In this document: positions 1 through 64,000 of the stretch, piece by piece
How the letters are laid out: the number at the start of each line of letters is the position of its first letter
Position numbering within the stretch: position 1 is the first letter of the stretch
NCBI GenBank assembly: GCA_937885575.1
Contig: CALABO010000016.1
Span: 4,392-68,391 of the forward strand
From: an uncultured Pseudomonadota bacterium
GTDB lineage: Bacteria > Pseudomonadota > Alphaproteobacteria > Rs-D84
Reading direction: 5' to 3'
DNA: 64,000 nucleotides
Translations under genes and position numbers: made by a program
Notes under the pieces: generated by a model
Told to the model about the DNA's origin: nothing
Databases searched by the model: none
What the model saw: the letters and a program-made list of their open reading frames with translations, nothing else

Positions 1-499
1 TCCAATCACTATCAATATCGGAATTTACATTACGACTTTTGTATTTTGCATCGATATTTTTTCTGACACGTGTCATGTGATGCATAAATATATTTTCCAA
101 TACATAATGCTTTTGTTTTATAAAACTATGAATCATTTGACGGGTGGGATCACACAAGCAAGGTGCCTTCTTATTATTTCCGCACTTTGTCCATTTATTT
201 ATTTTGCGAAAAAATGGCACATAATATTCCCATTTACGTCTGTCGTAACGCATCGTCGGCGATGTGCCATAATTAAGAATATGAACATACGAATGTGTAA
301 TTTTATTCTGTAATATTTGTTTTTTAGCACTTTCTATGGCGAAACCGTCATAAAATTCATCAGAATCCAGAAACATAAAATAATTAACTTTCGCTTTTTT
401 TGCCATATTTAAACCCACAGTACGTTTTAATATTTCCTGTTGTTGTCTGGTTTTATTTGGTACATTTTGATACTCTTGTATTTCGTCTATTAACCCCAT
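1..499 (-). CDS. Glycosyltransferase-like protein, 3'-truncated by the window edge (ATG at 499..497; frame stays open to position 1)
   Basis: Hand translation of the minus strand gives MGLIDEIQEYQNVPNKTRQQQEILKRTVGLNMAKKAKVNYFMFLDSDEFYDGFAIE... with no stop before the window start. The YFMFLDSDEF motif resembles the DxD region of GT2-type transferases. The region is AT-rich (about 30% GC). Confidence 0.45.
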   Translation of the reverse strand, partial: MGLIDEIQEYQNVPNKTRQQQEILKRTVGLNMAKKAKVNYFMFLDSDEFYDGFAIESAKKQILQNKITHSYVHILNYGTSPTMRYDRRKWEYYVPFFRKINKWTKCGNNKKAPCLCDPTRQMIHSFIKQKHYVLENIFMHHMTRVRKNIDAKYKSRNVNSDIDSDW

Positions 500-665
500 A
501 TGTTGATATTGCTTTAATATTTTTATTTCCATAAATCCCTGTATAGGACATGGTTGAATATACCACATTAATATAATCCACATAAGGCCGTATTGATTTT
601 AGGCACGATAACAATAACTCTTCCCCATCATATAAAATTATACTGACACCAAATTTATTTCGCAT
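453..665 (-). pseudogene. Glycosyltransferase family 2 N-terminal fragment (70 aa), probably the frameshifted 5' part of the 1..499 gene
   Basis: VSIILYDGEELLLSCLKSIRPYVDYINVVYS matches the GT2 N-terminal consensus. The frame ends at 453 while a second frame (ATG at 499) continues with the expected downstream GT2 motifs, so the two overlap at 453..509 in different frames. Confidence 0.35.
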
Positions 666-1728
666 TGCATTCTTCCCCTATATCGCACATTAAATTATCA
701 AGATTTTTGTATAAATCATACCTTTCAACAGCAATTTTTCTCAATTGTTCGACATCTTTTAAAACAGCAGGATAACCGTTAATTAAATCGTCTATAATGC
801 TTTTTGCATCAAGATTTTTTATCAAACTATTATCAAAATCTTTATTACTAATAGGTTTTTTGCGCCCGGAATAATTCATTTTTTCCATATCAGCCCAGTT
901 GTCCAAAGTTATATATCCTGGCCCACCAAATCTGTCGTAACAGAAAACAGGTATTCCCAAACAAAGTGCGTATTGTACAGTCCTGCCTATGGATATAATA
1001 ACATCAAAATCTAATAAATCATCGGGCGTTATCTTTTTTGAATTTTCAGATTGTATACCGAAAAAAGTTATATCCAAGCCAGCTGTCAACGCATGTTTGT
1101 GGAAGTCAGAACCCGGTAAAAAAACACCATGATTACTTACCACAGCAACTTTTTTTAGGTTTTTATTGTACGATAATTTTCTATTCTTTATAAATTCTGG
1201 GGCAACAGAATTATTAAATATATCTAATTGATAATTTGATACCTCGGCACTGCGAATTTTGGCGGTTTCCCAAGAATTACAATATATTTTTGTAAATTTA
1301 TCATAATACGCTGGAATCCTTTCCGCATTATCATATGGGGATAATGAAAAATATACTATTTTATCCCCGGTTATACGTCTTGATTTCATAATAGTATCAA
1401 AGACATCACAATGCAAACCCATCATTAAATCAGCACGAATTTTTGGAAGCACCCAACGTTTCTTGATATTGATGACTTTTACATTTTTACTGTTGCACAT
1501 AGATTGCACAACTTTTTTATCTTTATGAAATGTGAAAATATATACTTTGTAGCCCAAATTTGCGAAATACATCGCAAATTCAGATACAACAAATACACTG
1601 CCACTGTAATTGTTCATATATAATGCCGTCAATACAACAGTTTTTTGTTTGCTCATAATACGCGTCCCATAAATTTTATTCATTTTGACATTTTGATAAA
1701 AGCAGTTTCGCAACAGGTATTTTATCAA
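655..1728 (-). CDS. Putative polysaccharide/LPS biosynthesis glycosyltransferase (357 aa)
   Basis: Long ORF in the AT-rich polysaccharide cluster. I cannot assign a specific family from sequence alone. Confidence 0.5.
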   Translation of the reverse strand: MIKYLLRNCFYQNVKMNKIYGTRIMSKQKTVVLTALYMNNYSGSVFVVSEFAMYFANLGYKVYIFTFHKDKKVVQSMCNSKNVKVINIKKRWVLPKIRADLMMGLHCDVFDTIMKSRRITGDKIVYFSLSPYDNAERIPAYYDKFTKIYCNSWETAKIRSAEVSNYQLDIFNNSVAPEFIKNRKLSYNKNLKKVAVVSNHGVFLPGSDFHKHALTAGLDITFFGIQSENSKKITPDDLLDFDVIISIGRTVQYALCLGIPVFCYDRFGGPGYITLDNWADMEKMNYSGRKKPISNKDFDNSLIKNLDAKSIIDDLINGYPAVLKDVEQLRKIAVERYDLYKNLDNLMCDIGEECNAK

Positions 1729-2620
1729 AAATATATGCTTTATATGAAACCGTATCGCGACAGCATTCGATTTTCCTGTACACCGTGATAATGGGTATTG
1801 ACAACAATGTAAACCTATAATACTTTTCGTATTTTTGTTGCGGTTGTGTTTTTATTAAGACTACGTCAGGACATGCTCGTTTTGCACAATTATAAATTTT
1901 ATAAACTAATTCATCAGATGTATACTGTAACAAATACACCAAACTAGGTAACCTATTCAATGCAGGTTTTTTTATAAATGGAATCATATGTTCTAAGATT
2001 GTATTAGGGTACTGATAAACTGTATGCGGATCATTTTTATGATGATTAAAATATGCCGACATCTGAAACCCATTTTGCAATAGTATGCGGGACAATCCGA
2101 CTTCGTACTTTAATATAATTTCATCTTTGGTTTCACAATGTTTGATATTTTGCATAAAATCGTAAATAATTTTAGACGTTGCGACATGTGCCGACAATCC
2201 AATAAACCAAGATTGTATGTGCTTTGCCGTATTCTTATCAAAGAAATCCGTCATTCCTATAAAATCTGCCCCCCGCGATTCTAAATCACGCAACAGGGGT
2301 TCAACATTAAATAACGGCCCATACACAGAATCATTTACTAAATATATCCAATCATATTTACTTAAAATCTTATTATCATAAGCCCACATATATCCACGTT
2401 TATAAGACCCAAAATCATATTCACTATGGCGCGATAATTCATAATGCAATAAATTTTTTACACTTTTCAATTTACTATCATCTGCGACATCGCAATCCAT
2501 GAACAACACAATATCACCCAGTTTTGATATTTCTGTTAAATAGTGCAATAAAGTATCATCCAAAATTCCGTCTTTGTCATATCCAGCAAACAGGAACAGG
2601 CGTTTTGTTTGTTTTTTCAT
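1676..2620 (-). CDS. Polysaccharide biosynthesis protein, rhamnan-synthesis-F/WbsX-like (314 aa)
   Basis: LFLFAGYDKDGILDD... N-terminus and overall layout resemble RgpF-type glycosyltransferases. Overlaps the previous gene by about 50 nt; AT-rich. Confidence 0.45.
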   Translation of the reverse strand: MKKQTKRLFLFAGYDKDGILDDTLLHYLTEISKLGDIVLFMDCDVADDSKLKSVKNLLHYELSRHSEYDFGSYKRGYMWAYDNKILSKYDWIYLVNDSVYGPLFNVEPLLRDLESRGADFIGMTDFFDKNTAKHIQSWFIGLSAHVATSKIIYDFMQNIKHCETKDEIILKYEVGLSRILLQNGFQMSAYFNHHKNDPHTVYQYPNTILEHMIPFIKKPALNRLPSLVYLLQYTSDELVYKIYNCAKRACPDVVLIKTQPQQKYEKYYRFTLLSIPIITVYRKIECCRDTVSYKAYIFDKIPVAKLLLSKCQNE

Positions 2621-2626
2621 ATTTAA

Positions 2627-3502
2627 CTATCTCCACTTAATTTTTATGACCGGTATAAATTCGAATAGATATATCACGTTATTTTTGATTTTTAATAATG
2701 GAATAACACCGAATAACCGCAATCTGAAACGCGTATGTTGGTTTGATTTTAACAATTCGCTATATAACATCGGGTGTTGGTCACGGATCTCCATACATAT
2801 TGCATCATGCATAAGATTCATATGCCGACCACTGGTTACCGATGTTTGTTTTTTAAATGTCCGATATTTAACCAACACGTCTTGGATATTATAAAGATGT
2901 GTAATCTCCATCAATCGCGCCCAAAGACGGTAATCTTCGGCGGGGGTATAGAATGCTTCATATTCAATATCGTTTTCAACCAAAACAGATTTTCGTATCA
3001 TTGCGGCCGTGTGCGCGACACAACAATCTTGTGTTAAAAAGATCCTTATATCTAAATCATATTCCGGATTTCTTAGTATTTTGTCTTCAGAACCAAAATA
3101 TTGTAGCCATCCGCTAACCACACCAATATCCGGATTTGCGTCCAAAAACGCGACTTCTTGTTCCAACCGTGTTGGCAACGAAATATCATCATGATCAAAA
3201 ATCGCAACATATTCACCATGCGCCATTTTTAGCAATTTATTCCGTGATGCAGAAATCCCAATGTTTTTGTCATTTTTAGAATATATAATCCTATCATCTT
3301 TATACGACTTAACAATTTTATCCAATTCTGTATTTTCCGGTGAATCGTTCAAAATCAAAAATTCAAAATTCGTAAAGGTTTGGTTTAAGATACTTTCTAT
3401 GCATTCGCGCAAATGCCGGGGATTCGTATTATAAATTGGCGTTAAAACAGATACTTTTGGTGTTTTCGCAGACATTTTGCTTTTCCTGTGGTTAGATTGC
3501 AC
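2627..3502 (-). CDS. Glycosyltransferase family 2 (291 aa)
   Basis: VSVLTPIYNTNPRHLRECIESILNQTFTNFEFLILNDSPEN ... YVAIFDHDDIS is the classic GT2 N-terminal and DxD signature. An alternative start is MSAKTPK at 3475. Confidence 0.75.
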   Translation of the reverse strand: MQSNHRKSKMSAKTPKVSVLTPIYNTNPRHLRECIESILNQTFTNFEFLILNDSPENTELDKIVKSYKDDRIIYSKNDKNIGISASRNKLLKMAHGEYVAIFDHDDISLPTRLEQEVAFLDANPDIGVVSGWLQYFGSEDKILRNPEYDLDIRIFLTQDCCVAHTAAMIRKSVLVENDIEYEAFYTPAEDYRLWARLMEITHLYNIQDVLVKYRTFKKQTSVTSGRHMNLMHDAICMEIRDQHPMLYSELLKSNQHTRFRLRLFGVIPLLKIKNNVIYLFEFIPVIKIKWR

Positions 3503-3559
3503 AAGCGTCGTTTAAAAAAACCGTACGACTGCTTACCACAATCGCACGGCTATATATCT

Positions 3560-3635
3560 TGGCTCCGGCAGTTGGGCTCGAACCAACGACACCTTGATTA
3601 ACAGTCAAGTGCTCTACCGACTGAGCTATGCCGGA
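3560..3635 (-). tRNA. tRNA-Asn (anticodon GTT)
   Basis: Reverse complement reads tccggcatagctcagtcggtagagcac...gactGTTaatc...ggttcgagcccaactgccggagcca: a cloverleaf with a 7-bp acceptor stem, GTT anticodon and encoded CCA. Confidence 0.85.
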
Positions 3636-3701
3636 ACGACGGGGTATATGCTATACCTGTTTTATTTACAAGTCAAGTGTTTTTATGTGGTGTGGCTAAA
3701 A

Positions 3702-3941
3702 TCACCGCTTGTCCTTTGGCATGAATTTCTCCGCAAATTCCGCAAGGCCGAATCCGGTGGCGTTCAGGACCTTGGCCAAACTGCATGTGGTCGGCCAACG
3801 TTTTTCACCAAAACGATTGATGCGTTTGCTTTTGTTAAATGTTGTCGCGTTCAACCCCGCAAGTTTTGCGAGCCCCGAACATGATAAATTCAGCCATTTC
3901 GCAAGGTTTATGATTGCTTCCCACAACTGATCGTTCGTCAT
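3702..3941 (-). CDS. Phage CI-type repressor-like helix-turn-helix protein (79 aa)
   Basis: LSCSGLAKLAGLNATTFNKSKRINRFGEKRWPTTCSLAKVLNATGFGLAEF resembles the Phage_CI_repr N-terminal HTH domain. Divergent from the endolysin gene. Confidence 0.55.
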   Translation of the reverse strand: MTNDQLWEAIINLAKWLNLSCSGLAKLAGLNATTFNKSKRINRFGEKRWPTTCSLAKVLNATGFGLAEFAEKFMPKDKR

Positions 3942-4170
3942 TTTTTCTCCTTTTATTCTTATGACGAATCGATTATAACATAAATAAGAAAATATTCAAT
4001 CGATTCTATTTTTAAGAGAATATTGTTCTTGTTTTTTGGAATTTATTTATAATTTGATTTTTATTTTGGTTTGTGTTACAATATACGCGTGACGCAAATG
4101 TTACGACTCCTTTATTCCGCGTTTTTGCGCGGGATTTTTTTAACTTTTTTTCAATCCAAAGGATTTTTAT

Positions 4171-4668
4171 ATGAACATAAGTGATAATGGTATTCGCACA
4201 TTGAAACTGTGCGAAGGTTCGGTAATGCGCAACGGTCGGCATGTTATATACGATGATAAAAACGGGTTGCCCGTTGCGGCAAACGCGCGGTTGCCCGCCG
4301 GCGCAACGATTGGATACGGGCATTTGATTAAACCGGGCGAAGATTTTCGCGGTGGCATTGACGAAGACGCGGCGACGGAACTTTTGCGTGCGGATTTGGC
4401 GGCGGCGGAACGCGCGGTTTGCGACGCGATTACGGTGGGATTGCAACAGAATCAATTTGATGCGCTGGTTATGCTGTGCTTTAATATCGGTGCGCGGAAC
4501 TTTGCAAATTCGACGGTTGTGAAATACATAAACAACCCGAAATTCAAAAGTGGGCGATACCCGACACTCGCCGCCGCATGGTGCGCATGGAATCGAACCG
4601 GCGGCCACGTGAGTGCGGGCCTTATTCGCCGACGTGGAATCGAATGGGAATTGTTTAATCAAACCTAA
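4171..4668 (+). CDS. Phage-type lysozyme/endolysin, GH24 (P22 gp19 / lambda R-like), 165 aa
   Basis: ISDNGIRTLKLCEG...TIGYGH...LLRADLAAAERAV...LQQNQFDALVMLCFNIGARNF...GLIRRRGIEWELF aligns motif-for-motif with P22 gp19 lysozyme. No signal peptide and no holin nearby. Confidence 0.8.
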   Translation: MNISDNGIRTLKLCEGSVMRNGRHVIYDDKNGLPVAANARLPAGATIGYGHLIKPGEDFRGGIDEDAATELLRADLAAAERAVCDAITVGLQQNQFDALVMLCFNIGARNFANSTVVKYINNPKFKSGRYPTLAAAWCAWNRTGGHVSAGLIRRRGIEWELFNQT

Positions 4669-5213
4669 CGACAACGCGGAATGTCTTTCAATGTTTTTGC
4701 AATTCTATCTTTTTCCGAAGCGATTACTTTATCCGCCGGAATCCGCCAATCAATGCCGATTTCTGGATCATCATAGCGAATACCGAATTCGGATCCTGGG
4801 TTATACAAATTATCCACTTTATATGCAAATATCGCCGTATCGCTAAGCACAGAAAAACCATGTAAAAAATGCCGCGGAATAAATAATTGAAATTGATTTT
4901 CATCGGATAACTCGTATGCGACATATTTTCCAAAGGTTGGCGACCCACGGCGTATATCAACCGCAACATCTAAAACCCGGCCTTGTAATACACGCACCAA
5001 CTTTGCCTGGGAATAGCGGCCCAACTGGCAATGCAAACCACGGATAACACCATAGGTAGATTTTGACTGATTATCTTGAACAAAATTATTTTTTATACCT
5101 TTTTTAACGAATTCCGCCCTGTTGTAACTTTCAAAGAAATAACCCCGGGAATCAGTAAAAATTTTTGGTTTTATAAGATAAACGCCTTTTATCGAGGTTT
5201 CGTGAAATTCCAT
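4665..5213 (-). CDS. rmlC: dTDP-4-dehydrorhamnose 3,5-epimerase
   Basis: Cupin RmlC signature (GLHCQLGRYSQAKLVRVLQGRVLDVAVDIRRGSPTFGKYV ... FIPRHFLHGF), 182 aa. Confidence 0.85.
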   Translation of the reverse strand: MEFHETSIKGVYLIKPKIFTDSRGYFFESYNRAEFVKKGIKNNFVQDNQSKSTYGVIRGLHCQLGRYSQAKLVRVLQGRVLDVAVDIRRGSPTFGKYVAYELSDENQFQLFIPRHFLHGFSVLSDTAIFAYKVDNLYNPGSEFGIRYDDPEIGIDWRIPADKVIASEKDRIAKTLKDIPRCR

Positions 5214-5338
5214 ATTGAATCCTTTTGTTGTATTGCAACGGAATCATAGAACATTGGAAACACAAAAATCAAGTGTCATCAACAAATTGATTTTCTGTTA
5301 TGTTTGTGATAAAGTTTCTGCCAAGAAAGGGGGCGCGA

Positions 5339-5575
5339 ATGAAATACACAAAAGGATTTGGCACTTTTACCACCGAACAAATGAGCATACTTGAAACACT
5401 GCAAGAAATCGAAGATGTTGTCACGATTGCCAAGATAGAGGCACCAAAAGGAAATGTGAAATTGGCGGTGACGAACCTGGACGCGGCGCTAAGTTATATT
5501 GAACACATGCGGCGAAAGGTTGAAATCGCCATGAAACATGTTCCGGAGGCAACACAAGAAAAATATTTCCTGTGA
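5339..5575 (+). CDS. Hypothetical protein (78 aa from MKYTKG; the track ORF starts at 5300)
   Basis: AAGGGGG RBS 6 nt before the ATG at 5339; no recognisable domain. Confidence 0.4.
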   Translation: MKYTKGFGTFTTEQMSILETLQEIEDVVTIAKIEAPKGNVKLAVTNLDAALSYIEHMRRKVEIAMKHVPEATQEKYFL

Positions 5576-5634
5576 CGGCAAAAATACCTTGATTTTTTGA
5601 CTTTTGGTCTGTTATAATCATCGCACACACCTGC

Positions 5635-5723
5635 GGAGCGTTGGCAGAGTGGTAATGCAGCGGATTGCTAATCCGTGACCGTGTTATAGCGGTCCATAGG
5701 TTCGAGTCCTATACGCTCCGCCA
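5635..5723 (+). tRNA. tRNA-Ser (anticodon GCT), type II with long variable arm
   Basis: ggagcgttggcagagtggtaatgcagcggattGCTaatccgt-[variable arm]-ggttcgagtcctatacgctccgcca; CCA encoded. Confidence 0.85.
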
Positions 5724-5746
5724 TTTTTTATGCCCCGCAAGGGGTA

Positions 5747-5900
5747 TTAAAAATGGCGGAAAGATGGTCACGAGAACCGTATAGGTTCGACACGGAGCAG
5801 ATTTGATAAGCATAGCGTAATCAAATCGTTGCGAGTGGAGAGGGGGATCCCCGCCGCGATAGCGGAAGGGGAGTCCAATCCTATACGCTCCGCCATCCGT
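5747..5900 (+). repeat. Degenerate copies of the tRNA-Ser(GCT) T-arm and 3' acceptor end downstream of the tRNA
   Basis: 5771..5800 contains ataggttcga, matching the T-arm. 5872..5898 ggagtccaatcctatacgctccgccat matches tcctatacgctccgccat of the tRNA 3' end (18/18), with a 5-bp duplication. Confidence 0.6.
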
Positions 5901-5991
5901 CTTTGCCGAAGGCAAAGCCGCGATTGGGTGTCGCGCCGTAACCTTGGCGCTTGTGCCACAAAGCCTTAGCGAAGTGGCGAAGGCGGGCTTT

Positions 5992-6234
5992 TTACAACAA
6001 CTCTTCTAAAAATCTTAAAATTTCACGATTATTAAAATCCAATGCACGCAAGATTCGTATCAAATCCATAATATCCAAACGGCGTTCGCATGTTTCCGCG
6101 CGCCCAACAAAACAATGCGCAACATTCAGTTTTTTTGCCAAATCACGCTGGGTCAACCCCTGTTGCACGCGCAAAGACCTTAGCGAATTTATCATTGCGC
6201 GGTATTTCGGGTCAAAAATTGTTTTCCTGGTCAT
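5992..6234 (-). CDS. XRE-family helix-turn-helix transcriptional regulator (80 aa)
   Basis: QQGLTQRDLAKKLNVAHCFVGRAETCERRLDIMDLIRILRAL is a typical XRE/Cro HTH. Confidence 0.7.
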   Translation of the reverse strand: MTRKTIFDPKYRAMINSLRSLRVQQGLTQRDLAKKLNVAHCFVGRAETCERRLDIMDLIRILRALDFNNREILRFLEELL

Positions 6235-6319
6235 GATATCATTTTGATATCAAAAAATACTTGAACTCAAATTGAGAACAAAGTAGAATGTTTTCCGGAC
6301 AAAAACAAAGAAGTTTCCG

Positions 6320-6526
6320 ATGCAAGAAAAATTAAAAACAAAAATATCGCCAGATATAATAGATTTGGCGTATCACATTATAGACTGGTTATATTTTTGC
6401 CCCAGAAGCCACTATAACGAAATACCCTTTTTCAAAAGCGACTTATTGAAAGTTATGAACGGGTTAAGGCAGAAAAAAGTTGCCACAAAAATTCATAAAG
6501 ACATCGAACAACGCGAACATATGTGA
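6320..6526 (+). CDS. Small hypothetical protein (68 aa)
   Basis: ORF only; AT-rich and no clear RBS. Confidence 0.25.
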   Translation: MQEKLKTKISPDIIDLAYHIIDWLYFCPRSHYNEIPFFKSDLLKVMNGLRQKKVATKIHKDIEQREHM

Positions 6527-6538
6527 TAGGAGATAAAA

Positions 6539-7756
6539 ATGAAAAAAATATTCTTTACTACATTTTGTGTGTTCTTGTTTCATCCAACACTGGCGGATAC
6601 ACTGACCCTTGCTGCGTATGACCCTACATATTATGCAATTATCTACGATTTAAACACAACAGTTGGTCGTGCGGGGATACTTACAGGGGTTTCGGATATT
6701 TACTATTATTATGAACCTTTTTCTGGAAATTTAACGCTTACTCAAACAGAGTGGTTATCTGATGGCCTTGGGGACGAAGTCCCAGCGGATTATGATTCTA
6801 CATTTCATTATACCGGCGTCACATTTAACAATATGTACTATGTTTTGGAAGGTACGATTAGGGATATTGATATAGAAAATTTAAGGAACCAATTTATTGA
6901 ATACCAATTAACATACAGCCAACCTCAAATAAAAACAGTTCATTCTCTTCGGTATATTTTATTACAACAAGACACGAATATCATGAATTTGACGCTTAAC
7001 CGGCTACATAATCACAATGGTAAAAACAAAAATGCATTTGGAATATGGGGACAAACATTATACAATTATTCTAAATATACCGGTGAAACAGGATTTTCTA
7101 GCGGTGCTTTTGGTGTCGCATTCGGGTTTGATAACAAGATAACAAATTCTTTTGTATATGGAATTGGTTATAATTACAATTCAACCAGTATCCAAAACGT
7201 TAGTGCCGGTAATAACATTTTGTTTGCCTATGGACAATATCACCTAAACTATTTATTCATAGATGCAACTGTTGGTTATAATACCGGTGATTATGATATG
7301 GATGATAATGTAAAAGGGAAAACAAACAGTTATTTTGGGGACTTTACTTTAACTTATGAAAATGATTATAACATTATGCCGTCTGTTGGCTTACGGTATA
7401 TACATAATACAATTTCACCAGATAATAAAAACATCAATAAATATGACACAAATTTAATGATGTTTGTTTCTGGGCTTGCATACGATTATCAATCCAGCAA
7501 TGATGGATTACATCTAAAAGCCAGTTTTAGTTTAACTTACGATATCGCAAAATCCAACAAGGATATTATTATAAATATTCCAGAAGTAAACTATACACTC
7601 GGATTAAACGAAACCATATCGCCACTCGGTTTAGAAGCGGGTGTCCTTGTGAATTTACCTATCGGACGGACAAACCTGTCAATTGAATATGATATCGGGG
7701 CGCGTTCAAACTATATCAGTCATACGGGCTCGTTGCGTTTAGCGTATAAATTTTAA
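6539..7756 (+). CDS. Outer-membrane beta-barrel protein (autotransporter beta-domain-like), 405 aa
   Basis: Sec signal peptide (MKKIFFTTFCVFLFHPTLA), alternating amphipathic Tyr/Gly-rich segments, C-terminal ...LRLAYKF ending in Phe as in OMP barrels. GGAGAT RBS. AT-rich. Confidence 0.6.
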   Translation: MKKIFFTTFCVFLFHPTLADTLTLAAYDPTYYAIIYDLNTTVGRAGILTGVSDIYYYYEPFSGNLTLTQTEWLSDGLGDEVPADYDSTFHYTGVTFNNMYYVLEGTIRDIDIENLRNQFIEYQLTYSQPQIKTVHSLRYILLQQDTNIMNLTLNRLHNHNGKNKNAFGIWGQTLYNYSKYTGETGFSSGAFGVAFGFDNKITNSFVYGIGYNYNSTSIQNVSAGNNILFAYGQYHLNYLFIDATVGYNTGDYDMDDNVKGKTNSYFGDFTLTYENDYNIMPSVGLRYIHNTISPDNKNINKYDTNLMMFVSGLAYDYQSSNDGLHLKASFSLTYDIAKSNKDIIINIPEVNYTLGLNETISPLGLEAGVLVNLPIGRTNLSIEYDIGARSNYISHTGSLRLAYKF

Positions 7757-7766
7757 TGGTGGTTGC

Positions 7767-9509
7767 TTACTTTCCCCGTTTTGCGCTTTCGCCGTCAATC
7801 TTGCGGGTCATTTTAAGGAATTTTTCTGCGCGCAATTCGGGCAATTTTTCCGGGTCAGTTTTTTGTAGCAACTTTACTTGCTCACTCACCGTGTCCGCCA
7901 AATTCTGCATAGTCGTTTTCCAATCTGTATGCGCGCCGCCCGCGGGTTCGGGGATAATTTTATCAATCACGCGCATTTCCATCATGTCCGCCGCGGTCAG
8001 TTTCATTGCCGCCGCCGCGGTCGCACGGAACTTATTATCCTTCCATAAAATACTTGCGCAAGATTCCGGTGCAATTACCGAATAAATCGCATTTTCAAGC
8101 ATTAAAACACGGTCGCCGGTGCCAATTGCAATTGCGCCGCCGGATCCACCTTCGCCCACATTTACGGCGATGTATGGTGTCTTTATTGAAAGCCCTGTTT
8201 GGATTGATGTGGCGACGGCTTCGGACTGGCCCCGTTCTTCGGCGGCCGAACCGGCGAACGCGCCCGCCGTATCAAACAGCGATATTACCGGCAAATTAAA
8301 CCGCTCCGCCAAACGCATTAAACGCTGGGCCTTGCGATAACCTTCTGGATTTGGCATACCAAAACGATGCAATTGACGCGTTTCAATGGTGCGACCTTTT
8401 TCCTGACCAATAATCACCGCCGGAATGCCGTTCCACAGACCAATCCCGCCACACATTGCCGCATCTTCACCAAACAATCTATCACCCGCAAGGTATGTCC
8501 AATCGTCAACAATTCCGTTGATATAGTCCAAGAAATGCGGGCGATTTTCGTTCCGCGCAAGCAGCACCTTGTCATACGCGGGCGTTTCACCCATGCCGCG
8601 CGCCTTTTTCGATGTGTCATTTGTGGTCGCGGGTGTTTGCACCGAAATTTCATGCGGCGCGCCCGCCCCGCCCATCAACACGCGCAGGATTTTTTCAAGC
8701 CGCGCCTTTAATTCCGCGCGTGGCACAACCATATCGACCATGCCATGTTCATATAGGTAATCCGCCGTTTGGAAATTCGCGGGCAATTTTTCACGAATAT
8801 TTTGTTCAATCACCCGTCGTCCGGCAAAGCCAATACGCGCACCAGATTCCGCGATATTGATATCGCCCAACATTGCAAAGGACGCGGTCACGCCACCATA
8901 TGTTGGGTCGGTCAACAGCACAATGTATGGAATCCGCGCGGCGTGCAATTTGTTCACCGCAACGGTCGTGCGCGCCATTTGCATCAATGAAAGTATGTTT
9001 TCCTGCATCCGGGCGCCACCACTGCACGCGACCATAATCAATGGCTGGTGTGTTTCGATTGCGTGTTGTGCACTGGCCACTATGCATTCGCCCGCGACGC
9101 GGCCCATTGAGCCCATCATAAATTCGCCGTTCAGGATACATATTGTCGTTGGAATTCCGCCGATTTTTCCGTCCGCCGTTGTGACCGCATCGTTATAGCC
9201 GGTGTCGGCACGCGCCTCCGCCAACCTTTCGGAATAAGGCATACGGTCCACAAACCCCAGTGGATCGTCCGGCATAGTCGGCAATGGGATTTTTTCCCAA
9301 GTGCGATCATCGAACAGCAAATCAAAACGCTGTTTCGGATTCATGATAAACGCGCGCCCGCAACGCGGACAGATATAGTGGTTGGTTTTATAATCTTTGT
9401 AATAAACCAACTTCCCGCAAGATTCGCACTTTATCCACATAAGTTTGCGGACGCGGTCGTATTTTTCACGGTTTTTGTTTTTTATTCCGGAACTTTTACC
9501 GAATAACAT
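7767..9509 (-). CDS. accDA: Acetyl-CoA carboxylase carboxyltransferase, fused beta (AccD, N-terminal) and alpha (AccA, C-terminal) subunits, 580 aa
   Basis: N-terminus has the AccD zinc ribbon CESCGK...CPRCG plus GGARMQE...LTDPTYGGVTASFAMLGD. C-terminal half matches AccA (LAGDRLFGEDAAMCGGIG...GQEKGR...FGMPNPEGYRKA...IDTAGAFAGSAAEERGQSEA...GEGGSGGA). Single uninterrupted frame. Confidence 0.85.
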   Translation of the reverse strand: MLFGKSSGIKNKNREKYDRVRKLMWIKCESCGKLVYYKDYKTNHYICPRCGRAFIMNPKQRFDLLFDDRTWEKIPLPTMPDDPLGFVDRMPYSERLAEARADTGYNDAVTTADGKIGGIPTTICILNGEFMMGSMGRVAGECIVASAQHAIETHQPLIMVACSGGARMQENILSLMQMARTTVAVNKLHAARIPYIVLLTDPTYGGVTASFAMLGDINIAESGARIGFAGRRVIEQNIREKLPANFQTADYLYEHGMVDMVVPRAELKARLEKILRVLMGGAGAPHEISVQTPATTNDTSKKARGMGETPAYDKVLLARNENRPHFLDYINGIVDDWTYLAGDRLFGEDAAMCGGIGLWNGIPAVIIGQEKGRTIETRQLHRFGMPNPEGYRKAQRLMRLAERFNLPVISLFDTAGAFAGSAAEERGQSEAVATSIQTGLSIKTPYIAVNVGEGGSGGAIAIGTGDRVLMLENAIYSVIAPESCASILWKDNKFRATAAAAMKLTAADMMEMRVIDKIIPEPAGGAHTDWKTTMQNLADTVSEQVKLLQKTDPEKLPELRAEKFLKMTRKIDGESAKRGK

Positions 9510-9512
9510 AAT

Positions 9513-9791
9513 TTATCCATTCATTCTTTTGGTTAGTTCGCGACTGGGCCTAAACAAAATCGTCGTGTTTGCGGGCAAGTGCATCGGTTGCCCGGTCACG
9601 GGATTATAGCCAGTTTTCGTCGCACGCGGACGCGGACGAATCGTGCCAAAGCCCCGAATTTCAATACGGTCACCACGTGCCACCGCATCAATCATCGCAT
9701 CCGCCACCGTATCCAACACCGCCGCCGCATCAACAGTGCGCATGCGCCTAAATTGAACCCGAATAGTGCGTATAATATCAGAACGTTTCAT
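9513..9791 (-). CDS. HU/IHF-family DNA-binding protein (IHF beta-like), 92 aa
   Basis: GDRIEIRGFGTIRPRPRATKTGYNPVTGQPMHLPANTTILFRPSRELTKR is the HU/IHF arm and body signature. Confidence 0.75.
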   Translation of the reverse strand: MKRSDIIRTIRVQFRRMRTVDAAAVLDTVADAMIDAVARGDRIEIRGFGTIRPRPRATKTGYNPVTGQPMHLPANTTILFRPSRELTKRMNG

Positions 9792-9939
9792 TTGTTTTTC
9801 CTTTTTGGACTTTCATAATACCACCAACAAAAAAATAATTCAAGTGTTAGTGTTATCGCGGAAATTCACATAAGAATTCTATCTTGGGGAAAAGGGGCCG
9901 CGTATTTGGTAATATATATGGTGAACCAAGGGAGAAAAT

Positions 9940-10687
9940 TATGAAAGAAATTTTTAACGAATTCGAATATGAAAACACCATACCGCTTATTGGTGAACCG
10001 GCGCCGGAATTTGGCGCGAACACCACGAACGGATATATTCACTTTCCGCATGATTATCGCGGGCATTGGGTTGTGTTCTTTTCACATCCGGGCGATTTTA
10101 CGCCAGTTTGTACGACCGAATTTATGACTTTCCAATCAATGGCAGATGAATTTCGCGCGCTGAACACGGAACTGGTTGGGCTTTCGGTTGATTCGAATGC
10201 GTCGCACTTGGCGTGGATTCAAACAATTCGCAATGACATTGTTTTCCAAGGTTGGAAGAATATGGAAATAACTTTCCCGGTCGTGGCGGACGCGTCCGGC
10301 GATGTCGCACAAAAATACGGAATGTTGCACCCGGCGGTTGGCGACACAGATACTGTGCGGGCGGTCTTTGTAATTGACCCACGCGGGATTATTCGCACGA
10401 TTCTTTACTATCCGAAATCGGTCGGCCGCAATATCACGGAGATAAAGCGCATTGTTATCGCGCTGCAAACCTCAGACGCATTTCATGTCGCCACGCCCGC
10501 CGAATGGATTCCGGGCGAAGATGTTATCGTTCCCGCGCCGGGCAAAATTTCCGATATTAGGCGCGCCGGCGATCGCGATTGGTTTTTGAAATTCAAATCG
10601 ATAAGTCCGGAAATGATTCTAAATAAAATCACGAATAGAAAACTTATCGATAACGGCAAAAAACGGCAAAAATCAAAAAAGAAATAA
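9940..10687 (+). CDS. 1-Cys peroxiredoxin (Prx6 family), about 249 aa
   Basis: HPGDFTPVCTTEF peroxidatic-Cys motif. GGGAG RBS before the ATG at 9940; the track ORF extends to 9884. Confidence 0.8.
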
Positions 10688-10698
10688 TGTGGCAAATT

Positions 10699-10718
10699 CC
10701 CCAAGGTTCGCCTTGGGG
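10699..10718 (+). terminator. Hairpin ccccaagg-ttcg-ccttgggg after the peroxiredoxin gene (weak T-tract)
   Basis: Perfect 8-bp stem immediately 3' of the stop codon. Confidence 0.35.
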
Positions 10719-10812
10719 ATCTATATTGCACAAAACACTTGACAATATATATTTTTGAATATATAATATCCATGTAATTTATTCCATCACTAAAAAACAT
10801 AGGAGGATATGG

Positions 10813-11733
10813 ATGAATTTTAAACAAAAGGTTATATATTTTCTTTCAATGGCGGCGTTGCCGTTGTTCGGTTGCCAAAAGGAACCGGCACCTGAAACCC
10901 CGCATACTGATTCCGTGGAAACAAATTTCCATGACGGACGTTATGAAAAGACCATCGATTTTAGTTGGGAATATTTTGTAATTGGGCCGCATTATGACCA
11001 TGTACAATTCTATGTTAATGATCCAATGTGTGTTTCATTGCAAATTGTGCCGGATTCAACGGATCAATCGGTTAAATGGTCGTCTTGGAAAAATCCGAAT
11101 CAATGGATTGATATTGCCAATCGATTTGAAGACATTAAAAATAATTCCCAAGAAAAAGCAAAATTTGGCGGGGTTATCTATGTTGCGCAAATCACAGATG
11201 ACGCGTCAAGCGTATTGCCTGGGATGGACAAATGGACCGCAAACCATTTCAAAGAATTGGGTTTCACGATCAAAGAAGCCCAAGGCAAAGCAAAGAATAA
11301 CTTTGCAACCATGCCAAAGGAAACACCCCAGGCTATGCCATCAAAAAAGCAACGCGATGGAAACTATGAGATTACATATGGGCACAATCATTTCCGTGCC
11401 GGCCCATGCGAAGACCATGTTGCGTGTCGCGCCGCCCAATATTCTGCCGTGACCATAATACCAGATTCGACCCTATGGTCCGTTGTGGAACAATGTGGCA
11501 GCCTTGGTCGGGAAGATTGGGATTATATCGCGGCACAATTTAAACGGTATCAAGACCAATATAGCGTGATATTCAAGGGGAATCTTTATCCGTTCCCGGG
11601 GCGTATGAGTCCAGAAGCACAAACGATTTTCAAAAAATTGGGTCTGAATATCATTGAAACCCAAGGTGCCAAGTCGGCACCCGCAATGCCATGGAATCAG
11701 GCACAGGAGATGTTACGGAATAAACAAAGGTAA
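10813..11733 (+). CDS. Lipoprotein, hypothetical, with an internal tandem duplication (306 aa)
   Basis: Lipobox LPLFGC after an N-terminal signal. Two homologous halves (HFKELGFTIKEAQGKAKNNFATMP / IFKKLGLNIIETQGAKSAPAMP). AGGAGG RBS. Confidence 0.6.
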   Translation: MNFKQKVIYFLSMAALPLFGCQKEPAPETPHTDSVETNFHDGRYEKTIDFSWEYFVIGPHYDHVQFYVNDPMCVSLQIVPDSTDQSVKWSSWKNPNQWIDIANRFEDIKNNSQEKAKFGGVIYVAQITDDASSVLPGMDKWTANHFKELGFTIKEAQGKAKNNFATMPKETPQAMPSKKQRDGNYEITYGHNHFRAGPCEDHVACRAAQYSAVTIIPDSTLWSVVEQCGSLGREDWDYIAAQFKRYQDQYSVIFKGNLYPFPGRMSPEAQTIFKKLGLNIIETQGAKSAPAMPWNQAQEMLRNKQR

Positions 11734-11737
11734 AAAA

Positions 11738-11761
11738 TGGGGCGCGTTTGCGCCCTTTCTT
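11738..11761 (+). terminator. Rho-independent terminator (ggggcgcg-ttt-gcgccc + TTTCTT)
   Basis: GC stem followed by a T-tract right after the lipoprotein stop. Confidence 0.6.
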
Positions 11762-11888
11762 AAAACTTTAACGGCCAATCGCGGATATCGGCGGGCATGG
11801 ATTCGGATTCCGGTTGCCATTGAAAATCCGGCATTTTTACGCGTTTGTCACGGGTAAATTTTACACCTTCGGCCTTTAATGCCTTGTA

Positions 11889-12110
11889 TTATTGATCAAA
11901 AAATTGTTGGCTACAAATACTGCCATCTTTGAACACAACGCGATGCCAAGGAAGATGCCAACTTTTTTTGTTATTTGATGCATAGCCCACAAAGCGCGCC
12001 ATTTTCGGCCGGCCAATCATGCGCGCTATTTGACCAAATGTTGCCACGCGACCGGCAGGAATTTTCGCCACAATTTCATAAACACTTTCATTAAAACCCT
12101 TTTCCGACAT
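11889..12110 (-). CDS. Alkyltransferase-like protein (ATL; MGMT-fold DNA-binding domain lacking the active-site Cys), about 73-96 aa
   Basis: VYEIVAKIPAGRVATFGQIA...PWHRVV. The PWHRV motif with Trp replacing the PCHRV cysteine is diagnostic of ATLs. The start is uncertain; the upstream frame overlaps the next gene. Confidence 0.65.
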   Translation of the reverse strand: MSEKGFNESVYEIVAKIPAGRVATFGQIARMIGRPKMARFVGYASNNKKSWHLPWHRVVFKDGSICSQQFFDQ

Positions 12111-12835
12111 TAGTGTCCCCGTAAAATTCCGCGTGCAACCGCATTGCCAACCAACCTTTGCACCCGTGCATATTCGCATAGCGTGATTTTTTCCTGTAAT
12201 TTATTTCCAAATTCGCGACGACGCATATTCGCGTTTAATTCCAACGGATTTTGTTTGTATAAGTTAAAGTCTTGTTGTGGTTTGATATAAAACGCCATCG
12301 AAAGGTCACGAATATCCATATCAAGTGGACTAATTGACGGGAAAAACATATCAACGATATGGGTGCTTTCGTGCCGCAGGTCCATAAGAAAATTTATCAA
12401 ATTATCATAATACCGAAAATTCGGGTTCACATTGACCGTGCCACGCGGTGACACCGACATTTGGCCGTCGGTCACGTGCGACACGGAAATTTTTGGCACG
12501 GATTCCACCACTTTATCGTTATACTTTTTCGCACGACCTGTTTGGGTGTCCGATTGTACGCGTTCGACAAAACGTTTGATAATGTTGCCCGCCACAGCCA
12601 ATTTTTCGGGGGCCGATTTTTTCGCCCAATCGCGTGCCATATCAAAGACATTTAATTCTTCGCAAACCGACATAAAAACACCATCAACGTATTCCGCAAA
12701 TTGTTCAGATTTTGTTTTTTCGATTTTGCCGGCGATTCTACGGGCCTGTGTCACCCTATATGTATTCCATTTGGTGGGCGATTGCATTGCGTTTATGATT
12801 TCAGTGATTTGTGGTTTAGAATTTTGATTCATCAT
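12110..12835 (-). CDS. Hypothetical protein with an HExxH motif (possible zinc metallopeptidase), about 241 aa
   Basis: RHESTHIVDMF contains HExxH. GAGGTG RBS precedes the ATG ATG at 12835; the track ORF starts at 12859. Confidence 0.5.
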   Translation of the reverse strand: MMNQNSKPQITEIINAMQSPTKWNTYRVTQARRIAGKIEKTKSEQFAEYVDGVFMSVCEELNVFDMARDWAKKSAPEKLAVAGNIIKRFVERVQSDTQTGRAKKYNDKVVESVPKISVSHVTDGQMSVSPRGTVNVNPNFRYYDNLINFLMDLRHESTHIVDMFFPSISPLDMDIRDLSMAFYIKPQQDFNLYKQNPLELNANMRRREFGNKLQEKITLCEYARVQRLVGNAVARGILRGH

Positions 12836-12954
12836 GATAACACCTCTTGGCTCTGACATATATATTATATAGGAAATGCAACATGGTTTTCAATGGGGAA
12901 AGTTGTAAAAAATCACCTTGCAAAATGTTTAGGCATGTGTATAATACCCGCACT

Positions 12955-13045
12955 GGAGATATGGCAGAGCTGGTTGAATGCGCACGACTCGAAATCGTGT
13001 ATACAGGAAACTGTATCGAGGGTTCGAATCCCCCTATCTCCGCCA
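12955..13045 (+). tRNA. tRNA-Ser (anticodon CGA), type II
   Basis: ggagatatggcagagctggttgaatgcgcacgactCGAaatcgtg-[variable arm]-gggttcgaatccccctatctccgcca. Confidence 0.85.
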
Positions 13046-13212
13046 CAATAAAATCTTAAAAAATTCGCTTTATGCGAATTTTTTTGATTTTATCGGCTAC
13101 GACATGGGATGTGTGCGAATGGCGACGCCACGCAGCACACAATACGAAGATACACAATTAGAAAAATCATAAAAACAGAGTTTTTGTCCCCACGAGTTTT
13201 TATAGATTTTTC

Positions 13213-13252
13213 TTATTGTGTATCGAGGGGGCTATCTCTGCCACAAAAATCA
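13213..13252 (+). repeat. Degenerate copy of the tRNA-Ser(CGA) 3' end (T-loop deleted) about 170 bp downstream
   Basis: gtatcgagggggctatctctgccacaaaaatc versus the tRNA gtatcgagggttcgaatccccctatctccgccacaataaaatc. Confidence 0.55.
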
Positions 13253-13340
13253 AATCGTCCTTGCGACCATTTTTTATCGTGATTGGTATTGGATTGCCAC
13301 CTGCAATGCAAGCACACAGTGTCGATGTGCCATCTTCTTT

Positions 13341-13667
13341 TTATTGAACGTTTTTAACCCAATCAAACAATCCTTCTTCTTTATGTTCTTGTTTGTATTT
13401 TTCTGTTTTTTTAATTAGCATTCGCATTCTTAGATTATCATATATAACAAAAGGCCATAACACTGGCAATATTACAACTATCAACCATCCCAATAATACT
13501 TCTTTTTTATTTATGAACATAATACTTACTCGTAATGTGATGATTATAATTATACCAGAATAATATATAACAATCAATATATCATCTCTCGCATATCTAA
13601 TACCGTTCTTTTTTTCAACTCCGCCATCCGCTTTCGCTACAACGAAATTGGTTTCTCTGTAATTCAC
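13341..13667 (-). CDS. Small hypothetical membrane protein (108 aa)
   Basis: Two hydrophobic helices; AT-rich. Confidence 0.3.
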   Translation of the reverse strand: MNYRETNFVVAKADGGVEKKNGIRYARDDILIVIYYSGIIIIITLRVSIMFINKKEVLLGWLIVVILPVLWPFVIYDNLRMRMLIKKTEKYKQEHKEEGLFDWVKNVQ

Positions 13668-14815
13668 ACTTCAAAATCGTAATTTTTGATAGATTTGACG
13701 ATGGCGGCAACCAGTTTATCTTGGTGCGCGGAACTTTTTAGCAATTTTTCTTCGGCCTTGTTCGACAAATGCCCGCATTCAATCAGTGCGCCCGGCACGG
13801 TTGAACGCAACACCGCAAGTGGCGCATGGCGAACGGCGGGGCCGGCCTGTTGCTCTATGCCTGCGCGATTAAACGCACGCGCGCAACCGTTTGCGTATTC
13901 CACACTCATTTCCGCAACCGCATGTTGTTGCAATGACGAAAGCGCGATGCGAATATCTTTGGAAAAACTTTCAAAACCGGTCACATCAATTTTGTCAGCC
14001 GCATTTTCGGCATCCGCAAGTTTTTGCGCTTCTTCGTCCGATGCCTTTTCCGAAAGGGTATAAATTGAAAATCCCTTGACCGAACGACTTGGGTTTGCAT
14101 TTGCGTGAATTGAAAGGAACAAATCCGCGTGACGTTTTTCCGCAATTTCCGCACGTTCGTTTAATTTCAAATAATTATCATCACTGCGCGTCATATATAC
14201 CGTAAAGCCGGCGTTTCTAAGTGCGCTGCGCAATTTTTGTGCGACCGACAAAACGACCGTTTTTTCCTTGGTCCCGCCCCGCCCTATGCATCCGGGATCT
14301 TTGCCACCGTGACCGGCATCAATAACGATTACATGCTTTTTTTCGGCCGGCGCAGTGGTTGTTGTGGCCGCCGCGGTCGTGGCCGCCGCAGGCGTGCCGG
14401 CAACAAAGTCCAGCACAAGTCGATAGTCATTGTCGCCGTTCGGTTCCAAAACCATAATCTGGTTCTTTGGAATTTCGGCAACTGGCTTTTTCAAATCCAA
14501 TATAATGTTCACGGAATCACCAATTTGTGTCTGGGATACATTACGCACCAATGTTCCCGATGCCAATTTAGGCTTCACAGAATCATTCGCCGGCGTATTT
14601 GATAACTTTACCGTCAATGTGTTTTCGCCATAGACCAATGTATATGACGGCCGGTTTGCCGTTTCAACGACAAAACGCGTCTTGTTTCCCGGCTGCACCC
14701 CCGTGCGCATAGATTTAATAGAATTACGCGCTGCAAACGCCATGCGCGGAAACGCGCCCGCGACGACTATACCGATTCCGGTAATTTGCAAAATATGACG
14801 TCTGGATACCTTCAT
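13664..14815 (-). CDS. N-acetylmuramoyl-L-alanine amidase, AmiC-like, with a Tat signal
   Basis: IVIDAGHGGKDPGCIG...LFLSIHANA amidase_3 motifs. Tat motif SRRHILQ follows M at 14815; the track ORF extends to 14854. A near-consensus promoter lies inside that extension. Confidence 0.8.
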   Translation of the reverse strand: MKVSRRHILQITGIGIVVAGAFPRMAFAARNSIKSMRTGVQPGNKTRFVVETANRPSYTLVYGENTLTVKLSNTPANDSVKPKLASGTLVRNVSQTQIGDSVNIILDLKKPVAEIPKNQIMVLEPNGDNDYRLVLDFVAGTPAAATTAAATTTTAPAEKKHVIVIDAGHGGKDPGCIGRGGTKEKTVVLSVAQKLRSALRNAGFTVYMTRSDDNYLKLNERAEIAEKRHADLFLSIHANANPSRSVKGFSIYTLSEKASDEEAQKLADAENAADKIDVTGFESFSKDIRIALSSLQQHAVAEMSVEYANGCARAFNRAGIEQQAGPAVRHAPLAVLRSTVPGALIECGHLSNKAEEKLLKSSAHQDKLVAAIVKSIKNYDFEV

Positions 14816-14825
14816 TTCGGTGGGT

Positions 14826-14854
14826 ATTATATCAAAAAAAATTCCGCGGTGCAA
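14826..14854 (-). promoter_or_regulatory. Sigma70-like promoter TTGCAC-N17-TATAAT, 10 nt upstream of the amiC-like ATG (short or leaderless mRNA)
   Basis: Minus strand reads ttgcac cgcggaattttttttga tataat acccaccgaa ATG. Confidence 0.45.
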
Positions 14855-14934
14855 GGGATGGATATCCGTCTCCGTCCGTCACCGCAAAGCGGTGCCATGA
14901 CTACGCCAGGGCTTTGCCCTGGCTTGGCGTTAGT

Positions 14935-15035
14935 TAACCACACCCTGCCCCGCTTTTGCTATCGCTACAGCGAGGGCACCCCTCTCTAGAGGGGAACTTT
15001 ATAATCACTAACACTCTCCACTAAAAACGTTTGCT
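14935..15035. repeat. Partial copy of the dispersed palindromic repeat family (cccctctctagaggggaactt + cactaacactctccactaa)
   Basis: Shares the GAGGGGAACTT palindrome and the GTGTTAGTG/CACTAACAC arms with the copies at 40846, 41380 and 55353. Confidence 0.55.
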
Positions 15036-15078
15036 TTTTATTTTTTCGGGTGTTATTCTGTGAACTCGTGGAAGGTTT

Positions 15079-16107
15079 ATGATGTCACAAAAGACAAAGA
15101 AATTTTTCAAAAAACTGATCGGTTATTCGGGTTTGGTGTTTTTCTGTGTTGCGGCCGGGATGCTTTGGTGGCAATTACGCAATTATTCACTGGGCGATAT
15201 TGCGCGGGCGCTACTGGATATTCCATTTGTGAATTTGGTTGCAGCGTCGGTTGCATGCTTTGCGGGGTATGTCGCGTTGGCATTGTATGATTATTTGGCA
15301 CTGCATTATGTTGGCGCGGGGGGCAAGGTTTCTTGGTGGAAATGGATGTTGGCCGGGATGCTTGGGTTCGCAATAAGCAATAATGCCGGTCACGCGGTGG
15401 TGTCTGGTGGCGCAATTCGTTATCGGCTTTATACGCGGTGGCGCATTCGTGGTGGCGATATCGTTAAAATCGTGACAATCAACGGGTTCACATATTTTTT
15501 GGGTGCAACGGCGATTGCGGTTGTGGGTTATTTCCTTATACCGCATGATATTTTTGCCGAATCGGTCGGTGCGTCGGTGGGCCTTAATACACTATTTATA
15601 TTCTGTTTGGCGGCGTTGCTTGCCTATTTCGCGATTACGGTATTTTTCCGCAACAAAAGCGTTAAAATCGGGCAACTTAAATTCAATGTTCCGTCAACAA
15701 AAATGGCGTTTTTACAAACACTGCTTGGTATGACGGACAGTGTTTTGGCGGGACTGGTTCTCTATTTTTGTATGACGCCGTTTGTGCAGATTCCGTTTGG
15801 AACATTTATCGGACTGTTCGTCGTGGCGCAAACAACCGGTGTTTTTAGCCAGGTTCCTGGCGGAATCGGGGTGTTCGAAAGTGTTTTCCTGATCGCCCTG
15901 CCCGACGATATTGACAAGGCAAGTATTTTCGGTGCGTTACTTGCATATCGTATAATTTACTATGTGTTGCCACTTATTGGTGTTGGTGGTTTGTTCTTTA
16001 TCTATGAACGATGGCTACGCGCGCGTATGAAGCGTTGGATTGAAGAAGCCAAGCAACGAATTCCCCATTTCCCGGGATTTTCAAAGAATAAAAACACAAA
16101 CGAATAA
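15079..16107 (+). CDS. UPF0104/YbhN-family integral membrane protein (MprF flippase-domain-like), 342 aa
   Basis: Eight or more TM helices; KKLIGYSGLVFFCVAAGMLWWQLRN...GGAIRYRLYTRW pattern is typical of the YbhN/LPG-synthase TM region. GGAAGG RBS. Confidence 0.6.
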   Translation: MMSQKTKKFFKKLIGYSGLVFFCVAAGMLWWQLRNYSLGDIARALLDIPFVNLVAASVACFAGYVALALYDYLALHYVGAGGKVSWWKWMLAGMLGFAISNNAGHAVVSGGAIRYRLYTRWRIRGGDIVKIVTINGFTYFLGATAIAVVGYFLIPHDIFAESVGASVGLNTLFIFCLAALLAYFAITVFFRNKSVKIGQLKFNVPSTKMAFLQTLLGMTDSVLAGLVLYFCMTPFVQIPFGTFIGLFVVAQTTGVFSQVPGGIGVFESVFLIALPDDIDKASIFGALLAYRIIYYVLPLIGVGGLFFIYERWLRARMKRWIEEAKQRIPHFPGFSKNKNTNE

Positions 16108-16308
16108 AATATCCTTGCCAAATGATTGGGGGCGTGGTAAACTTTTACCCAACGTATAATATGGGGTTGTAAAACATGTTGTTTTTATTTCCTTTGATTC
16201 GATTGGCGCTGTGTCTTATCGTGGCGTATTCCCTTGGCATGGGCTTGGACGCCCCACGGGGACGGATTAATGGCCATTTATACGCAATAAACATAAAAGG
16301 ATTATCAA

Positions 16309-18114
16309 ATGTCAAAAAGGATATATGTGGACGCGGTCCACCCGGAAGAAACACGCGTTGTCGTTGTTGATTCCACCAATAATCGCGTTTCTGATTTTGA
16401 CGTTGAAACCACGACTAAACCCCAGATAAAAGGGAACATTTATCTGGCCAAGGTTATTCGGGTTGAACCGTCGCTTCAGGCCGCATTTGTTGATTACGGA
16501 ACGGGGAAGAATGGTTTTTTGCCGTTTTCGGAAATTCATCCGGACTATTACCAAATAACGCCGGAACAGAAAAAGAAACTTATCGAACTTGCGCATGCGA
16601 ACATCGTTGACGATGACGAAGACCCCGATGACGAGGGGGACGAAGTCGCCGACTATGACGATCATAGTGCGGGCGAAGACAACAAAGAATTTGCAAAACG
16701 CGCACGCGAATTCAAAATCCAAGATGTAATTAAACCAAAGCAAATCCTGCTGGTCCAAGGGGTCAAGGAAGAACGCGGACAAAAAGGCGCATCGATGACA
16801 ACATATTTGTCATTGGCGGGTCGCTTTGCGGTTTTGATGCCGAATTCGCGTAAACGCAACAGTTATGGTATTTCAAAAAAGATTTCAGACCGGCCGGAAC
16901 GCGCGCGTTTGCGTGAAATTTTGCACACACTTAAAATTCCAAAGGGCATGACGGTTGTTTTGCGCACGGCGGCAATGGGTGCAACGGCGGCGGAAATTTC
17001 GGCGGACTATGATTACCTGGTGAACCTTTGGAACGAAATTCGCAAGACCACATTGGAATCGGTTGCGCCGGTGATAATTCATACCGAAGATTCACTTTTG
17101 CGCCGTGTTGTTCGCGATTTTCTTTCGGACAAAGATGATATTTTAACCATCCAAGGCGAAGAGGCGTTCGAAGCCGCAAAAAATTATTTCCAACAAATGT
17201 ATGGCCACGCGCCACGGAAACAATTGGTCCTTTACAAGGATGATGCGGTGCCACTCATGGTCAAGGCCGGCGTTGAAAAACAATTGGAAGGATTGCATGG
17301 CCCGTATGTGCAATTGCCGTCCGGCGGTTCGATTGTTATAAATCAGACCGAAGCGATGGTGACGATTGATGTTAATTCTTCGCGCGCGATAAAGGAAAAA
17401 GACATTGAACAAACCGCACTGAATACCAATTTAGAGGCGGCGGAAGAAATCGCCCTGCAACTGCGCCTGCGCGATTTGGCGGGGATTGTAGCAATTGATT
17501 TTATCGATATGGAAGAAGAACGCAACAACCGCAAACTTGAAATGAAAATGCGCGAAATTATGAAGCATGACCGCGCCCGGACTCAGGTAGCAAAGATAAA
17601 TGCTTTCGGGGTTTTGATGCTGTCGCGTCAAAGATTGCGCAGCAGTTTTATCGAATCTTCGTATGTTGCGTGTCCGCACTGTATGGGTGCCGGCGTGGTG
17701 CCAAGTATTCAGACCGCGTCGATTATTCTGTTCCGGCACTTACAGGAAAAATTGCTGGCCAAGGCGGCACAGAAAATCATCATGACCGTGCCGACCGATG
17801 TCGCGATTTATATCCTTAATCACAAACGCGCGGAATTGAACGCGATGGAAAATGAATTTGGAACGGAAATTGTGGTTGTTGGCGATGACAGTTTGATGAA
17901 CATTGACCAATATTCGATTCAACGCGTTGCCCCGGAACAGGTAAAAACCGATGAAATCCTTATGGCGAACGCGCCGTCAACGGATGCGAAAAAGAAAAAC
18001 GCGCAACATGTAGAGGCGAAACGCACAACCATGAATGCGCCACATCGCACACGCAAACGCCAAAATCAAAAAGGTAAAAAGAAACCAAGTTTATGGCGAA
18101 AATTGGTCGGATAA
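16309..18114 (+). CDS. rne: Ribonuclease E/G family endoribonuclease (RNase E catalytic core with an acidic insert in the S1 domain), 601 aa
   Basis: N-terminus IYVDAVHPEETRVVVVD, S1 domain, DNase-I-like core (TIDVNS...), Zn-link CPHCMGAG. The acidic insert DDDEDPDDEGDEVADYDD is typical of alphaproteobacterial RNase E. Confidence 0.85.
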   Translation: MSKRIYVDAVHPEETRVVVVDSTNNRVSDFDVETTTKPQIKGNIYLAKVIRVEPSLQAAFVDYGTGKNGFLPFSEIHPDYYQITPEQKKKLIELAHANIVDDDEDPDDEGDEVADYDDHSAGEDNKEFAKRAREFKIQDVIKPKQILLVQGVKEERGQKGASMTTYLSLAGRFAVLMPNSRKRNSYGISKKISDRPERARLREILHTLKIPKGMTVVLRTAAMGATAAEISADYDYLVNLWNEIRKTTLESVAPVIIHTEDSLLRRVVRDFLSDKDDILTIQGEEAFEAAKNYFQQMYGHAPRKQLVLYKDDAVPLMVKAGVEKQLEGLHGPYVQLPSGGSIVINQTEAMVTIDVNSSRAIKEKDIEQTALNTNLEAAEEIALQLRLRDLAGIVAIDFIDMEEERNNRKLEMKMREIMKHDRARTQVAKINAFGVLMLSRQRLRSSFIESSYVACPHCMGAGVVPSIQTASIILFRHLQEKLLAKAAQKIIMTVPTDVAIYILNHKRAELNAMENEFGTEIVVVGDDSLMNIDQYSIQRVAPEQVKTDEILMANAPSTDAKKKNAQHVEAKRTTMNAPHRTRKRQNQKGKKKPSLWRKLVG

Positions 18115-18141
18115 AAAATTCCCCGTTTGGGGAATTTTTTT
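18113..18141. terminator. Bidirectional rho-independent terminator (A-tract, ttccccg-ttt-ggggaa, T7)
   Basis: Lies between convergent rne (+) and the lipoprotein gene (-). Confidence 0.7.
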
Positions 18142-18745
18142 ACTTCAATTCACTTATCACGTCGGCGATTTTGTATGATAATTTTGCAAGCAATTTACTT
18201 TGTGTGGCGACAATTGCGTCATAGTTCGGATAACTTGCGTCCAGTTCCGGGGTGTCCGCGGTTTGTGTCATTTTCTTTTGTGCGACTATGTCGCCACGAT
18301 TGTTGGTTAATGTCCACCATGCCGATATCGTAATTTTGCCATTGATTTCTGTTTCAAACCGGACAAAGTCCACCGACAAAATGTATTTTGCATTGCGCGC
18401 CTCAACTGAATTTTTTGTTGGTCGCGCGCTAATGTTTTTCGCATACATATTCATATTTTCAGAAATCACAACTGGTAACGAATTCGCGGGTTCATCGATC
18501 CAACGGTCAAATTCAGAAACCATCATCATGTTCGAATTTTTGTATTTCATAACAATTTGCGGGCGGTTGATTGATTGTGGCACGGTGACATTTTCAATCG
18601 CAACGGTTGTCACATGTGCGGGCCCACGAATTTGCGACACATCGGGCGCGGTAAATGTGTAAAACCGCGCGGGTTCACTGGTCCGCCAAAGCGTGCAGGC
18701 AGAAATCGCAAATGTTGCAACAATCAAACAAATATATTTTTTCAT
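18140..18745 (-). CDS. ABC-transport auxiliary lipoprotein (PqiC/YmbA, DUF330-like), 201 aa
   Basis: Lipobox ISAC; last gene of the mlaE-mlaF-mlaD cluster, the usual position of the DUF330 lipoprotein. Confidence 0.55.
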   Translation of the reverse strand: MKKYICLIVATFAISACTLWRTSEPARFYTFTAPDVSQIRGPAHVTTVAIENVTVPQSINRPQIVMKYKNSNMMMVSEFDRWIDEPANSLPVVISENMNMYAKNISARPTKNSVEARNAKYILSVDFVRFETEINGKITISAWWTLTNNRGDIVAQKKMTQTADTPELDASYPNYDAIVATQSKLLAKLSYKIADVISELK

Positions 18746-18746
18746 T

Positions 18747-19523
18747 TTAATATCCTCCTTTTCCTTTTAATAATGCCTCTGGGTGGCGTTCCAAATAATC
18801 GCTAAGCCGGGATACCGCACGTGCGGCCTCGCTAACGTCGCGAATCATTTTGTTAAAGTCCGACATTGTTGTCGTACCGGGCCCCGCAATCGAATCCGCA
18901 AGGCGATTTATACTAACCACCGCTTCGGTCGATTGGCGCATCAATGCCGGCATATCATCGTGCAGTTGCTGTAAAACACTGTTCACATTTGTTGATATAT
19001 CTGACAATGGAATTTTTTCAAGATTTTGCGAAATTTCATCAAACATCGACGGCACAGTTGGGATTTCAATATCTTCGATTCCGTACTTTTCCGCCTGGAA
19101 ACGCGGGGGATATTTCGGATAAAAATCAAGTTCGATTGTCATTTGTCCCGTCAAAACATTTTGCGTTTGCAATTTACCTTTTAATCCGTGACCAATTAAA
19201 TCGTTTATCCATTCTTTCATTTCCGAACGCGACATTTCGCCCTGCGCCGTCATACGCGGATCAATGCGGACATAGACGGGGATAACAATTTTATCTTCGT
19301 TATTTGGAATAAGTTGTATTTTTTCCACGTGTCCAATCGGCACGCCACGAAAGTAAACATTTGAACCAACCGACAGGCCCTTGACCGAACCTTCGAAAAA
19401 CAAAACCGGAGTCACATAATTGCGGTCAAACCGCCGGCCAAAAAAGAACACGACAGTTCCAATGATAATCAAAATGATTAAAAATATAAATCCGCCTATT
19501 GCGCGCCGCGATGGTTGTTTCAT
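18747..19523 (-). CDS. mlaD: MCE-family protein (MlaD-like substrate-binding component)
   Basis: N-terminal TM helix followed by an MCE domain (GSVKGLSVGSNVYFRGVPIGHVEKIQL). Confidence 0.8.
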   Translation of the reverse strand: MKQPSRRAIGGFIFLIILIIIGTVVFFFGRRFDRNYVTPVLFFEGSVKGLSVGSNVYFRGVPIGHVEKIQLIPNNEDKIVIPVYVRIDPRMTAQGEMSRSEMKEWINDLIGHGLKGKLQTQNVLTGQMTIELDFYPKYPPRFQAEKYGIEDIEIPTVPSMFDEISQNLEKIPLSDISTNVNSVLQQLHDDMPALMRQSTEAVVSINRLADSIAGPGTTTMSDFNKMIRDVSEAARAVSRLSDYLERHPEALLKGKGGY

Positions 19524-20305
19524 TTTTTACCCCCTTTGCATTTCGTTTCACGCGTCAGAAATTGTTTAATTTCCGTGTTTTTTGTCGTCTGTAAAATCTT
19601 TTGCGGCGCACCGTATGCAAGCACCGTTTTATTTCCGATATATACCGAATTTGTCGCTATTGACATTATTGATGACAATTCGTGCGTTACCAATACGATT
19701 GTTGTCCCAAATTTTTTGTTTATTTCAACAATCAAATCATCTAACTGCTTTGAACGAACGGGGTCAAGACCGGCGGATGGTTCATCGAAAAACAATGCAC
19801 GCGGATTCAACGCCATTGCCCGCGCAAGTGCCGCACGTTTTATCATGCCGCCACTTGCGTCCGCGGGAAAAATATTTTCGTATCCGGAAAGCCCCACAAG
19901 TTGAAGTTTTTTGTGAACTTCTTTGTTTATCTCTTTACGTGACATATTTGTTTTCATTTCCATTGGCAATGCAACATTTTCACCAAAGGTCATTGATGAA
20001 AACAACGCGCCACTTTGATACGACACCCCAAATGTTTCAATTATTTTTTCGCGCGCACGTTCCGACATTGCCCATAAATCTTGGCCGCCCACAATCACAC
20101 GACCCAACATCGGTTTATTTAGTCCAACAATCGAACGCATAATCGTGCTTTTGCCGCACCCCGACAATCCCATAATCACAAAGATATCGCCCGCGTTTAT
20201 ATTGAAATTCAGATTTTCCACAACGACGCGCCCGCCGTACCCCAGCGTTAGATTTTCGATACTGATAAAAGTCCCTGCACCTTTCCGCATCATATTCCCA
20301 ACCAA
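19520..20305 (-). CDS. mlaF: ABC transporter ATP-binding protein (MlaF-like)
   Basis: Walker A GLSGCGKST, ABC signature LSGGMIKRAALARA, Walker B FFDEP. Confidence 0.85.
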   Translation of the reverse strand: MVGNMMRKGAGTFISIENLTLGYGGRVVVENLNFNINAGDIFVIMGLSGCGKSTIMRSIVGLNKPMLGRVIVGGQDLWAMSERAREKIIETFGVSYQSGALFSSMTFGENVALPMEMKTNMSRKEINKEVHKKLQLVGLSGYENIFPADASGGMIKRAALARAMALNPRALFFDEPSAGLDPVRSKQLDDLIVEINKKFGTTIVLVTHELSSIMSIATNSVYIGNKTVLAYGAPQKILQTTKNTEIKQFLTRETKCKGGKK

Positions 20306-21138
20306 TTAAATACCAATGTTAATATCGCCGTTGCAACAACGCACCCGACAATCGCCATAACCACCGCGCGTGTTGTCGCCCGCCCTATTCCGGCCGCGTT
20401 CTTTTCGGCGCGCAGGCCACAGATGCAACCCGTTATCGCAATCACCCAACCGAAAATCCAACCGTGAAAAACGCCGACCGCAAAATTCTTGAAACTTATC
20501 CAATCAAGGGTTGTTTGCCAATATTCCGCGATTGAAACATTCATAATTGATATCGCAACACACATGCCACCAAATATCGCAACCACATCTGCAATAATGG
20601 TAAGCAATGGCATAGTTATCGTCAGGGCGATGACACGTGGCAAAACCAAAAATTCCATTGGTGAAATCCCCATGGTTTTCAGTGCATCGATTTCATCGTT
20701 CGCGCGCATCGATCCGATTTCCGCGGCATACGATGCGCCTGTGCGGCCGGCCATAATTATGCCCGTCATAATTGCACCAACAATACGCACCATGGAAATC
20801 GCAACAAGTGCCGCAACGTAAATTTCCGCGCCGAACATTTCCAATTGCATGTGGCCGACAAACGCGATGATTAAACCGATCATAAAACTTATCAGACACA
20901 CAATCGGTATCGCACGCAGGCCGGCGGCATGAATTTCAACCCACAAATCAACACGTCGCATGTCGCCGCGTCCGCGCAACATATAATACATTGCGCGAAA
21001 GACACGACACACAAATCTACAATTGTTATAAATGGATTGGCCGGTACGAACAGAAAAATCACCAAGACGCCCAAAGATATCATCTGGATCCCTGGGCGTT
21101 TGGTTTGGTTTTTTCAAATGATTTCTCCCCCCGTGCAT
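20290..21138 (-). CDS. mlaE: ABC transporter permease (MlaE-like)
   Basis: MlaE-family TM pattern and EIGSMRANDEIDALKTMGISPMEFLVLPRV. Starts 12 nt after the giant gene stop. Confidence 0.85.
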   Translation of the reverse strand: MHGGRNHLKKPNQTPRDPDDIFGRLGDFSVRTGQSIYNNCRFVCRVFRAMYYMLRGRGDMRRVDLWVEIHAAGLRAIPIVCLISFMIGLIIAFVGHMQLEMFGAEIYVAALVAISMVRIVGAIMTGIIMAGRTGASYAAEIGSMRANDEIDALKTMGISPMEFLVLPRVIALTITMPLLTIIADVVAIFGGMCVAISIMNVSIAEYWQTTLDWISFKNFAVGVFHGWIFGWVIAITGCICGLRAEKNAAGIGRATTRAVVMAIVGCVVATAILTLVFNWLGI

Positions 21139-21150
21139 ATGTCGTAATCC

Positions 21151-24100
21151 TTACCACATCTTGTATCCCGGTTTACAGGTTCGAACACATTTATTGGTGC
21201 GTTCATCCCAAACCTTGGTTCCGGTTTCATCGGTTTCGGTTTCACAAATCGAGACACATTCGCCATTTTGCAACGCGTACTTTTGCCCTTGGTACATGCA
21301 CGCGGCGATTTCGCATTCGGATACATAACTGCTGACCGCGACATCTTTATTCGGGTCACCATCAACATAACGGTTCGCGCATTCAACACAGGACTTGTAG
21401 TCGGAACTCGGTTCATATCCCGGATCACACTTTGTCACAAAGCATTCCCAAGAAGACGGTCCAACTTGTTCACTTTCGGCACTGCCGTGTGCAACGGTGC
21501 AGGTATCCCGGACACATGCGTTACCGGATTCATGGTACCCATTGGCCTCGTCACATTCAATGACCGTGCAGGGTCCGTATGTTCCGATCGCCGGGTTCCA
21601 AATGCGGGCCGCACTGGTCGCATTCGGGATTGAACATGCACGCGTATTGCTTACGCATTCGCCATGTTCAATATGTTCATCCTGTGCGCAACTGTTCGGA
21701 TCAATAAAGCATTCCTTTTTCGATGTTGCACCCGGCAAAGATGTCTTGCCATCCGGACAATCCTTGCAGGTCAGACCATCGTCACCGTATTGGCCGGCCG
21801 GGCATATCGTGCACGATGCGGTGCAATCGTTGTTAAAGTTGGAATCAGTGCAGGTAAGTTCTGGGTAACCATATCCCAGTTTACAGGTCGTTGGATTCCA
21901 ATTGCAGATATTGCCATTGTTCGACACAAATCCGCAACCAGAATTCACACCGTCACCATTGATTTCGCATTCGCAATCTGTACATGTACCGTTCACTTCG
22001 ACCTGTTTGTTTCCGCACTGCGTGCACGATGCAGTGCAACTTGTGGTATCGTCTGAACAATCCAACGTCGGGTTCACATAACCGGTCTGGCAACTTACCG
22101 GCCCCCATGCACATGTATCGTCATCGGTTGACAATGTTCCGCACGATGTTGTGCCGGTTCCGGCGGTGCAATTACATTGCTGGCACTGATTATTCAACGA
22201 TATCTTATCGGCCGCGCATTCGGTCCAATCTGCGGCAAGTACCGTTGCACCATCTGTTTTATAGGTGTATTCCGTACCAAGGTTTGCGTAACCACTATCA
22301 AACGTTCCCACACCACCAGATTCAACCGCCCATTGGGTCATTATATGACGCGGTTTGCGATAGTGTTCCGCACTCCAATCAAGCGTTGTGAACGGTGCAT
22401 CATATGTCACGGATTGTGTATAATTCTGATTTGGTGTTCCACCGTTCGGTTTATATGTGATACCGTTTTCATTTGGATATGTTTTTGCCACACACTTTTG
22501 TAATGTAGAATTCCATTCATATCCCGTATGACAGGTCACCACGCATTCGCCAGGATTTGGGATATCCAATGTGCAGTGATCTTCCGGCAAGCAATTATTG
22601 CAATATACCGCGCGGAAGTTTTTATCGGTTGTATAATTCCAAGTCACCGTATCACCGGCCGCGTGTATTTGTTGGTCGCCATCAAACTCCCACCCCGCGA
22701 ATGTGGAGTTCTCACGAGAACACCCATAAACCGTAGCATTTGCCTTGATTGTGTACGGTGTCCCATAACCCACAAGTTCACTAACTGGCGGAATGCCCGT
22801 ACCCGTACCACAATTGTAGATTGCATTGGATTGCGAAAGGGTGCAAATCGGTGCACAGTTTGTTCCGTTGCATTCGCATCCACCGTATATATAACCATCG
22901 GGGCAGCTTTCCTCGCTCGCATTGCACGCACATTCGTTGGAATTTGTGGCATATGTCGTGCAACCATCCGCATCGCATGTGCACTGTGCCCATTGTGCCG
23001 ACAGTGTTGTATCGGTTGCGTCATTATAGACATAATTACCCGAAAGTGTCGCGGTCCCGTTTGTGAACGTGCTGCTTGACCCGGATTCAACGTTCCAATG
23101 TGTCATGATATGATTGGTATATGTGAATCGTGTGCCGCCCTCGGTCGTGAATGATTGACCATAGTAAACACCTTGGTTATATGTTTCATTCGTACCGTTG
23201 TTTGACAGGTAATGTATGGTATGTGCACCCGGTACGCATGCATCAGCCGATGAAGAACCCGCCGGCGATGTGTATCCGTTCTGACACGGCACACAAGTAT
23301 TACCCGATTGATATGTGTTCGCCGGACAAATTTCACATTGGCAATTTTCATTAGACACCCAACCATCACCGCATTCATTATAACTTACGACACAGTTAGT
23401 ATCATTGCATACAACATTCGCGTTTCCGTCCTCATTTCCGTAACCCACCAAGCACTGACCAACCGCAGTACAGGTATTGTTCGCTGTGGCACCGGGTGTG
23501 CAAGATGCGGCACCATTACCAGTCGTGCATGTACATGGTATGCATTCACCATTGACGATTACTTCGCCCTCTTGGCATTCGCCACATGTCAATGTACAAT
23601 TCGTGTTACCCGTTCCCGTACATTGCATATTCGGTGAAACATAGCCATCCTGGCATACTGGGTTTGTCCAGTTACAAGTATTGCCGGCGGTAGATAATGT
23701 TCCGCACGATTCCGCGCCAGTGCCAGTCGTGCATTCGCACGATTCCCAATGCGCATCCAACCAGGTATCGCCCGCAGTATTATACTGATACCAATGATTC
23801 AATTCCGGATAAGCACCACCCGATACTGTATCCCATACCGTGATAATGCTGTTAGTTTTGCTAAATATAGTGCCCTGCTTTGTCACAAATCCACTATTAT
23901 ATGTCACATTTTGGATTACAGGTTGATCTGTTACACCAGTTGCTGTATTTACGCCACCGGCTGCTTGGTATGTGATTGTGTATGGATTACCGTTGCCATA
24001 ACAATCTTCGATCGATGTTGAACCCGCAGGCGATGTATAACCTTCTGGGCAACTCTCACATTCGAGACCATTCGGTCCATATGTCCCAGCTGGACACACC

Positions 24101-27100
24101 TGGCACTTTACGGTGCAAGATTGATTGCTACTACCTTCGCAGATAATGTTCGGATAACCGTATCCCAAACCGCATGTCGCCGGTCCCCAGTTACACATAT
24201 TATCACTGATAGACATTGTCCCGCACGATACAGCGCCCGTTGTAGTGTCAGGCGTGCATCTGCAATCCGTACAATCGCCGCTCACTTCAACTTGATTGGC
24301 AGGGCAGATACCACAAGATGCGATGCAACTTGTATTGCCTGTGCCTGTGCAATTCCATGCAGGATTCACAAAGCCGGTCAAGCATGCCACAGGATGCGTC
24401 CATTCGCATGTATTGGAAATGGTTGACAAAGATCCACATGATGTATTTGTCGCCCCTGTGCCAATTGTACAGTTACACTTGACACAATCATTTCCAATTA
24501 ATATTTCATCCGATGCGCACTGAATATTAGTATATTCTGCGGTGAATGTTTGGTCAGATGTATAATTCCATGTGATACGGTCACCAGCCTGGTGCAATTG
24601 ACCATCACCATTGAACCGCCACCCTGCAAAGTTAAATCCGGTCTTTTGACAATTTGCGCCACCTTCATTCTTTACAGTATAATCGGCATCATATTCGGCC
24701 GTATCTGTGGCGGTTACCGGCATACCCGTTCCGTCACCACAATCATAGGTTATATTTGATGTGATCGGATTACATACAGCGGCCGGAGTATACGCCGTTG
24801 GCTGATCCAGTTCGTATCCAGTGTCGCACCAATTTATATAAGCGCATGTATCATTCGTCACAATCGGTGTACACCCAGCAACATGCGGATTTAACGGATT
24901 AATACACTGGCATTGATTCCATTGTGCCTTAATCTTGTGAGTGGATATTCCACTGTACACACCGACATTGTTGTATGTGCACATTACGTTTGTTCCGGCC
25001 GAGTACAAATCATTACCCGTGGCCAATTTCCACCCAAGGAATTGCATAGCATTGTTGTTATGCGTCGGTGCCGCCGCCAAGGTCAGATTGTTTGCCGGAT
25101 GTGTGCCACATGATTCACAGGCCGGAGATGTGCAGCCATTGCCATCGACACAGAATTGGCAACTGCCGTTCTGGTCAATCGGATTCCCGCCGTTTTCGTC
25201 CCAATCGACGGTTATCGTTTCTCCATAACATGATGTTGCGGCCACCCCTGATGTAAAGCCATTATCACAAGATTTACATTCGTTGCCGTCCTGATATGTG
25301 CCGGGCTCGCATTGCCGGCAAGATGCATTACAATTTGTATTGCATTCGCCGGTACATGTCGGCAATTCGTTTGGAACATATCCAGGCATGCAGGTAACGG
25401 TCGGGACACAGGCATTATTCACAACGGACACCGAACATCCCTGGACCCCGGTTCCCGATGTGCATTGGCACGCCACCCAATCGGCCAACAAGGTTGTATC
25501 GTTTTCATTAAGGTAAGTGTATTCCGTCGAAAGTTCCGCCACCCCATCTGGGAATGTATAGGTGGTTGCGTTACTAACCCAACGGCAAAGCACTTCGCCA
25601 CTCTTACTAAACGTGTCGCCACCAAGTGTTGTGAATGTTTCATTCAGTCTCAAACTTTGTGTTCTGGGCTGGGTCGGTGTTCCGCCGTTTGGTTTATATG
25701 TCAACGTGAACCGTGGATCTGGTGACAGGACGCAACTGCAACTGTTTGTGTCCCAAGTATAATCGTTGTTGCAATTGATTGTGGCAACGCAACTGTTCAC
25801 AGTGCAAGAACCATTAGCGATACCGTTTGCGGGGCACCCTTCGCACCAATGGGCATACCATGTCACATCATTATTTATTGGTGTTCCCGGTTGAACCTGT
25901 TGCCCGCCCGTCGCGTCGGTCCACCAACCCACAAAGTTATATGTCACACCACACGCATCACGTGTCGGATCGATCGGCCATTTGTCTGTTCCAACCTGAC
26001 TCGCATTCCAGTGGGCATACCACGTGGCGTCGGTTGTATAGCCCTTGCCATCATCCATACCATCCTGGGTAATATAACTCTTTAGTTGCCCGCCAACCGA
26101 CCGTGCGTCTGTGTACTGGGTGACACCAGATGCCGTTTTATAGTATCCATTGAACGTTAGGTTAACGCCCCTATCCGTGATGGTTGCACCATAGCAATTC
26201 GGATCATCATTATCACAATGATTGAATGTTGCGGTAACAACACAATTCGGCAACTTATCTACCGATAATGGATGGTCGGATATAGTCATCAGGTATTGAT
26301 TTGTCCGCGCAGGATTCAGGTACACACCGGTATTTTCGGTTGTATAGAGCTTTTCCTGGCCTGGTGTTACATCACCCCCGCAATTCGCATCCAATGTGAT
26401 TTCATGGTCAGCCAATTTTGTACACTGAACCCCAACATCGGTGCTTAGGTAGTAATCCGGCGTATAACCAGGTTTGCACATGATTGTAAACGGTTCACAA
26501 TATTGCGTTGACGGAACATCATGCACACATTCATTACTGCCATAATACTGTGCCCCCGATACCGAAGATGTTAATTGCGGATAAACACAGGTAAGAACTC
26601 CCTCCTCATTAGGACAATCCGACACCGGTTGTGTGCACGGGATTTCGACATTGCATGTTTTGTAACAATGTTGTGGTGATGTCGCATTTATGTTGGAATG
26701 GTCGTATCCCGTCGGGCATGTCTTGCAAGAACCGTCAAAATACGATCCATCTGAACATTCTTTATAATGTGCATTGAGCGTTGGATTATCGTCTGTGAAA
26801 ATCCACAAGATCGAATCACCCGGCCAATATGTGTTAGAATTCAAATTGAATTTCCAATTTTCGAATTCATGTGCCCTTGTCGTTTCCGTGGCCGGTTTTG
26901 AACAAGGTATAAAGTTTTCACGCACAGTGTATGATGTATTCTGGTATGCAAGTTGATTGTCGGTCGCACTGCCACCCTGACCATCTTCACTGTTGCAATT
27001 ATATGTCACCGTATATGACTTGCCAGACCAATGTGCACACAATGTACGATCACCGGAAACCGCTATGGTTTGATTACCCATGGACACAAGCGCCCCACCG

Positions 27101-30100
27101 TCGCATGCGTTCCACCAACCGGCAAATGTGTAGCCATCGCGGCTCATGATGTCTTCGCCAGGTAAATCGACACTGCCATTCAGCCATCTTGCCTGCCATG
27201 TCTGGTTGTTTTGCGCAGTAGTACCGATACTCTGACCTGCACCTGTAATGTAACGGTTTATGCCAATTACTGGATCAATCTCTGCACCAGTGGTGTCATA
27301 AAAACCATCAAACACAAAATCAACATTATCCGATAATTGTCCACCATACATGTCATGCCAATTAAACATTGCGCCATTACCATTAAGTGTCACCGTGGCA
27401 TATGTACTTGGCGTCCCAGATTCCAACGGATAATCATTCGGTGTCATCATGTATGTTCGGTTATAATCGCGGTAAACGCCATGATTGAACCACGTATAGA
27501 GTGTCGATGGATTCGCCAATGTTCCATTATCATTATAAAGATTCGAATTCAGCGCGATAGTATATCTGTTGTCACGGCATTCGGTTCCAACAAGGTCATA
27601 ACCGTTGTTACAGATTATGTCATTAGGACAAATTGGTAAACTTTGTTGACCTTGTGGCAAACATGTTGCACCAGGGCGATTGTATTTTATGCCCCATTGT
27701 GGATAATCCGAATGGTTTGGTGCGCAAGATTGCATGCCAACTGGCAATGGGCTTGGGCAACCCGAATCTTGGCAATCATATTCGCAGTTGCCATAACATT
27801 GTTCCGCACCAATTGCATGTGGGTTATCGGTGAAACCGTCTGGGCATGGATAGCATTTGTTACCGTCCCAGTATTCGCCCTGCTCGCATTGACTCCAATC
27901 CGGTTCCCATACTTGGTTATTATCAGTTAACACTGTGGGGTCTGGCAATCTCCATTGCCCGTTACTCACATAGCCCATCTGGACATCATTATACTTATAT
28001 CCTGCAAAAACATACCCTGAACGTCTTGGCAATTGTGAACCGGATAATCTTGTAACATTGAACGGCCCATTTGCAGTATATCCCCATCCATTATCATATT
28101 TTTCATACAAAATTTCTATCCCGGGTTCTGTTGCATCCGTTTGAGCCAAAGTCACATAATACACATTTCCATTATTCCAATCCGGGGTAAAGTCTTCATT
28201 GGCGTAAACATCACTCCATGTTGCCGTATATTCGGTATCACGCGCGGTGAATGTTGTGTTGTGGTTGCCCATCCAGCTAGTAAATGTATAACCCGCGTTT
28301 GAACATGCCGATGTCGGTGGAACCCGAACAGTGCCGCCATTCTGAACAGATTGGGTGTAATTCGGTAACGGATCTTCACCCGCGCCGCACCTGAATGTGA
28401 TTGTAAATGGACCCGTTGGACGGCCACACCGTGCATACCACGTATGGTTATTATCCGTATAATTGGGTTCCTGTTCTACACGGCCATCTGGACGAATCAC
28501 CCTATCACCACCACTTAATGCATCATAGTAGCCCTTGAATTCATATCCCGCGTTCGGTGTTGGCAGTTCATCATCGGTTAACGTCAAATTCGGATCAAAT
28601 GTTCCGGTTGCGGCCCGATTCCAACCAACATTGTATTTTTCATACAATTTTGTTGGTGTGTTATTGGATGGTTGACAGTTATTTCTGTCTGACACTAATT
28701 TTACTTCGTATATCACATCAGACCAATGTGCATACACAGTCATATCATTGTTCACCAAAGAACTTGAATCCACTTGGTTGCCCCCCATGGGTAAATCATA
28801 CCATCCATCAAATACAAAACCCGGGCGTGTTGGCACTGGTAAATCATTCCCAGACGAACTTATCGTCCCCAGTGTCCGCGATTGCCACCGGGCGTGCCAT
28901 GTGGCATCATCGGTATATCCCGTGCCAGCGGCTATACCACTTCCGTTAATATAACCATCGACATCTATATAACGTGGTGAACCATTCACAGATTTCCAGA
29001 AACCTTGGTAATCAAATAGAACATTCGCGTCCATGCTGCCCATGTACGTTTGACCATTCCAAATCAGTGATGCACCTTGACCATTAAGGTTAAATGTCAC
29101 GATTGCATAATTTAGCGGATTTTCGCTAAGCGGGTTCTGGTTCGCCCTCATTTCACCCGTATAATTGGAATACAAATACACCCCACGGTTATGCCAGGTA
29201 TATAAAACTTCTGGATCACTGCTCACCCCATGTATTATATGCGATTCTAATGTGATGGTGTGTTTTTCATCTTCCACACAACTCTGACCATCCTGGGCCG
29301 GAACCCAACCAAGGTCACAGTCCGTAATCATATACGGGCAATTCGGCGTCGGATTAGTGTTCGAAACACAGGTCTGTGTTCCATTGTTGTATTCTTTGCC
29401 ATTATTTTGAACACTTGGATCATTTGGATTGTATACACAATTCGCACCATGAACCGTTGGACATCCATTGGTCAAACAGATTGAACAAATCTTATAACAC
29501 TGATTCACGTTCGTCGCATTCGCATCAGCTAAAGGATACGCGCCACCTGTTGCATCACTGCAACTTTTGCAAACGCCATTATCCCAGTACTGACCGGCCG
29601 CACACGGTCCCCACTGAGCATCCCAGGTTTCATTTGCTGATATACTTGCCGGCAATGCCCAATTTGCACCACTAAAGTTTCCTCTCTGTGCCTGGGTTGT
29701 GCTATCCAACCATCCGTTAAAGTTAGACCCTTGTTTGGTTGGCAAAGAATCACCCGGTATAGATGTAATCTGTGTCGTTAACCCGGCATTCTTGTACCAC
29801 CCTAGGTCAACCGCGTACCATAATTCTTGATATTCGTTTGACGGGAACATTCCGCCGTTCTCGTTCAAATCCACATGATATACCGCCTTGGTATCCGGGA
29901 CAAAAACTTCATCAAAACAATGATTCCATGCAAAATATGAACCGGCATCAAGAAGAATTTCAGGATGTGTGGATCCCTTCCATTGATTGAATGCAACCCC
30001 AGAACACACCGTTGCCGCCGGGGCGGTTAAGTTAGCATCCCCCATATGCACCGTATAAGTATATATGTCGCCACCATTTGCACTGCATCTGAATTTGATG

Positions 30101-33100
30101 GTAAATGTGCCTGGATTATCAATATACTGTGCATACCATTTTTGGTTATTATCAGTAATGGTTGTGGATGGCAGTGGTTGATAACCATCTGAACTCACAT
30201 AACCGTCTGCCTGAATCATTTGTTGCCCGCCACTCCGTCTGTTAAAGTATCCTTTAAATACTTTGCATGTTTCTGATGGGGATGGTAATTCATCAGGATC
30301 CAAGTTCAGAGAAGATGTAAATCTGTTATCGGTCCTGGACCAACCAATTGTATATTTTTCAAACAGTTTGCTGACAAAGTTTGAACCTTCTATACCATTA
30401 TTACTATCCAATGTTACATAGTATGTATTCCATTCGCAAGTGTTGTTTTCCCAATGCTGGTATTCTGGGCAAATTGGGTCTTGTGTCGGATCCACATTAC
30501 ATGTTTGTGGAGTTATCGTGGCATCTGTCATTGGATTAAGACAGGCATTCGGATCATACTCTGGGACATATCCGGTTTGGGCCGCCGGATTACCTTCAAG
30601 ATACCAACATGTAGCACCCGCCGGATACTGTGGTGTTGGACACTGTGCCGGATTTGCCGGATAACCAGCCCACGTACAAGGCACCGGGCAAGACGGACGA
30701 CATTTACCAAGGGATGGGACATATATTTGACCCGCCTCGCATTGACCATAACTTGCCGTGAAAATCGGAGTAATGTTACAATAATTCCATGAATTAATCA
30801 TATAGTTCGAAGTTCCGGGATAATATACCTGGTTATTGCCATTGAATGTCCAACCATTGAATAACTGATCGTTTGATTGACAAGTTATTGTCGTTCCGTT
30901 GGATTCCACATAATATGGTTCGCCGTATGTTGCCTGGGTTCCGGAAAGTGTCCCAGGGGCGGTACTGGAATCGCATCTGTAATAAACATCATACTCTGTC
31001 GCGTTGCAACTAACGTTATTCAACACGCTTGCATCACCGATTGAACCATTGACGGTGAATATACCTCCGTTAGTGGCGCTGTTGTCATGTGTATAACAAG
31101 TGTAATTGTTATTATTACAGCCGGTACACGCTTCGCACTTAAGGGTATATATACATTCTGTTCCATTGCTATTGAGTGCGCCACTTACAAAAGTTGCGTG
31201 CGCATTGTTTGGTAATGTTCTTGCCGGGCATAGTTCAGATGCATTTGGCACGCAAACACCATTTTCCAAGTTATACCCGCTCTCACATCCCCACCATGCA
31301 TAGTAATCCTTGTCACCACAATCCGTGTTGCTTATTACAGGATTTTGCGTACACCCGGCGGTCAATTCCGGATTCGTGCACCATCCATTGAATACCTTGT
31401 GCGAACCGGCTTGCGGCGTTATCGAACAATTGATAGCGAACGCATTACCAAAGGTATAACTTGTCGTTGAACACCCACTGTATATCGCATTACCATTATG
31501 ATATGTGATGCTATAAGTACCAGGTGTCCAATGAGCATACAAATTCGTTGTTGCGCCCGTTGGTGTATACGGCATATTGGCATTTCCGGCCGATACCCCA
31601 TTGTACATATCTGTCCACCAACCGTTAAATGTATAACATTGACGTTGGGCATCAGGTAATGTTATTGAACCATCCTGCCACTGGGCGTGCCAAACAGTTG
31701 AATTACTCTGATTTTGTTGCGCCGCGATGTTACCATTGGTGCTAATATAACCAGTATCAAATATATATTGGCTTCCGCCATATACCGAAGGATAAAAACC
31801 TTGGAAATCGAACGTCGCCGTTAATGTGGCCGTAGAACTAGAATAACCATTCCAGATAACATTACCGCCATTTCCGTTTAGGATTACATCCGCCGATTTT
31901 TCAGGTACGGCATACAACGACTGCTCATCATTCATCAGATACACATAACCATTATCCAAATACGCCCCGCCATTTGGCCCATATTTTGTATAAAGGACTT
32001 CTGGCGAACTGGCGTGACCATTGAAACCATCAATATGACTATTCAAAGTTATCATATAATTGTTCGGAACGCACGCGGTGTTATTACCATTTGGTGTATA
32101 ACCAGGCAAACAATGAAGAACCGTTATCGGGCAATTTTGTTCATAATTTGGCTGACATGTGCCCGTTCCTGGATAATACAAATTACCATTCATGTTCGAA
32201 TTATTTCCAAATTCGCAATAATTGACCCCTTCGGTTTGTGGGCAAACCGGGGTGCAAATCGAACATTGCCTGTAACATTGATATATGCTTGTTGCATTGG
32301 CTTCCCCAAGAGGAAAATCCCCATTCGTTGCCGTGTTACACGTTACACAGACCCCGTTGTTCCAATATTCATTAGGGTTACACTGGCTCCATATCGCACA
32401 CCAATCTTCATCGTTTTGAATCAGTGTTGCAGGTGACACCGACCATATTCCACCGATGTTACGCACACGCGCATCGCCCGCAAGATTGTTGTACCCAACA
32501 AAAGTCCACCCGCTACGTGTTGGCAATTGTTGCGTGGTAAGTTCCGTGATCGGATTTGAAAGGGTTCCGCCAACATTTGTTCTGTACCAGTTAACACCAT
32601 ATTTTTCCCATAATTCTTGAACACCAGAATTACCAAATGTGCCTGTTTGGGTTGAATCGTCGCAAGAATATGCATGCAAATTTACATGATACACGTTGCC
32701 GTCATTCCAATCTGCGATAAATGTTTCACCATGAGTCTGTTCCCACGGATATTGATATGTAGAACTCTGCGCATTAAGTGTGGTGGGGTGATTACCAGTT
32801 GTCGTAGCTTTCCACCGGCTATACGAATACCCAGGGTTGTTCGTGCAAGCCGAATTTGATGGAACAGTTATATTTTCACCATAATGCACGGTTTGTGAAT
32901 CTACTATCGGATTTCCGCCCTCTTCACAGATGAACTTGATAGTGTATGTTTGGTTCGAATCCGGAATACAGTCATTGGCATCGTTATTCCAGATATATCC
33001 AGTGGTACAATTTGGTGTGTAACGACAAGTGCTCGCGGTTATCAGATCGCAATTTTCCGTCTTACGACACTTTGTAATAGATTCCGTAGGTTCGTAGTAC

Positions 33101-36100
33101 CCGCCTTGTGAATTTGACGTAGTATCATAATTACAACTGACCACTAGATTTGAATAATTGGTGCCATTGGGACAAGCCGCACTGTTAGAAGGCACGCCAT
33201 TGGATTGTCCTGGGTAAGTGCAATTCACAGAACATATTGGCTTGCAATCTTGGGGAGTAACACATGAGTTGCTGACAAGAATGTATCCATCATCACAAGA
33301 ATTAACCGTCCAATGTGCGTAAAGGGTTGTATCGTTATAGGCGATATAATCCGTTTCTATACGTGTTCCGGTTTCTCCTGGTTGTGTCCACCAACCGTCA
33401 AATATATATCCTTCACGGGTCGGATCAGATGGGAAGTCATTCCACATTAATGTACCACTATTACCATTCCATTGGGCGTACCATGTGTAATCCGCTGGCA
33501 CCCCATCGTAATTTTTACCGGCGGCTATACCTTGGTTCGTGATGAACCATTGGTTATTGGTTTGTTTGATATATCGATAACCCGGGTCCTCCGAATCATA
33601 GTTTGCGTAAAAACCAAGAAGAGTAAAGTAAGCATTTTCTATCTCACTTGTTGTTACAGGATTAGAGCAATAAGTGTCATTATCACGATCGCAATGATTA
33701 AATGTTACGGTATAGTATTTATTTGGCAAAGATGTCAACGGATTGGTGGTTTCGGTCATTTCGTCTTCACGTTCATAATCGCGATATACACCCGTATCAT
33801 GTATCGTATACAGTTGATTTGAATATTCGCCGTGTGGACCGTTTTGCCCAACCGTGAAATTTTTGCTAAGGATTATTTCATATTGATTCTCAGCGGTACA
33901 TGTCGCGGTACATTCTGTGTTATATGTTCCCGTGCAGTGGAACTGCGGATTTGTATATCCCGTTTTACATTTCACATCTGGGGTGCATTCGTTATTTGTA
34001 ACAACCGTTGCATCGCACGACAATACACCGGTGCCCGAACTACACTGACATTGTTCCCAATGCGCATCCAGGGTCGCCGTTGTATCCCGATAATGTTCGT
34101 AATATTCTTCTAAATAGGCATAATATGTATTGGTCGTTGCATCATAGTACCGTGTAAACGTGTTTGTTCCCCCATCCGCAACGTCCCACCGCGCAAGTCT
34201 GTTTCCGGTCTTGGTATATATCGCGCCCTTGGTGGTGAAGCTTTGATCAAAGGTCAGCGATACCGGTTCATTTGTATTCGGTTGCCCGCCATTTGGTCTG
34301 TATACAAGTGGCAGGTTGCCATCTTCTTCGCAAACAGCACCATTTTGATGATAGTTTGTATCGCACCCCCACCACGCATAATAAGTTTTGTTGCCATAGT
34401 CCGTGGAACTTATGGTTTGGGATGAATCACATGTCGTATTTGATGCATCCGCGCCAGTGCACCAACCCCGGAACACGGCATGGGAACCAGCCTGCGCGCT
34501 CAACGTGCACTCAATGGTTGCGGTCGTTCCGTATTGGTAATTGTCCGGGGTGCAATTGGTGGTATCAACATTAAAGTGCAACGTCCTTGCCGTGTCATCG
34601 TATGTGATATCGTATTCCGTTGCGGTACAGAACGTGCCGGACAATGTTCCACTGGTTGGACCAGTCATGGTAAATGTTTGCGCACCATTGTGATTATAAC
34701 AACCCGGTTCATTATCGACACATAATGCACACACAATTGTGTATTCACACAGATCATTTTCAAAGGTCACAGATGTTATTTGTGCGTGCGGATTGGGGTT
34801 TGTCGGCAATTGCGCCTGGCACAAACCGGACCCAAGGACACATTCGGTCCCTTGGGGGATATAACCATTTGCCGTGTCACATTCATACAGTGCGGTAAAG
34901 GTTGGGTCAGATGAATCGAACGTTGTATATGTCCATGACAGAATTACCCCACCCGTGTAACCAACATAATGGGTGCCTGTATTATTCAATTCCCATTTTG
35001 GTTGACCGTTTTCAAGTGCAAGCACATAACCAGTATTTGGATTACACTCTGCGATTTTTTGTGCCCCACTGTATGCGACTTTGTACGATTGACCGTATGT
35101 TGCGGTATTTTCCATACTATAACCAGAAGTCGACGTTCCGTGATCGCCACAAACATATTTTACACTGTCCCAAGTTTGCGATGTGCAGGTGCTTCCGTTC
35201 CATGTTGTTCCGTTATCGCAATATTGCGGGTACAGGGTACGGTTCGTAATTTGATTTGCCGGGGTCATTCCAGACATAATGTCTGTAGCATTAGTAGAAT
35301 CCAATCCCAGCAGATATTCAACATACCTGGTACCACCGCTCGGTGTATCATAATAACCCTTGAACAACGGGTCGGCGCTGGCGTTGGCACTTGGCTCTGG
35401 CGCAGCATCAGTCGGATAGATTATGAATGTATAGTTTGGTTCATTGCCCGTTCCGGTGTATTGACCCGGCCCCATAATATGACTCCAGATTTTACCGGAA
35501 CTGTTGCTAAGGTAATACGAGGAACTCACATAAGCAGCATTGCGAATACCAACAATGTGACGTGTACCCGCCGCCGTTGTGGGGCTGTCTTTCTTCATAA
35601 ATGTTACCTGTGACGACATCGGCTTAAACGCCATCGCCCCAGAACCGGTCAGCAATTTCGGACAATACGCAACATCGGCGGCGTTTTCACCGCAAACGTC
35701 AAGTTCCGGATTCGTCGCGCGATTCCGCCAATTTCCATAGAATTCTATTTGATTGTGGTTGTTTTCCACAATATCCGCCACACTGAAATCGCCATATGAT
35801 AAATTCGCGGATCGGCATTCCACATCGCTGGTCCCGTTGTCACCGTTACATACCCGGTAACACTGGTCCGCGCCCCAGTTATAGCCCGCGATACTGGTCC
35901 AGCCGCCACCTAACTGTGAACAAGGCACACATGCGTTTGCATTCGGATCCCAGTAATCACCATTCGGACACACCACGCAATCATCTTTGTTTTCGTTCAA
36001 GTGATAACGCTGATCCGTGCATTCCCATTTCGCATAGACATTTTTATCAGCACACGGGGCGGCGTTTGATAATTCTAGTGGTAAATCACAAGTTTCCAAA

Positions 36101-39100
36101 TTGGAATCTGTACACCACATTACAACCTCGCCGATATATTCATTATTCGCATTTTTAAGCCGCGGCACACCACTTATCGATGTGTCTGGGCTGGCATTAC
36201 ATGTATAAGAATCTGGCATACTGGTACTCTGATTCGATGGCATTTCCAGTGTGTTTCCGGCGGGCGTGATACTATTGTTGGTTGTCGGCATTTTAAGATA
36301 TGTTATGTTGTATGTGTTTGCCGCCCCCCAAATCGCAGTAAAGGTCTTGTTTTCTGTATAGGCCCACTCAAATTCCCCCGCATCCCCCGCAAGATGGGTG
36401 TCGGTTGAATTGGAAACCGCCCACCATCTGAATTGAAGATTACCATAATTGGTGCATCCTTCTGGCTGTGCCGGAACAATTCGGGCGCCAGCATATATAC
36501 CTGTTACGGGATTTGGCGATATAGACGGTGTCCCCCCACCATCACCGCAGGAATACGTCAGGGTATAGGTCGGATCGTCAGTATAAATCGGCCACAAGTT
36601 GCGGGAATACTGCGACCTTGTATCTGGGCTCATATTATTTTGGGCTGGGTTCAGATTTTTTGCAAACTGAATTATACCATTTGCATTATCTGCCGTTAAA
36701 TTCCTTGCACTGACTAATTCTGTTGCATCTGTTTCTGGATAGCCGTATCCAGCAAAGGTTTGGTGTTCGCGCGACATGGCCACGGGCGCCGTTTCCGCTG
36801 GATATGTAATAAATGTATAACGGTATGTTCCAAGTTCTGTTGTGATTTCTGGACCTTGTTGACCGACGCCCACAACCTGGCTCCAGGCAAAACCATCGGC
36901 AAGCGACAGACTGGTGCCACCGGCCCGATTTCCGATTATATAACGCGATTCGTTTTCATCTTGGGCGGTGTTGTTAAACCTTACCGCCGCCGCCATGGGT
37001 TTCTGGGGACCAATACTCGGGTTACTTGAAGCCAACAGCCCAAGCGGACATTTCGTGGCACCAGTGGCAGAACGACAAGTATAAATATTTTGCCGTTCAT
37101 TACCATAGAATGAAATCTGACGACCGGTTCCCCCATTTGTCGTAACAAATTGTTCAAAACCGTGCCCAGATGGTGTAGTAATCGCGGCACATTCCGTGAT
37201 GTCGTCATTCGTATCTGTGCCACAATTACGATAACACTGATCAATGCTCCATGTATACCCTTCCTTGCTGGTCCAATTGGGCCCTAAGATATCCGCACAT
37301 GTTTTACATGAATTGGTTCCAGGATCATAAAATTGACCCGCGTCACACATTTCGCAATTACCTGTTTGCGGATTAAGATGATATAAATCATCGCATTCAT
37401 ATTGTGCATAGAGTGTGACGTTGTCCACCGGCGCCCATGTATCATGGCCATAATCCGTCACGCTACCGTTAACATTAAATATCTCATTACCCGTTCCATC
37501 AACCGCGGTATTATATCCAACGAAGTGTGCATTTGTTTTTGTTGGAATTCTACCCACAACACTTGGGGTTATTTGGTCACCGCCGCACTCTGTGCCACCA
37601 TACCAACCCGTCACACCAGAAACCTTGGAAAAACGACCATTATTTCCACCGTTTGTTGGTGAATTCTGTTCACCGTTCGTCGTATCATCGAAACTTACAC
37701 TGCGGCATGCAACGGACCATTGTGCGGTACAGGTGATGTTTTCGGATACTGTTACCTGACAAGATTGGTTTGTCCCGCACGAATATACTACGGTGTTTTC
37801 ATCATCAACACATGTCCATCCGGCGAAATCATGACCGGCCCATGTTGCCGTTGACGGTAATGTGATAGTGCCCGTTCCCCAATGTGCAACCCATGTTCTT
37901 TGATCGTTGGTATTATTCTCATCGTAAGTTTTTCCGGCGGCTATACCATCACTGGTGATATACCCCTTGCCATCATATGGGTCTATATATTTTTCGGGGT
38001 TTAATGTAATGTTTTGATAATACCCCATAAAGTCAAGATTCTCATCAATGTTTGCATAATTGTTAGCTCCATTGTAACCATATATTGTACCATTGTAAGT
38101 AAACGATGCACCAGTACCATCATGTGTCGAATCGGGATAAATGGTTATATTGATAGTCTTTTGTGGTGGTGTTAGGGGGTTGGCGTTGGGTTCGTGATCC
38201 GGCAACATTTTTAATGTTCTTGCCGAATCAAGATATACACCAATGCTTTTCCTGGTATAAAGATAGTCCGAAGGATTGCCATCGGTTCCACCATTTTGAT
38301 CCAATATAATCACAAAATCTGTCTGACCCCAGTTTGCGGTAAAGTAGCAATTGTTACTGTCGTATGTCCAGGTGCCGAACGTTGGATCATTTGTGTTATA
38401 TGGTCCCGAATTAGCCCCGGCACATGTAAATGTCCAGTTTTGGAATGTCCATGCACCAAACCCGCCATTTGGTTTACAATTGTTGTCCAAGAAATCTTGA
38501 ACCGTAACATTACCGCCATTAAACGGATCAAATTGACCGGCAACGTTATAGGTTTGACCGTATGTAGCACTGGAATCCGTATAAACATCGGCACCCGGTT
38601 TGATGTCGCCGCAACGATATTCAACCCTGTATGTTTTTAAATGCCACATACTCTTGTCCAAAATAAATTCTATTTCCGTCAATGGTGTGGTCGTGATATA
38701 TTGCCAATCGGCGGAAGACAATGTTTCGTTCGGCCCATATTCACCATTCGGATTGGTTGAATTACCACTATAATCTTGTAAATTCCACACATAATCATTG
38801 TCTAACTCATACCCAGTAAATGCGCATGGCACATTGTGATTACCCGTTCCAACAGATTTAACAAGGTACGCGGCACCATAAGTTGCGTCATCATTGAATG
38901 TATGGGTGTCTGGTTCACCATCAACAGGTGAAACACAGGTATATTTTACATCGATTTTGTCACCAACACAATCACCATTGGCATTTGGAGCATAACCATC
39001 AACACAAGTATACTGTGCATACAATACTGTGTTACCATTTATCGTCCAATCAGATCCACTGTTATTACCAGTCGTTAAATTACCGCTGGCATTAAAAATT

Positions 39101-40731
39101 TGTCTATTCGGTGTTGGGGTTTCATAGTAATACCCAGTAAATGTTGCATGTGCTTTCCATGGCAGATGTCCTATGACATTTACTTGATTCGCACCACTTC
39201 CTATTTCTATTTTGTCGCTACACTTACTATCTGAATACCATGCTGTGTTGTTATATTTTTTATAGAAAGACGTATGTGTACCAGGCGTGGAAGCCGGATA
39301 TCCGCTTGGGTGCCCACCATTAGTCTCATCATCAAAACTAACTTCATAGCAGTTATCTTCAAAAACAGGTTTAAATGTTTGATGGCCACATCCCCATGTA
39401 AGTTCATCATGTTCGGGATCATTATGATTATATACAATTCCCCCAGACCCGAGTGTCCAACCAATAAAGGTTTGTCCATTCTGACCCTGACAACTAAAAT
39501 CGGCAATAATGTAATTACCGTAAGATTCTGGATGATTCGTGTCTGTGATTACATTGGCACCATCATCGCAATCGTACATAGCGTTCCAAACTTTCGGTTC
39601 ACATGCGCCGCCAACAAAAGTATAACATTGCTCATCCTTGCAACCATCACAATTCCATTGACACCAGTGTGCTTCTGTAAGATCGTTATCTGGGGCTAAT
39701 ATTTCTATGTTATTGTTGTCGTAACAATGTCCCTGATTATCCTCGTATTCTGTCCCATATATAGGAACGATTGGTGAATAAAACCCTGTCACACCTTCGG
39801 CACATTCGTCTGTACTATTGTGTCTTTGCGTACACGTTTCTGAGCAACTCTTGGTGCATGTATGCTGGTTGCCATATCCACCAGGGCTGGTAAAGCCTTC
39901 GGCACAAGGTATACACTCATCTGTTTGGCTATTATACCAATAATTCTGGGCACACCCGGCATTTTCATAACGTGCATAAAGGGTGATGGTATTACCACTA
40001 ATTCCACTAATATTCGTTGCATTGTTATAATTTAATTTACCGTACATATTATTATGGTAGGGTCCTATGCGAATGCTACCGCCCGTTTGGCTATCAGAAT
40101 ACCCAAGGAATGTGTATCCTTCCCGGGTTGGTGCCGTCGGCGTTTGAAACACCGGATAAAACACCGCATAATTTCTAGGACTATTTGGATTGTTAAGGCA
40201 ATCCGCACATTCGGTGGTTTTTTGGGTGCTCCACACCGTACCAAATCCAATGTAAAACGTACCCAATGAGGTATTATTATGGTCTACGAAATTAACCGTT
40301 TTCCAATTTGCGGAACACGTAGTATCTTTACCACAATCAAACACTTCTGCACAGTAATTTCCAATATTACTGCATGTAAGGCCGTTAACTTTAACCAATG
40401 AATTATGTGTTTCATCACCAAATCGGTAAATAAACGTCGTAGAATTGGAGGGGATACCGTATGTGCCACCATTTTGGAAGCTGGAATTCATGTCTGTACA
40501 GGTACCAGAGCACGCACCGTAACATAAATCTCCACTAAAGTTATAGTTGCCCATACTGTAGGGATAACTTGGAAAATCCTCGGCACATTTATTACAATCC
40601 TCTTCTGTCCTGCCGAGACCGTAGTAGTTATCCATCCAACAAAATCCTTCTGCCCATACACTGCCGATTTGGGCAGTCGCAAGCGTCGCAAAAAAGCCCA
40701 GAAAACCAAGGAATCTAGCGAATTTCTTCAT
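21151..40731 (-). CDS. Giant secreted repeat protein (6526 aa) with a Sec signal peptide, many Listeria-Bacteroides/InlB-B-repeat-like modules and eukaryote-like ephrin-receptor/furin-like cysteine-rich repeats; putative surface/host-interaction protein
   Basis: Uninterrupted 19,581-nt ORF with an AGGGAGAAAATATG RBS. N-terminal signal MKKFARFLGFLGFFATLATAQIGSVWA. More than 20 modules ending GY.F.GW...(T/N).LYA.W (e.g. TREGYIFDGWW...TTLYAHWT). More than 15 paired CxxC units such as CEMCDAGQFYDPGTNSCKTCADI and CPAGTYGPNGLECESCPEGYTSPAGS. About 8 tandem C.C(T).GTG...C modules in the C-terminal third. Composition is strongly biased (G, T, N, Y, C, W). Confidence 0.85.
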   Translation of the reverse strand: MKKFARFLGFLGFFATLATAQIGSVWAEGFCWMDNYYGLGRTEEDCNKCAEDFPSYPYSMGNYNFSGDLCYGACSGTCTDMNSSFQNGGTYGIPSNSTTFIYRFGDETHNSLVKVNGLTCSNIGNYCAEVFDCGKDTTCSANWKTVNFVDHNNTSLGTFYIGFGTVWSTQKTTECADCLNNPNSPRNYAVFYPVFQTPTAPTREGYTFLGYSDSQTGGSIRIGPYHNNMYGKLNYNNATNISGISGNTITLYARYENAGCAQNYWYNSQTDECIPCAEGFTSPGGYGNQHTCTKSCSETCTQRHNSTDECAEGVTGFYSPIVPIYGTEYEDNQGHCYDNNNIEILAPDNDLTEAHWCQWNCDGCKDEQCYTFVGGACEPKVWNAMYDCDDGANVITDTNHPESYGNYIIADFSCQGQNGQTFIGWTLGSGGIVYNHNDPEHDELTWGCGHQTFKPVFEDNCYEVSFDDETNGGHPSGYPASTPGTHTSFYKKYNNTAWYSDSKCSDKIEIGSGANQVNVIGHLPWKAHATFTGYYYETPTPNRQIFNASGNLTTGNNSGSDWTINGNTVLYAQYTCVDGYAPNANGDCVGDKIDVKYTCVSPVDGEPDTHTFNDDATYGAAYLVKSVGTGNHNVPCAFTGYELDNDYVWNLQDYSGNSTNPNGEYGPNETLSSADWQYITTTPLTEIEFILDKSMWHLKTYRVEYRCGDIKPGADVYTDSSATYGQTYNVAGQFDPFNGGNVTVQDFLDNNCKPNGGFGAWTFQNWTFTCAGANSGPYNTNDPTFGTWTYDSNNCYFTANWGQTDFVIILDQNGGTDGNPSDYLYTRKSIGVYLDSARTLKMLPDHEPNANPLTPPQKTINITIYPDSTHDGTGASFTYNGTIYGYNGANNYANIDENLDFMGYYQNITLNPEKYIDPYDGKGYITSDGIAAGKTYDENNTNDQRTWVAHWGTGTITLPSTATWAGHDFAGWTCVDDENTVVYSCGTNQSCQVTVSENITCTAQWSVACRSVSFDDTTNGEQNSPTNGGNNGRFSKVSGVTGWYGGTECGGDQITPSVVGRIPTKTNAHFVGYNTAVDGTGNEIFNVNGSVTDYGHDTWAPVDNVTLYAQYECDDLYHLNPQTGNCEMCDAGQFYDPGTNSCKTCADILGPNWTSKEGYTWSIDQCYRNCGTDTNDDITECAAITTPSGHGFEQFVTTNGGTGRQISFYGNERQNIYTCRSATGATKCPLGLLASSNPSIGPQKPMAAAVRFNNTAQDENESRYIIGNRAGGTSLSLADGFAWSQVVGVGQQGPEITTELGTYRYTFITYPAETAPVAMSREHQTFAGYGYPETDATELVSARNLTADNANGIIQFAKNLNPAQNNMSPDTRSQYSRNLWPIYTDDPTYTLTYSCGDGGGTPSISPNPVTGIYAGARIVPAQPEGCTNYGNLQFRWWAVSNSTDTHLAGDAGEFEWAYTENKTFTAIWGAANTYNITYLKMPTTNNSITPAGNTLEMPSNQSTSMPDSYTCNASPDTSISGVPRLKNANNEYIGEVVMWCTDSNLETCDLPLELSNAAPCADKNVYAKWECTDQRYHLNENKDDCVVCPNGDYWDPNANACVPCSQLGGGWTSIAGYNWGADQCYRVCNGDNGTSDVECRSANLSYGDFSVADIVENNHNQIEFYGNWRNRATNPELDVCGENAADVAYCPKLLTGSGAMAFKPMSSQVTFMKKDSPTTAAGTRHIVGIRNAAYVSSSYYLSNSSGKIWSHIMGPGQYTGTGNEPNYTFIIYPTDAAPEPSANASADPLFKGYYDTPSGGTRYVEYLLGLDSTNATDIMSGMTPANQITNRTLYPQYCDNGTTWNGSTCTSQTWDSVKYVCGDHGTSTSGYSMENTATYGQSYKVAYSGAQKIAECNPNTGYVLALENGQPKWELNNTGTHYVGYTGGVILSWTYTTFDSSDPTFTALYECDTANGYIPQGTECVLGSGLCQAQLPTNPNPHAQITSVTFENDLCEYTIVCALCVDNEPGCYNHNGAQTFTMTGPTSGTLSGTFCTATEYDITYDDTARTLHFNVDTTNCTPDNYQYGTTATIECTLSAQAGSHAVFRGWCTGADASNTTCDSSQTISSTDYGNKTYYAWWGCDTNYHQNGAVCEEDGNLPLVYRPNGGQPNTNEPVSLTFDQSFTTKGAIYTKTGNRLARWDVADGGTNTFTRYYDATTNTYYAYLEEYYEHYRDTTATLDAHWEQCQCSSGTGVLSCDATVVTNNECTPDVKCKTGYTNPQFHCTGTYNTECTATCTAENQYEIILSKNFTVGQNGPHGEYSNQLYTIHDTGVYRDYEREDEMTETTNPLTSLPNKYYTVTFNHCDRDNDTYCSNPVTTSEIENAYFTLLGFYANYDSEDPGYRYIKQTNNQWFITNQGIAAGKNYDGVPADYTWYAQWNGNSGTLMWNDFPSDPTREGYIFDGWWTQPGETGTRIETDYIAYNDTTLYAHWTVNSCDDGYILVSNSCVTPQDCKPICSVNCTYPGQSNGVPSNSAACPNGTNYSNLVVSCNYDTTSNSQGGYYEPTESITKCRKTENCDLITASTCRYTPNCTTGYIWNNDANDCIPDSNQTYTIKFICEEGGNPIVDSQTVHYGENITVPSNSACTNNPGYSYSRWKATTTGNHPTTLNAQSSTYQYPWEQTHGETFIADWNDGNVYHVNLHAYSCDDSTQTGTFGNSGVQELWEKYGVNWYRTNVGGTLSNPITELTTQQLPTRSGWTFVGYNNLAGDARVRNIGGIWSVSPATLIQNDEDWCAIWSQCNPNEYWNNGVCVTCNTATNGDFPLGEANATSIYQCYRQCSICTPVCPQTEGVNYCEFGNNSNMNGNLYYPGTGTCQPNYEQNCPITVLHCLPGYTPNGNNTACVPNNYMITLNSHIDGFNGHASSPEVLYTKYGPNGGAYLDNGYVYLMNDEQSLYAVPEKSADVILNGNGGNVIWNGYSSSTATLTATFDFQGFYPSVYGGSQYIFDTGYISTNGNIAAQQNQSNSTVWHAQWQDGSITLPDAQRQCYTFNGWWTDMYNGVSAGNANMPYTPTGATTNLYAHWTPGTYSITYHNGNAIYSGCSTTSYTFGNAFAINCSITPQAGSHKVFNGWCTNPELTAGCTQNPVISNTDCGDKDYYAWWGCESGYNLENGVCVPNASELCPARTLPNNAHATFVSGALNSNGTECIYTLKCEACTGCNNNNYTCYTHDNSATNGGIFTVNGSIGDASVLNNVSCNATEYDVYYRCDSSTAPGTLSGTQATYGEPYYVESNGTTITCQSNDQLFNGWTFNGNNQVYYPGTSNYMINSWNYCNITPIFTASYGQCEAGQIYVPSLGKCRPSCPVPCTWAGYPANPAQCPTPQYPAGATCWYLEGNPAAQTGYVPEYDPNACLNPMTDATITPQTCNVDPTQDPICPEYQHWENNTCEWNTYYVTLDSNNGIEGSNFVSKLFEKYTIGWSRTDNRFTSSLNLDPDELPSPSETCKVFKGYFNRRSGGQQMIQADGYVSSDGYQPLPSTTITDNNQKWYAQYIDNPGTFTIKFRCSANGGDIYTYTVHMGDANLTAPAATVCSGVAFNQWKGSTHPEILLDAGSYFAWNHCFDEVFVPDTKAVYHVDLNENGGMFPSNEYQELWYAVDLGWYKNAGLTTQITSIPGDSLPTKQGSNFNGWLDSTTQAQRGNFSGANWALPASISANETWDAQWGPCAAGQYWDNGVCKSCSDATGGAYPLADANATNVNQCYKICSICLTNGCPTVHGANCVYNPNDPSVQNNGKEYNNGTQTCVSNTNPTPNCPYMITDCDLGWVPAQDGQSCVEDEKHTITLESHIIHGVSSDPEVLYTWHNRGVYLYSNYTGEMRANQNPLSENPLNYAIVTFNLNGQGASLIWNGQTYMGSMDANVLFDYQGFWKSVNGSPRYIDVDGYINGSGIAAGTGYTDDATWHARWQSRTLGTISSSGNDLPVPTRPGFVFDGWYDLPMGGNQVDSSSLVNNDMTVYAHWSDVIYEVKLVSDRNNCQPSNNTPTKLYEKYNVGWNRAATGTFDPNLTLTDDELPTPNAGYEFKGYYDALSGGDRVIRPDGRVEQEPNYTDNNHTWYARCGRPTGPFTITFRCGAGEDPLPNYTQSVQNGGTVRVPPTSACSNAGYTFTSWMGNHNTTFTARDTEYTATWSDVYANEDFTPDWNNGNVYYVTLAQTDATEPGIEILYEKYDNGWGYTANGPFNVTRLSGSQLPRRSGYVFAGYKYNDVQMGYVSNGQWRLPDPTVLTDNNQVWEPDWSQCEQGEYWDGNKCYPCPDGFTDNPHAIGAEQCYGNCEYDCQDSGCPSPLPVGMQSCAPNHSDYPQWGIKYNRPGATCLPQGQQSLPICPNDIICNNGYDLVGTECRDNRYTIALNSNLYNDNGTLANPSTLYTWFNHGVYRDYNRTYMMTPNDYPLESGTPSTYATVTLNGNGAMFNWHDMYGGQLSDNVDFVFDGFYDTTGAEIDPVIGINRYITGAGQSIGTTAQNNQTWQARWLNGSVDLPGEDIMSRDGYTFAGWWNACDGGALVSMGNQTIAVSGDRTLCAHWSGKSYTVTYNCNSEDGQGGSATDNQLAYQNTSYTVRENFIPCSKPATETTRAHEFENWKFNLNSNTYWPGDSILWIFTDDNPTLNAHYKECSDGSYFDGSCKTCPTGYDHSNINATSPQHCYKTCNVEIPCTQPVSDCPNEEGVLTCVYPQLTSSVSGAQYYGSNECVHDVPSTQYCEPFTIMCKPGYTPDYYLSTDVGVQCTKLADHEITLDANCGGDVTPGQEKLYTTENTGVYLNPARTNQYLMTISDHPLSVDKLPNCVVTATFNHCDNDDPNCYGATITDRGVNLTFNGYYKTASGVTQYTDARSVGGQLKSYITQDGMDDGKGYTTDATWYAHWNASQVGTDKWPIDPTRDACGVTYNFVGWWTDATGGQQVQPGTPINNDVTWYAHWCEGCPANGIANGSCTVNSCVATINCNNDYTWDTNSCSCVLSPDPRFTLTYKPNGGTPTQPRTQSLRLNETFTTLGGDTFSKSGEVLCRWVSNATTYTFPDGVAELSTEYTYLNENDTTLLADWVACQCTSGTGVQGCSVSVVNNACVPTVTCMPGYVPNELPTCTGECNTNCNASCRQCEPGTYQDGNECKSCDNGFTSGVAATSCYGETITVDWDENGGNPIDQNGSCQFCVDGNGCTSPACESCGTHPANNLTLAAAPTHNNNAMQFLGWKLATGNDLYSAGTNVMCTYNNVGVYSGISTHKIKAQWNQCQCINPLNPHVAGCTPIVTNDTCAYINWCDTGYELDQPTAYTPAAVCNPITSNITYDCGDGTGMPVTATDTAEYDADYTVKNEGGANCQKTGFNFAGWRFNGDGQLHQAGDRITWNYTSDQTFTAEYTNIQCASDEILIGNDCVKCNCTIGTGATNTSCGSLSTISNTCEWTHPVACLTGFVNPAWNCTGTGNTSCIASCGICPANQVEVSGDCTDCRCTPDTTTGAVSCGTMSISDNMCNWGPATCGLGYGYPNIICEGSSNQSCTVKCQVCPAGTYGPNGLECESCPEGYTSPAGSTSIEDCYGNGNPYTITYQAAGGVNTATGVTDQPVIQNVTYNSGFVTKQGTIFSKTNSIITVWDTVSGGAYPELNHWYQYNTAGDTWLDAHWESCECTTGTGAESCGTLSTAGNTCNWTNPVCQDGYVSPNMQCTGTGNTNCTLTCGECQEGEVIVNGECIPCTCTTGNGAASCTPGATANNTCTAVGQCLVGYGNEDGNANVVCNDTNCVVSYNECGDGWVSNENCQCEICPANTYQSGNTCVPCQNGYTSPAGSSSADACVPGAHTIHYLSNNGTNETYNQGVYYGQSFTTEGGTRFTYTNHIMTHWNVESGSSSTFTNGTATLSGNYVYNDATDTTLSAQWAQCTCDADGCTTYATNSNECACNASEESCPDGYIYGGCECNGTNCAPICTLSQSNAIYNCGTGTGIPPVSELVGYGTPYTIKANATVYGCSRENSTFAGWEFDGDQQIHAAGDTVTWNYTTDKNFRAVYCNNCLPEDHCTLDIPNPGECVVTCHTGYEWNSTLQKCVAKTYPNENGITYKPNGGTPNQNYTQSVTYDAPFTTLDWSAEHYRKPRHIMTQWAVESGGVGTFDSGYANLGTEYTYKTDGATVLAADWTECAADKISLNNQCQQCNCTAGTGTTSCGTLSTDDDTCAWGPVSCQTGYVNPTLDCSDDTTSCTASCTQCGNKQVEVNGTCTDCECEINGDGVNSGCGFVSNNGNICNWNPTTCKLGYGYPELTCTDSNFNNDCTASCTICPAGQYGDDGLTCKDCPDGKTSLPGATSKKECFIDPNSCAQDEHIEHGECVSNTRACSIPNATSAARIWNPAIGTYGPCTVIECDEANGYHESGNACVRDTCTVAHGSAESEQVGPSSWECFVTKCDPGYEPSSDYKSCVECANRYVDGDPNKDVAVSSYVSECEIAACMYQGQKYALQNGECVSICETETDETGTKVWDERTNKCVRTCKPGYKMW

Positions 40732-40755
40732 ATTTTCTCCCTTTCATTTACTTTC

Positions 40756-40784
40756 ATCTTAGAAAAAACAAAAATTTAAGGCAA
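40756..40784 (-). promoter_or_regulatory. Putative sigma70 promoter of the giant gene (TTGCCT-N17-TAAGAT) with an A/T-rich UP region
   Basis: Minus strand reads ...aaaaaaaagcaactattttttc TTGCCT taaatttttgttttttc TAAGAT gaaagtaaatgaaAGGGAGaaaatATG. Confidence 0.4.
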
Positions 40785-40845
40785 GAAAAAATAGTTGCTT
40801 TTTTTTATTTTTTTTTTGACATTTTTTTGCGAATTGTTATGCGGA

Positions 40846-40915
40846 TTTTTAGTGGGTAGTGTAAGTGTTAGTCCCGCCTTCGCTAAAGCTACGGCGAGGC
40901 AGGGGTTAGTGTTTT
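40846..40915. repeat. Copy or fragment of the dispersed GTGTTAGTG-type repeat (tttagtgggtagtgtaagtgttagt...cgctaaagctacggcgaggcagggg)
   Basis: Similar to 14935..15035 and to the arms at 41380..41535 and 55353..55455. Confidence 0.5.
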
Positions 40916-41178
40916 TTGCCGTCCCCCCGCTGAAAATTTGTATGTGAGAACGAGCATAAGCGAAGTTCGAACAACTACAAATTTGCGCGCAGGGCTGTAA
41001 GCCGAGCGAAACGCGGGGTCTCGTCGGGGTTGCAGTGAGTGGGACCGCGACTTGCTCGGCGAGATCCCGCATGAAATCACCCACGCCAAACTTCGTTTTG
41101 CGCGGGGCCCAATACTGCGAGATGACAGGAAAAAAGACCACCCCGGCCTTCGGCCACCCCTCCACAGGAGGGGAACTT

Positions 41179-41209
41179 AAAAAAAAACACGCCGTGCAAG
41201 CACGGCGTG
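41179..41209 (-). terminator. Rho-independent terminator for tRNA-Met (cacgccgtgc-aa-gcacggcgtg followed by T9 on the minus strand)
   Basis: Perfect 10-bp GC-rich stem with a T9 tract on the tRNA strand. Confidence 0.7.
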
Positions 41210-41269
41210 GGTGATTTTTCAATTATAATTGAGAAATCTCTATCACATCTTTGCGTTCGCAAAGACGGA

Positions 41270-41346
41270 TGGTGGGTTATGTAGGACTCGAACCCACGAC
41301 CAAAGCGTTATGAGCGCTCCGCTCTAACCAACTGAGCTAATAACCC
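41270..41346 (-). tRNA. tRNA-Met (anticodon CAT; elongator type or tRNA-Ile2)
   Basis: Reverse complement reads gggttattagctcagttggttagagcggagcgctCATaacgctttggtcgtgggttcgagtcctacataacccacca. The anticodon stem is not GGG/CCC, so it is not the initiator. Confidence 0.8.
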
Positions 41347-41379
41347 AACGCGCGCATTATTACATAGTTCTTTTTTCGA

Positions 41380-41535
41380 TGCAAGGAAAAAGTGGGGAGT
41401 GGTAAGTGTTAGTGGGTAGTGTTAGTGGAAAGTCTCTAGAGGGGAACTTTGCGCGCTGGAATAACCACGTAATTACGGATTTATTCCAGAACCTAATAAC
41501 CACTTACACTAGCCGCTAACACTTTCCACTAAGGT
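41380..41535. repeat. MITE-like element of about 155 bp: inverted GTGTTAGTG/CCACTTACACTAA arms flanking a nested-palindromic core (ctctagaggggaactt...ctggaataaccacgtaattacggatttattccag)
   Basis: Left arm agtggtaagtgttagtgggtagtgttagtggaaag. Right arm (reverse complement) ccttagtggaaagtgttagcggctagtgtaagtgg. The core is about 70% identical to the core at 55381..55420. Confidence 0.6.
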
Positions 41536-42721
41536 ATTTCGTTTGTCTTGCGGATATTACGCAGGCCAAGATATGCGACATAAATAATATCGCAATAAGA
41601 TACTGCAACGCGCCATGTAAATTAAATGCGCCGATATACATCAAACACAGGCACCCCGCCCAACGACCAAAGAACAGAACAACATCACGCATAACCAGGT
41701 ATTCTATGCGGATATTTTTTGTAATGAACCGCGATTGTCCGATGTTCAAAATGTTCGTGCCACAGATCTGGTTCGTGGTGACGATGCCGACCGCATAGGC
41801 GAACGCGTAAAGCAATATACTGAAACGATTCACGCCGATTATCAAAGCAGCCGCCGAAAACGCCAATAACACAGAGCAAGATAGGACAATCCACCTAAAA
41901 TCCCGATTGGAACAAAAACGCCCAAAAGCCCATGATGCCACGATTGTACAGATTGCGAAAATCGTTGACCATATCCCAAGGTTCATGTCTGTATGAAATG
42001 CATCGACGATGTACATAACCACGACCGTTTCCAATATCCATGCGAAACTGCGCAACAATTCCGAAAGAAATATCTTACGCAATAACGGCGTTCCCCTTAG
42101 GTGATTATAAAAACCGATAAAATCTATTGGTTGGTGTTTTGGATTTCGGCACGGTGGCAATAAAAACAACATAAAAAATTCCATAATCGCCATAACCATA
42201 ATGGCCCAAGCGACACTTTGCAACGATGTTATGGTCAGCATCGTTCCCAATGTGATCGGAACCAAGATTTTGAAGATATGTCTTATCGCCTCTTTGGTGC
42301 CAACAAAAAATACCATCCTTTTGGCGCAAACACTTTCGATTGTGATGGCATGCATCGGTAAATTATAAAACCCTTCGAAAATACCATAAAGGATTCCCAA
42401 CACAACAAGCCACCTGGCCGCGTCCGCCCCAAGAACCGCAATCAGACCCATCAAAATAATCCGGGTGACAATGTTCATGCCGAAAAGAACCGTTTTGTTG
42501 CCGTTTTTGCACCAATTGGCCGTTATAACAAATGTTAAACATATCGCCAAAATCTCAAAAAAACGGTATGCCGATACGGAAACAATCTCATTGATTGTGT
42601 TGTGCATCAAAAAAGATACAATAAATGTCCCAAGAAACATGGTGGAAATGGTATGAAATACCGAAAAGCCGGTTATTATCCATTCATTCTTTGTTAATCG
42701 GTGGCAAAAATTCCCTCTCAT
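41516..42721 (-). CDS. MFS-type transporter (12 TM), 401 aa
   Basis: Twelve hydrophobic segments in a 6+6 arrangement; AT-rich. Confidence 0.55.
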   Translation of the reverse strand: MRGNFCHRLTKNEWIITGFSVFHTISTMFLGTFIVSFLMHNTINEIVSVSAYRFFEILAICLTFVITANWCKNGNKTVLFGMNIVTRIILMGLIAVLGADAARWLVVLGILYGIFEGFYNLPMHAITIESVCAKRMVFFVGTKEAIRHIFKILVPITLGTMLTITSLQSVAWAIMVMAIMEFFMLFLLPPCRNPKHQPIDFIGFYNHLRGTPLLRKIFLSELLRSFAWILETVVVMYIVDAFHTDMNLGIWSTIFAICTIVASWAFGRFCSNRDFRWIVLSCSVLLAFSAAALIIGVNRFSILLYAFAYAVGIVTTNQICGTNILNIGQSRFITKNIRIEYLVMRDVVLFFGRWAGCLCLMYIGAFNLHGALQYLIAILFMSHILACVISARQTKYLSGKC

Positions 42722-42814
42722 GACGTGGGAATTTTATCACACCTGTGCCAAAAAGACAATATAAATCCGTCTTTTTCCCTTTATTTTTGATATTCGTTAT
42801 GCCAAAATGGGCGC

Positions 42815-44086
42815 ATGTCGGAAATCGTTAAAATTTTAAGTGATGAACAAAAAATCGCCTTTGACACCATTGAAAACACCCATCAAAATGTGTTGATTTT
42901 GGGCAGTGCCGGAACAGGAAAATCCACTTTTGTTAACTATTTAAAATCCGCATCTAAGAAAAGAATCATATGCGCCTGTCCGACCGCCGTTGCTGCCCTT
43001 AATATCGGTGGGCAAACGATACATTCGCTGTTTCAGATTCAACCGCGCGACTTTGTGTTTCCGGAATTTTTGAAACTAAAAGCCAAAGTGCGAAACATTT
43101 TGACCGCGACTGATATCCTTGTCCTGGACGAAGTGTCGATGATTTCGCCCGATGTTATGGACGCGATGGACATTTTGGCGCGCCAGGCCCGGCACAGTAC
43201 TGAACCCTTTGGCGGGATTCAGGTTGTGGCGATTGGCGACCTGTTTCAATTGCCGCCGGTGATAACGCGCGACGCGGGGCAGTATTTTAAGCAGGCGTAT
43301 GAACACGAACGCGCGTATTTCTTTGATAGCAATGTGTATCGGCGGGCGGATTTCGTACGGTTTAACTTTGATTTAGTATATCGGCAAAATGATACGGGGT
43401 TGTTGACGAACCTGAACGCGCTACGCGCGGGTGATGTCGGTGCGCTTTCGTTTTTTAACACTTGCCAAATTGATGATGCGGCGCGGCGCGACAATGCCGT
43501 TATAATTACGCCCTTTCGCGCGGTTGCCGAACGCATAAATGCCGAACGATTGGATGCAATTGGCGCGCCGTTGGTGCGATATATGGGTGAACTGTCGGGG
43601 AACTTTGCCGAACGCGATGTGCCCGCGCCGATGAATTTGGAACTGAAAGTTGGGGCGTTGGTGGTCTTTGTCAAAAACGGCGACAAATGGCACAATGGGT
43701 CGATGGGCGTGGTGCGGTCACTGGGGGCGCGCGATATTACGGTGGAATTATTGGGTGCGAACCGCGATGTCGTTCTGGTGCGACCCGAAAAGTGGCAAAA
43801 AATTGAATACACGCGCGATGAAAACGAACGTTTGCAAGAAAACGAAACCGGCGCGTATAAACAGTTTCCGCTGACGCTGGGGTACGCAATGACGATACAC
43901 AAAGCCCAGGGCAAAACATTGGACACCGTGATTGTGGATATTTCGCGCGGGGCGTTCGAACATGGCCAAACCTATGTTGCGTTGTCACGCACACGGACGG
44001 CCGGCGATATGCATATTGCACGACCGCTGTCGCCACGTGATGTTATATTTGACCCGCGGGTGTTGGAATTTGTAAACAGGGGTTAA
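42815..44086 (+). CDS. PIF1/RecD-family ATP-dependent DNA helicase (423 aa)
   Basis: Walker A GSAGTGKST, Walker B VLDEVSM, motifs GDLFQLPPV and ...TIHKAQGKTLDTVIVDI typical of Pif1/RecD SF1B helicases. Confidence 0.75.
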   Translation: MSEIVKILSDEQKIAFDTIENTHQNVLILGSAGTGKSTFVNYLKSASKKRIICACPTAVAALNIGGQTIHSLFQIQPRDFVFPEFLKLKAKVRNILTATDILVLDEVSMISPDVMDAMDILARQARHSTEPFGGIQVVAIGDLFQLPPVITRDAGQYFKQAYEHERAYFFDSNVYRRADFVRFNFDLVYRQNDTGLLTNLNALRAGDVGALSFFNTCQIDDAARRDNAVIITPFRAVAERINAERLDAIGAPLVRYMGELSGNFAERDVPAPMNLELKVGALVVFVKNGDKWHNGSMGVVRSLGARDITVELLGANRDVVLVRPEKWQKIEYTRDENERLQENETGAYKQFPLTLGYAMTIHKAQGKTLDTVIVDISRGAFEHGQTYVALSRTRTAGDMHIARPLSPRDVIFDPRVLEFVNRG

Positions 44087-44116
44087 AAAATAACGGCGAT
44101 TGCCGTTATTTTTTAT
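44085..44116. terminator. Bidirectional rho-independent terminator (A6, taacggc-gatt-gccgtta, T8)
   Basis: Lies between the convergent helicase and ACP-like genes. Confidence 0.7.
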
Positions 44117-44670
44117 TTCTTTTTTTCCGCCCGCGCCCGAAGTGCCATTTGCGACCGGATTTGATCAAATAAATTTAATGCTTGCGCGACCGGCATTTTT
44201 AGTATTTCACCGACCGTAGTTTGCAACAAATCCGCCGGCACATTTTTGGTTGGTTTTGTTGCGACGGGCTTTTTTGCGGTTGTCTTCGAACCCGCATCTT
44301 TGGGTGTCGATTGCTTTTTTGTTGCGGCGGGCTTTTTTGCGGTTGTCTTCGAACCCGCAACTTTGGATACCGGCTGCTGCGTAGATTTCACGGGCGGAAG
44401 CCAATCAGGGTCGGCCTGCTTTTCTTCAATCAACCTAACCACATCGCCAACGGCCACTATGTTTTCCTGTTGATTGTCCGGGATACTTAGATTATATTCT
44501 TTTTCAAACTCCATCATTAATTCAACCGTATCAAGAGAATCCGCCCCAAGGTCGTTTGTAAACTGGGCAACCATTGTTACCTCAGCCGGGTCAACGCCAA
44601 GTTTTTCAACAACAATTGGAACGATTTGTCTAAGAATTGCTTGCTGTCCTTCTGATATTTGTTCTGTCAT
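44113..44670 (-). CDS. Acyl carrier protein fused to a C-terminal Lys/Ala/Thr-rich (histone-H1-like) tail (185 aa)
   Basis: N-terminal 85 aa are a canonical ACP ([16 protein letters not shown], phosphopantetheine Ser in DSL). The C-terminal 100 aa are low complexity, with a 21-aa tandem repeat [10 protein letters not shown](A/V)ATK... encoded by a 63-bp direct DNA repeat. Confidence 0.75.
44267..44392. repeat. Tandem direct repeat, 2 x about 63 bp, inside the ACP-tail coding region
   Basis: gggcttttttgcggttgtcttcgaacccgca(t/a)ctttgg... occurs twice in tandem. Confidence 0.7.
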
Positions 44671-44729
44671 TTTAATGTCCTTTTTTTACTTGCGTGTGAA
44701 TTATATTACACAAGATAAGATTGTCAAGA

Positions 44730-45116
44730 TTAAATTTCTTTCTTCATCAAAACCGCATCCACACCGTCATAGTATTTCGGGCGATGGCCGTTTTGGATAA
44801 ATCCGCATTTTTTATAAAGTGCAATTGCCGGCGCGTTTTCGGCGGATACCTCCAAAAATATCTTTTTAACACCGGCCTTTTTGATTTCGTGTTCCATCAA
44901 AGTAAGCATCGCGGTTGCGATTCCCGCACCGCGCGCGGCGGGGTGAACACCGATTGTGATAATTTCCGCTTCGTCGCAAACAGTGCGCCAAACGATAAAA
45001 CCGTTTTCAGACGCCACAATTTCACAACCGGATTTTTTTAGGTCACGGAAATCGTTCGCCGTCCACGGTTTGTGCGGGAAGCAAAGTTTATGTAAATCGG
45101 CAAGTTTATTTAGCAT
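44730..45116 (-). CDS. rimI: GNAT-family N-acetyltransferase, RimI-like (128 aa)
   Basis: Acetyl-CoA binding motif GVHPAARGAGIATAML...; sits in the same cluster as the upstream TsaB-like gene (tsaB-rimI arrangement). Confidence 0.7.
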   Translation of the reverse strand: MLNKLADLHKLCFPHKPWTANDFRDLKKSGCEIVASENGFIVWRTVCDEAEIITIGVHPAARGAGIATAMLTLMEHEIKKAGVKKIFLEVSAENAPAIALYKKCGFIQNGHRPKYYDGVDAVLMKKEI

Positions 45117-45118
45117 TT

Positions 45119-45316
45119 TTACCTGGATATTTGACTACGCCGTATTGATTCGCATACGCCGGCAACATACCCGGCAACATACCCAGCAAATATACATCTT
45201 TCAACGTAACTGTAAATTTTATGATCATATATATCATGCAAATACCTTTCGGCTTTTGCCGGTGATTTGCAGTTTTCCAATTTAATACGTTTAACAATTT
45301 CTTTTTGTTTCAACAT
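45119..45316 (-). CDS. Small hypothetical protein (65 aa), N-terminus paralogous to the next ORF
   Basis: MLKQKEIVKRIKLE resembles MLKKNQITQRLNLN of the 45346..45699 ORF, and the upstream DNA is similar (catRYtatttaYcctttttSYttcttcggc). Confidence 0.25.
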   Translation of the reverse strand: MLKQKEIVKRIKLENCKSPAKAERYLHDIYDHKIYSYVERCIFAGYVAGYVAGVCESIRRSQISR

Positions 45317-45345
45317 GTTATTTACCCTTTTTCTTCGGCATTTAT

Positions 45346-45699
45346 TTACCGGTGTGTCTTACCATATAACCATTCCATAAGAACAAACAAGTTTTTACCA
45401 TTCGTGCATTGCATATCTTCAAGAGCAAAATGTTTCCACCCTGTTCTTTTATATCCGGAACTGAATTTATAATATTGGTAAACACTGCTCTTGGGGCTAA
45501 ATTTTACCGTCCGAACCACCCAATTACCGTACCCAAAAGTATACATTTCGCCATCGCCGTCTTTATCATATTGAATGCAGTTTTTATAAATTTCCATCGC
45601 CCGGCGCAGGACGCGAACATCTATTAACCCCGACTTATCAATTGGCACTTCTTGTAAGTTTAAATTTAACCTTTGTGTTATCTGATTTTTCTTTAACAT
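45346..45699 (-). CDS. Hypothetical protein (about 117 aa from MLKKNQ)
   Basis: AT-rich ORF inserted between tsaB and rimI. The track ORF extends to 45765 and overlaps tsaB. Confidence 0.4.
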   Translation of the reverse strand: MLKKNQITQRLNLNLQEVPIDKSGLIDVRVLRRAMEIYKNCIQYDKDGDGEMYTFGYGNWVVRTVKFSPKSSVYQYYKFSSGYKRTGWKHFALEDMQCTNGKNLFVLMEWLYGKTHR

Positions 45700-45700
45700 A

Positions 45701-46246
45701 CTATTTATCCTTTTTGCTTTCTTCGGCGTAACTTGGACGCAGATACATTGGCACGACCGGTTCAATATTCCCGTCCGCCAATTTTTTGCGAACTATATCA
45801 AGCCCCAATTTCAAATCAAACGGCCGGTGGCCAACGGTGCGCGGGCATTTCATTTGTTCGCTCTCTACCTGCTCTATCGTCATGGTGCCGGGCGTGTGTT
45901 GGGGCGATGCCACAAAGAAATCGCCACGGCCGGAATCAATCGCAACGAACGCGTCGGGCGTTGCCACCAAATAAAGGTCAAACGCACTGATCCCCACGAC
46001 CGGAATATTCAATCCTATTGCAATCCCCTTGGCATAGGCGATACCCATGCGGATTCCGGTGAAACTGCCCGGGCCGATTACAACACCGATCGCGGTTATA
46101 TCGCGCCAGGTCGCGCCGCATTCGGTCAAAAAACTTTCCGCCGCGGCCGGCAATGCCAATGATTGCTTTTCCACCATGAGTGTTTTATGATGATCGTCCA
46201 AAACAAATTCCAAACCCGCACCAGATGTGTTTATTATGAATATCAT
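45701..46246 (-). CDS. tsaB: tRNA threonylcarbamoyladenosine biosynthesis protein TsaB (YeaZ), 181 aa
   Basis: Inactive Kae1/YgjD paralog fold: VVIGPGSFTGIRMGIAYAKGIAIGLNIPVVGIS. Confidence 0.75.
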   Translation of the reverse strand: MIFIINTSGAGLEFVLDDHHKTLMVEKQSLALPAAAESFLTECGATWRDITAIGVVIGPGSFTGIRMGIAYAKGIAIGLNIPVVGISAFDLYLVATPDAFVAIDSGRGDFFVASPQHTPGTMTIEQVESEQMKCPRTVGHRPFDLKLGLDIVRKKLADGNIEPVVPMYLRPSYAEESKKDK

Positions 46247-46632
46247 TTTTGTTGTTCCCGTTGCCGTAGTCTTTTCATTTTATTGTATATAAGTCGCGCT
46301 GGCAACCCTTCAATTTCTATATTTTTTCCGTTCGGTGCATGCGGTAATACCCCTTTGTTATTGAATATTACGGTGAATGTTATTGGTACACTCGCTTGAT
46401 TCCCGGCGGTTCCAATAAGGTTTGTCCAAAATGTTGTCGGGACGTATTTATTGGCAACATAGTGCCTATCACATCGGTGTGATTCTATTATTGTTTCAAA
46501 ACGCGACTTTTTGAGCGGTATTTTGATTTGATACAAATTGCCCCAACTGTATGGTGTCATTTTATTGGTGTCTTTGTTTTGATATAATTTTTCTATATCA
46601 CGACAAATTTGTATAGCTTGAATAATTTTCAT
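46243..46632 (-). CDS. Hypothetical protein (129 aa) immediately downstream of the Lon-like ATPase
   Basis: ORF with a 4-nt overlap with tsaB and a 13-nt gap to the Lon-like gene. No recognisable motif and no GPSAG or other Lon peptidase motifs. Confidence 0.45.
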   Translation of the reverse strand: MKIIQAIQICRDIEKLYQNKDTNKMTPYSWGNLYQIKIPLKKSRFETIIESHRCDRHYVANKYVPTTFWTNLIGTAGNQASVPITFTVIFNNKGVLPHAPNGKNIEIEGLPARLIYNKMKRLRQREQQK

Positions 46633-46644
46633 TGTTTTTACCCC

Positions 46645-48408
46645 TTATATACTAACACCGAACCCAATCCGCTTTGAAAATCCGGCGGATTGATGCAGCG
46701 ACAATAAATCGTCAATTTTTTCGATTGTAAATTCCGTCGGCACATCTTCGCCATCGTTTTCAAGCAACGCCCGGCGCAGGATTGCGGTAATTTCGCGTTG
46801 CAGGCCCCGCACGCCCGATTCCCCCGTGTATTTGCGAATTATATGGCGAATTGCATCGTCAGAAATCGTTATTTTATCCACCGCCCATCCGGTATCCGCC
46901 GCGGCGCGCGCGATTAAATGTTCGCGGGCAATTTGCACCTTTTCGTCTTCACTGTATCCCGGAATTTCGATGATTTCCATGCGGTCTTTTAGCGCACTTG
47001 ATATATTCAAACTGTTCGCCGTGGCAATAAACAAGACATTCGACAGGTCAAAATCCACCTCTAGGTAATGATCGCGGAACGCCCTATTCTGTTCCGGGTC
47101 CAGGACTTCGAGTAATGCGGATTCCGGGTCGCCGCGCCAATCGCGCCCCATTTTATCGATTTCGTCCAAAACGATAACCGGATTGTTCACACGCGCACGC
47201 TTTAATGCGTCCATAATGCGCCCGGTCTGCGCGCCGATATAGGTTTTGCGGTGGCCCCTAAAATGTGCCTCGTCCGAAACGCCGCCAAGTGAAATGCGAT
47301 GATATTTCCGCCCAAGCGCGGCCGCGATAGATTTACACAGCGATGTTTTTCCAACGCCCGGCGCGCCGACAAAGCACAAGATACTGCCCCTATTGGAACC
47401 GGTTTTCTTCATAACCGCAATGTGTTCCAGTATGCGTTCTTTGACGGGGCGCATGCCGGAATGTTCGCTGTCCAATGCCCGGCGCGCGGCGTTCAGGTCA
47501 ATTGCCGGCGTATCGGCCCTGTCCCACGGCATGGCAAGCAATTCTTCCAAATATGTTTTAATAAGGCCACCTTCGTTCGACATTGGCGACATGTTGCGCA
47601 TACGCTTCCATTCCGTTATCGCCTTTTCTTTGACATCCGCCGGCATAGACGATTTTTCGATTTTTTTACGTATGGATGTGGCATCTTCCGCATCATCTTC
47701 ACCCATTTCTTTTTGAATTGCACGCATTTTTTCTTGCAATATCGCCTCGCGCCGGCCCTGTTCCATTTGCATACTGATACGGCGATTTATGCTGTCTTCG
47801 ACCTTGGACGTTTCTTGGATAAGTTTTACCTTTTCATACAGCATAACCATTTTGTCGTACCACGACGGGGTGGTCAAAACGCGGATTGCGGTGTCGGTAT
47901 CAATCTCCATCGTTTGCAGGACGGAATCAACAAACGCCGGCATCGGGTAATTCTGAATCACGCCGCGCAGTTTATCGATTTTTAATTTACGAAAACTGGA
48001 AATACTCTGAATCGTTTCAAAAATCTTTTCCCGCATAAGGACCGTGCGTTCGTCCGCAATATCATCGCCCATGGCGATCGTTTCCGTATCTGCACAGAAA
48101 ACCCCGTCAACAACAGTTATATTATTCAACTTTACAACATTTGTGGTGCGAATTATCGCATGGATTGCGCCGTCCGGCATGCGTAAAATCTGAACAATAT
48201 CGCCGATTGTGCCGTATTCGTAAATATCGCCCGGCGCGGTCGGATATGCGGAACCGTGTTGTGGCACGATAATAACCCGCTGAGTCAATCCGGCGGCGGA
48301 TTCAATACATGATATAGAAGTTGGATTATCAATATAGAGAGGCACCGTCATATCCGGATGCACAACTAAATCCCGACAAGGTAGAATGTATTCTTTCATA
48401 GCAATCAT
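46645..48408 (-). CDS. Lon-like ATPase: LON N-terminal substrate-binding domain plus AAA+ module, lacking the S16 peptidase domain (587 aa)
   Basis: N-domain (LPCRDLVVHPDMTVPLYIDNPTS), coiled-coil region, Walker A GAPGVGKTS, Walker B VIVLDEIDK, sensor and arginine-finger regions. The ORF stops (...AGFSKRIGFGVSI*) where the proteolytic domain would begin. Confidence 0.75.
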   Translation of the reverse strand: MIAMKEYILPCRDLVVHPDMTVPLYIDNPTSISCIESAAGLTQRVIIVPQHGSAYPTAPGDIYEYGTIGDIVQILRMPDGAIHAIIRTTNVVKLNNITVVDGVFCADTETIAMGDDIADERTVLMREKIFETIQSISSFRKLKIDKLRGVIQNYPMPAFVDSVLQTMEIDTDTAIRVLTTPSWYDKMVMLYEKVKLIQETSKVEDSINRRISMQMEQGRREAILQEKMRAIQKEMGEDDAEDATSIRKKIEKSSMPADVKEKAITEWKRMRNMSPMSNEGGLIKTYLEELLAMPWDRADTPAIDLNAARRALDSEHSGMRPVKERILEHIAVMKKTGSNRGSILCFVGAPGVGKTSLCKSIAAALGRKYHRISLGGVSDEAHFRGHRKTYIGAQTGRIMDALKRARVNNPVIVLDEIDKMGRDWRGDPESALLEVLDPEQNRAFRDHYLEVDFDLSNVLFIATANSLNISSALKDRMEIIEIPGYSEDEKVQIAREHLIARAAADTGWAVDKITISDDAIRHIIRKYTGESGVRGLQREITAILRRALLENDGEDVPTEFTIEKIDDLLSLHQSAGFSKRIGFGVSI

Positions 48409-48494
48409 AATATAGAATTATTTTTATCGATTTGCAAGGGCAATAAAAAATTCCCGAAAATTCGGGAACTTTTTATTTGGCGTAATGCCAATGT

Positions 48495-48731
48495 TTAACG
48501 ACGGCGACCACCGTTGTTGAATCCGGGTTTTTGTTGGGCAACGCCACTGCGACGTGACAAATAACGCGCGCCAATCAAGAACAACCATTCAAGCGACAGA
48601 CCCGCCAAGAAAGCCAATTTGCCTTCATCCATGGAAATCCAGCCCAATACATAAACAAACTGTGCAATAAATGAAATATATAATGCGCAGAATATACCAC
48701 CAAAGAATATTTTTTTCATTTTTCCTAACAT
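48495..48731 (-). CDS. Small hypothetical membrane protein (78 aa)
   Basis: Two TM helices; located just downstream of ssrA. Confidence 0.3.
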   Translation of the reverse strand: MLGKMKKIFFGGIFCALYISFIAQFVYVLGWISMDEGKLAFLAGLSLEWLFLIGARYLSRRSGVAQQKPGFNNGGRRR

Positions 48732-48769
48732 TTTTTCACCTTTTTGTTTGTTTTATTAAATGCCGGGTT

Positions 48770-50829
<2,060 letters not shown>

Positions 50830-50892
50830 TTGCTTTGCTTTTTGTGGCGGTGCCTGTTATGATAGTGGCAAATTTAACCCAAGGAGAAAAAT

Positions 50893-51519
50893 ATGTCCAT
50901 ATCATTAAAAGGCACACAAACCGAAAAAAATCTGCTGATTGCATTCGCCGGCGAATCCCAGGCGCGCAACCGTTATTCTTTCTTTGCGTCACGCGCCAAG
51001 GACGAAGGTTTTCAGGCGATTGGTAAAATCTTTACCGAAACGGCCGAACAAGAACGCGAACATGCGTCGCGTTTGTTTAAGTTCTTAGATGGTGGCGCAA
51101 TCGAAATAACCGCATCTTTCCCGGCGGGAAAAATCGGAACAACACTTGAAAATTTGCAGGCGGCGGCATACGGCGAACATGAAGAAAACACCGATATGTA
51201 TCCGCGTTTTGCACAAATCGCCGCCGAAGAAGGTTTTGATTCCATCGCATCGGTGCTGAAAAACATCGGGCTTGCGGAACGTTATCATGAATCGCGTTTC
51301 CGCGCACTGATTGATGCGATTGAGAATGGAACCTTGTTCAAACAGGATAAAATCGTTATGTGGCGTTGCACGAATTGCGGTATGTGGCACATTGGACTTG
51401 AGGCACCAACCGTTTGCCCGGCGTGTCTGCACCCCCAGGGATATTTCATTAGCGAAGGAACAATTTCGCGTTGCGACACCAGCGAAGGTTTCTGTGAATA
51501 CGCCAAGATTGATGATTAA
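50893..51519 (+). CDS. rbr: Rubrerythrin (ferritin-like diiron domain plus C-terminal rubredoxin-like CxxC...CxxC), 208 aa
   Basis: EGESQARNRY / EQEREHASRLF diiron ligands; C-terminal CTNCGMWH...CPAC. Confidence 0.85.
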   Translation: MSISLKGTQTEKNLLIAFAGESQARNRYSFFASRAKDEGFQAIGKIFTETAEQEREHASRLFKFLDGGAIEITASFPAGKIGTTLENLQAAAYGEHEENTDMYPRFAQIAAEEGFDSIASVLKNIGLAERYHESRFRALIDAIENGTLFKQDKIVMWRCTNCGMWHIGLEAPTVCPACLHPQGYFISEGTISRCDTSEGFCEYAKIDD

Positions 51520-51534
51520 AAATCAAAACGCATA

Positions 51535-51568
51535 AAAGAAAACGGTGCAAATTCGCACCGTTTTTTAT
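51535..51568. terminator. Bidirectional rho-independent terminator (acggtgc-aaatt-gcaccgt flanked by A- and T-tracts)
   Basis: Lies between the convergent rbr and the 51565..52074 gene. Confidence 0.65.
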
Positions 51569-52074
51569 CTGCGTTTTTCCGCGACGTTCAATCGAGCGGC
51601 ATACCTTAGCGCCTTATTGTAAACCTTCGGATCAATATCGCCACGTTTAAATTTTTCGATGACTTTGTATGCATCACCAGGGTGTTCTTTCAAATGACCC
51701 GCGATGATATATGATTGTGTTTCCGGGTCCGTAACAGTTTCGGGATTTCTGATCATTTTATCAAACACACCCGGATTATATTTTACTATGTGCCCTATCA
51801 TTATTCTGGCGACACAATGTGAATATATCATATTTGTTAAATTTAGCGCATTACTATTTTCGCCATAATATAGTGCAAAACTGTCCTTAATTGTATCGAT
51901 ATCGCTTTGAAAACGGTTATATTGTGGTTTTGATAATATTTTAAGCAACCAACCAGACACCACCAAAAATGATGGCAAACCATTTTTACGTTCTTCTTGG
52001 CGGGCGCGGGCGCGTTCGATGACCTCTTTGGCGCGTGCGTCCTGGCGCGCATGCCTATCCATTGATTCGACCAT
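51565..52074 (-). CDS. Hypothetical protein (169 aa)
   Basis: ORF with terminator downstream; no recognisable motif. Confidence 0.45.
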   Translation of the reverse strand: MVESMDRHARQDARAKEVIERARARQEERKNGLPSFLVVSGWLLKILSKPQYNRFQSDIDTIKDSFALYYGENSNALNLTNMIYSHCVARIMIGHIVKYNPGVFDKMIRNPETVTDPETQSYIIAGHLKEHPGDAYKVIEKFKRGDIDPKVYNKALRYAARLNVAEKRR

Positions 52075-52129
52075 GTAAATATCCTTTGTTTTACGCGAAC
52101 ATTTTATTCAAAAAAATGCTATTGTCAAA

Positions 52130-52570
52130 TTATTCTTTAATTTCCAATTCGTCAAGGAATCTATCAAGTTTGCGCAGTGAACTGTTTTGGCAACCGCGCC
52201 CGCGCCAAGACAAAATCTCTTCCCCGGTTTTCTGGTCAGCAATCGAAACATTAAAACGCCACCACCAAAACCCGTTAAATATGCACCAATATGGCATAAA
52301 GGTTTCCGCTTGCTCGCTTACACGGACGATATAACGCGTATTTTTCGGAACCGTGAATTTATCTACATCAATCGAAGATTCATCTTTCAGGTTGCCGACA
52401 TTTACCGTAAAACCATGTTCTTCCAATTTTTCCTTTATCCCGCGGGTCATAGTGTTCCCGCCACGCGATGCATAAACCGTTGTCCCCGGCACCATCGTGT
52501 TCGGTTTAAGATAAACGCTGTTACACGCGGCAAGGAATAAAACGGAAAATAAAGATAAAAATTTTAACAT
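52130..52570 (-). CDS. Lipoprotein, hypothetical (146 aa from MLKFLSLFSVLFLAAC)
   Basis: Lipobox LAAC. The 254-aa track ORF runs upstream through tRNA-Arg and its remnant, so I truncated it to the internal signal-peptide start. Confidence 0.5.
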   Translation of the reverse strand: MLKFLSLFSVLFLAACNSVYLKPNTMVPGTTVYASRGGNTMTRGIKEKLEEHGFTVNVGNLKDESSIDVDKFTVPKNTRYIVRVSEQAETFMPYWCIFNGFWWWRFNVSIADQKTGEEILSWRGRGCQNSSLRKLDRFLDELEIKE

Positions 52571-52640
52571 TCTATATTGACCAATTGGTTGGTTATAAAC
52601 GATACACGGCGGATTTATCTCGCTGTAGCAATTCTTTGGA

Positions 52641-52790
52641 TTGCGTAAGCGGATGGCGCACCCAGCGGATAGTTCGCTTCGCTCACCACGCGTAAGGCGC
52701 GAACTGCGTGTTTCACACTTGTTCTTGCCAACTATCGTGTCGAACGCTGCGCGTCCAAATCGCGGGGTGTCCATGATAAATACAAAATGT
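52641..52790 (-). repeat. Degenerate partial copy of the tRNA-Arg(CCG) 3' half downstream of the tRNA, plus an 11-bp perfect inverted repeat (ataaatacaaa / tttgtatttat)
   Basis: atggcgcacccagcgga versus the tRNA atggtgcacccggcgcga; gtcgaacgctgcgcgtccaaatcgcgggg versus gattcgaacgcgcaatccccgcc. Confidence 0.45.
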
Positions 52791-52815
52791 CGCATTCTGC
52801 GCCACTTTGTATTTA

Positions 52816-52892
52816 TGGTGCACCCGGCGCGATTCGAACGCGCAATCCCCGCCTTCGGAGGGCGATGCTCTATCCAGTTAAGCCACGGGTGC
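52816..52892 (-). tRNA. tRNA-Arg (anticodon CCG)
   Basis: Reverse complement reads gcacccgtggcttaactggatagagcatcgccctCCGaaggcggggattgcgcgttcgaatcgcgccgggtgcacca. Confidence 0.85.
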
Positions 52893-52944
52893 ATGTACCA
52901 TCGTGCGTAATTATATTGCTTTTATATTGAATTGCAAGAAACAA

Positions 52945-54000
52945 TTACCCCCTACGCAATAATGCCAACATAAATTCGTCCAAATCACCATCCAACACGG
53001 CATCGGAATCAGTGTTTTCGGTACCGGTTCTGACATCTTTGACCAAACGATACGGATACAGGACATAGTTTCGAATCTGACTGCCCCACTCTATTTTTTT
53101 CTGTGCGGCCTTGGCGGCGTCTTCTTCGGCGGCGCGTTTTTCCATTTCCAATTCATACAAACGCGAACGCAAAATCTTCATCGCCATATCTTTGTTTTGA
53201 AACTGACTGCGTTCGTTTTGGCATGTGACAACTATGCCCGTCGGAATATGCGTAATGCGGACGGCACTGTCGGTTTTATTCACGTGTTGCCCGCCCGCGC
53301 CCGATGAACGATATGTGTCGATGCGCAGGTCCCTGTCATTTATTTCAATATTGATTGTGTCGTCGATATCCGGCCACACGTCAACGGATGCGAAACTTGT
53401 TTGACGTTTGCCGTTCGCGTTAAACGGCGATATGCGCACCAACCGATGCACGCCGATTTCATTACGCAACCACCCATACGCGCGTTCGCCGATTATGTGC
53501 ATCGTCATACTTTTAATACCCGCCGTGTCGCCCGGGTGTTCTTCGATAATTTCCACCGTGAATCCGTGACGTTCGCCCCAGCGGGTGTACATGCGTTCCA
53601 ACATTTGCGCCCAATCTTGGGCTTCGGTTCCGCCGGCACCGGCCTGGATAAACAAAAATGCGTTATTGCCGTCCGCGGGCCCGTTAAACAATGTCACATA
53701 CGCCGCGCGGCGTGCAGCATCCGCCAACCGTTCAATCGCCGCGATTACATCCGCATCGTCGGGCGCAATCGCATATAATTCACGCAGGTTTTGATATTCC
53801 GCATCCATTTCTTCGATTTGTTTCAGGTCACGTTCGGCCGCGGACTTTTTCTGCATAATCGCGCGCGCCGCGTCTGGGTCGTTCCATAAATCCGGCGACA
53901 GAGATTGTTCGGTTAAATCGGCAATTTGTGTTCTTAACTTATTCGGGTCAAAGAAACCCCCGAATGTTATTCAGGTTATCGGAAATTTCACTAAAAGTTT
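52945..54000 (-). CDS. prfB: Peptide chain release factor 2, with a programmed +1 frameshift at 53953..53947 (CTT TGA C); main frame 53949..52945
   Basis: SPF and GGQ motifs (VRISPFNANGKRQTSF; SGAGGQHVNKTDSAVRITHIPTGIVV). Upstream, frame 0 reads ...ISDNLNNIRGFL-TGA. Following the in-frame TGA, the +1 frame continues DPNKLRTQIADLTEQSLSPDLWNDPDAARA..., which matches E. coli RF2 across the shift. The sequence cGGGGGtttCTTTGAC has the E. coli-like internal SD spacing. The frame-0 start codon is not identifiable (no in-frame ATG/GTG/TTG after the preceding TAA). Confidence 0.8.
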
Positions 54001-54117
54001 CATTTGCCAAAAACATGCCTTTATCATAGCAACAAAATTTCCAAAATCAACCATAAAACAAATCTTGCGGACGGCACTAAATTATGATAAAATATTCTGT
54101 AACTAGGAGAGAGTTTC

Positions 54118-55350
54118 ATGAAACATTTCTTTCGTATGACAAGTGTTGTGTGCGCATGCATGATTGGTGCCGGTGCGTATGGTGTGTCTGCGGGGACAAC
54201 CGCGACAAATATGGCGCGGGGCGTGAATATGGGAACGGTCGGTAATACGAACCTGCGCGGAAATCAAGGGTTGGCCAATGCGTATAAAACAAATCAGCGC
54301 AATACATATTATATGGTGAATGTGCCGGATGTGGACAGTGCATGTCGCGTAAAGATTGACAATTGTCTGTCCGATTATTGTGGTGATATAACGGTTGTTC
54401 CGGGCCAGGTTTCGGGTCGCTGTGCCTATGCAACCGAAAGTGAATTATATAATTATGTTTTGCTTTGTTTGCGTAATGATACATCTGTGCTTTTGCCGAA
54501 TTATGCCGCGAATACCAAGATGGGTGTCGGTGGGTTGAATACCGCGGCGCATTTGTGTCCGTCTTATGTGCAACAAGAATTGATGGCGTGGCTTTCGATG
54601 TCAAATATGGCAAATGAATTGACCAAGGCGCATTCGCCACAATGTTTAGAGAGGCGCCAGGAATTAGAGGCCGCAATGTCTTGCCATGCGGTTGCGTTGG
54701 CGTATGGAAACGAAACATCAAGTATGCTTATGTCGCAACTGACTGATTTTTGCGGTGCAGGCGTGCCGGGCGGTTCGGCCGAAATGGTGTCGCGATTCGC
54801 AAACGCCGGAAATGTTGGCGCAAATATCTGGGGCTGGGCGGAAAAAATTGTCACGCTTGATTTGAATAAGAAAGCATCCGATTGGGAAAATGCGGTTGAT
54901 GCGGTTTTGGCGTCCTACACCAATCGTATGAATTTGGCGTGTGGCGAAAATATGCAATTGAATTTGGCATCGCATGAAACATCGAATTCAAATGCGTTGC
55001 AGACGGCGGCCGCGATTGCAACGGGCGTTGCGTTTCCAAGTGCCGAAAAAAAAAATGATGGTGGCGCCGCAAAATCCGGAATCTTTTTCGAGGTAAAATC
55101 TAATACCGAAGTTTATGATTACGCGACCGCGAACCAGGTTATTCAGGCCGGGCTTTCGAATTCGCCGCTTACGCAAAATGCCTTTTTAACAAGCGCGCAA
55201 ATGGATAATATGCAAACCGCGTATAAATATGGAACCAAGGTTTTTATACTGCGCGATAGCACGCGTTGCTTTATGGTGCCGGTTGCAGACGTGACCGCGA
55301 CCGAGCGTTCAATGGTTGCACAACAATTTGCAAATTGCATTTATAAATAG
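54118..55350 (+). CDS. Secreted hypothetical protein with several Cys residues (410 aa)
   Basis: Sec signal MKHFFRMTSVVCACMIGAGAYGVSAG; AGGAGAGAG RBS; no recognisable domain. Confidence 0.55.
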   Translation: MKHFFRMTSVVCACMIGAGAYGVSAGTTATNMARGVNMGTVGNTNLRGNQGLANAYKTNQRNTYYMVNVPDVDSACRVKIDNCLSDYCGDITVVPGQVSGRCAYATESELYNYVLLCLRNDTSVLLPNYAANTKMGVGGLNTAAHLCPSYVQQELMAWLSMSNMANELTKAHSPQCLERRQELEAAMSCHAVALAYGNETSSMLMSQLTDFCGAGVPGGSAEMVSRFANAGNVGANIWGWAEKIVTLDLNKKASDWENAVDAVLASYTNRMNLACGENMQLNLASHETSNSNALQTAAAIATGVAFPSAEKKNDGGAAKSGIFFEVKSNTEVYDYATANQVIQAGLSNSPLTQNAFLTSAQMDNMQTAYKYGTKVFILRDSTRCFMVPVADVTATERSMVAQQFANCIYK

Positions 55351-55352
55351 TG

Positions 55353-55455
55353 TTAGTGTAAGTGGATAGTGGTTAGTAGATTCTGGAATTATTACGCAAT
55401 TACTGATTGATTCTAGATACTACTAACCACTTACACTAATCACTAACACTCTTAA
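55353..55455. repeat. Palindromic repeat element of about 100 bp (GTGTTAGTGTAAGTGG...core...CCACTTACACTAATCACTAACAC) between convergent genes
   Basis: Inverted arms of about 30 bp around the core ttctggaattattacgcaattactgattgattctagata. Same family as 41380..41535. Confidence 0.65.
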
Positions 55456-56519
55456 AATACATACTTAAATTCGGCGCCGCCATTCCAACCGTTCCGCGCG
55501 CCATCGTGACGGCCAAAGTTTATATTCAAACTGAAACCTTCGAAATTCTGGCTCAGATTTATTCCATATTCAAAATAATCTTTTATTTTAAGTTCTGGGA
55601 CTGTTTCGTAATTCACCCGTTGCGTGCCACCCGTTACGAAATTCATAACATACCCAAAGTGTCCGCCGATTGAAAGCCCGTCGCCAACATCGTGATAAAT
55701 ATCCAACATTGGTGTCAATTCAAAGAACCCAAAATCTTTGTTGCCGATATTGTTTCCGGCCCTTGAAATATAACTTGCAGAATTGACCCATGTATAACCC
55801 GCACGAAACGCAGGACGCAAGAATACGCCACCATCAAAGCCATACGTATACGCCGCGTTCGCCATAATTCCGGCATAGAAATTATTAAAATCATCGCCAT
55901 ACATTGCGGAGCCCACATCATTTATAGCAAGACCAAAATCCGCCATCGCGGCCAATTCCAAATCGCCAAACCTTTTGCCGAATGATGCGCCGATAAACGC
56001 GCCGTCGGTATCAATATCCATCGCATAATTTTTCGTATGCGCGCCGGAATATCCGCCAAAGAATTCCATACGCGATGCGTTAAATTCATTGCCGTATGCA
56101 ACGAACGCCAAATCAGAAGTGCTTTTCAAATGCGGGTTTGATTTGAACTTTACATTATCCGAAAAATGTTGCCACCCGATGCGGAAGTATTCGTTCGTCC
56201 CTTCACCGCCGCTGCGTCCCTTGATAAGCGGCAAAACACCCGTATCATCGCCGAATTCGCCATAGTAAAGCATTTCACCGTATGCATCAGGATCGTCCGC
56301 GGTTTCAACCGCCGTTTTTTCCGCCACAGGTTCGGTCTTGGTTTGCGCCCTGCCCCCGGTGGCCGATGTTTTTCCCATCGGCATAAATACGCGGTTTGCA
56401 ATTTCATGCTGGGCCGCGGCGATATTATGCGCCGACACGGAATTAGCATACAATCCGAAATCCGCCGAATGCGCCACAGATGAAACCAAGATTCCAATCA
56501 ATGCATATTGTGCTTTCAT
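55452..56519 (-). CDS. Outer-membrane beta-barrel protein (porin/OmpA-like barrel), 355 aa
   Basis: Signal MKAQYALIGILVSSVAHSA, Gly/Tyr-rich alternating strands, C-terminal ...GGAEFKYVF. Confidence 0.6.
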   Translation of the reverse strand: MKAQYALIGILVSSVAHSADFGLYANSVSAHNIAAAQHEIANRVFMPMGKTSATGGRAQTKTEPVAEKTAVETADDPDAYGEMLYYGEFGDDTGVLPLIKGRSGGEGTNEYFRIGWQHFSDNVKFKSNPHLKSTSDLAFVAYGNEFNASRMEFFGGYSGAHTKNYAMDIDTDGAFIGASFGKRFGDLELAAMADFGLAINDVGSAMYGDDFNNFYAGIMANAAYTYGFDGGVFLRPAFRAGYTWVNSASYISRAGNNIGNKDFGFFELTPMLDIYHDVGDGLSIGGHFGYVMNFVTGGTQRVNYETVPELKIKDYFEYGINLSQNFEGFSLNINFGRHDGARNGWNGGAEFKYVF

Positions 56520-56609
56520 AATCTCTCTCCATGTTTTATTTAACCATATTATACCACGAAATTCGCGATAAAAAAGTTTTTATTGTGACACGCAAAAAAA
56601 TTTTTTATT

Positions 56610-57179
56610 ATGGGTGCCATGAAAAACGAATTGAAAATTGATAAACCGATAGTAATGGTCGGCCTGATGGGGGCCGGCAAAACAAGTGTTGGGCGCGCGT
56701 TGGCGCACCATCTGGGCGTGCCGTTCGTCGATTCGGACAAAGAAATCGAACGCGCCGCCGGGTGCAGTGTCGTTGACATATTCGCAATGTATGGCGAAAA
56801 AGAATTCCGCCGGGTCGAAGAACGCGTGGTGTGTCGATTGCTGGATTCTGAACCGCGGGTAAAGGTTTTGTCCACCGGCGAAGGCGCATTTATAACACCT
56901 GAAATCCGCGAAAAAGTTTTAAGCGATGCGATTAGTATTTGGTTAAAGGCCGACCTGGATTTACTGGTCAAACGGACACAATTTCGCAACACGCGCCCGC
57001 AACTTTTGCACACCGATAGTAAAAAAATCCTTGCCCAATTGATCTCAGAGCGGTATAACACATATGCAATGGCGGACATAACCGTGGAAACTTTTGACGA
57101 AAATTTGCGCAAAACGCTTGGCACAGTAATTGACGCTTTGCAGGAACATATCAACCAAAAAGGAAAAAAACATGAGTAA
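56610..57179 (+). CDS. aroK: Shikimate kinase
   Basis: Walker A GLMGAGKTSVGRALA plus the shikimate-binding region DSD...GEG. Confidence 0.8.
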   Translation: MGAMKNELKIDKPIVMVGLMGAGKTSVGRALAHHLGVPFVDSDKEIERAAGCSVVDIFAMYGEKEFRRVEERVVCRLLDSEPRVKVLSTGEGAFITPEIREKVLSDAISIWLKADLDLLVKRTQFRNTRPQLLHTDSKKILAQLISERYNTYAMADITVETFDENLRKTLGTVIDALQEHINQKGKKHE

Positions 57180-57693
57180 ATTTTTAAAGGAATTCCGTGA
57201 TTTTGCGGAACGCGGTAACGCAATCGACATGGCCATCGGTATCATCGTTGGTTCTGTATTGACCAGTGTTGTGAACTCTCTTGTCGCCGATGTTATCATG
57301 CCACCGATTGGACTTTTGATTGGCGGTATCGATTTTTCACAGTTCTTTATTGTTCTGTCGGGTGGCGCAGGTCAGAGTTTTAATACGTTGGCTGAGGCCC
57401 AGGCCGCCGGCGCCAAGACAATGAACATTGGGTTGTTTTTGAATACTTTGGTAAGTTTTATTATCACGATGTTTGCGGCGTTCCTTATTGTGCGGACCGT
57501 TAACAAGATGAAAAGCAAAAAGGCCGTCACAACGCGTGCGTGTCCATATTGCAAGCAAACGGTCGATATAACCGCGACAAAGTGCCCGCATTGTTGTTCT
57601 GAATTAGAGGCCGGGGAAATAAAACCCGCCGAAGAAAGCGACATGGCGCGGGGCCTTAAAAAGTTAAAGAAAATCGTGAAGATAAAGAAATAG
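57172..57693 (+). CDS. mscL: Large-conductance mechanosensitive channel MscL with a C-terminal zinc-ribbon-like extension (CPYCKQ...CPHCC), 173 aa
   Basis: FLKEFRDFAERGNAIDMAIGIIVGSVLTSVVNSLVADVIMPPIG is the MscL TM1 signature. An extra roughly 35-aa tail carries CxxC-x12-CxxCC. Confidence 0.8.
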   Translation: MSKFLKEFRDFAERGNAIDMAIGIIVGSVLTSVVNSLVADVIMPPIGLLIGGIDFSQFFIVLSGGAGQSFNTLAEAQAAGAKTMNIGLFLNTLVSFIITMFAAFLIVRTVNKMKSKKAVTTRACPYCKQTVDITATKCPHCCSELEAGEIKPAEESDMARGLKKLKKIVKIKK

Positions 57694-57696
57694 TTA

Positions 57697-57721
57697 AACG
57701 CCCCGTTCGGGGCGTTTTTTA
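57697..57721 (+). terminator. Rho-independent terminator (aacgcccc-gttc-ggggcgtt + T6)
   Basis: Immediately after the mscL stop. Confidence 0.7.
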
Positions 57722-58249
57722 CTTTGATTTGTTTTGTTCCGAATAATTTATATTTTGGGTTAGTAATAAACGATTCTTGATTTTATCCAATTGGGCAATT
57801 GTTTCTTGGATTTCATCATCACTCATTACTGTGCCGTGTGTATGTGCCAACTCTGTTAAATAGAATTGAAGGTCATATACGCTGTCATTAATAGTTTTTT
57901 CAAATGGATTTTCAAATTTTTTCCCGTTTGCCTTGGCCTGGATGGCCTTGGACAGACCAATATAATCCTTATCGAGTCCAAACAAACGCTTTCTGACAAG
58001 CACTGATATATAAAGTGTTGTTCCGGGTTCGGTAAATATTAATTCTTGGGTGCAACCCCTAATAAACTGCTGACTACGCGCCAAATTGTTATGTTCAAGT
58101 TTATATGGACCAAAGTCGTAAATAGTGATAAAATCATGGTCGTATCCATGCGCATGATTAAAGTCGCCGGGGCATATTTGCCCATCGGGATATGATACCG
58201 CAACGGGATACTTTTGCAACGCGGCATACATACTAATAAGTTGTTCCAT
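57719..58249 (-). CDS. Hypothetical protein (176 aa)
   Basis: ORF with a His-rich segment FNHAHGYDHDF; no confident family. Confidence 0.45.
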   Translation of the reverse strand: MEQLISMYAALQKYPVAVSYPDGQICPGDFNHAHGYDHDFITIYDFGPYKLEHNNLARSQQFIRGCTQELIFTEPGTTLYISVLVRKRLFGLDKDYIGLSKAIQAKANGKKFENPFEKTINDSVYDLQFYLTELAHTHGTVMSDDEIQETIAQLDKIKNRLLLTQNINYSEQNKSK

Positions 58250-58356
58250 AATATGTCCTTTTTCTTTGATCTATTGGCATTATGCCTTGTTTTTGGCGGA
58301 TGTAAAGAAAAATCTTGAAAAGCGGATTTTTTAATGATAGAGTGGACTTCGCACAT

Positions 58357-58434
58357 GGCGGATGTAGCTCAGCTGGTTAGAGCGTCGGTTTGTGGTACCG
58401 AATGTCGCCGGTTCGAATCCGGTCATCCGCCCCA
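58357..58434 (+). tRNA. tRNA-His (anticodon GTG) with encoded G-1 and CCA
   Basis: g-gcggatgtagctcagctggttagagcgtcggttGTGgtaccgaatgtcgccggttcgaatccggtcatccgcccca. Confidence 0.85.
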
Positions 58435-58442
58435 TGAATTTG

Positions 58443-58470
58443 AAAAACATCCCGATTGGGATGTTTTTTT
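58443..58470 (+). terminator. Rho-independent terminator after tRNA-His (aacatccc-gatt-gggatgtt + T7)
   Basis: Perfect 8-bp stem plus T-tract. Confidence 0.7.
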
Positions 58471-58483
58471 AATTCACCGTGTG

Positions 58484-58616
58484 TTATCTTGATTCGAACC
58501 GGCGAGTTTAGTCGGCTAGAAATGTTGAAACAAGGCGAACGGCTGTGCGCCGGTCCACCGTAGCGTTTTGCGAAGGTGGATGTTTCAACATTGGCAAAGC
58601 AATCCGGTCATCCGCA
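58484..58616. repeat. tRNA-His remnants: inverted T-arm copy (58484..58500) and direct copy of the 3' acceptor end (58600..58616), flanking a long imperfect hairpin (aaatgttgaaaca...tgtttcaacatt)
   Basis: The reverse complement of cttgattcgaaccggcgag contains gccggttcgaatc (13/13 to the T-arm). aatccggtcatccgcac matches the tRNA end 15/15. Confidence 0.55.
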
Positions 58617-58672
58617 CTTTATGTGCTGGGCACATCATAAAAAAATCAGACCGCCGATTGGCGGTCCGTTTT

Positions 58673-59248
58673 TTACATTTGTTCATCGGCCCAGGTTTTT
58701 AATTCCGACACGGAAACATCAACCGGGAATCTTTCGCCACCGCGGACATGCGCGTTCGGTGCAAGTGATTGTATATTTGCCCCTGAATCGCCGATGCCAC
58801 TGGTGCCGGATGTTGCAAACGGAACAATTATTTTTCCGGCAAAATCATAACTTTCCATGAAAGTATCAATTATCGATGGTTCGCGTCCCCACCAAATTGG
58901 GAACCCAACAAACACCACATTATATTGTGCGATATTTTCAATTTTTGATGCGATTGCCGGGCGTGAATACCTGCTCGCCATTTCAATCGAAGAACGGCTT
59001 TGGTCATTTTGCCAATTCAAATCTTCGTCTGTATACAATTGTTCGGGGGTTATTTCAAATAAATCGGCACCGGTTGCATCGGCCAATTTTTCCGCCACCG
59101 CCTTGGTATTTCCGGTTGCACTAAAATACGCGACCAAAATTTTGCCACCGTCCGTTGCACCTTTGGATGTGGAAACGCGCGGGCGCAGGACCAAAAAGAT
59201 TCCAACAATCACGATGATTATTGCCAAAATAAATAATACTTTTTTCAT
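58673..59248 (-). CDS. Flavodoxin-family protein with an N-terminal membrane anchor or signal (191 aa)
   Basis: KILVAYFSATGNTKAVAEKLA is the flavodoxin FMN-binding T/SxTGxT loop; N-terminal hydrophobic helix. Confidence 0.65.
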   Translation of the reverse strand: MKKVLFILAIIIVIVGIFLVLRPRVSTSKGATDGGKILVAYFSATGNTKAVAEKLADATGADLFEITPEQLYTDEDLNWQNDQSRSSIEMASRYSRPAIASKIENIAQYNVVFVGFPIWWGREPSIIDTFMESYDFAGKIIVPFATSGTSGIGDSGANIQSLAPNAHVRGGERFPVDVSVSELKTWADEQM

Positions 59249-59266
59249 TTTTTTCTCCTTTGTTTG

Positions 59267-60220
59267 TTATTCGTTATCCAAATCAACCAGTTTATATTTG
59301 CGGGAACCAACACCGATTTTTTCCGCAGATTCCAATGTGTGCAATCCGTTTCTGTCGGCGATACGTTCCATCAGTTTTTGATTGCCGTCCGCAACCGACA
59401 CCATGTCAATGCCGGCCTGGTCAATGGCGACCGGGTCACGCGACACCAAAATTCCGATATCGTGAATATCCGGTTCCGCCGGGTTCGCATTGCAATCACA
59501 ATCGATACTTATGCGGTTCAGCACATTGATATAAACCATATTGTCGCGCCCGACATAGTCCGTCACCGCGCGCGCCGCATCCGCCATAGATTCCAAAAAC
59601 GCGTCTTGTTCGCCACCCCACGGATTATCCTTGGATGTGCCACCACTGTGAATCCATGCCTTGCCCATGGATGATGCAAAACCGATAGAAATGTTTTTCA
59701 ATGCGCCGCCAAAGCCCGCCATTTGGTGTCCCTTGAAATGCGACAGGACAATATACGACGGATAATTCGCAAAATGCGTTCCGACATAATTTTCGGTCAA
59801 TCTGTTCCCGTCCGTAACCGGCAATGTCATAGAACCTTCTTCGTCCATAATATCAACCGGCGCGACGTCCAAGAATCCGCGTTCGCGTATTGCCGCCCAA
59901 TGTGATTCCGTATCATTACGATTGCCGGCGTATGCAGTGTTGCATTCAACGATTGTTCCATCAACCTTTTTAACCAATTCCTTTATCAATTCCGGACGCA
60001 GGTAATTTGTTTTGGCGGATTCACCGGTACTCATTTTTATTCCAACCTTGCCGGACGGTTTCCAATTCAATGCATCGTATGCACGAACCAATCCCGCGGG
60101 CGAAATATCACGCGTAAAATATACAACCGGCACATCGTTCGATGCGGTGACGGCGTGAATTCCAATTGCCCCGGCGACCACACCGGCGGTTGCGATTGTT
60201 GCGATGGTTTGCTTTTTCAT
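59267..60220 (-). CDS. DUF362-family protein (about 317 aa from MKKQT)
   Basis: Signal-like N-terminus; the central CDCNANPAEPD region is typical of DUF362. GGGGG RBS before the ATG at 60220; the track ORF starts at 60259. Confidence 0.5.
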   Translation of the reverse strand: MKKQTIATIATAGVVAGAIGIHAVTASNDVPVVYFTRDISPAGLVRAYDALNWKPSGKVGIKMSTGESAKTNYLRPELIKELVKKVDGTIVECNTAYAGNRNDTESHWAAIRERGFLDVAPVDIMDEEGSMTLPVTDGNRLTENYVGTHFANYPSYIVLSHFKGHQMAGFGGALKNISIGFASSMGKAWIHSGGTSKDNPWGGEQDAFLESMADAARAVTDYVGRDNMVYINVLNRISIDCDCNANPAEPDIHDIGILVSRDPVAIDQAGIDMVSVADGNQKLMERIADRNGLHTLESAEKIGVGSRKYKLVDLDNE

Positions 60221-60319
60221 TATTACCCCCTTTCGCGCCCCAGGATACAAATTGCGCAAATTTTTTGCAAGTTTTTTCTGCTTGCCATAATGGTCTGGTT
60301 TTTTGTATTTTTACAATGT

Positions 60320-62371
60320 ATGAAGAAAGAACTGTTTGATTTTTTGACGACGGACCTGCAATTTATTCGCGGGGTTGGGCCGGTGTTGGCCGCGCGATTT
60401 TTTGATTTACTGGGGAATCGGCGGATTTTGGATTTTTTACTGCACATACCCGTTTATGTCAAGGAACGCGGTGTCATCGACAGTGTTGCAACCGCGATGC
60501 CCGGCGAAATCGTGACAACCATGGTGCGGGTAAAGGCGCATAAAATCGGGCGTGCCTTTGGTCGGCGGCGCAGTCCGACACGCATAACCTGTGTGGACAA
60601 GGTTGGTCAGACGGTGATTATTCAATTCTTTAATTCGAACTTTTTGGATTATTGGCTGAAAAAATTACCCATCGGTGAATGGCGCATGATAAGTGGTAAA
60701 TTGGAACAATCAACCACGCCTACAATCAATCACCCCGAATTTATCGAAGAAGTGCAAAACGCCGATAAAATTCCAAAGATTCAGGCAATTTATCGCGCGG
60801 GCGAAGGCATTACGCAAAAAACATTTACAAACATTCGCGACCAGGTTTTTGCCGCATTGCCCGACAAAATTGTTGGTGCGGATGAACACTTGGTGGAATT
60901 TTTCGATGCGTTGCGCGCCGCGCACTATGCACAAAGCAACGATGAATTAAAATCTATGTCCGATAGTATTGTAAAGTTGGCATATTTTGAATTGTTATCG
61001 CACCAGGTTGCAATTGCCGCAAACCGCCGCACGCGTAAGGACGAACGGCACCGGCGCGTGCCACGCGCAAAAAAGTATGATTTGTTGCCACGGTTCTATG
61101 AATCATTGCCATTCGATTTGACGGGTGCGCAAAAACGCGCAATTGATGAAATTGCACACGATATGTCGGGCGATTTTCCGATGATGCGCCTTGTTCAGGG
61201 TGACGTTGGTTGTGGCAAAACAATGGTTGCGATGGCGGGGGTGGTTATGATGGCCGAATCCGGTGCACAAACGGCGTTGCTTGCCCCGACCGATACATTG
61301 GCGGCGCAACACTTTGCAAAACTAAAACCACTGTGTGATAAATTGGGGCTGGTGTGTGATATTTTGACCGGCCGTGACAAAGGTGTGGCGCGTCGTGAAA
61401 AATTGATTTCACTGCGGTCGGGGCGCACGCGGTTGGTTGTCGGCACGCATGCACTTTTTTCAGACGATGTGGAATATAAAGATTTGGGTTTGGTTATAAT
61501 TGATGAACAACACCGCTTTGGTGTGGCGCAACGCGAAGCACTGCGTGCCAAAGGGAAAAATCCAGATGTGTTGGCACTTTCCGCGACGCCGATACCGCGA
61601 ACACTTTCCATGACGATTTATGGTGATATGGACGTTTCGATTATAAATGAAAAGCCCGCGGGCCGTATGCCAATAAAGACGACGAAACTCCCTATTTCGC
61701 GCATTAATGCACTGATTGACCGTTTGCGTGTTCAAGTGGTTGGCGGCGCAAAGGTCTTTTGGATTTGTCCGTTGGTCGTGGAATCCGAAGATTCTGATGC
61801 AACCGCCGCACAACATCGATACGAAGAATTAAAAAAAGTTTTCACTTGTGTCGGTCTTGTTCATGGGCAAATGTCCAAAGATGAACGCGACAAAGTTATG
61901 GCGGAATTTGCGCGACCCGGTTCCGATATAAAAATTCTTGTGGCGACGACGGTTATAGAGGTTGGAATTGATGTCCCCGATGCAACAATAATTGTGATTG
62001 AAAACGCGGAACGATTTGGACTTGCGGCGTTGCACCAATTGCGTGGGCGTGTTGGGCGCGGTGCGGCGCAATCGTTTTGTATATTACTCTATGGTGATAA
62101 TGTGTCGCCCGATGGAATTCGGCGTTTAGATGTCCTGACTGAAACGGATGATGGATTCGCAATCGCAGAACAAGATTTAATGATGCGCGGTGTCGGTGAA
62201 CTTTTGGGCACGCGGCAAAGTGGATGGATAAATTATCACTTTGTTGACTATCGCGACCATCGGGATTTGTTCAAATTGGCGGCGCGCGCGGCATCTGATA
62301 TGATAACGGTTGAACCGTGGGTGAACGATTTAATGTTCATATTCGACCGCACATTAAAGATAGGTGTATGA
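60320..62371 (+). CDS. recG: ATP-dependent DNA helicase RecG
   Basis: Wedge domain, Walker A GDVGCGKT, DEQHRFG, QLRGRVGRG motifs. The start MKKELFDF at 60320 is internal to the longer track ORF. Confidence 0.85.
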   Translation: MKKELFDFLTTDLQFIRGVGPVLAARFFDLLGNRRILDFLLHIPVYVKERGVIDSVATAMPGEIVTTMVRVKAHKIGRAFGRRRSPTRITCVDKVGQTVIIQFFNSNFLDYWLKKLPIGEWRMISGKLEQSTTPTINHPEFIEEVQNADKIPKIQAIYRAGEGITQKTFTNIRDQVFAALPDKIVGADEHLVEFFDALRAAHYAQSNDELKSMSDSIVKLAYFELLSHQVAIAANRRTRKDERHRRVPRAKKYDLLPRFYESLPFDLTGAQKRAIDEIAHDMSGDFPMMRLVQGDVGCGKTMVAMAGVVMMAESGAQTALLAPTDTLAAQHFAKLKPLCDKLGLVCDILTGRDKGVARREKLISLRSGRTRLVVGTHALFSDDVEYKDLGLVIIDEQHRFGVAQREALRAKGKNPDVLALSATPIPRTLSMTIYGDMDVSIINEKPAGRMPIKTTKLPISRINALIDRLRVQVVGGAKVFWICPLVVESEDSDATAAQHRYEELKKVFTCVGLVHGQMSKDERDKVMAEFARPGSDIKILVATTVIEVGIDVPDATIIVIENAERFGLAALHQLRGRVGRGAAQSFCILLYGDNVSPDGIRRLDVLTETDDGFAIAEQDLMMRGVGELLGTRQSGWINYHFVDYRDHRDLFKLAARAASDMITVEPWVNDLMFIFDRTLKIGV

Positions 62372-63675
62372 TGAAAAAAATTCTGACTTTCATTTTTGCG
62401 ATTTTGTTTTCTGTGCCGTTGCGCGCAGAATCACTTATCAATGATACAGAGGTTGAATCGGTTTTATCAGAACTTGTTACACCGATTGCGACCGCGGCCA
62501 AGATTGCACCGAACCGCATGCACATTTACCTTGTTGACGACGACAGTTTTAATGCGTTCGTAATCGGTGGCGAAGATATTTATATCTATACCGGACTGCT
62601 TAAACGCGTGACGACGCCAAATGCACTGCGGGCGGTTGTTGCACATGAATTGGGACATACACTGGGCGGACATATGGCACAGTTATCGGCACAGATGGAA
62701 TCCGAAATGCGGCGCGCAATGATTATTCAGGCATTGGGTGTTGGCCTTATGGTGCTTGGTGGGAATCCGTCGCTGGGGGCGGGTGTAATGGCGGGTGCAA
62801 CCGGTATTGCCAAACAATCGCTGCTATCATTTTCGCGTGACGAAGAACGCGTTGCCGATGATTTGGGTTTTAATTTGATGGTTGATGCGGGGTATAATCC
62901 AAATGGATTTATCGAGATATTTACGCAGATGAATGAAATGACATCGCCAATTGAATCGCGCGTGAATAAGAATTCTATCAATCACCCTGTGACCGCAGAA
63001 CGATTGAAAAATGTTCGTGAAAAATTGGCGGACAAAAAAATAAGTGGTAAAAAATTCAAAGATGACGATGCGGAAATGGTAAGAAAATATGACCTGGTGC
63101 GCGCAAAGTTGATTGGGTATCTGGACGATTTTGCGCGCATTAAAACACTGTATCCGTATGCCGATAAATCCGATGCGGCGATTTATGCGCGCGCGATTGC
63201 GAATATGCGTGGCGGAAATTTGGCCGGCGCGGCGACGGGGACACGGACACTTGTTTCGCGACAACCAAAGAATCCATATTTTTACGAATTGCTTGGCGAT
63301 ATCGAATATCAATTCGGCCACTATGACGACAGTATCGATGCATACGAACGCGCCATAACCTTGCGGAAAAATTCACCGCAAATTGAAACCGCACTTGCAC
63401 TTGTGCTATCGGAACGCGGTGAAAATGACGACCCCGCGCGCGCGATTGAACTTTGCCGTCACACAATTTTGGTTGAACCCAAACCGTTGGCATATTGGGT
63501 GTTGGCGCGTGCATTTGGTGATGATGGTCGTGCCGATTGGGCAATGGCGGAATTTTATGTTTTGACCAAACAACCGGACAAGGCACGCGAATATGCGCGC
63601 CGCGCAAAAACGAAACTTTCGCACGATGCGCCTGAATACATAAAGTCCGATGATATTTTAAACCAGAAAAAATAA
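62368..63675 (+). CDS. M48-family zinc metallopeptidase with C-terminal TPR repeats (BepA/YfgC-like), periplasmic
   Basis: Signal MMKKILTFIFAILFSVPLRA; HELGH zinc motif (VAHELGHTLGGH); TPR-like C-terminus. 4-nt overlap with recG. Confidence 0.75.
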   Translation: MMKKILTFIFAILFSVPLRAESLINDTEVESVLSELVTPIATAAKIAPNRMHIYLVDDDSFNAFVIGGEDIYIYTGLLKRVTTPNALRAVVAHELGHTLGGHMAQLSAQMESEMRRAMIIQALGVGLMVLGGNPSLGAGVMAGATGIAKQSLLSFSRDEERVADDLGFNLMVDAGYNPNGFIEIFTQMNEMTSPIESRVNKNSINHPVTAERLKNVREKLADKKISGKKFKDDDAEMVRKYDLVRAKLIGYLDDFARIKTLYPYADKSDAAIYARAIANMRGGNLAGAATGTRTLVSRQPKNPYFYELLGDIEYQFGHYDDSIDAYERAITLRKNSPQIETALALVLSERGENDDPARAIELCRHTILVEPKPLAYWVLARAFGDDGRADWAMAEFYVLTKQPDKAREYARRAKTKLSHDAPEYIKSDDILNQKK

Positions 63676-63680
63676 CGCGA

Positions 63681-64000
63681 CTATTCCAAAACTTTTTTTT
63701 GCAAATTGATAAGTTTTTCCGCCGCCACCGCCGCCATATCCATAATTTCGCCAAGTTGCGATTTATCGAACGGATGTTGTTCGCCGGTGGATTGAACCTC
63801 TATGAATTGGCCGCCTTCGGCAACGACAAAGTTCGCGTCCATTTCGGCATCATGATCCTCTTCGAAATCCAAATCCAAAACAAGTTCGCCGTTCCACACG
63901 CCTGCACTTACCGCCGCAACATTTTCGCGAATTGGATTTTCCATCAACCGTTCGTTTTCCATCATCCAACGCACCGCCAAAGACATCGCAACGAACCCGC
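63681..64000 (-). CDS. rph: Ribonuclease PH, C-terminal part (gene continues beyond the window end)
   Basis: ...AAVSAGVWNGELVLDLDFEEDHDAEMDANFVV matches the RNase PH C-terminal region. The frame is open to position 64000. Confidence 0.7.
   Translation of the reverse strand, partial: GFVAMSLAVRWMMENERLMENPIRENVAAVSAGVWNGELVLDLDFEEDHDAEMDANFVVAEGGQFIEVQSTGEQHPFDKSQLGEIMDMAAVAAEKLINLQKKVLE

Follow-up and report, generated by a model that had tools for sequence, protein, structure and literature searches.

The 64-kb stretch of DNA analysed here (the window) contains four gene-less insertions, each placed behind a tRNA gene, and at least two of them belong to what is apparently an undescribed family that behaves like a miniature mobile element. 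We propose, with moderate confidence, that the family consists of miniature (approximately 155–200 bp), gene-less, non-autonomous insertion elements that are specific for tRNA 3′ ends. Their putative mobility is read from comparative patterns among related genomes and metagenome contigs. No description of such elements was found in a full-text literature search.

Copies of tRNA 3′ ends follow four of the six tRNA genes

The window represents a housekeeping region of an alphaproteobacterium related to the gut 'Candidatus Enterousia', and its prfB gene is 75–86% identical to prfB of 25 'Candidatus Enterousia'-type MAGs. Using ARAGORN and Rfam, we found six tRNA genes and a two-piece tmRNA (Table 1). 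The 39 ORFs that were scanned are either ordinary genes (prfB, Obg, Lon, RNase E/G, RecG, Mla, AccA, glycosyltransferases) or without a Pfam match, and no integrase, transposase or reverse transcriptase is among them. A single ORF for a giant protein of 6526 aa takes up approximately 30% of the window. The first 4,000 nt (positions 1–4000) are low in GC (31–37% versus about 45%), and there rhamnan-synthesis and family-2 glycosyltransferase genes adjoin tRNA-Asn, which itself has no element. This segment showed no connection with the tRNA-tail elements, and the tie that the initial annotation drew from tRNA loci to the AT-rich glycosyltransferase genes and to the GC-rich block beside tRNA-Met gains no support from these data.

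The last 40 nt of each tRNA gene were aligned locally, in direct and inverted sense, to the 350 nt downstream of every tRNA gene, with non-self tRNA pairs and upstream regions as controls. Copies of the gene's own tail were found 145–185 nt downstream of tRNA-Ser(GCT), tRNA-Ser(CGA), tRNA-Arg(CCG) and tRNA-His, with self-match scores of 19–34 versus 10–21 for the non-self and upstream controls. The initial annotation had reported at least four tRNA genes followed by copies of their own 3′ ends, which holds for these four; its coordinates are correct to within a few bases, except that the Ser(GCT) copy matches at 17 of 17 positions rather than 18 of 18. A weaker case that it listed at tRNA-Met fell away: no 3′-end copy is present there, and the self score of 19, like that of 10 for tRNA-Asn, is at background level. 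A check set beforehand, whether the matches are better than chance, came out in their favour, as a 17-mer match in 350 nt is expected approximately 2e-8 times by our own arithmetic and the comparison of self with non-self alignment scores rules out chance as the source of the copies.

The four sites share one layout, approximately 160–200 bp long, gene-less and rich in hairpins. A terminator-like hairpin directly follows the CCA of the tRNA. After it stands a segment that begins with TGG and repeats, in inverted and slightly degenerate form, the last 26–30 nt of the tRNA (the 3′ strand of the acceptor and the T arm, about tRNA positions 49–76). The T-stem 5′ strand and the first part of the T loop (..GGTTCGA) are then copied in direct sense. 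Approximately 80 nt of hairpins come next, which in canonical members hold a core with two covarying hairpins, and the layout ends in a direct copy of the last 14–20 nt of the tRNA. One unit of approximately 155–200 bp therefore comprises the terminator-like hairpin, a hairpin-rich body of approximately 110–150 nt, which in most lineages includes a small variable hairpin, and the last 14–20 nt of the target tRNA. There is no ORF and no integrase gene inside these units. The terminator module occupies this position throughout the family and recurs in every unit of tandem arrays, and the direct T-arm segment is tRNA-specific in all lineages. Taken together, live tail, terminator and inverted copy make up a single large quasi-palindrome whose centre is the terminator loop. 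A candidate promoter inside the terminator module was unconvincing, its hexamer spacing being variable, and no conserved promoter was seen for the element body. Of this anatomy, the initial annotation had seen the tail copies; it had not recognised that an inverted copy is general, that the element brings its own terminator, or that a core is shared.

Table 1. Positions of tRNA genes, elements and neighbouring features in the window.
Feature	Position	Strand	Basis or remarks
tRNA-Asn	3560–3635	−	ARAGORN and Rfam
tRNA-Ser(GCT), target of E1	5635–5723	+	ARAGORN; Rfam tRNA 60.3 bits
E1 terminator-like hairpin	5724–5753	+	ttttttATGCCCCgcaaGGGGTATtaaaaa; from sequence
E1 inverted degenerate tail copy	5754–5779	+	Starts TGGCGGA, the complement of TCCGCCA; 5′ strand of closing helix
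E1 T-stem 5′ strand and T-loop start, direct (tATAGGTTCGA)	5780–5790	+	ATAGGTTCGA at 5781–5790, 10/10 with tRNA
E1 core	5783–5884	+	GGTTCGACA..AGCAG, P1, CGTTGCGAGTG.., P2, ..GAGTC; covariance model R1 58.7 bits, E 1.8e-12
E1 distal copy of last 17 nt of tRNA-Ser(GCT)	5879–5895	+	17/17; direct score 34
Trailer hairpin motif	5896–5930	+	
tRNA-Ser(CGA), target of E2	12955–13045	+	ARAGORN and Rfam
E2, divergent subtype	13046–13243	+	Terminator hairpin, motif GCCACGCAG, AATACGA, AT-rich hairpin, distal tail copy
E2 long AT-rich hairpin	~13149–13225		
E2 distal copy	13220–13243		Two matching blocks by eye
Giant-protein ORF	21151–40731	−	6526 aa
Core relic	40926–41011	+	GTTCGAACAAC..TGCGCGCAG-hairpin-GAGCGAA; R1 17.4 bits, E 0.028, weak
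GC-rich short palindromes	41130–41200	−	
Trailer hairpin motif	41269–41246	−	
tRNA-Met	41270–41346	−	ARAGORN and Rfam
PIF1-like helicase gene	42815–44086	+	
tmRNA gene	48759–49115	−	Two-piece (permuted)
E3	52654–52815	−	Terminator 52815–52774, inverted tail copy 52773–52749 (score 27, about 52769–52748), T-arm piece and degenerate core 52747–52672, distal copy 52670–52654 (direct score 19)
tRNA-Arg(CCG), target of E3	52816–52892	−	ARAGORN and Rfam
tRNA-His, target of E4	58358–58434	+	ARAGORN and Rfam
E4	58435–58617	+	Terminator 58435–58476, inverted T-arm copy 58491–58503 (13/13; inverted score 30, 58491–58505), nested long hairpin, distal copy 58601–58615 (15/15; direct score 30)

The four insertions differ in how closely they fit the family

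We define the family by a canonical core flanked on one side by a T-arm piece and on the other by a tail copy, both of the upstream tRNA. This arrangement is found in E1, behind tRNA-Ser(GCT), which on its sequence is a canonical member. Its minimum-free-energy fold is a four-way junction closed by UGGCGGA/UCCGCCA (z = −4.99), and beyond its distal copy stands a trailer hairpin of the native type, TCCGTCTTTGC..GCAAAG. The E1 core closely resembles those of the elements behind tRNA-Arg in relative L002 and tRNA-Ser(CGA) in relative L011 and is nearly the same in the P1 region, which points to one core family behind different tRNAs, with ends tailored to each.

E2, behind tRNA-Ser(CGA), was not picked up by the covariance model R1 and matches the family core only in part; its architecture and partial motifs suggest that it belongs to the family. 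Its fold has a z of −5.28, and in its distal copy the T loop is missing, the first of the two blocks alone scoring 22. An orthologue of E2 lies behind tRNA-Ser(CGA) in L018, and an AT-rich hairpin module of the E2 type is appended to a canonical core in L126.

E3, behind tRNA-Arg(CCG), is weak in R1 (12 bits, E 0.59) and aligns with the Arg elements of L002, L004, L007, L011, L017 and L025. The live tRNA-Arg(CCG) has the discriminator base A73, whereas the distal copy 150 nt downstream and all 23 relatives have G73. An A73 in the live gene fits a tail supplied by the element, but ordinary mutation could account for it. The distal copy is also nearer to another tRNA-Arg allele (cccgct type) than the live gene is, a resemblance not accounted for by a simple model in which the original tail was displaced. 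E4, behind tRNA-His, gave no R1 match and the canonical core is absent from it; its putative membership of the family is therefore one of architecture.

A weak core relic lies downstream of tRNA-Met in the opposite orientation to that gene, in a region that also holds a PIF1-like helicase gene two genes from tRNA-Met. Two further kinds of short repeat were seen near tRNA genes. The conserved hairpin motif YCCGTCTTTGC-N4-GCAAAG(CCGCGRTTGG) directly abuts the CCA of native tRNA tails, being present after tRNA-Met, after the distal Ser-GCT copy and after distal copies in relatives (also L018 11910–11890 on the minus strand, L089 648–667 and L114 241–261), and could represent another type of tRNA-trailer element or serve as a processing signal. 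GC-rich short palindromes, CCCCTCC..GGAGGGGTGG and GGCCGAAGGCC, lie near tRNA flanks in the window, in L017 (~13540–13600) and in L103 (~1150–1400), and may be another small repeat family.

One core is found behind at least 16 tRNA types

Comparison was extended to 25 relatives fetched through prfB (55 further tRNA genes in total). Among them, the element arrangement was found behind tRNA-Arg(CCG) in L002, L004, L007, L011, L017 and L025, behind tRNA-Ser(CGA) in L011 and L018, and behind tRNA-Ser(GGA) in L020, and the family core was present in 7 Enterousia-type genomes. The aligned core reads GGTTCGACAAC-N-AGTAG, hairpin P1, CGTNACGNNTGCCNCGCAG, hairpin P2, GAGNGAAT.

A scan of metagenome contigs with a 26-base core pattern gave 70 matches in 64 loci. 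In 50 of the 70 the core lies 67–97 nt behind a tRNA gene on the same strand, and 13 tRNA types are represented (Gln, Arg-CCG, Arg-ACG, Gly, Pro-CGG, Pro-GGG, Ser-CGA, Ser-GGA, Ser-TGA, Met, Lys-CTT, Lys-TTT and Val). The range of targets is extended by Ser-GCT and His in the window and by Ser-GGA in L020; at least 16 tRNA types are used. The remaining matches are mostly at contig edges or in second units of arrays; one, in L135, looks like chance and lies in eukaryotic DNA. At most sites with an adjacent tRNA, the sequence after the core is that tRNA's last 14–20 nt. Identical P1 variants are found behind different tRNAs, and several P1 variants can follow a single tRNA type, which indicates that the core and the tRNA-specific ends recombine as modules. 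Shared P1 variants also suggest recent common ancestry of cores across different tRNA loci within a genome.

The body has a covarying fold

Helices P1 and P2, together with the flanking CAAC/GUUG, were tested on 48 distinct cores. Paired cells made up 90.6% versus 74.6% in shuffled alignments and at most 44% in slid controls, and double changes affected 13 pairs and 153 cells, a level reached by none of 500 shuffles. The junction pair between GCC-N-CGCAG and GAG-N-GAAT was C:G in 31 cases, G:C in 10 and A:U in 6. The CAAC/GUUG around P1 is conserved, with no compensatory changes in the 48 cores.

The closing helix also looks selected, judging from two cases. In L018 it is a perfect 15 bp, though its 3′ strand has diverged from the tRNA. 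Where a lineage has GAATAC ahead of a tail copy of 14 nt, the inverted segment is complementary to the AC of the element, not to the CC of the tRNA.

A search of the whole window against Rfam 15 at the gathering threshold placed the elements in no family, including tRNA, tmRNA, YrlA and ribozymes, and E1 and one L011 element searched at E ≤ 10 gave terminator-like or chance matches only. Kinship with tmRNA was considered, as tmRNA GTTTCGACAGACG resembles the core GGTTCGACAAC; nothing else aligns, and we therefore treat the likeness as coincidence. The tmRNA gene of the window is of the alphaproteobacterial two-piece kind; its coding piece starts GGGGGTGTCACAGTTTCGACAGACG, superficially like the core GGTTCGACAAC, and the tag is AANDNVRLAMAA-like in relatives. 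A short ORF, GCG TTC GAC AAC GAG TAG, was dropped because it is not conserved.

A tRNA-Arg locus is filled in some relatives and empty in others

Between prfB and a lipoprotein gene, the tRNA-Arg locus carries an element in the window, L002, L004, L011, L017 and L025, and is empty in L008, L012, L014, L022 and L023; in all, 17 tRNA-Arg loci of relatives have no element. In L014 the empty locus reads CCA|TTTTATAGGAAACGACATG, and this flank matches the one beyond the distal copy in L002. The order at the empty locus is tRNA-CCA and flank, and that at the filled locus is tRNA-CCA, terminator, body, tail copy and the same flank. The trailer TCCGTCTTTGC..GCAAAG behaves in a parallel way within the window, standing directly after tRNA-Met but after the distal copy at Ser-GCT. 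Both boundaries of the element carry a direct repeat of the tRNA 3′ end, the tRNA gene is intact, and relatives have the empty site with matching flanks. The suggestion in the initial annotation that the copies are direct repeats of the attL/attR type, left by insertion into the tRNA 3′ end, is borne out by this locus.

Units repeated in tandem were found in L011, L025, L105/L107, L122, L124 and L130. The arrays of L097 and L144 combine different core subtypes, most readily accounted for by separate insertions at a single site. At some loci, such as L011, the repeated segment takes in the terminator, and insertion could then equally be described as occurring after the terminator. Every genome compared was assembled from metagenome data, and such assembly can go wrong at tandem repeats of 170 bp; the same arrays were seen again in independent samples (L011, L088, L115, L137). 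Decay is apparent in a deletion relic at the tRNA-Ser(CGA) of L017 and in L139, where the T arm of a truncated tRNA-Met runs straight into a core.

No recurrent enzyme gene accompanies the elements

No integrase, reverse transcriptase or transposase was found within the elements or beside them, and among 475 ORFs within 3 kb of elements there was no recurrent protein family. All-against-all clustering returned syntenic housekeeping genes and spurious ORFs that run across the element, and a cis-encoded enzyme was accordingly rejected. In L093, an 81-aa gene with a GIY-YIG nuclease domain (6864–7109, plus strand; Pfam E 1.1e-14) lies between tRNA-Gln and a broken element array; it does not recur at other element sites. 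A phage origin was likewise rejected, as the core pattern matched one terminase coding sequence in 2.9 million viral contigs, six times, by chance.

Comparison with known systems

Tandem arrays and directly repeated tRNA 3′ ends are well-established marks of tyrosine-integrase elements, and Williams is said to have distinguished, in 2002, T-loop and 3′-end sublocations for integration at tRNA genes. Islands and prophages at tRNA and tmRNA genes (with tyrosine integrases, for example of the P4 type) resemble the elements described here in inserting at the tRNA 3′ end with a replacement tail that keeps the gene intact, in carrying the tail repeat at the far end, in tandem accretion and in having filled and empty loci among relatives. 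Unlike these islands and prophages, which measure kilobases, the elements are approximately 170 bp long and have neither an integrase nor any other gene; a single sequence family uses at least 16 tRNAs, has an inverted tail copy and a covarying hairpin core, and in some lineages is limited to a repeat of 14 nt of non-conserved acceptor sequence. CIMEs are att-flanked, lack recombination and transfer genes, and are moved in trans by a related ICE (PMC5704250). The elements are similarly non-autonomous, bordered by att-like repeats and found in tandem with other elements at one site. CIMEs, however, measure kilobases and derive by deletion from a known ICE whose integrase is also known, whereas the elements have no known parent and a conserved, structured body.

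Integron attC sites and the CTX phage attP(+) hairpin are recombination sites that act as folded single strands. They share with the elements imperfect hairpins of 60–140 nt, structure conserved over sequence, covarying stems, arrays and the lack of a strand-specific G·U signature. The elements differ from them in having no intI or dif context, in that their paired arms are copies of tRNA tails, and in that the target is a tRNA gene; the integron core boxes R″/R′ (RYYYAAC/GTTRRRY) do not occur in the core alignment, and no integrase is nearby. MITEs, REP/BIME and the RIME of rhizobia are also non-coding, 100–200 bp long, intergenic, rich in hairpins and present in many copies per genome. Those repeats have fixed terminal inverted repeats, short or no target duplications and no tRNA specificity, whereas the ends of the elements are re-tailored for each target tRNA; as the ends differ per tRNA and the flanking repeat of 14–20 nt (up to about 60 nt with the terminator) is the tRNA tail, the elements do not qualify as MITEs.

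Two further likenesses concern RNA. The primer-binding sites of LTR elements and retroviruses are also segments starting with TGG that are complementary to the last 18–28 nt of a specific tRNA, and tRNA-like RNAs (the tRNA-like domain of tmRNA, viral TLS, YrlA) also have an acceptor and T-stem helix ending in CCA. Unlike in these systems, no reverse transcriptase is nearby and the CCA end is paired, not free; ARAGORN and Rfam recognise no tRNA, tmRNA or YrlA fold in the element.

A proposed mechanism and its alternatives

Under the preferred explanation, recombination within the terminal 14–20 nt of a tRNA gene would insert the element, which would then supply a working tRNA tail and a new terminator while the original tail is displaced approximately 150–185 bp downstream. 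Since the repeat is reduced in some lineages to 14 nt of non-conserved acceptor sequence and at least 16 tRNAs are used, it is probably the element's own tRNA-matching segments, through homology or base pairing, that select the target, and not one sequence-specific protein. The enzymes would act in trans. The inverted copy would pair with the distal tail copy and close the four-way-junction fold of the body, and this fold may be under selection, as single-stranded DNA during recombination or as RNA. Counting against this explanation, a homology of 14–20 bp is short for recombination of the RecA type, a double-stranded circle of 170 bp would be strained, and both E2 (Ser-CGA) and E4 (His) lack the canonical core.

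A more specific version, which we put forward tentatively, is that the elements constitute a new class of micro-mobile element of approximately 170 nt, without genes and aimed at the 3′ tails of many tRNAs. Here the target would be encoded in the tRNA-identical and tRNA-complementary segments, insertion would proceed through a folded single-stranded DNA or RNA intermediate (directed by homology or a guide, or primed from the tRNA tail) with host or unlinked enzymes, and the four-way-junction body would be the recognition module.

The body might instead be primarily an expressed small RNA, for example one processed from tRNA read-through, whose closing helix mimics the acceptor/T-stem stack and ends in CCA, with a role in tRNA biology (processing, decoy or regulation) and only secondary spread. 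We consider this unlikely as the primary explanation, although it may be compatible with mobility and need not exclude the insertion-element explanation. The strong covariation of P1 and P2, the conserved unpaired junctions GACAACNAGUAG, CGUNACGGUUGCC and GAGNGAAU, typical of functional RNAs, the repeated prediction of a four-way junction closed by the tRNA-derived helix in minimum-free-energy folds, and the presence of an element behind four of the six window tRNAs are all in keeping with an RNA. However, a strong terminator-like hairpin stands between the body and the tRNA, with no conserved promoter seen, and there is no sign of an RNA-specific strand: mismatches showed no excess of G·U over A·C (17 versus 29), and folding energies of the plus and minus strands did not differ (p = 0.26). 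There is also no Rfam match, and the element is missing from most orthologous tRNA loci in relatives, from which it appears to be dispensable.

It is improbable, in our estimation, that the copies are passive scars, formed when a prophage or island integrated at a tRNA gene and lost its interior, leaving attL and attR approximately 150 bp apart. The tRNA 3′-end repeats and tandem arrays would be expected from a tyrosine integrase, and decay is evident in some copies (the relic at the Ser-CGA gene of L017, L139 and the core relic of the window), but independent deletions would not leave the same body of 110–150 nt with compensatory changes behind at least 16 tRNAs. None of the 70 metagenome matches has cargo or an integrase between the terminator and the core, and the viral contigs gave only the chance matches to a terminase gene. 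The initial annotation had left two options, scars of repeated integration and decay or tiny att-flanked non-coding elements; the covarying core, the uniform size, the number of tRNA types and the lack of an integrase favour the second and speak against the first.

Purely local origin without mobility, in which fold-back or template-switch replication at the terminator hairpin gives palindromes of tail, terminator and inverted tail, and slippage gives direct copies and tandem units, would suit the quasi-palindrome and the identical tandem units that occur, yet we regard it as highly improbable, as it leaves unexplained a shared non-tRNA core at many unrelated tRNA loci in different species, arrays of different core subtypes, and filled and empty loci with clean boundaries. 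Passive scars and local fold-back duplication alike fit poorly with a shared, covarying core.

Implications

Should the insertion-element explanation be confirmed, the elements would be, by a wide margin, the smallest known that insert at tRNA genes, and the first in which a single structured module is known to serve insertion at many tRNA species. They would also provide a natural example of target specificity that resides in a short element-borne sequence rather than in a dedicated protein, and, if the new-class version is true, a programmable, self-restoring insertion system aimed at essential genes. For annotation, the elements are a recurrent source of pseudo-tRNA fragments and spurious ORFs. 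As elements that exchange the working tail and terminator of an essential gene for their own, they could change the sequence of the tRNA, as the derived discriminator base of the tRNA-Arg in the window may illustrate, and they would explain the build-up of partial tRNA tails behind tRNA genes in these gut Alphaproteobacteria.

What the first reader, a model, noticed from the sequence alone, without database searches (positions are those of the whole stretch)
20290..21153. The giant gene stops 12 nt before mlaE and is co-oriented with the mlaE-mlaF-mlaD-lipoprotein operon
The giant ORF's stop codon (TAA, 21153..21151) is separated by only ggattacgacat from the mlaE ATG (21138), with no terminator or promoter-like sequence between them. 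MlaE, MlaF, MlaD and the DUF330 lipoprotein follow with overlapping or abutting codons. This implies co-transcription of a 19.6-kb adhesin-like gene with an outer-membrane lipid-asymmetry (MCE) transporter. Either there is a functional link (envelope remodelling to accommodate or display the giant protein), or the giant gene inserted between the mla promoter and operon.
Basis: seen in the sequence. Interest (0 to 1): 0.55.

Follow-up and report, generated by a model that had tools for sequence, protein, structure and literature searches.

The report
Giant gene fused to lipid-transporter operon
In this small-genome gut bacterium (Candidatus Enterousia), an old deletion removed the terminator of a 19.6-kb surface-protein gene and the promoter of the lipid-transporter operon behind it, so both now appear to be read as one 22.7-kb message; this is a clean example of operon fusion, not proof that the two work together.

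Summary
A 6526-aa ORF (21151..40731, minus strand) ends in TAA 12 nt before the mlaE ATG (21138). mlaE, mlaF, an MCE gene and a PqiC-like lipoprotein gene follow with overlapping or abutting codons.

Comparison with 128 related loci supports co-transcription and shows how the arrangement arose.
- In deeper Rs-D84 lineages the giant gene is monocistronic. It has a conserved promoter and, in 29 of 43 cases, an intrinsic terminator just after the stop. The mla-type operon lies about 3.7 kb further on, behind an opposite-strand gene, with its own TTGACT-type promoter.
- In the Enterousia clade the terminator, the intervening genes and that promoter are gone (0 of 18 terminators). What remains is a 6-19 nt spacer, exactly 12 nt in the window's subclade. 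Its sequence varies, but a ribosome-binding site overlaps the giant gene's stop codon.
- Three relatives lack the giant ORF at this position. All three have a giant-type promoter, not the mla-type one, directly before mlaE.

The transporter is a Mla-Pqi chimera like Brucella Mpc, not a classical Mla system. A functional link between giant protein and transporter is neither shown nor excluded: 10 of 26 informative loci have the giant gene without mla nearby. No RNA data were available. Moderate interest.

The parts
40756..40784 (-). P_giant: the promoter of the giant gene. TTGCCT, a 17-nt spacer ending in TTTTTTC, then TAAGAT, preceded by an A/T-rich tract.
   Evidence: Read. The motif TTGC-N8-14-T5+-N1-3-TAnnnT occurs 4 times in the window against 0.34 expected. 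It lies upstream of the giant-family gene start, where that start is visible, in lineages of both clades. It scores 8 of 12, below the threshold of the generic scan.
21151..40731 (-). Giant ORF of 6526 aa. It has a Sec-type signal peptide, Listeria-Bacteroides repeats, 5.3% Cys, and is rich in N, T and G.
   Evidence: (PF09479: 51.4 and 93.9 bits against a cutoff of 27).
21154..21633 (-). Conserved Cys-rich C-terminal domain of 160 aa, ending in GYKMW.
   Evidence: Alignment A2. 230 representative clusters match among 1.84 billion proteins; in nearly all of the 150 listed matches the domain lies at the extreme C-terminus of the protein, which is often 1000-6300 aa long. The AF2 model has pLDDT 68, and no PDB fold match reached E <= 0.001.
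21139..21153 (-). Junction: stop codon TAA plus the 12-nt spacer. The Shine-Dalgarno-like AAGGA (21152..21148) overlaps the stop codon and lies 9 nt before the mlaE ATG.
   Evidence: Spacer length is constant at 12 nt in 12 related loci while the sequence after GGA varies. More distant clade members have 6-19 nt spacers with AGGAG- or GGGG-type SD sequences.
20290..21138 (-). mlaE/mpcE-like ABC permease, 282 aa, with no STAS domain.
   Evidence: PF02405, E 1.4e-68. TIGR00056, 215.6 bits against a cutoff of 212.2. Alignment A1.
19520..20293 (-). mlaF/mpcF-like ABC ATPase. It probably starts at ATG 20293, overlapping the mlaE stop as ATGA.
   Evidence: best NCBIfam hit MlaF, 177.8 bits, below the equivalog cutoff of 441. 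Orthologues are 254-257 aa.
18747..19523 (-). Single-MCE protein with a C-terminal helical extension (PqiB/MpcD-like).
   Evidence: PF02470. The best NCBIfam hit is PqiB, profile positions 278-504, E 2.6e-27. The best PDB relative is PqiB 5uvn, E 2.6e-17. The AF2 model shows a TM helix at 6-29, the MCE domain at 40-134 and helices at 160-246.
18140..18745 (-). PqiC/MpcA-like outer-membrane lipoprotein (PF03886, former DUF330), with a lipobox ...AISAC.
   Evidence: PF03886, E 4.9e-20. Weak NCBIfam pqiC hit. Lipobox read in the sequence.
18120..18134 (-). Intrinsic terminator closing the transcription unit. It is a bidirectional hairpin followed by a T run.
41188..41346 (-). Upstream boundary: tRNA-Met (41270..41346) and its strong terminator (41188..41209), which insulate P_giant from upstream transcription.
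   Evidence: The same tRNA-Met, terminator and promoter order is seen in L009, L011, L012, L013 and L091.

Best explanation
The giant surface-protein gene and the four transporter genes form one transcription unit of about 22.7 kb, created by a deletion in the ancestor of the Candidatus Enterousia clade.

Proposed mechanism:
- Transcription starts at the giant gene's own promoter (40756..40784).
- It runs through the 19.6-kb ORF and meets no terminator at its end.
- It continues through mlaE, mlaF, the MCE gene and the lipoprotein gene.
- It stops at the hairpin at 18120..18134.
- mlaE is translated from a Shine-Dalgarno sequence (AAGGA) that overlaps the giant gene's stop codon.

Proposed history. 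Ancestrally the giant gene was monocistronic, with its own promoter and terminator. The transporter operon had its own TTGACT-type promoter about 3.7 kb downstream. One deletion, consistent with the genome reduction of this lineage, removed four things: the terminator, a flavoprotein gene, a hydrolase gene with the opposite-strand ybaK-like gene, and the transporter's promoter.

What is shown and what is inferred. The anatomy, the conservation and the comparative states are shown. The direction of change and the read-through itself are inferred. No specific functional coupling between the two products needs to be assumed.
For: 1. Anatomy. The genes share a strand, with a 12-nt spacer, overlapping or abutting downstream genes, a terminator only after the last gene and another before P_giant.

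2. Terminator loss. None of 18 giant genes that abut mlaE has a hairpin plus T run within 75 nt of the stop. 29 of 43 giant-family genes elsewhere do (sequences).

3. Outgroup state. The order is giant, terminator, HI0933-like flavoprotein, alpha/beta-hydrolase, ybaK-like gene on the opposite strand, then mlaEFD-lipoprotein. A conserved TTGACT-N17-18-TATAAAAT or CAATAT promoter lies in the roughly 100-nt ybaK-mlaE spacer. None of those three genes is found in the window or in any clade member.

4. P_giant belongs to the giant gene. The motif is found upstream of giant-family genes in more than 20 loci, including ones with no mla nearby.

5. Natural deletion experiment. L012 and L013 are sister to L092, which has the fused arrangement. 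Together with L010 they lack the giant ORF at this position and carry a P_giant-type promoter, not the TTGACT type, directly upstream of mlaE. In L012 and L013 it sits at the same place after tRNA-Met and its terminator.

6. No alternative promoter.
- Sigma-70-like hits inside the ORF number 51 against 51.0 +/- 7.4 expected, and the nearest sense-strand hit is 1.9 kb upstream of mlaE.
- A very relaxed TTG-N19-21-TAnnnT search of the last 900 nt in 15 fused loci found 4 hits in 3 loci. Only two of them lie within 3 nt of each other, so no site is conserved across the clade.

7. Translation signal. The spacer length is fixed at 12 nt while its sequence varies, and the conserved GGA/AGGAG overlaps or adjoins the stop codon.

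8. Context. Ca. Enterousia genomes are under about 1 Mb (PMC12306168).

From established knowledge (Salgado et al. 2000; Moreno-Hagelsieb and Collado-Vides 2002): same-strand gene pairs less than about 20 nt apart are overwhelmingly co-operonic.
Against: - No transcript data of any kind were available.
- A 19.6-kb leader gene is an awkward way to express a housekeeping envelope transporter. A weak or non-sigma-70 promoter inside the ORF cannot be excluded by motif scans.
- The tree is a neighbour-joining tree of two proteins, midpoint-rooted, without support values. The polarity of the change therefore rests on parsimony across lineages.
- L010's promoter sits in a different upstream context. 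A second promoter of similar architecture exists in the window at 14826..14854. Its homology to P_giant is therefore less certain than for L012 and L013.
- A suspected remnant of the giant signal-peptide coding region in the 5' leader of L012 and L013 was not above chance.
Confidence: 0.72

Rival explanations
1. Functional module. The giant secreted protein and the Mpc-type lipid transporter are kept in one operon because they work together. For example, the giant protein attaches the cell to a host or neighbouring cell or membrane, and the MCE system imports lipids that this organism cannot make. Selection for co-expression keeps the fusion.
For: - The fusion has persisted across substantial divergence: MlaE 67-95% identity and giant C-terminal domain 48-81% identity.
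- The giant gene and the mla operon stay within about 4 kb of each other in the sister clade. In L019 and L024 they stay close despite an inverted arrangement.
- Rs-D84/Enterousia genomes are reported to lack lipid, amino-acid and nucleotide biosynthesis (PMC12306168).
- From established knowledge: MCE systems import lipids in mycobacteria (Mce1, Mce4) and chloroplasts (TGD).
- The giant protein has a Sec signal peptide and no recognisable outer-membrane export or anchoring module. How it is handled in the envelope is therefore open.
Against: - 10 of 26 informative giant-family loci have no mla operon within 10 kb downstream.
- In the sister clade the two are separate transcription units, with a terminator, unrelated housekeeping genes and an opposite-strand gene between them.
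- L010, L012 and L013 keep the operon without the giant gene at this position.
- Most mlaE loci of other gut Alphaproteobacteria show no giant-family gene within 10 kb.
- The neighbourhood is fully explained by inherited synteny followed by deletion.
Confidence: 0.18
2. Independent expression. Despite the 12-nt spacer, the transporter genes are mainly transcribed from an unrecognised promoter inside the 3' part of the giant ORF. The giant transcript ends or is processed before mlaE.
For: - Very long operon leaders are prone to premature or Rho-dependent termination (established knowledge).
- One unconserved relaxed promoter-like match lies 410 nt upstream of the stop in the window.
- The promoter rules of this lineage are only partly known. 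P_giant itself scores only 8 of 12 against the sigma-70 consensus.
Against: - No promoter-like site is conserved across the clade in the last 900 nt of 15 fused loci.
- There is no enrichment of sigma-70-like sites in the ORF.
- There is no terminator or stable structure at the junction.
- Synonymous positions in the last 90 nt vary freely between orthologues.
- When the ORF was lost, mlaE ended up directly behind a P_giant-type promoter in all three giant-less relatives. That is expected if this promoter already supplied the operon.
Confidence: 0.1
3. Assembly or annotation artefact: a chimeric contig or a wrongly called mlaE start creates an apparent 12-nt junction.
For: Giant repetitive genes often break or mis-join metagenome assemblies. 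L004, L006 and L003 show contig ends or a 100-N scaffold gap inside the gene.
Against: - The same junction is recovered in at least 17 contigs from independent samples and assemblers.
- The mlaE start is conserved in an 18-sequence alignment.
Confidence: 0.01

Closest known systems
Brucella abortus MpcEFDA (Mla-Pqi chimeric lipid transport system; Lannoy et al., EMBO J 2025, PMC12436622)
   Same: It is a four-gene operon in the same order: MlaE-like permease, MlaF-like ATPase, a single-MCE protein with a C-terminal helical extension resembling the end of PqiB, and a PqiC-like (PF03886) outer-membrane lipoprotein. The operon contains no MlaC or MlaA. Both organisms are Alphaproteobacteria.
   Different: - The permease here has no N-terminal STAS (MlaB-like) domain: 282 aa, with the Pfam match covering residues 68-275 only.
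- The MCE protein is shorter (258 against 331 aa).
- The operon has no promoter of its own and sits 12 nt behind a 19.6-kb gene.
- Function here is untested.
Escherichia coli MlaFEDB-MlaC-MlaA (maintenance of outer-membrane lipid asymmetry)
   Same: It has an MlaE/MlaF-type ABC core and an MCE-domain partner.
   Different: - The MlaD equivalog model is not met (21.4 bits against a cutoff of 135).
- There is no MlaB, MlaC or MlaA in the operon.
- The outer-membrane partner is PqiC-like.
- The MCE protein carries a helical needle.
Large secreted Listeria-Bacteroides-repeat (PF09479) proteins, and giant surface proteins of reduced-genome or episymbiotic bacteria
   Same: It has a signal peptide, PF09479 repeats and a highly repetitive N/T/G-rich sequence, and it takes up about 2% of a genome of roughly 1 Mb or less.
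   Different: - It is extremely Cys-rich (5.3%).
- It carries a lineage-restricted 160-aa C-terminal domain ending in W that has no Pfam or NCBIfam model and no PDB fold match.
- The family has its own conserved promoter.
Operon formation by deletion of intervening DNA (a classical model of operon evolution; read-through fusions in reduced genomes)
   Same: Two formerly separate transcription units are joined by loss of a terminator, the intervening genes and the downstream promoter. Both the ancestral and the derived states are visible in relatives.
   Different: The upstream partner is a 19.6-kb gene, so the downstream operon depends on a very long read-through. A later deletion of the giant ORF in some relatives shortened the leader again.

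Membership tests
Single transcription unit (operon) giant-mlaE-mlaF-MCE-lipoprotein | Same strand, with intergenic distances of a few nucleotides or overlaps | tested here: met
   The spacings are a 12-nt gap, a 4-nt overlap, a 4-nt overlap and a 1-nt gap.
Single transcription unit (operon) giant-mlaE-mlaF-MCE-lipoprotein | No terminator and no promoter between the genes; terminators at the outer boundaries | tested here: met
   Terminators occur after 0 of 18 fused giant genes against 29 of 43 elsewhere. Motif scans cannot exclude unconventional promoters.
Single transcription unit (operon) giant-mlaE-mlaF-MCE-lipoprotein | Adjacency conserved in related genomes | tested here: met
   It is conserved within the Enterousia clade (MlaE 67-95% identity). 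It is not conserved outside that clade.
Single transcription unit (operon) giant-mlaE-mlaF-MCE-lipoprotein | A transcript spanning the junction | not testable with these tools
   No RNA data were available.
Mpc-type (Mla-Pqi chimeric) MCE transporter | Gene order: E (permease), F (ATPase), D (MCE), A (lipoprotein) | tested here: met
   PMC12436622.
Mpc-type (Mla-Pqi chimeric) MCE transporter | Single MCE domain followed by a C-terminal helical needle resembling the end of PqiB | tested here: met
   NCBIfam PqiB, profile positions 278-504, E 2.6e-27. PDB 5uvn, E 2.6e-17. The AF2 model has helices at 160-246, but pLDDT there is only 45-68.
Mpc-type (Mla-Pqi chimeric) MCE transporter | PqiC-like (PF03886) outer-membrane lipoprotein in place of MlaA | tested here: met
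   PF03886, E 4.9e-20. The NCBIfam pqiC hit is weak (22.6 bits, below cutoff). A lipobox is present in the sequence.
Mpc-type (Mla-Pqi chimeric) MCE transporter | STAS (MlaB-like) domain fused to the N-terminus of the permease, as in Brucella MpcE | tested here: not met
   The protein is 282 aa and only PF02405 matches, at residues 68-275. More distant homologues of about 370 aa carry PF13466.
Mpc-type (Mla-Pqi chimeric) MCE transporter | No MlaC homologue in the genome | not testable with these tools
   Only 64 kb of the genome is available.
Canonical Mla lipid-asymmetry system | MlaD equivalog (a short MCE protein without a needle) | tested here: not met
   TIGR04430 scores 21.4 bits against a cutoff of 135.
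Canonical Mla lipid-asymmetry system | MlaE-family permease and MlaF-type ATPase | tested here: met
   TIGR00056 scores 215.6 against 212.2. MlaF is the best ATPase hit but falls below the equivalog cutoff.
Listeria-Bacteroides repeat (PF09479) surface proteins | PF09479 repeats above the gathering score, plus a signal peptide | tested here: met
   51.4 and 93.9 bits against a cutoff of 27. The N-terminus reads MKKFARFLGFLGFFATLATAQIGSVWA. The adhesin function itself was not tested.

The most novel reading that the evidence does not exclude
The giant Cys-rich secreted protein and the Mpc-type MCE transporter form a lipid-scavenging module in an obligately dependent bacterium with a genome under about 1 Mb that cannot make its own lipids. 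The giant protein contacts a host or neighbouring membrane, or forms an extended envelope structure. Its conserved C-terminal domain docks at the PqiC-like/MCE bridge that imports lipids. Single-promoter control is the selected outcome, not an accident of deletion.
Probability: 0.12. Interest if true: 0.75.

Novelty: new variant of a known kind. Interest (0 to 1): 0.36.

Why it matters
First, this is an unusually well-documented natural case of operon birth by deletion. Relatives preserve the ancestral state, the fused state and a secondarily shortened state. The lost parts can be named: a terminator, three genes and a promoter.

Second, the envelope lipid transporter of Candidatus Enterousia turns out to be a minimal Mpc-type (Mla-Pqi chimeric) system. 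Its expression appears to depend on the promoter of a gene that takes about 2% of the genome.

Third, the work defines an undescribed family of large or giant secreted proteins in the order Rs-D84. The family has its own conserved promoter and a conserved C-terminal domain.

If the co-expression proves functional, it would point to how these lipid-auxotrophic gut bacteria acquire membrane lipids.

Tried and rejected
1. Remnant of the giant signal-peptide coding region in the 115-nt leader of L012 and L013. It looked plausible in the MAFFT alignment. Local alignment scores were not above 1000 shuffles: 98 to 541 shuffles reached the observed score. Rejected.

2. L003 as a pseudogenised giant gene, since the gene calls showed only a 299-aa product. 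The break is a 100-N scaffold gap, and the frame is open on both sides. Rejected.

3. Word-indexed protein search with the C-terminal 200 aa. It returned only 7 hits and missed the known giant orthologues. It was replaced by a metagenome locus scan and an exhaustive HMMER search.

4. Structure of the C-terminal domain. The AF2 model has pLDDT 68 and pTM 0.37. Foldseek against the PDB gave no hit at E <= 0.001, only weak resemblances to EGF-, TNFR- and Fn1-like disulfide-rich modules. No assignment was made.

5. Alternative mlaE start at TTG 21117, behind GGGGGGAGA. It is not conserved as a start codon; the orthologues have TTA. Rejected.

6. Rfam scan of 18000..42000 at E <= 0.1. It found only the tRNA, so there is no known riboswitch, leader or sRNA at the junction or upstream of the giant gene.

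7. Long internal repeats within the giant protein. None were found at E <= 1e-20.

8. Literature. No paper links a giant gene to MlaE. The one Enterousia paper examined does not mention giant proteins, adhesins or Mla.

Full report
**1. What is in the window**

On the minus strand a 19,581-nt ORF (21151..40731; 6526 aa) ends ...AAG ATG TGG TAA. It is followed by ggattacgacat and then the ATG of a 282-aa MlaE-family permease at 21138.

The genes downstream are tightly packed:
- The ATPase gene starts at an ATG that overlaps the mlaE stop (ATGA, 20293).
- The MCE gene overlaps the ATPase gene by 4 nt.
- The PF03886 lipoprotein gene follows after 1 nt.

A hairpin with a T run closes the unit at 18120..18134. 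Upstream of the giant gene lie a tRNA-Met (41270..41346) and a strong terminator (41188..41209).

The mlaE start is supported in two ways. Eighteen homologues all begin at the same alignment column. The alternative in-frame TTG is not conserved.

**2. What the genes are**

The giant protein has several recognisable features:
- a Sec-type signal peptide;
- Listeria-Bacteroides repeats (PF09479, above the gathering score in both halves);
- 5.3% cysteine.

Its last 160 residues form a conserved Cys-rich domain ending in W. An exhaustive HMMER search finds this domain in only 230 representative clusters out of 1.84 billion. In nearly all of the 150 listed matches it lies at the extreme C-terminus of the protein, which is often 1000-6300 aa long. 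It has no Pfam or NCBIfam model and no significant PDB fold match.

The transporter is not a classical Mla system:
- The MCE protein fails the MlaD equivalog model (21.4 against 135 bits). [quoted passage not shown]
- Its model shows a TM helix, one MCE domain and about 90 residues of helices.
- The lipoprotein is PqiC-like.

This architecture and gene order match the Mla-Pqi chimeric MpcEFDA system described in Brucella abortus (PMC12436622). Two differences stand out: the permease here lacks the STAS domain, and the MCE protein is shorter.

**3. The organism**

The closest genome record is a Candidatus Enterousia MAG, with 93% MlaE identity. This genus belongs to the order Rs-D84 of the Alphaproteobacteria. 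Its genomes are under about 1 Mb, and it is reported to lack pathways for lipid, amino-acid and nucleotide biosynthesis (PMC12306168). The giant gene therefore takes up about 2% of the genome.

**4. Comparative anatomy, starting from mlaE**

I fetched 80 species-representative loci around mlaE homologues and several metagenome contigs. The upstream states are as follows.

| Loci | MlaE identity to window | State upstream of mlaE |
|---|---|---|
| All loci at 78% or more | >=78% | Giant ORF ends exactly 12 nt before mlaE |
| L009, L011 | 67-70% | About 2000-aa homologue ends 9 nt before mlaE |
| L012, L013, L010 | 67-74% | No giant ORF upstream |
| L014, L016-L018 | 62-63% | Homologue ends about 3.7 kb upstream |
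| L019, L024 | 52-53% | Same gene block, with the mla operon inverted |

In the L014 group the interval between the homologue and mlaE holds an HI0933-like flavoprotein gene, an alpha/beta-hydrolase gene and an opposite-strand ybaK-like gene.

**5. Comparative anatomy, starting from the giant gene**

A metagenome scan with the C-terminal domain gave 42 further loci:
- 7 have mlaE abutting the giant gene.
- 9 have mla 3-4 kb downstream on the same strand.
- 10 have at least 10 kb of downstream sequence and no mla.
- The rest are too short to judge.

The giant family is therefore not obligatorily linked to the transporter.

**6. Signals that changed**

Four lines of evidence bear on which signals were gained or lost.

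(a) A distinctive promoter lies upstream of the giant-family gene start, where that start is visible, in lineages of both clades, including loci with no mla nearby. It reads tatttttc-n-c TTGC, then N12-13 ending in TTTTTTTC, then TAnnAT, followed by an AGAGGA-type ribosome-binding site and a signal peptide. In the window it is at 40756..40784. The motif is rare: 4 hits in the window against 0.34 expected.

(b) Giant genes that do not abut mlaE are followed within 75 nt by a canonical intrinsic terminator in 29 of 43 cases. Giant genes that do abut mlaE have one in 0 of 18 cases.

(c) In the sister clade, the roughly 100-nt spacer between the ybaK-like gene and mlaE carries a different, conserved, near-consensus promoter (TTGACT-N17-18-TATAAAAT or CAATAT). 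Nothing of it remains in the 12-nt spacer here.

(d) The flavoprotein, hydrolase and ybaK-like genes are absent from the window and from every fused locus.

**7. Direction of change**

A neighbour-joining tree of MlaE plus MlaF separates two clades:
- a fused clade: the window group, L003, L009/L011/L089-L091, L092, L010 and L012/L013;
- a separated clade: L014-L018 and L102-L124.

The monocistronic, terminator-bearing giant gene also occurs in deeper lineages (L019, L024, L096-L101, L116). Mpc-type operons with their own promoter are the norm elsewhere. By parsimony the fusion is therefore the derived state: one deletion of about 3.7 kb in the ancestor of the Enterousia clade.

The tree is midpoint-rooted and has no support values, so this polarity is an inference.

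**8. A natural experiment**

L012 and L013 are sister to L092, which has the fused arrangement. They lack the giant ORF, yet they keep the order PIF1-like helicase gene, tRNA-Met, terminator, P_giant-type promoter and then mlaE about 115 nt downstream. L010 has a promoter of the same type about 25 nt before mlaE, in another upstream context.

None of the three has the TTGACT-type promoter. This is what one expects if the operon was already being supplied by P_giant when the ORF was deleted. It is not what one expects if the operon relied on a promoter inside the 3' end of the ORF.

A suspected remnant of the signal-peptide coding region in the L013 leader did not pass a shuffle test, and I do not use it.

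**9. No sign of an internal promoter or a stop at the junction**

- Sigma-70-like matches inside the ORF are at the chance level: 51 against 51.0 +/- 7.4. The nearest sense-strand match is 1.9 kb upstream of mlaE.
- A very relaxed search of the last 900 nt in 15 fused loci found 4 matches in 3 loci and no site conserved across the clade.
- Synonymous sites near the 3' end vary freely.
- The junction RNA is unstructured relative to shuffles.
- Rfam finds nothing there.

**10. Translation of mlaE**

In the window's subclade the spacer is always 12 nt, although its sequence differs from locus to locus (GGATTACGACAT, GGATTGTAATGC, GGACAGAATCAC, TGGGGATTTCAT and others). The conserved part is the G-rich element, which together with the stop codon reads TAAGGA or TAGTGGGGA. 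More distant members have TAGGAGATA-ATG and TAGGAGAA-ATG.

Constant spacing with variable sequence is the signature of a Shine-Dalgarno-to-start constraint. mlaE is therefore initiated from a site that overlaps the end of the giant ORF. This is typical of co-transcribed genes and is compatible with translational coupling.

**11. Verdict**

Co-transcription is the best-supported reading, at about 0.7, on comparative and sequence evidence only.

The cause is most likely an operon fusion by deletion during genome reduction, not an insertion of the giant gene behind the mla promoter.

A true functional partnership remains possible: a giant secreted protein plus a lipid bridge in a lipid auxotroph. 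It would be the interesting outcome. The present data are fully explained without it, and several lineages separate or lose one partner.

The case is a new variant of known things (an Mpc-type operon; operon fusion) and not a new kind of system.

Noticed in passing
window 40849-40867, 41396-41428, 41500-41532 (inverted): Short repeats of the CACTAAC / ACTTACAC type flank the tRNA-Met gene and lie upstream of the giant-gene promoter. Similar ACTAACCACT strings occur in the same intergenic region of L009 and L091 and upstream of another promoter in L001. They could be a dispersed repeat or a regulator-binding site.
   Followed up: partly
window 14826-14854 (-): A second promoter has the same unusual architecture (TTGC, a T run, then GATATAAT). 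It lies before the 396-aa gene and is conserved in L001, L005, L007 and L087. The architecture may be a lineage-typical strong promoter class.
   Followed up: partly
window 21154-21633 (-) and 230 representative protein clusters: The 160-aa Cys-rich C-terminal domain ends in an invariant W. It is restricted to a small set of proteins, many of them large or giant, and has no Pfam model and no PDB fold match. It may be a sorting, anchoring or docking module.
   Followed up: partly
window 40732-41187 (-): The spacer between the tRNA terminator and the giant-gene promoter is about 450 nt long, G+C-rich and apparently non-coding. It contains a second hairpin with a T run at 41133-41151. The window also has an MFS transporter gene (41516-42721) between the PIF1-like helicase gene and tRNA-Met; L009, L011, L012 and L013 lack it. 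Rfam finds nothing there.
   Followed up: partly
L100 5994-6482 and 13489-13953; L112 4453-4938 and 6471-6950: Some related genomes carry two convergent giant-family genes, so the family can be multi-copy.
   Followed up: no
L001 13051-14868; L003 13062-15056: An extra 605-664-aa gene with no Pfam hit lies between the lipoprotein gene and the RNase G gene in some close relatives. It is absent from the window.
   Followed up: no
window 21151-40731 compared with L009, L011, L091, L003, L001 and L005: The giant gene varies about threefold in length between related species: about 1900-2100 aa in L009, L011 and L091; at least 3000 aa in L003; 6300-6526 aa in the window group. The promoter, signal peptide and C-terminal domain stay conserved throughout.
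   Followed up: partly
window 19520-20305 (-): The mechanical ORF list starts mlaF at TTG 20305. The ATG at 20293 forms ATGA with the mlaE stop and gives the 257-aa length seen in orthologues, so it is the likelier start.
   Followed up: yes

Follow-up and report, generated by a model that had tools for sequence, protein, structure and literature searches.

A real, previously unnamed family of dispersed repeats occupies the spacers between genes in a Candidatus Enterousia-like alphaproteobacterium. It belongs with the hairpins formed by STRR and heptamer arrays and with IVS-type stems, and is neither a classical MITE nor a REP or sRNA family. Our reading leans towards lineage-specific hairpins of short tandem units that mark gene boundaries as RNA stems, built from arrays that slip and recombine, with indications that a protein recognizes them. 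The main value of the finding lies in the link between such arrays and S23p/IVSP genes, which joins two old unknowns, i.e., the function of STRR-type repeats and that of S23p/IVSP/Avd-like proteins, and opens the way to a direct binding experiment with a protein of known structure (PDB 2GSC).

Repeat copies and arm anatomy

The window, i.e., the whole stretch of 64,000 nucleotides analysed here, has a G+C content of 44.6% and carries a permuted alpha-type tmRNA. In it, the repeat family is represented by nested palindromes (two full copies), by two half copies, and by two fragments, with the following parts:

9841..9854 (+): two-unit fragment AAGTGTTAGTGTTA, absent from the list of copies in the original prediction
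14936-15024: half copy, consisting of cargo and right arm
14936..15001 (+): cargo of this half copy, AACCACACCC followed by a GC hairpin (GCCCCGC..GCGAGGGC) and CCCCTCTCTAGAGGGGAACTTTA
15002..15024 (+): right-arm remnant TAATCACTAACACTCTCCACTAA, 57 nt 5' of gene 15079..16107(+)
40847-40911: half copy, consisting of left arm and GC hairpin
40847..40872 (+): solo left arm (TTTTAGTGGGTAGTGTAAGTGTTAGT), which precedes the start of the 6526-aa gene 21151..40731(-)
40873..40911 (+): GC hairpin module CCCGCCTTCGC..GGCGAGGCAGGG, followed by one further GTTAGTG unit
41137..41178 (+): arm-less cargo fragment GACCACCCC-GGCCTTCGGCC-ACCCCTCCACAGGAGGGGAACTT, a CCCCTCC..GGAGGGGAACTT module
41391-41534: full copy 1, a nested palindrome
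41391..41433 (+): left arm of full copy 1, ~6 tandem units (AGTGGGG AGTGGTA AGTGTT AGTGGGT AGTGTT AGTGGAA AGT, also called by TRF), paired with 41490-41534 in the MFE fold
41434..41455 (+): cargo fragment CTCTAGAGGGGAACTTTGCGCG, a truncated CCCCTCT..AGAGGGGAACTTTG module
41456..41489 (no strand): 34-nt symmetric core of full copy 1, CTGGAAT-N9-AATT-N9-ATTCCAG
41490..41534 (+): right arm of full copy 1, CACTAA-type units
55348-55450: full copy 2, a nested palindrome
55348..55379 (+): left arm of full copy 2, its opening TAG (55348-55350) being the stop of gene 54118..55350(+)
55383..55416 (no strand): core of full copy 2 (CTGGAATTATTACGCAATTACTGATTGATTCTAG), a slightly degenerate 34-nt core with 81% identity to that of copy 1
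55420..55450 (+): right arm of full copy 2, adjoining the stop codon (55452-55454) of the convergent gene 55452..56519(-)

The fragment at 9841-9854 lies between two divergent genes, one accD/A-like (7767..9509(-)) and the other coding for a peroxiredoxin (9884..10687(+)), and the cargo fragment at 41137-41178 is followed on its 3' side by an intrinsic-terminator-like hairpin with a T-run (41187-41219). All copies had been described as intergenic, and this was confirmed, with the stop codons of two genes placed within arms: that of 41516..42721(-) inside the right arm of full copy 1, and that of 54118..55350(+) at the edge of full copy 2 listed above.

Each arm is a tandem array in which 6- and 7-nt units (TTAGTG/GTTAGTG) alternate, giving a period of 13 nt, and TRF independently called the arms as tandem repeats of period 6, 7, or 13. 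An arm has a G/T-rich strand devoid of C and a C/A-rich strand devoid of G, and all three frames repeatedly contain TAG (TAA on the complement). Two such arrays in inverted orientation enclose exchangeable cargo, namely the 34-nt core, GC hairpins, or terminators. The inverted arms of ~30 bp given in the original prediction are indeed inverted, but they are tandem 6/7-nt arrays in the TRF calls and not simple inverted repeats. Inverted arms measure ~25-45 nt and paired elements ~75-210 nt overall, while the 163 arrays collected in the census below comprise 3-19 units with a peak at 4-5, and the stems predicted between two arms have a median length of 21.5 bp (range 11-35).

The proposal of a dispersed repeat family was borne out, as the copies were read where they had been placed and their motifs are far more frequent than in shuffled sequence: AGTG-N2-3-AGTG occurs 21 times in the window (shuffles: mean 3.5, maximum 9), TAGTGKWAGTG with at most 1 mismatch 10 times (1.3 in shuffles), GAGGGGAACTT 3 times (0.33 in shuffles), and arrays of at least 3 units 6 times (0.25 in shuffles). 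GAGGGGAACTT, formerly taken for a palindrome, is actually the 3' half of a CCCCTC-loop-GAGGGG hairpin plus AACTT. The folding check that had been suggested gave strong predicted folds for both full copies (-62.1 kcal/mol, z -7.1, and -47.5 kcal/mol, z -10.2).

Host lineage and distribution of the family

The host of the window is a Candidatus Enterousia-like alphaproteobacterium of the order Rs-D84; Enterousia genomes span 0.75-1.0 Mb and these bacteria are thought to be partner-dependent (PMC12306168). One genome per species was scanned with a 24-nt arm pattern, and the question of copy number beyond the window was answered by 74 loci in 26 assemblies. All but two of these assemblies (24/26) belong to uncultured Alphaproteobacteria of the rumen or gut and bear the labels Candidatus Enterousia, RUG, or RGIG, and the nearest one, JAFRSV01, shares ~88-94% identity with the window over coding DNA. 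An exact-sequence look-up of two proteins encoded in the window returned none on record. Likewise, a literature search with the repeat-unit sequences retrieved only unrelated primers and telomere controls, and an Rfam search that covered the window plus 18 loci, with gathering as well as relaxed thresholds, yielded tRNAs and tmRNA only, in agreement with the earlier remark that the sequence is unlike any named family.

Position and polarity relative to genes

The census covered the window and the 74 loci; the latter were chosen for having arms, so an unbiased density can be taken from the window alone. The 163 arrays form 42 inverted pairs and 79 solo arms, and 116 of these 121 elements (96%) are intergenic, though the DNA is 87% coding. 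Placement at gene ends is tight: the outer edge of an arm falls between -14 and +13 nt from the facing stop codon in 65/74 cases, the stop codon is itself the TAG of the first array unit in 20 cases, and TAG makes up 69% of stops beside arms vs. 13% elsewhere. Recoding of stop codons was considered and rejected, as TAA, TAG, and TGA all serve as stops. The genes beside arms are of the housekeeping kind (amidase, LPG synthase, MFS transporter, Pif1-like helicase, acetyl-CoA carboxyltransferase, peroxiredoxin, trigger factor, DnaK, UDG, and acyl-CoA synthetase).

The arrays are also oriented with respect to genes. When a solo arm is entered by a gene, the sense strand reads UUAGUG in 30 cases and CACUAA in 4, while at most 70 nt 5' of a start codon the preference is reversed, both for solo arms (CACUAA 21 vs. 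UUAGUG 2) and for paired ones (CACUAA 16 vs. 2). A G/U-rich, C-free array thus lies 3' of the stop codon and a C/A-rich array 5' of the next start, and this polarity gives the element an inside, which holds the cargo, and an outside, on which the genes abut. An intrinsic terminator was found 3' of 27/78 solo arms, mostly at a distance of 0-11 nt, compared with 8/78 in the control on the outer side. An intrinsic terminator requires a GC hairpin followed by a U-run, and since the canonical paired copies have no T-run/U-tract, they are not intrinsic terminators themselves.

With regard to the arrangement of neighbouring genes, elements are enriched in convergent spacers and depleted in divergent ones. 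Nevertheless, 12 elements sit between divergent genes, where a role at 3' ends makes little sense.

Proposed role at gene boundaries

The presence of tens of copies flush with stops and starts in a genome of <1 Mb suggests a role in gene delimitation, and a terminator or mRNA-stability role appears to be the most plausible function. In the transcript, two arrays would zip into a predicted stem of 20-35 bp or more, and such a stem would tolerate unequal unit numbers because any register pairs. It would probably mark the gene boundary as a hairpin that either protects the 3' end or can be cleaved by RNase III, the latter step being suggested by analogy with rRNA intervening sequences such as that of Coxiella. 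The stops present in all frames may keep ribosomes off the stem or the adjoining terminator. At the DNA level, comparisons of orthologous sites suggest that arrays gain and lose units by slippage and could serve as portable homology, which would lead to swaps and inversions of cargo as well as to gains and losses without target duplication. As the sequence of the units is conserved rather than their pairing, protein recognition is indicated; the modal number of 4-5 units and the sequence conservation would both fit it, with the IVSP pentamer as a hypothetical candidate.

Relationship to heptamer arrays and 23S rRNA intervening sequences

STRRs are hairpins of 7-bp units located between genes in cyanobacteria, with unknown function (PMC2670836). 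Rehm et al. described arrays of GGGAATC in Xanthomonas and of GGGGA(C/T)T in Nostoc, also of unknown function, in which the G-rich strand is sense <50 bp after a stop and antisense <50 bp before an ORF; these arrays most often comprise 4 units, give rise to 70-75 inverted pairs in each genome, are depleted between divergent ORFs and, for GGGAATC, were described as G4-forming (PMC4692102). No function has been accepted for the STRR-type class since STRRs were described. Because the arms are arrays of tandem 6/7-nt units, we grouped the Enterousia family with the STRRs, the Xanthomonas GGGAATC arrays, and the stems of 23S IVSs. In common with STRR and heptamer arrays, the Enterousia arrays have head-to-tail units of 6-8 nt in variable number, a mainly intergenic location, the same positional rule, depletion between divergent genes, and inverted pairs. 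They differ in the alternation of 6- and 7-nt units (13-nt period), the stops in all frames of both strands, the flush contact with coding sequences, the conserved cargo modules that they enclose, and their host, a gut alphaproteobacterium with a reduced genome. Moreover, the G4 potential of the GGGAATC class is missing from the TTAGTG/GTTAGTG units, which have no G-tracts.

In the 23S IVS of Coxiella, an S23p ORF is enclosed in a 28-bp inverted-repeat stem with variable tandem heptamers that is cut by RNase III (PMC4990558), and more generally the IVSs of Coxiella and Leptospira hold a PF05635 ORF within inverted repeats of ~28-35 bp that are partly variable tandem heptamers (PMC4990558). The long inverted stem, optionally enclosing an S23p ORF, is found in Enterousia as well (L064, L079, and L085), where the IVSP gene is bracketed by the same units as those of the dispersed arms. 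In contrast to the 23S IVSs, which are inserted in helix 25 or 45, the Enterousia copies lie between protein or tRNA genes and nearly all of them are ORF-less; the Rfam search found no rRNA in the window or the scanned loci.

Array brackets around S23p/IVSP genes

The cargo of L064 (477-842) is a gene for a PF05635 '23S rRNA intervening-sequence protein' (IVSP), homologous to the pentameric X. campestris XCC0516 (PDB 2GSC, 5 chains), and L064 444-846 has, together with its orthologues L079 and L085, an arm-ORF-arm structure in which the stop of the ORF falls within the 3' arm. A sigma-70-like promoter was read from the sequence 5' of the 5' arm, which terminates 2 nt before the ATG, while the 3' arm encodes the last ~7 codons and the stop, giving the tail LTTNTNH* that is common to ~40 protein clusters at ≥63% identity. 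The gene occupies a fixed rbfA-lepA locus in many species, on which ground the idea of a mobile IVSP cassette within Enterousia was rejected. In an Enterousia relative (L034), the IVSP gene is absent from this conserved locus and the arms are retained.

All IVSP genes examined, from ~12 lineages in several phyla, lie inside inverted arrays, with a G/T-rich array upstream and a C/A-rich one downstream, each of ~4-5 units. The units of the brackets vary between lineages:

Alphaproteobacteria MAG: TTAGTGA
'Rickettsiales' MAG: TAGTGC/TAGTGG
Prevotellaceae MAG: TTAGTGG
Second Rs-D84 type: GTTGTAG
Paludibacter, between sdhA and sdhB: AGTTACG
Nostoc edaphicum: AGTAGGG
Pseudanabaena: TTAGCTT
Calothrix: TTAGCTG
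Gemmatirosa: GAGGGCAG
N. punctiforme: GGAGTCAG

A further array of the contig's own type stands alone at another position of the 'Rickettsiales' contig, and in the short IVSP loci the bracket arrays are essentially the sole arrays of at least 3.5 units. In L093, over the 8.5 kb covered, the IVSP arms are of the GTTGTAG type and the only other nearby array-like stretch is TTAGTG-like. For X. campestris, it was predicted beforehand that the S23p gene would be bracketed by GGGAATC arrays, and this was found: the gene lies between accB and accC, with GGGAATC GGGAGTG GAGAATC GGGAATC upstream and the reverse complement of GGGAATA GGGAGTC GAGAATG GGGAATG downstream. At least in Enterousia and in Xanthomonas, the IVSP bracket is made of the genome's own dispersed array type. 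A literature search retrieved no paper linking S23p genes with dispersed heptamer arrays, and the article on GGGAATC arrays does not mention S23p (PMC4692102).

We tentatively propose that IVSP pentamers could be the cognate partners of dispersed 6-8-nt (STRR-type) arrays, in the way that RAYTs are partners of REPs. In this model, each subunit would bind one tandem unit of RNA or single-stranded DNA, about five units per protein. The protein may preserve or propagate the arrays, or it may read them as signals for processing or termination. If this holds true, the Enterousia elements would be ORF-less derivatives of an IVS-like cassette.

Changes at orthologous sites and mobility

Filled and empty sites could be compared between species. 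L001 carries a 90-nt insertion of arm plus cargo at the site of window position 48444, and an 80-nt insertion in L057 provides a leaderless obg-like gene (window 49134) with a CACUAA leader, a difference that is similarly seen between L061 and L026. A target-site duplication had been named as a check, and no clean one was found in three filled/empty comparisons, which showed an ambiguous AATAA, A-rich junctions, or a composite insertion. At other sites, the cargo is replaced between the same flanks (window 14863-15002 vs. L018, where it is wholly different; L046/L052/L035; window 55348 vs. L076) or inverted between species (L023 vs. L043; L046 vs. L035). The L076 case comes from a metagenome scan for orthologues of gene 55452..56519, which returned 4 loci, with L076 having the element with a different cargo. 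Elements are also conserved in position between species with 75-90% identity in the flanks. Among the arm-flanked ORFs (~620 kb), neither a transposase nor a Y1 (HUH) RAYT was found.

These results bear on the suggestion that the repeats are MITEs or other non-autonomous mobile elements. Terminal inverted repeats and small size (< ~600 bp) are shared with MITEs, but a classical MITE is unsupported, with no clean target-site duplication and no transposase among the arm-flanked genes. The only arm-enclosed gene in the scanned loci encodes a PF05635 four-helix-bundle protein.

The REP/BIME elements of enterobacteria and the REPINs of Pseudomonas are mosaic palindromes found between genes, at their 3' ends, either solo or as inverted doublets. 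Their units are imperfect palindromes of ~35 nt with a GTAG head that act as mRNA 3'-end hairpins, and the associated RAYT is a Y1 HUH transposase, single-copy, vertically inherited, and flanked by REPs. The likeness to REP/BIME elements noted in the original prediction applies to the modular build and the placement at gene ends, but does not extend to the unit: the Enterousia arms are non-palindromic tandem 6/7-nt units and not palindromic GTAG-headed ones, and the flanked gene encodes a four-helix-bundle protein instead of a Y1 HUH transposase. Solo and inverted-pair forms, and a vertically inherited single-copy gene with the repeat on both sides, are further points in common. Other families in small or host-associated genomes, i.e., NIME/dRS3 and Correia elements of Neisseria, RIMEs of Rhizobium, and RPEs of Rickettsia, consist of conserved short inverted repeats that flank variable intergenic cassettes and are recombination substrates, a pattern which the Enterousia repeats resemble. 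None of them has sequence similarity to the Enterousia repeats, which lack the TA duplication of Correia elements and, unlike RPEs, do not lie within coding frames. DNA uptake sequences, Chi/KOPS, parS, CtrA/DnaA boxes, and integron attC sites were rejected as candidates too, as the arrays are strictly intergenic and in palindromic arrangement, and the defining spacing or gene content is lacking.

The repeats could still be purely selfish miniature elements (MITE-, REPIN-, or IVS-like), mobilised in trans by an enzyme outside the set of genes found here, tolerated solely in intergenic DNA and without host function, although we consider this unlikely. The presence/absence differences at orthologous sites, the defined outer termini, the inverted arms, and the small size would all be expected of such elements, the same arms enclose one protein gene per genome as in the REP/RAYT pair, and an absence of covariation (see below) fits recent copying. 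However, beyond the lack of a clean target-site duplication and of a transposase among the arm-flanked genes, the IVSP is no known transposase and stays at its fixed locus in many species, the elements have been retained in position by different species although the lineage has reduced genomes, and their strict flush placement at stops, adjoining terminators, suggests constraint.

Conservation of units and cargo

The commonest cargo is the 34-nt symmetric core (TCTGGAAT-N9-AATT-N9-ATTCCAGA, flanked by GTTAGTAG / CTACTAAC), the length of which is constant in ~20 copies from other genomes. A second module, ACCACACCCC followed by a GC hairpin and CCCCTCT..AGAGGGGAACTTTG, is present three times in the window, and CCCCTCT..AGAGGGGAACTTTG also occurs in the cargo of L035, L046, L072, and L076; the remaining cargo comprises several more GC hairpins, intrinsic terminators and, at a single locus, one gene. 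In 20 canonical copies, no covariation was detected in the stem or core (76.8% of cells paired vs. 79.4% in column shuffles) and compensatory changes were not in excess, i.e., the unit sequence is conserved rather than the pairing. Sense RNA was no stabler than antisense RNA (3 vs. 7 of 10 tandem-context copies, p = 0.28), so selection on RNA pairing is not demonstrated.

This pattern could point to arrays that act at the level of DNA or single strands as binding sites for a putative sequence-specific protein (the S23p/IVSP pentamer, or one involved in nucleoid structure or recombination), with the hairpin being secondary. Units and core half-sites (TCTGGAAT .. AATT .. ATTCCAGA, fixed at 34 nt) are conserved without compensatory change, RNA stability has no strand bias, the modal 4-5 units match a homopentamer, and in Enterousia and Xanthomonas the arrays around the IVSP gene are of the type dispersed in the same genome. 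We nonetheless regard this as rather improbable, given that an RNA-level role accounts more readily for the polarity with respect to ORFs, that L034 has kept its arms without an IVSP gene at the conserved locus, and that in L093 the type of the IVSP arms differs from that of the sole other array-like stretch nearby.

A discrete structured sRNA, raised as an alternative in the original prediction, is unlikely because of the absence of covariation, and it has no Rfam match either. More broadly, a family of structured non-coding or cis-regulatory RNAs (sRNA or riboswitch-like) is largely refuted and very improbable: the strong predicted folds and conserved modules would suit it, but Rfam gave no match at gathering or relaxed thresholds, pairing does not covary, the cargo can be exchanged and inverted, and copies occur in either orientation relative to neighbouring genes.

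Least probable of all are G-quadruplex-forming or phase-variation simple-sequence repeats, as proposed for GGGAATC arrays. The positional rule and unit-number mode shared with the arrays described as G4-forming (PMC4692102) would suit this reading, but the TTAGTG/GTTAGTG units have no runs of three G, so that a canonical G4 cannot form, the neighbouring genes are housekeeping genes and not contingency loci, and the arrays are not placed within coding frames nor, for the most part, within promoters. The Enterousia arrays are a clear non-G-quadruplex member of the dispersed heptamer-type class, and as they obey the positional rule and unit mode of GGGAATC arrays without G4, G-quadruplex formation is no general explanation for these features.

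Bracketing of IVSP genes by inverted arrays

Across about 12 lineages, which belong to several phyla, each PF05635 gene (S23p/IVSP, a four-helix-bundle protein) that was examined is enclosed by an inverted pair of arrays of tandem 6–8-nt units, with approximately 4–5 units in the bracketing arrays. The loci behind this result are L064 (444–846), in which the gene is cargo between Enterousia arms, together with L079, L085, L088, L090, L091, L093, L094, L012, L095–L099, and L102. At the last of these, from X. campestris, the bracket belongs to the GGGAATC family, already known to be dispersed through the X. campestris genome (PMC4692102). At four loci the cassettes interrupt operons, being inserted between functionally linked genes, as listed below.

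Positions of IVSP cassettes within operons
L095: between nrdB and nrdA, antisense
L096: between cas6 and cas4
L091: between sdhA and sdhB
L102: between accB and accC

An isolated array of six TTAGTG-type units was found in a phylum unrelated to Enterousia, on a Planctomycetota ZRK32 chromosome (L015, 7411–7446), immediately 5′ of a membrane transporter gene, in the sense of which it reads CACUAAC..CUCAUG. An IVSP gene is absent from this 8-kb locus.

Other modules in intergenic DNA

GC-rich palindromes of the types GTCATCCCGCG..CGCGGGATC and TGTCATTGCGAGG..GCAATCC occur as cargo in four of the compared loci (L009, L010, L040, and L061). As these resemble hairpin repeats of many other Proteobacteria and Bacteroidota, several repeat families feed the intergenic mosaic. 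Two further short dispersed modules, with no relation to the arms, lie 5′ of the giant gene.

Modules upstream of the giant gene and their matches in other loci
40912–40992: L013, 88% over 83 nt
41061–41131: L013 and L067, 73–81% over ~68 nt

In the closest genome, the segment that holds the tRNA-Ser(cga) gene, its promoter, and its terminator has the opposite orientation with respect to its flanks (window 12916–13668 vs. L018 2083–2267), and no TTAGTG arms border this segment. Approximately 576 bp of AT-rich sequence (13092–13668) is present in the window only.

The Obg-like GTPase gene (from 49134) has TATAAT, 6 nt and then ATG at 49115–49136, and judging by this spacing it appears to be leaderless, while in L057 (250–480) an insertion of 80 nt, the end of which is a CACTAAC array, separates the −10 box from the ATG. 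A permuted, two-piece tmRNA gene of the alpha type occupies 48759–49115 on the reverse strand (RF01849, 149 bits; RF04321, 121 bits).

Repeats in or beside ORFs

The single ORF of 6526 aa (21151–40731, reverse strand) carries many diverged internal repeats (families D1, D3–D5, D8, and D10–D20). Its N-terminal 600 aa had no Pfam match, and its product is probably a giant surface protein. A 63-nt tandem duplication (two copies, 89% identical) was also observed at 44254–44378, within or adjoining the reverse-strand ORF 44113..44670.

Follow-up and report, generated by a model that had tools for sequence, protein, structure and literature searches.

What does a Lon protein do once it has parted with its peptidase? 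Lon is the textbook fusion of an unfoldase with its own peptidase and ClpXP the textbook two-component design; among AAA+ rings, both Lon and ClpX are members of the HCLR clade. The question is raised by a gene, here called lonS, in a stretch of 64,000 nucleotides (the window), in which all features described below lie on the minus strand. The ORFs reported in an earlier note on this DNA were recovered exactly: one of 587 aa, one of 129 aa, and a TsaB ORF overlapping the stop of the 129-aa ORF by 4 nt. As the longest ORF, lonS spans 46645..48408; its true start is probably Met4 at 48399, giving a protein of ~584-585 aa, because relatives begin with MKEYILP. The proposed architecture of a Lon N-domain followed by an AAA+ module with Walker A and B motifs was confirmed by Pfam matches and by retranslation of the motifs. 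The Lon N-terminal substrate-binding domain (47833..48387, residues 8-192) matches PF02190 (LON_substr_bdg) with E=4.9e-21 and has a pLDDT of ~90 in the AF2 model. The AAA+ large subdomain (46969..47379, residues 344-480) was delimited with PF00004 and by alignment to E. coli Lon (6u5z), and carries Walker A GAPGVGKTS (47341..47367) and Walker B VIVLDEIDK (47152..47178), both checked by translation, the pore-loop-1 motif TYIG (47233..47244), a sensor-1 Asn and an Arg finger. It is followed by the Lon lid, the small AAA+ subdomain with the sensor-2 motif GVR (46759..46890, residues 507-550; PF22667, E=3e-15).

Residues 8-549 of lonS align end to end with residues 13-557 of E. coli Lon (6u5z; E=4e-129). 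Against the NCBIfam lon model TIGR00763, lonS matched positions 2-563 of 795 with 532.9 bits, below the cutoff of 608.05, and its score against NF008053 (464.9 bits, cutoff 891) also fell short. The ClpA model yielded 35 bits (cutoff 993); Lon is the best family by far, and the profile scores do not place lonS in the ClpX, ClpA or ClpC families. Public databases label these proteins only as 'AAA family ATPase' or 'ATP-dependent Lon protease', and our literature search found no description of such short Lon proteins.

The peptidase domain was sought in several ways. Pfam found no Lon_C domain in lonS. When the S16 domain of the nearest full-length Lon served as tblastn query, neither the window nor 85 related loci (+/-10 kb of lonS) yielded a match better than E=0.33. 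An HMM of S16, constructed from 87 Lon sequences, recovered its positive controls at E values of 1e-71 to 1e-90 but detected nothing in the window and the same loci in all frames (best E=5.1). Moreover, only 399 nt separate the lonS stop from the tsaB start, so that an S16 domain of ~200 aa cannot fit between them. The negative searches in all frames and the lack of room rule out a frameshifted lon, and the statement in the earlier note that no downstream frame encodes S16 holds for the window.

To define the distribution of the short form, we searched GTDB species genomes, obtaining 289 matches, and examined 85 loci, of which 84 were complete; one was drawn from a complete genome of 958,618 bp (L051, OZ007020.1). 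All 120 homologue clusters listed are 72-100% identical to lonS, their full-length members measure ~585 aa and none has Lon_C, while in each of the 84 complete loci the ORF ends in '...K[KR]IGF[GSD]xxx*'. Omega was 0.04-0.08 for lonS overall, and by segment 0.05-0.18 for the N-domain, 0.03-0.07 for AAA+ and 0-0.08 for the tail. With obg at 0.02-0.09, purifying selection on lonS is as strong as on this comparison gene. Among 43 sequences of the short family there is no variation in Walker A and B, the pore-loop-1 Tyr, pore-loop-2, sensor-1, the Arg finger or sensor-2. The peptidase-less Lon-type ATPase is therefore genuine, as every relative found is ~585 aa long, selection is purifying and the ATPase and pore-loop residues are intact. 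The absence of S16 from every frame, the conserved length and the low omega also bear out the view that this is not simply a frameshifted lon. Neither an alternative-frame S16 domain nor normal-length orthologues, the two observations named beforehand as speaking against that view, were found; the orthologues are all short.

The origin of the short form can be read from a Lon that still has its peptidase. The nearest full-length Lon (P0133), which carries Lon_C, is located in a lon-tsaB-rimI block, and a distant short form (P0131) in lonS-tsaB. The tsaB gene (45701..46246; TIGR03725, 86 bits, and synteny), encoding a subunit of the t6A complex, is conserved as the next gene downstream of lon in both the short clade and its full-length sister, and a rimI-like GNAT acetyltransferase gene (44730..45116; Pfam and synteny) marks the conserved end of the block. 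In a neighbour-joining tree, the short forms were monophyletic in 200/200 replicates, with P0133 as their sister in 200/200. The shared slot and the sister relation establish lonS as a LonA descendant and point to a single deletion of S16 in situ. The earlier note does not mention that lonS is orthologous to an ordinary Lon and occupies its position. A metagenome scan for relatives of P0133 returned only generic Lons of 42-46% identity.

In the place of the peptidase, lonS has a flexible C-terminal tail, HQSAGFSKRIGFGVSI (46648..46695, residues 572-587, from translation). AF2 models it as coil with no secondary structure and a pLDDT of 28-34, and the ~15 residues are accordingly predicted to be unstructured. 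Within the tail lies the motif K-R-I-G-F (46660..46674, residues 579-583, from translation), a finding that goes beyond the earlier note. The pattern K-[KR]-I-G-F is present in 119 of the 120 clusters listed, the exception (P0002) having ICF instead of IGF, as well as in the two distant short forms P0130 and P0131, which keep IGF at only 44-52% identity while the flanks drift. Its spacing is fixed from the ATPase body, 10-11 residues past the last helix, and variable toward the C-terminus, at 4-7 residues. Considering these data jointly, we are highly confident that lonS represents the resident LonA in Candidatus Enterousia and its Rs-D84 relatives among the Alphaproteobacteria, gut bacteria with tiny genomes of ~0.75-1 Mb; that a single deletion in situ removed S16 in the common ancestor of this clade; that selection has kept the gene; that its AAA+ translocase is, judged by its residues, fully competent; and that the IGF motif sits on the ring face where the translocated polypeptide leaves.

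The same tripeptide is known from another unfoldase. What defines a partner of ClpP is a tripeptide, (L/I/V)-G-(F/L), that each protomer presents on a flexible element (PMC8745299), and the IGF of lonS, likewise on a flexible surface element, is identical to the ClpP-docking tripeptide IGF(G) of ClpX; we confirmed the E. coli ClpX loop 'GSGIGFGATV' against PDB chains. At the homologous positions, full-length Lons have TGL, NGL, VGV or IGV, and no more than 8-9% of them conform to the ClpP motif, which argues that the site was changed and then fixed in the short clade. IGF may well have arisen by exaptation of the 'xGL' or 'VGx' found in the first beta-strand of S16. Since some ordinary Lons do carry (L/I/V)-G-(F/L) at the homologous beta-strand, the resemblance to ClpX may in part be inherited rather than adaptive, and the small size of that fraction only partly rejects IGF as a simply inherited Lon linker. 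Of note, IGF is only three residues long.

The reading that we favour, tentatively and with somewhat less than even confidence, is that the clade's LonA lost S16 once, was kept under selection and docks to ClpP through its IGF tail. The docking step itself, suggested by the shared tripeptide, is plausible but likewise falls a little short of an even chance. According to this model, the lonS hexamer would recognise substrates via its Lon N-domains and thread them with its Tyr pore loops, with no degradation by lonS itself. The six IGF tails would insert into hydrophobic pockets on a ring of ClpP, the product of a separate gene, and the outcome would be a natural hybrid of Lon unfoldase and ClpP peptidase. 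Somewhat more doubtful, though still possible, is that in these ~1-Mb genomes the exapted IGF tail lets one ClpP serve a Lon-type quality-control repertoire alongside the Clp repertoire. lonS may be the organism's only Lon. Genes for ClpP, ClpX or a second full-length Lon were found neither in the window nor in the +/-10 kb around lonS in the 85 genomes. Our search of the Enterousia literature found no statement on proteases.

With LonA (endopeptidase La, MEROPS S16; E. coli Lon, 6u5z; TIGR00763) lonS shares the N-domain, coiled coil, AAA+ and lid, with the ATPase and pore-loop residues conserved. In contrast, LonA has the whole S16 domain with its Ser-Lys dyad, which is missing throughout the short clade, and full-length Lons lack the K-[KR]-IGF tail. 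With ClpX, ClpA and ClpC it has in common an I-G-F(-G) on a flexible exit-face element of a hexameric unfoldase. However, lonS and ClpX show no homology beyond the AAA+ fold, substrate recognition falls to a zinc-binding domain in ClpX and would fall to a Lon N-domain in lonS, and the ClpX motif resides on an internal loop anchored at both ends, whereas the tail that bears it in lonS is C-terminal and free. Furthermore, ClpX is not known to have the conserved basic dipeptide that precedes IGF. In HslU, PAN/Rpt and Mpa, every protomer ends in a short, flexible peptide that enters pockets of a separate peptidase ring, a docking principle like that proposed for the lonS tail. HbYX, GQYL and the C-terminal residues of HslU nevertheless need the terminal carboxylate or position, whereas the distance of IGF to the C-terminus varies in lonS.

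A Lon motor might also work alone. Protease-independent, chaperone-like activity is known from yeast Pim1, as from human LONP1, and a natural Lon relative, LonC of Meiothermus, has kept its protease while its ATPase is dead. LonC is thus the reverse of lonS, both being, like other degenerate Lons, natural Lon relatives short of one activity. For LONP1, the chaperone-like, anti-aggregation activity needs the ATPase and not the protease (PMC8368198), and because the Lon ATPase is useful without proteolysis, a peptidase partner is not strictly required; those data concern full-length protein or engineered active-site mutants, as opposed to the natural and permanent loss in lonS. The strongest alternative to ClpP docking is a stand-alone ATP-dependent unfoldase or chaperone that serves in remodelling, disaggregation, as a holdase or in DNA-associated Lon functions with no peptidase, its IGF tail stabilising the hexamer once held by the S16 ring, causing autoinhibition or binding another partner. 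The intact ATPase and pore loops, the strong selection, the LONP1 precedent and the lack of a peptidase gene linked to lonS in any of the 85 genomes all fit such a protein. Yet it offers no specific reason why K-[KR]-I-G-F persists in the divergent short forms while its flanks drift, and leaves the shift from TGL, NGL or VGV to a canonical ClpP-docking tripeptide unexplained; we regard it as possible but rather doubtful.

A split Lon, with S16 encoded elsewhere and re-associating non-covalently, is very unlikely. The cut does fall exactly at S16 beta1, and a possible homology with 'VGxVxGLAWT' would make the tail a remnant of that strand complementing in trans. Gene fission, however, usually leaves the halves adjacent, and in most species tsaB follows lonS after 3-20 nt; the S16 signal is also absent from the +/-10 kb around lonS in the 85 genomes. 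A search with the S16 domain of P0133 gave only fragments of ordinary Lons. Two apparently free-standing S16 proteins (P0364, P0321) turned out to belong to frameshifted tig-clpP-clpX-lon clusters of unrelated, non-reduced organisms.

Less likely still is a two-gene module, envisaged in the earlier note, in which the peptidase-less ATPase and the 129-aa protein act together and may serve defence or regulation. The 129-aa ORF (46243..46632) is a real gene: it is co-oriented with its neighbours, starting 12 nt after lonS and overlapping tsaB by 4 nt, it is truly coding (omega 0.19-0.33), and nine homologue clusters share 49-89% identity with it. A small ORF also follows lonS in the distant short form P0130. 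Such tight spacing and coding capacity are what a module would show, but the gene evolves ~10 times faster than lonS and is missing in ~50 of the 85 species (~60%), among them relatives with a Lon of 90-94% identity, in which lon and tsaB lie 9-20 nt apart. In 19 species an unrelated small-gene family fills the slot instead (hhalign probability 1.8%), and the small ORF of P0130 is related to neither family. The pair is thus not conserved across the 85 species, the suggested working partnership did not hold up, and the patchy presence together with two unrelated families in one slot rules out an obligate partner, so that the module as an obligate partnership is largely refuted. The 129-aa protein had no match in Pfam, NCBIfam or PADLOC, and its AF2 model, from an alignment of only 10 sequences, is too poor for a fold (pLDDT 52) and hence uninformative here. 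For lonS, PADLOC returned only generic AAA+ region matches (best DolB, 44 bits, vs 533 bits for Lon), and its neighbours obg, tsaB and rimI are housekeeping genes; with no defence-island context, an anti-phage defence module is rejected and the suggested defence or regulatory role is not supported. The 129-aa ORF is therefore a fast-evolving accessory occupant of a variable lon-tsaB slot, outside the core machine, and the small downstream genes could be lineage-specific adaptors or substrates of lonS.

That lonS is an artefact or a decaying pseudogene, an ordinary lon cut short by a frameshift in sequencing or by a nonsense mutation of recent date, has a negligible chance of being true: its shortened length alone would suggest this, but the low omega and the presence in more than 80 independent genomes rule out a pseudogene, the identical length and tail in more than 80 independent MAGs from many different studies and assemblers make an assembly error implausible, no frame holds an S16 remnant nor does the 399-nt gap leave space for one, and the genomes of these bacteria show no pseudogene build-up (PMC12306168).

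A peptidase-less Lon that is selected across a whole lineage shows that the motor of Lon does something essential for which its own proteolytic chamber is not needed. Should the IGF tail dock to ClpP, lonS would represent the first natural cross-wiring of the Lon and Clp systems, and a worked example of a fused protease turning modular by exaptation of a three-residue motif. It thereby bears on the partner specificity of ClpP, on the logic of ADEP-type drugs and on the least that a ~1-Mb genome needs for proteostasis.

Upstream of lonS, a promoter-like site lies at 49111..49084, one of 17 such sites against 10.8 expected, so that the scan for promoters and terminators does not discriminate. 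Between this site and lonS, 86 nt upstream of the latter, lies a conserved ORF for a hydrophobic protein of 78 aa (48495..48731), which is also called in relatives, is found in most loci at 52-95% identity and is possibly the first gene of the lonS transcription unit.

The stretch described in the earlier note as a Lon-type ATPase gene, a small ORF and tsaB was confirmed in coordinates and content by ORF calls, Pfam searches and translation. The 587-aa ORF lonS (46645..48408, minus strand) carries the Pfam domains LON_substr_bdg (residues 8-192), AAA (344-480) and Lon_lid (507-550), with the Walker A motif GAPGVGKTS and the Walker B motif VIVLDEIDK confirmed by translation; Lon_C, the S16 peptidase domain, was not found in it by Pfam. 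Residues 8-549 align to E. coli Lon (PDB 6u5z, E=4e-129), and the protein covers positions 2-563 of 795 in the NCBIfam lon model, scoring 532.9 bits, below the cutoff of 608. The 129-aa ORF (46243..46632, minus strand) lies 12 nt past lonS and shares 4 nt at its stop with the beginning of tsaB (45701..46246, minus strand). A peptidase might instead have been hidden in another reading frame. A tblastn search that used S16 from the closest full-length relative as query retrieved no S16 from the 64-kb window or related loci (best E=0.33). Likewise, a profile of S16 from 87 full-length Lons recovered all positive controls at E-values of 1e-71 to 1e-90 and had no match in six-frame translations of the window and 85 clade loci (best E=5.1). 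Because both searches were negative and only 399 nt separate the lonS stop from tsaB, the reading of lonS as peptidase-less holds.

The short Lon is a conserved family and no accident. Lon_C is missing in 120/120 homologue clusters among those listed (72-100% identity), full-length members comprising ~585 aa, and the ORF stops at the identical place in 84/84 loci with a complete short Lon. Scanning one genome per GTDB species yielded 289 matching stretches; the MAGs behind the best 80 of these go under the names Candidatus Enterousia, uncultured Alphaproteobacteria or 'Rickettsiales' and were sampled from the rumen and gut of many hosts. One locus (L051) is from a circular chromosome of 958,618 bp. 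Ca. Enterousia (order Rs-D84) has genomes of 0.75-1.0 Mb without TCA cycle or respiration, in which pseudogenes do not accumulate (PMC12306168). Measured against nine relatives, dN/dS was 0.04-0.08 for the whole lonS gene, with values of 0.05-0.18 for the N-domain, 0.04-0.10 for the coiled coil, 0.03-0.07 for AAA+ and 0-0.08 for the tail. This constraint equals that on the housekeeping gene obg (0.02-0.09) and is stronger than that on tsaB. Invariant in 43 short-family sequences are the Walker A Lys, Walker B Asp-Glu, pore-loop-1 Tyr, pore-loop-2, sensor-1 Asn, Arg finger and sensor-2 Arg.

An exhaustive representative search returned further short forms at 50-52% identity, P0130 (593 aa) and P0131 (580 aa), together with one full-length Lon at 50% identity (P0133, 769 aa); ordinary bacterial Lons are ~36-42% identical to the short Lon. 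P0133 has an intact Lon_C and lies in the gene order 76-aa ORF / lon / tsaB / rimI; the last 4 nt of its lon are shared with tsaB, and its RimI is 52% identical to that of the window. In the case of P0131, 4 nt separate the short lon from the tsaB downstream of it. Neighbour joining on 562 shared columns placed the short forms in one clade with P0133 as its sister, each grouping being recovered in 200/200 bootstraps. Gene order and tree therefore identify the short Lon as positional orthologue of a normal LonA, with a single, in-place loss of S16, and for this reason it is likely the sole Lon of these organisms.

The last helix of lonS (562-573) is followed by a tail, HQSAGFSKRIGFGVSI, which AlphaFold modelled as unstructured (pLDDT 28-34 versus ~90 in the N-domain). 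The tail contains K-[KR]-I-G-F in 84/84 loci, one of them with N-K, and in 119/120 listed protein clusters. The motif is retained in P0130 ('GRKIGFRTTSVRI') and P0131 ('GKKIGFSERF'), which are only 44% identical to each other and in which all its surroundings have drifted. Since it sits 10-11 residues past the last-helix motif and 4-7 residues before the C-terminus, its position is set by the ATPase body rather than the carboxylate. The sole exception among the listed clusters, P0002 (588 aa, 95% identical, 7 member sequences), has the tail KRICFGVGI where other short-Lon clusters read KRIGFG; the G-to-C change to ICF is either natural or due to a sequencing error. As a Lon motor, lonS lacks S16 but is catalytically intact and under selection, and its conserved, flexible IGF tail lies at the substrate-exit face. 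In ClpP partners, each protomer has a flexible element with a defining (L/I/V)-G-(F/L) tripeptide that inserts into the ClpP H-pockets (PMC8745299), and the E. coli ClpX loop 'GSGIGFGATV' (PDB ClpX chains) contains exactly the IGF(G) of the lonS tail. As the short Lon is truncated at strand beta1 of S16 ('VGxVxGLAWT'), the motif may have been exapted from a beta1 remnant. The two candidate homologous tripeptides in 99 full-length Lons are mostly TGL or NGL, or VGV or IGV, and only 8-9% of these proteins match the ClpP motif there; the short clade altered the homologous tripeptide and then froze IGF.

We tentatively propose that the IGF tail could dock the lonS hexamer onto a separately encoded ClpP, which would give a Lon-unfoldase/ClpP hybrid and presupposes that these genomes encode ClpP. 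Neither the window nor the 10 kb on each side of lonS in 85 genomes contained ClpP, ClpX or S16. The main rival, a stand-alone unfoldase or chaperone, is a somewhat doubtful possibility: it has a precedent in LONP1 (PMC8368198), but gives no account of the tail motif unless the tail stabilises the hexamer in place of the S16 ring that was lost. It is very improbable that lonS is one half of a split Lon whose S16 gene lies distally, because no S16 is adjacent to lonS and the apparent free-standing S16 proteins retrieved are products of frameshifts in ordinary lon genes from unrelated organisms. Two long-read metagenome contigs (ENA ERZ25039538, ERZ25039542) carry tig-clpP-clpX-lon broken by frameshifts into several ORFs, yielding spurious 'stand-alone S16' and 'Trigger-ClpP fusion' entries in the protein database. 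If ClpP docking holds, lonS would represent a new architecture among AAA+ proteases. A full-text literature search turned up no account of a natural LonA without S16 or of a Lon bearing IGF, and database names of short Lons are generic ('AAA family ATPase', 'ATP-dependent Lon protease').

The 129-aa ORF is a real coding gene (dN/dS 0.19-0.33) with nine homologue clusters; it had no match in Pfam, NCBIfam or PADLOC, and its structure model was unusable (pLDDT 52). In ~50/85 species, among them relatives 90-94% identical to the window, lon and tsaB are 3-20 nt apart and the slot between them is empty; it is occupied by the window-type family in 16 loci and by an unrelated family in 19 (hhalign probability 1.8% between families). 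Small ORFs of both families are 87-138 aa long, co-oriented and fast-evolving, and P0130 is followed by another, 105-aa ORF unrelated to either. With ~50 empty slots, two families and the separate P0130 ORF, the slot is therefore a hotspot of accessory small genes, which lie outside the conserved machine and could be lineage-specific adaptors or substrates. The suggestion of the earlier note that the 129-aa protein works with the ATPase is thus not supported, since the pair is not conserved: beyond this patchy occupancy, dN of the small gene is ~10x that of lonS, and in loci L004-L006 of relatives it is only 57-59% identical, as compared to 95% for Lon. A defence module, also raised there, was not borne out either, since the similarity reported by PADLOC was generic to AAA+ (44 bits at best) and the neighbouring genes are housekeeping.

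The tsaB-rimI gap is a second variable slot of the lon operon. In the window, it holds a 584-nt insertion (45117..45700) whose ORF (45346..45765, minus strand; no match in Pfam or PADLOC) is at most 139 aa long, whereas in L001, L004 and other loci rimI overlaps tsaB directly. Upstream of lonS by 86 nt, most species conserve a hydrophobic ORF of 76-78 aa (48495..48731, minus strand; 52-95% identity), apparently a two-helix membrane protein, with no family match in Pfam or PADLOC; the 76-aa ORF upstream of P0133 lies on the opposite strand and has no detectable similarity to it. Convergent to the lon-tsaB-rimI block is a PIF1-like SF1 helicase (42815..44086, plus strand), kept in all loci inspected (L001-L005) and with weak RecD-like matches in PADLOC. 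The ORF at 44113..44670 (minus strand) fuses an acyl-carrier-protein domain to a ~100-aa Lys/Thr/Ala-rich repeat tail with a weak histone-H1-like match; it is fast-evolving (32-75% identity, dN/dS 0.46-0.88) and undetectable in several relatives. At 7767..9509 (minus strand), a 580-aa single-chain acetyl-CoA carboxylase carboxyltransferase joins beta (Zn ribbon + Carboxyl_trans) to alpha (ACCA). One ORF of 6526 aa (21151..40731, minus strand) fills ~30% of the window in a genome of ~1 Mb; it contains Listeria-Bacteroides repeat (Flg_new) domains and presumably encodes a giant adhesion or surface protein, and relatives carry versions of 2100-2700+ aa nearby.
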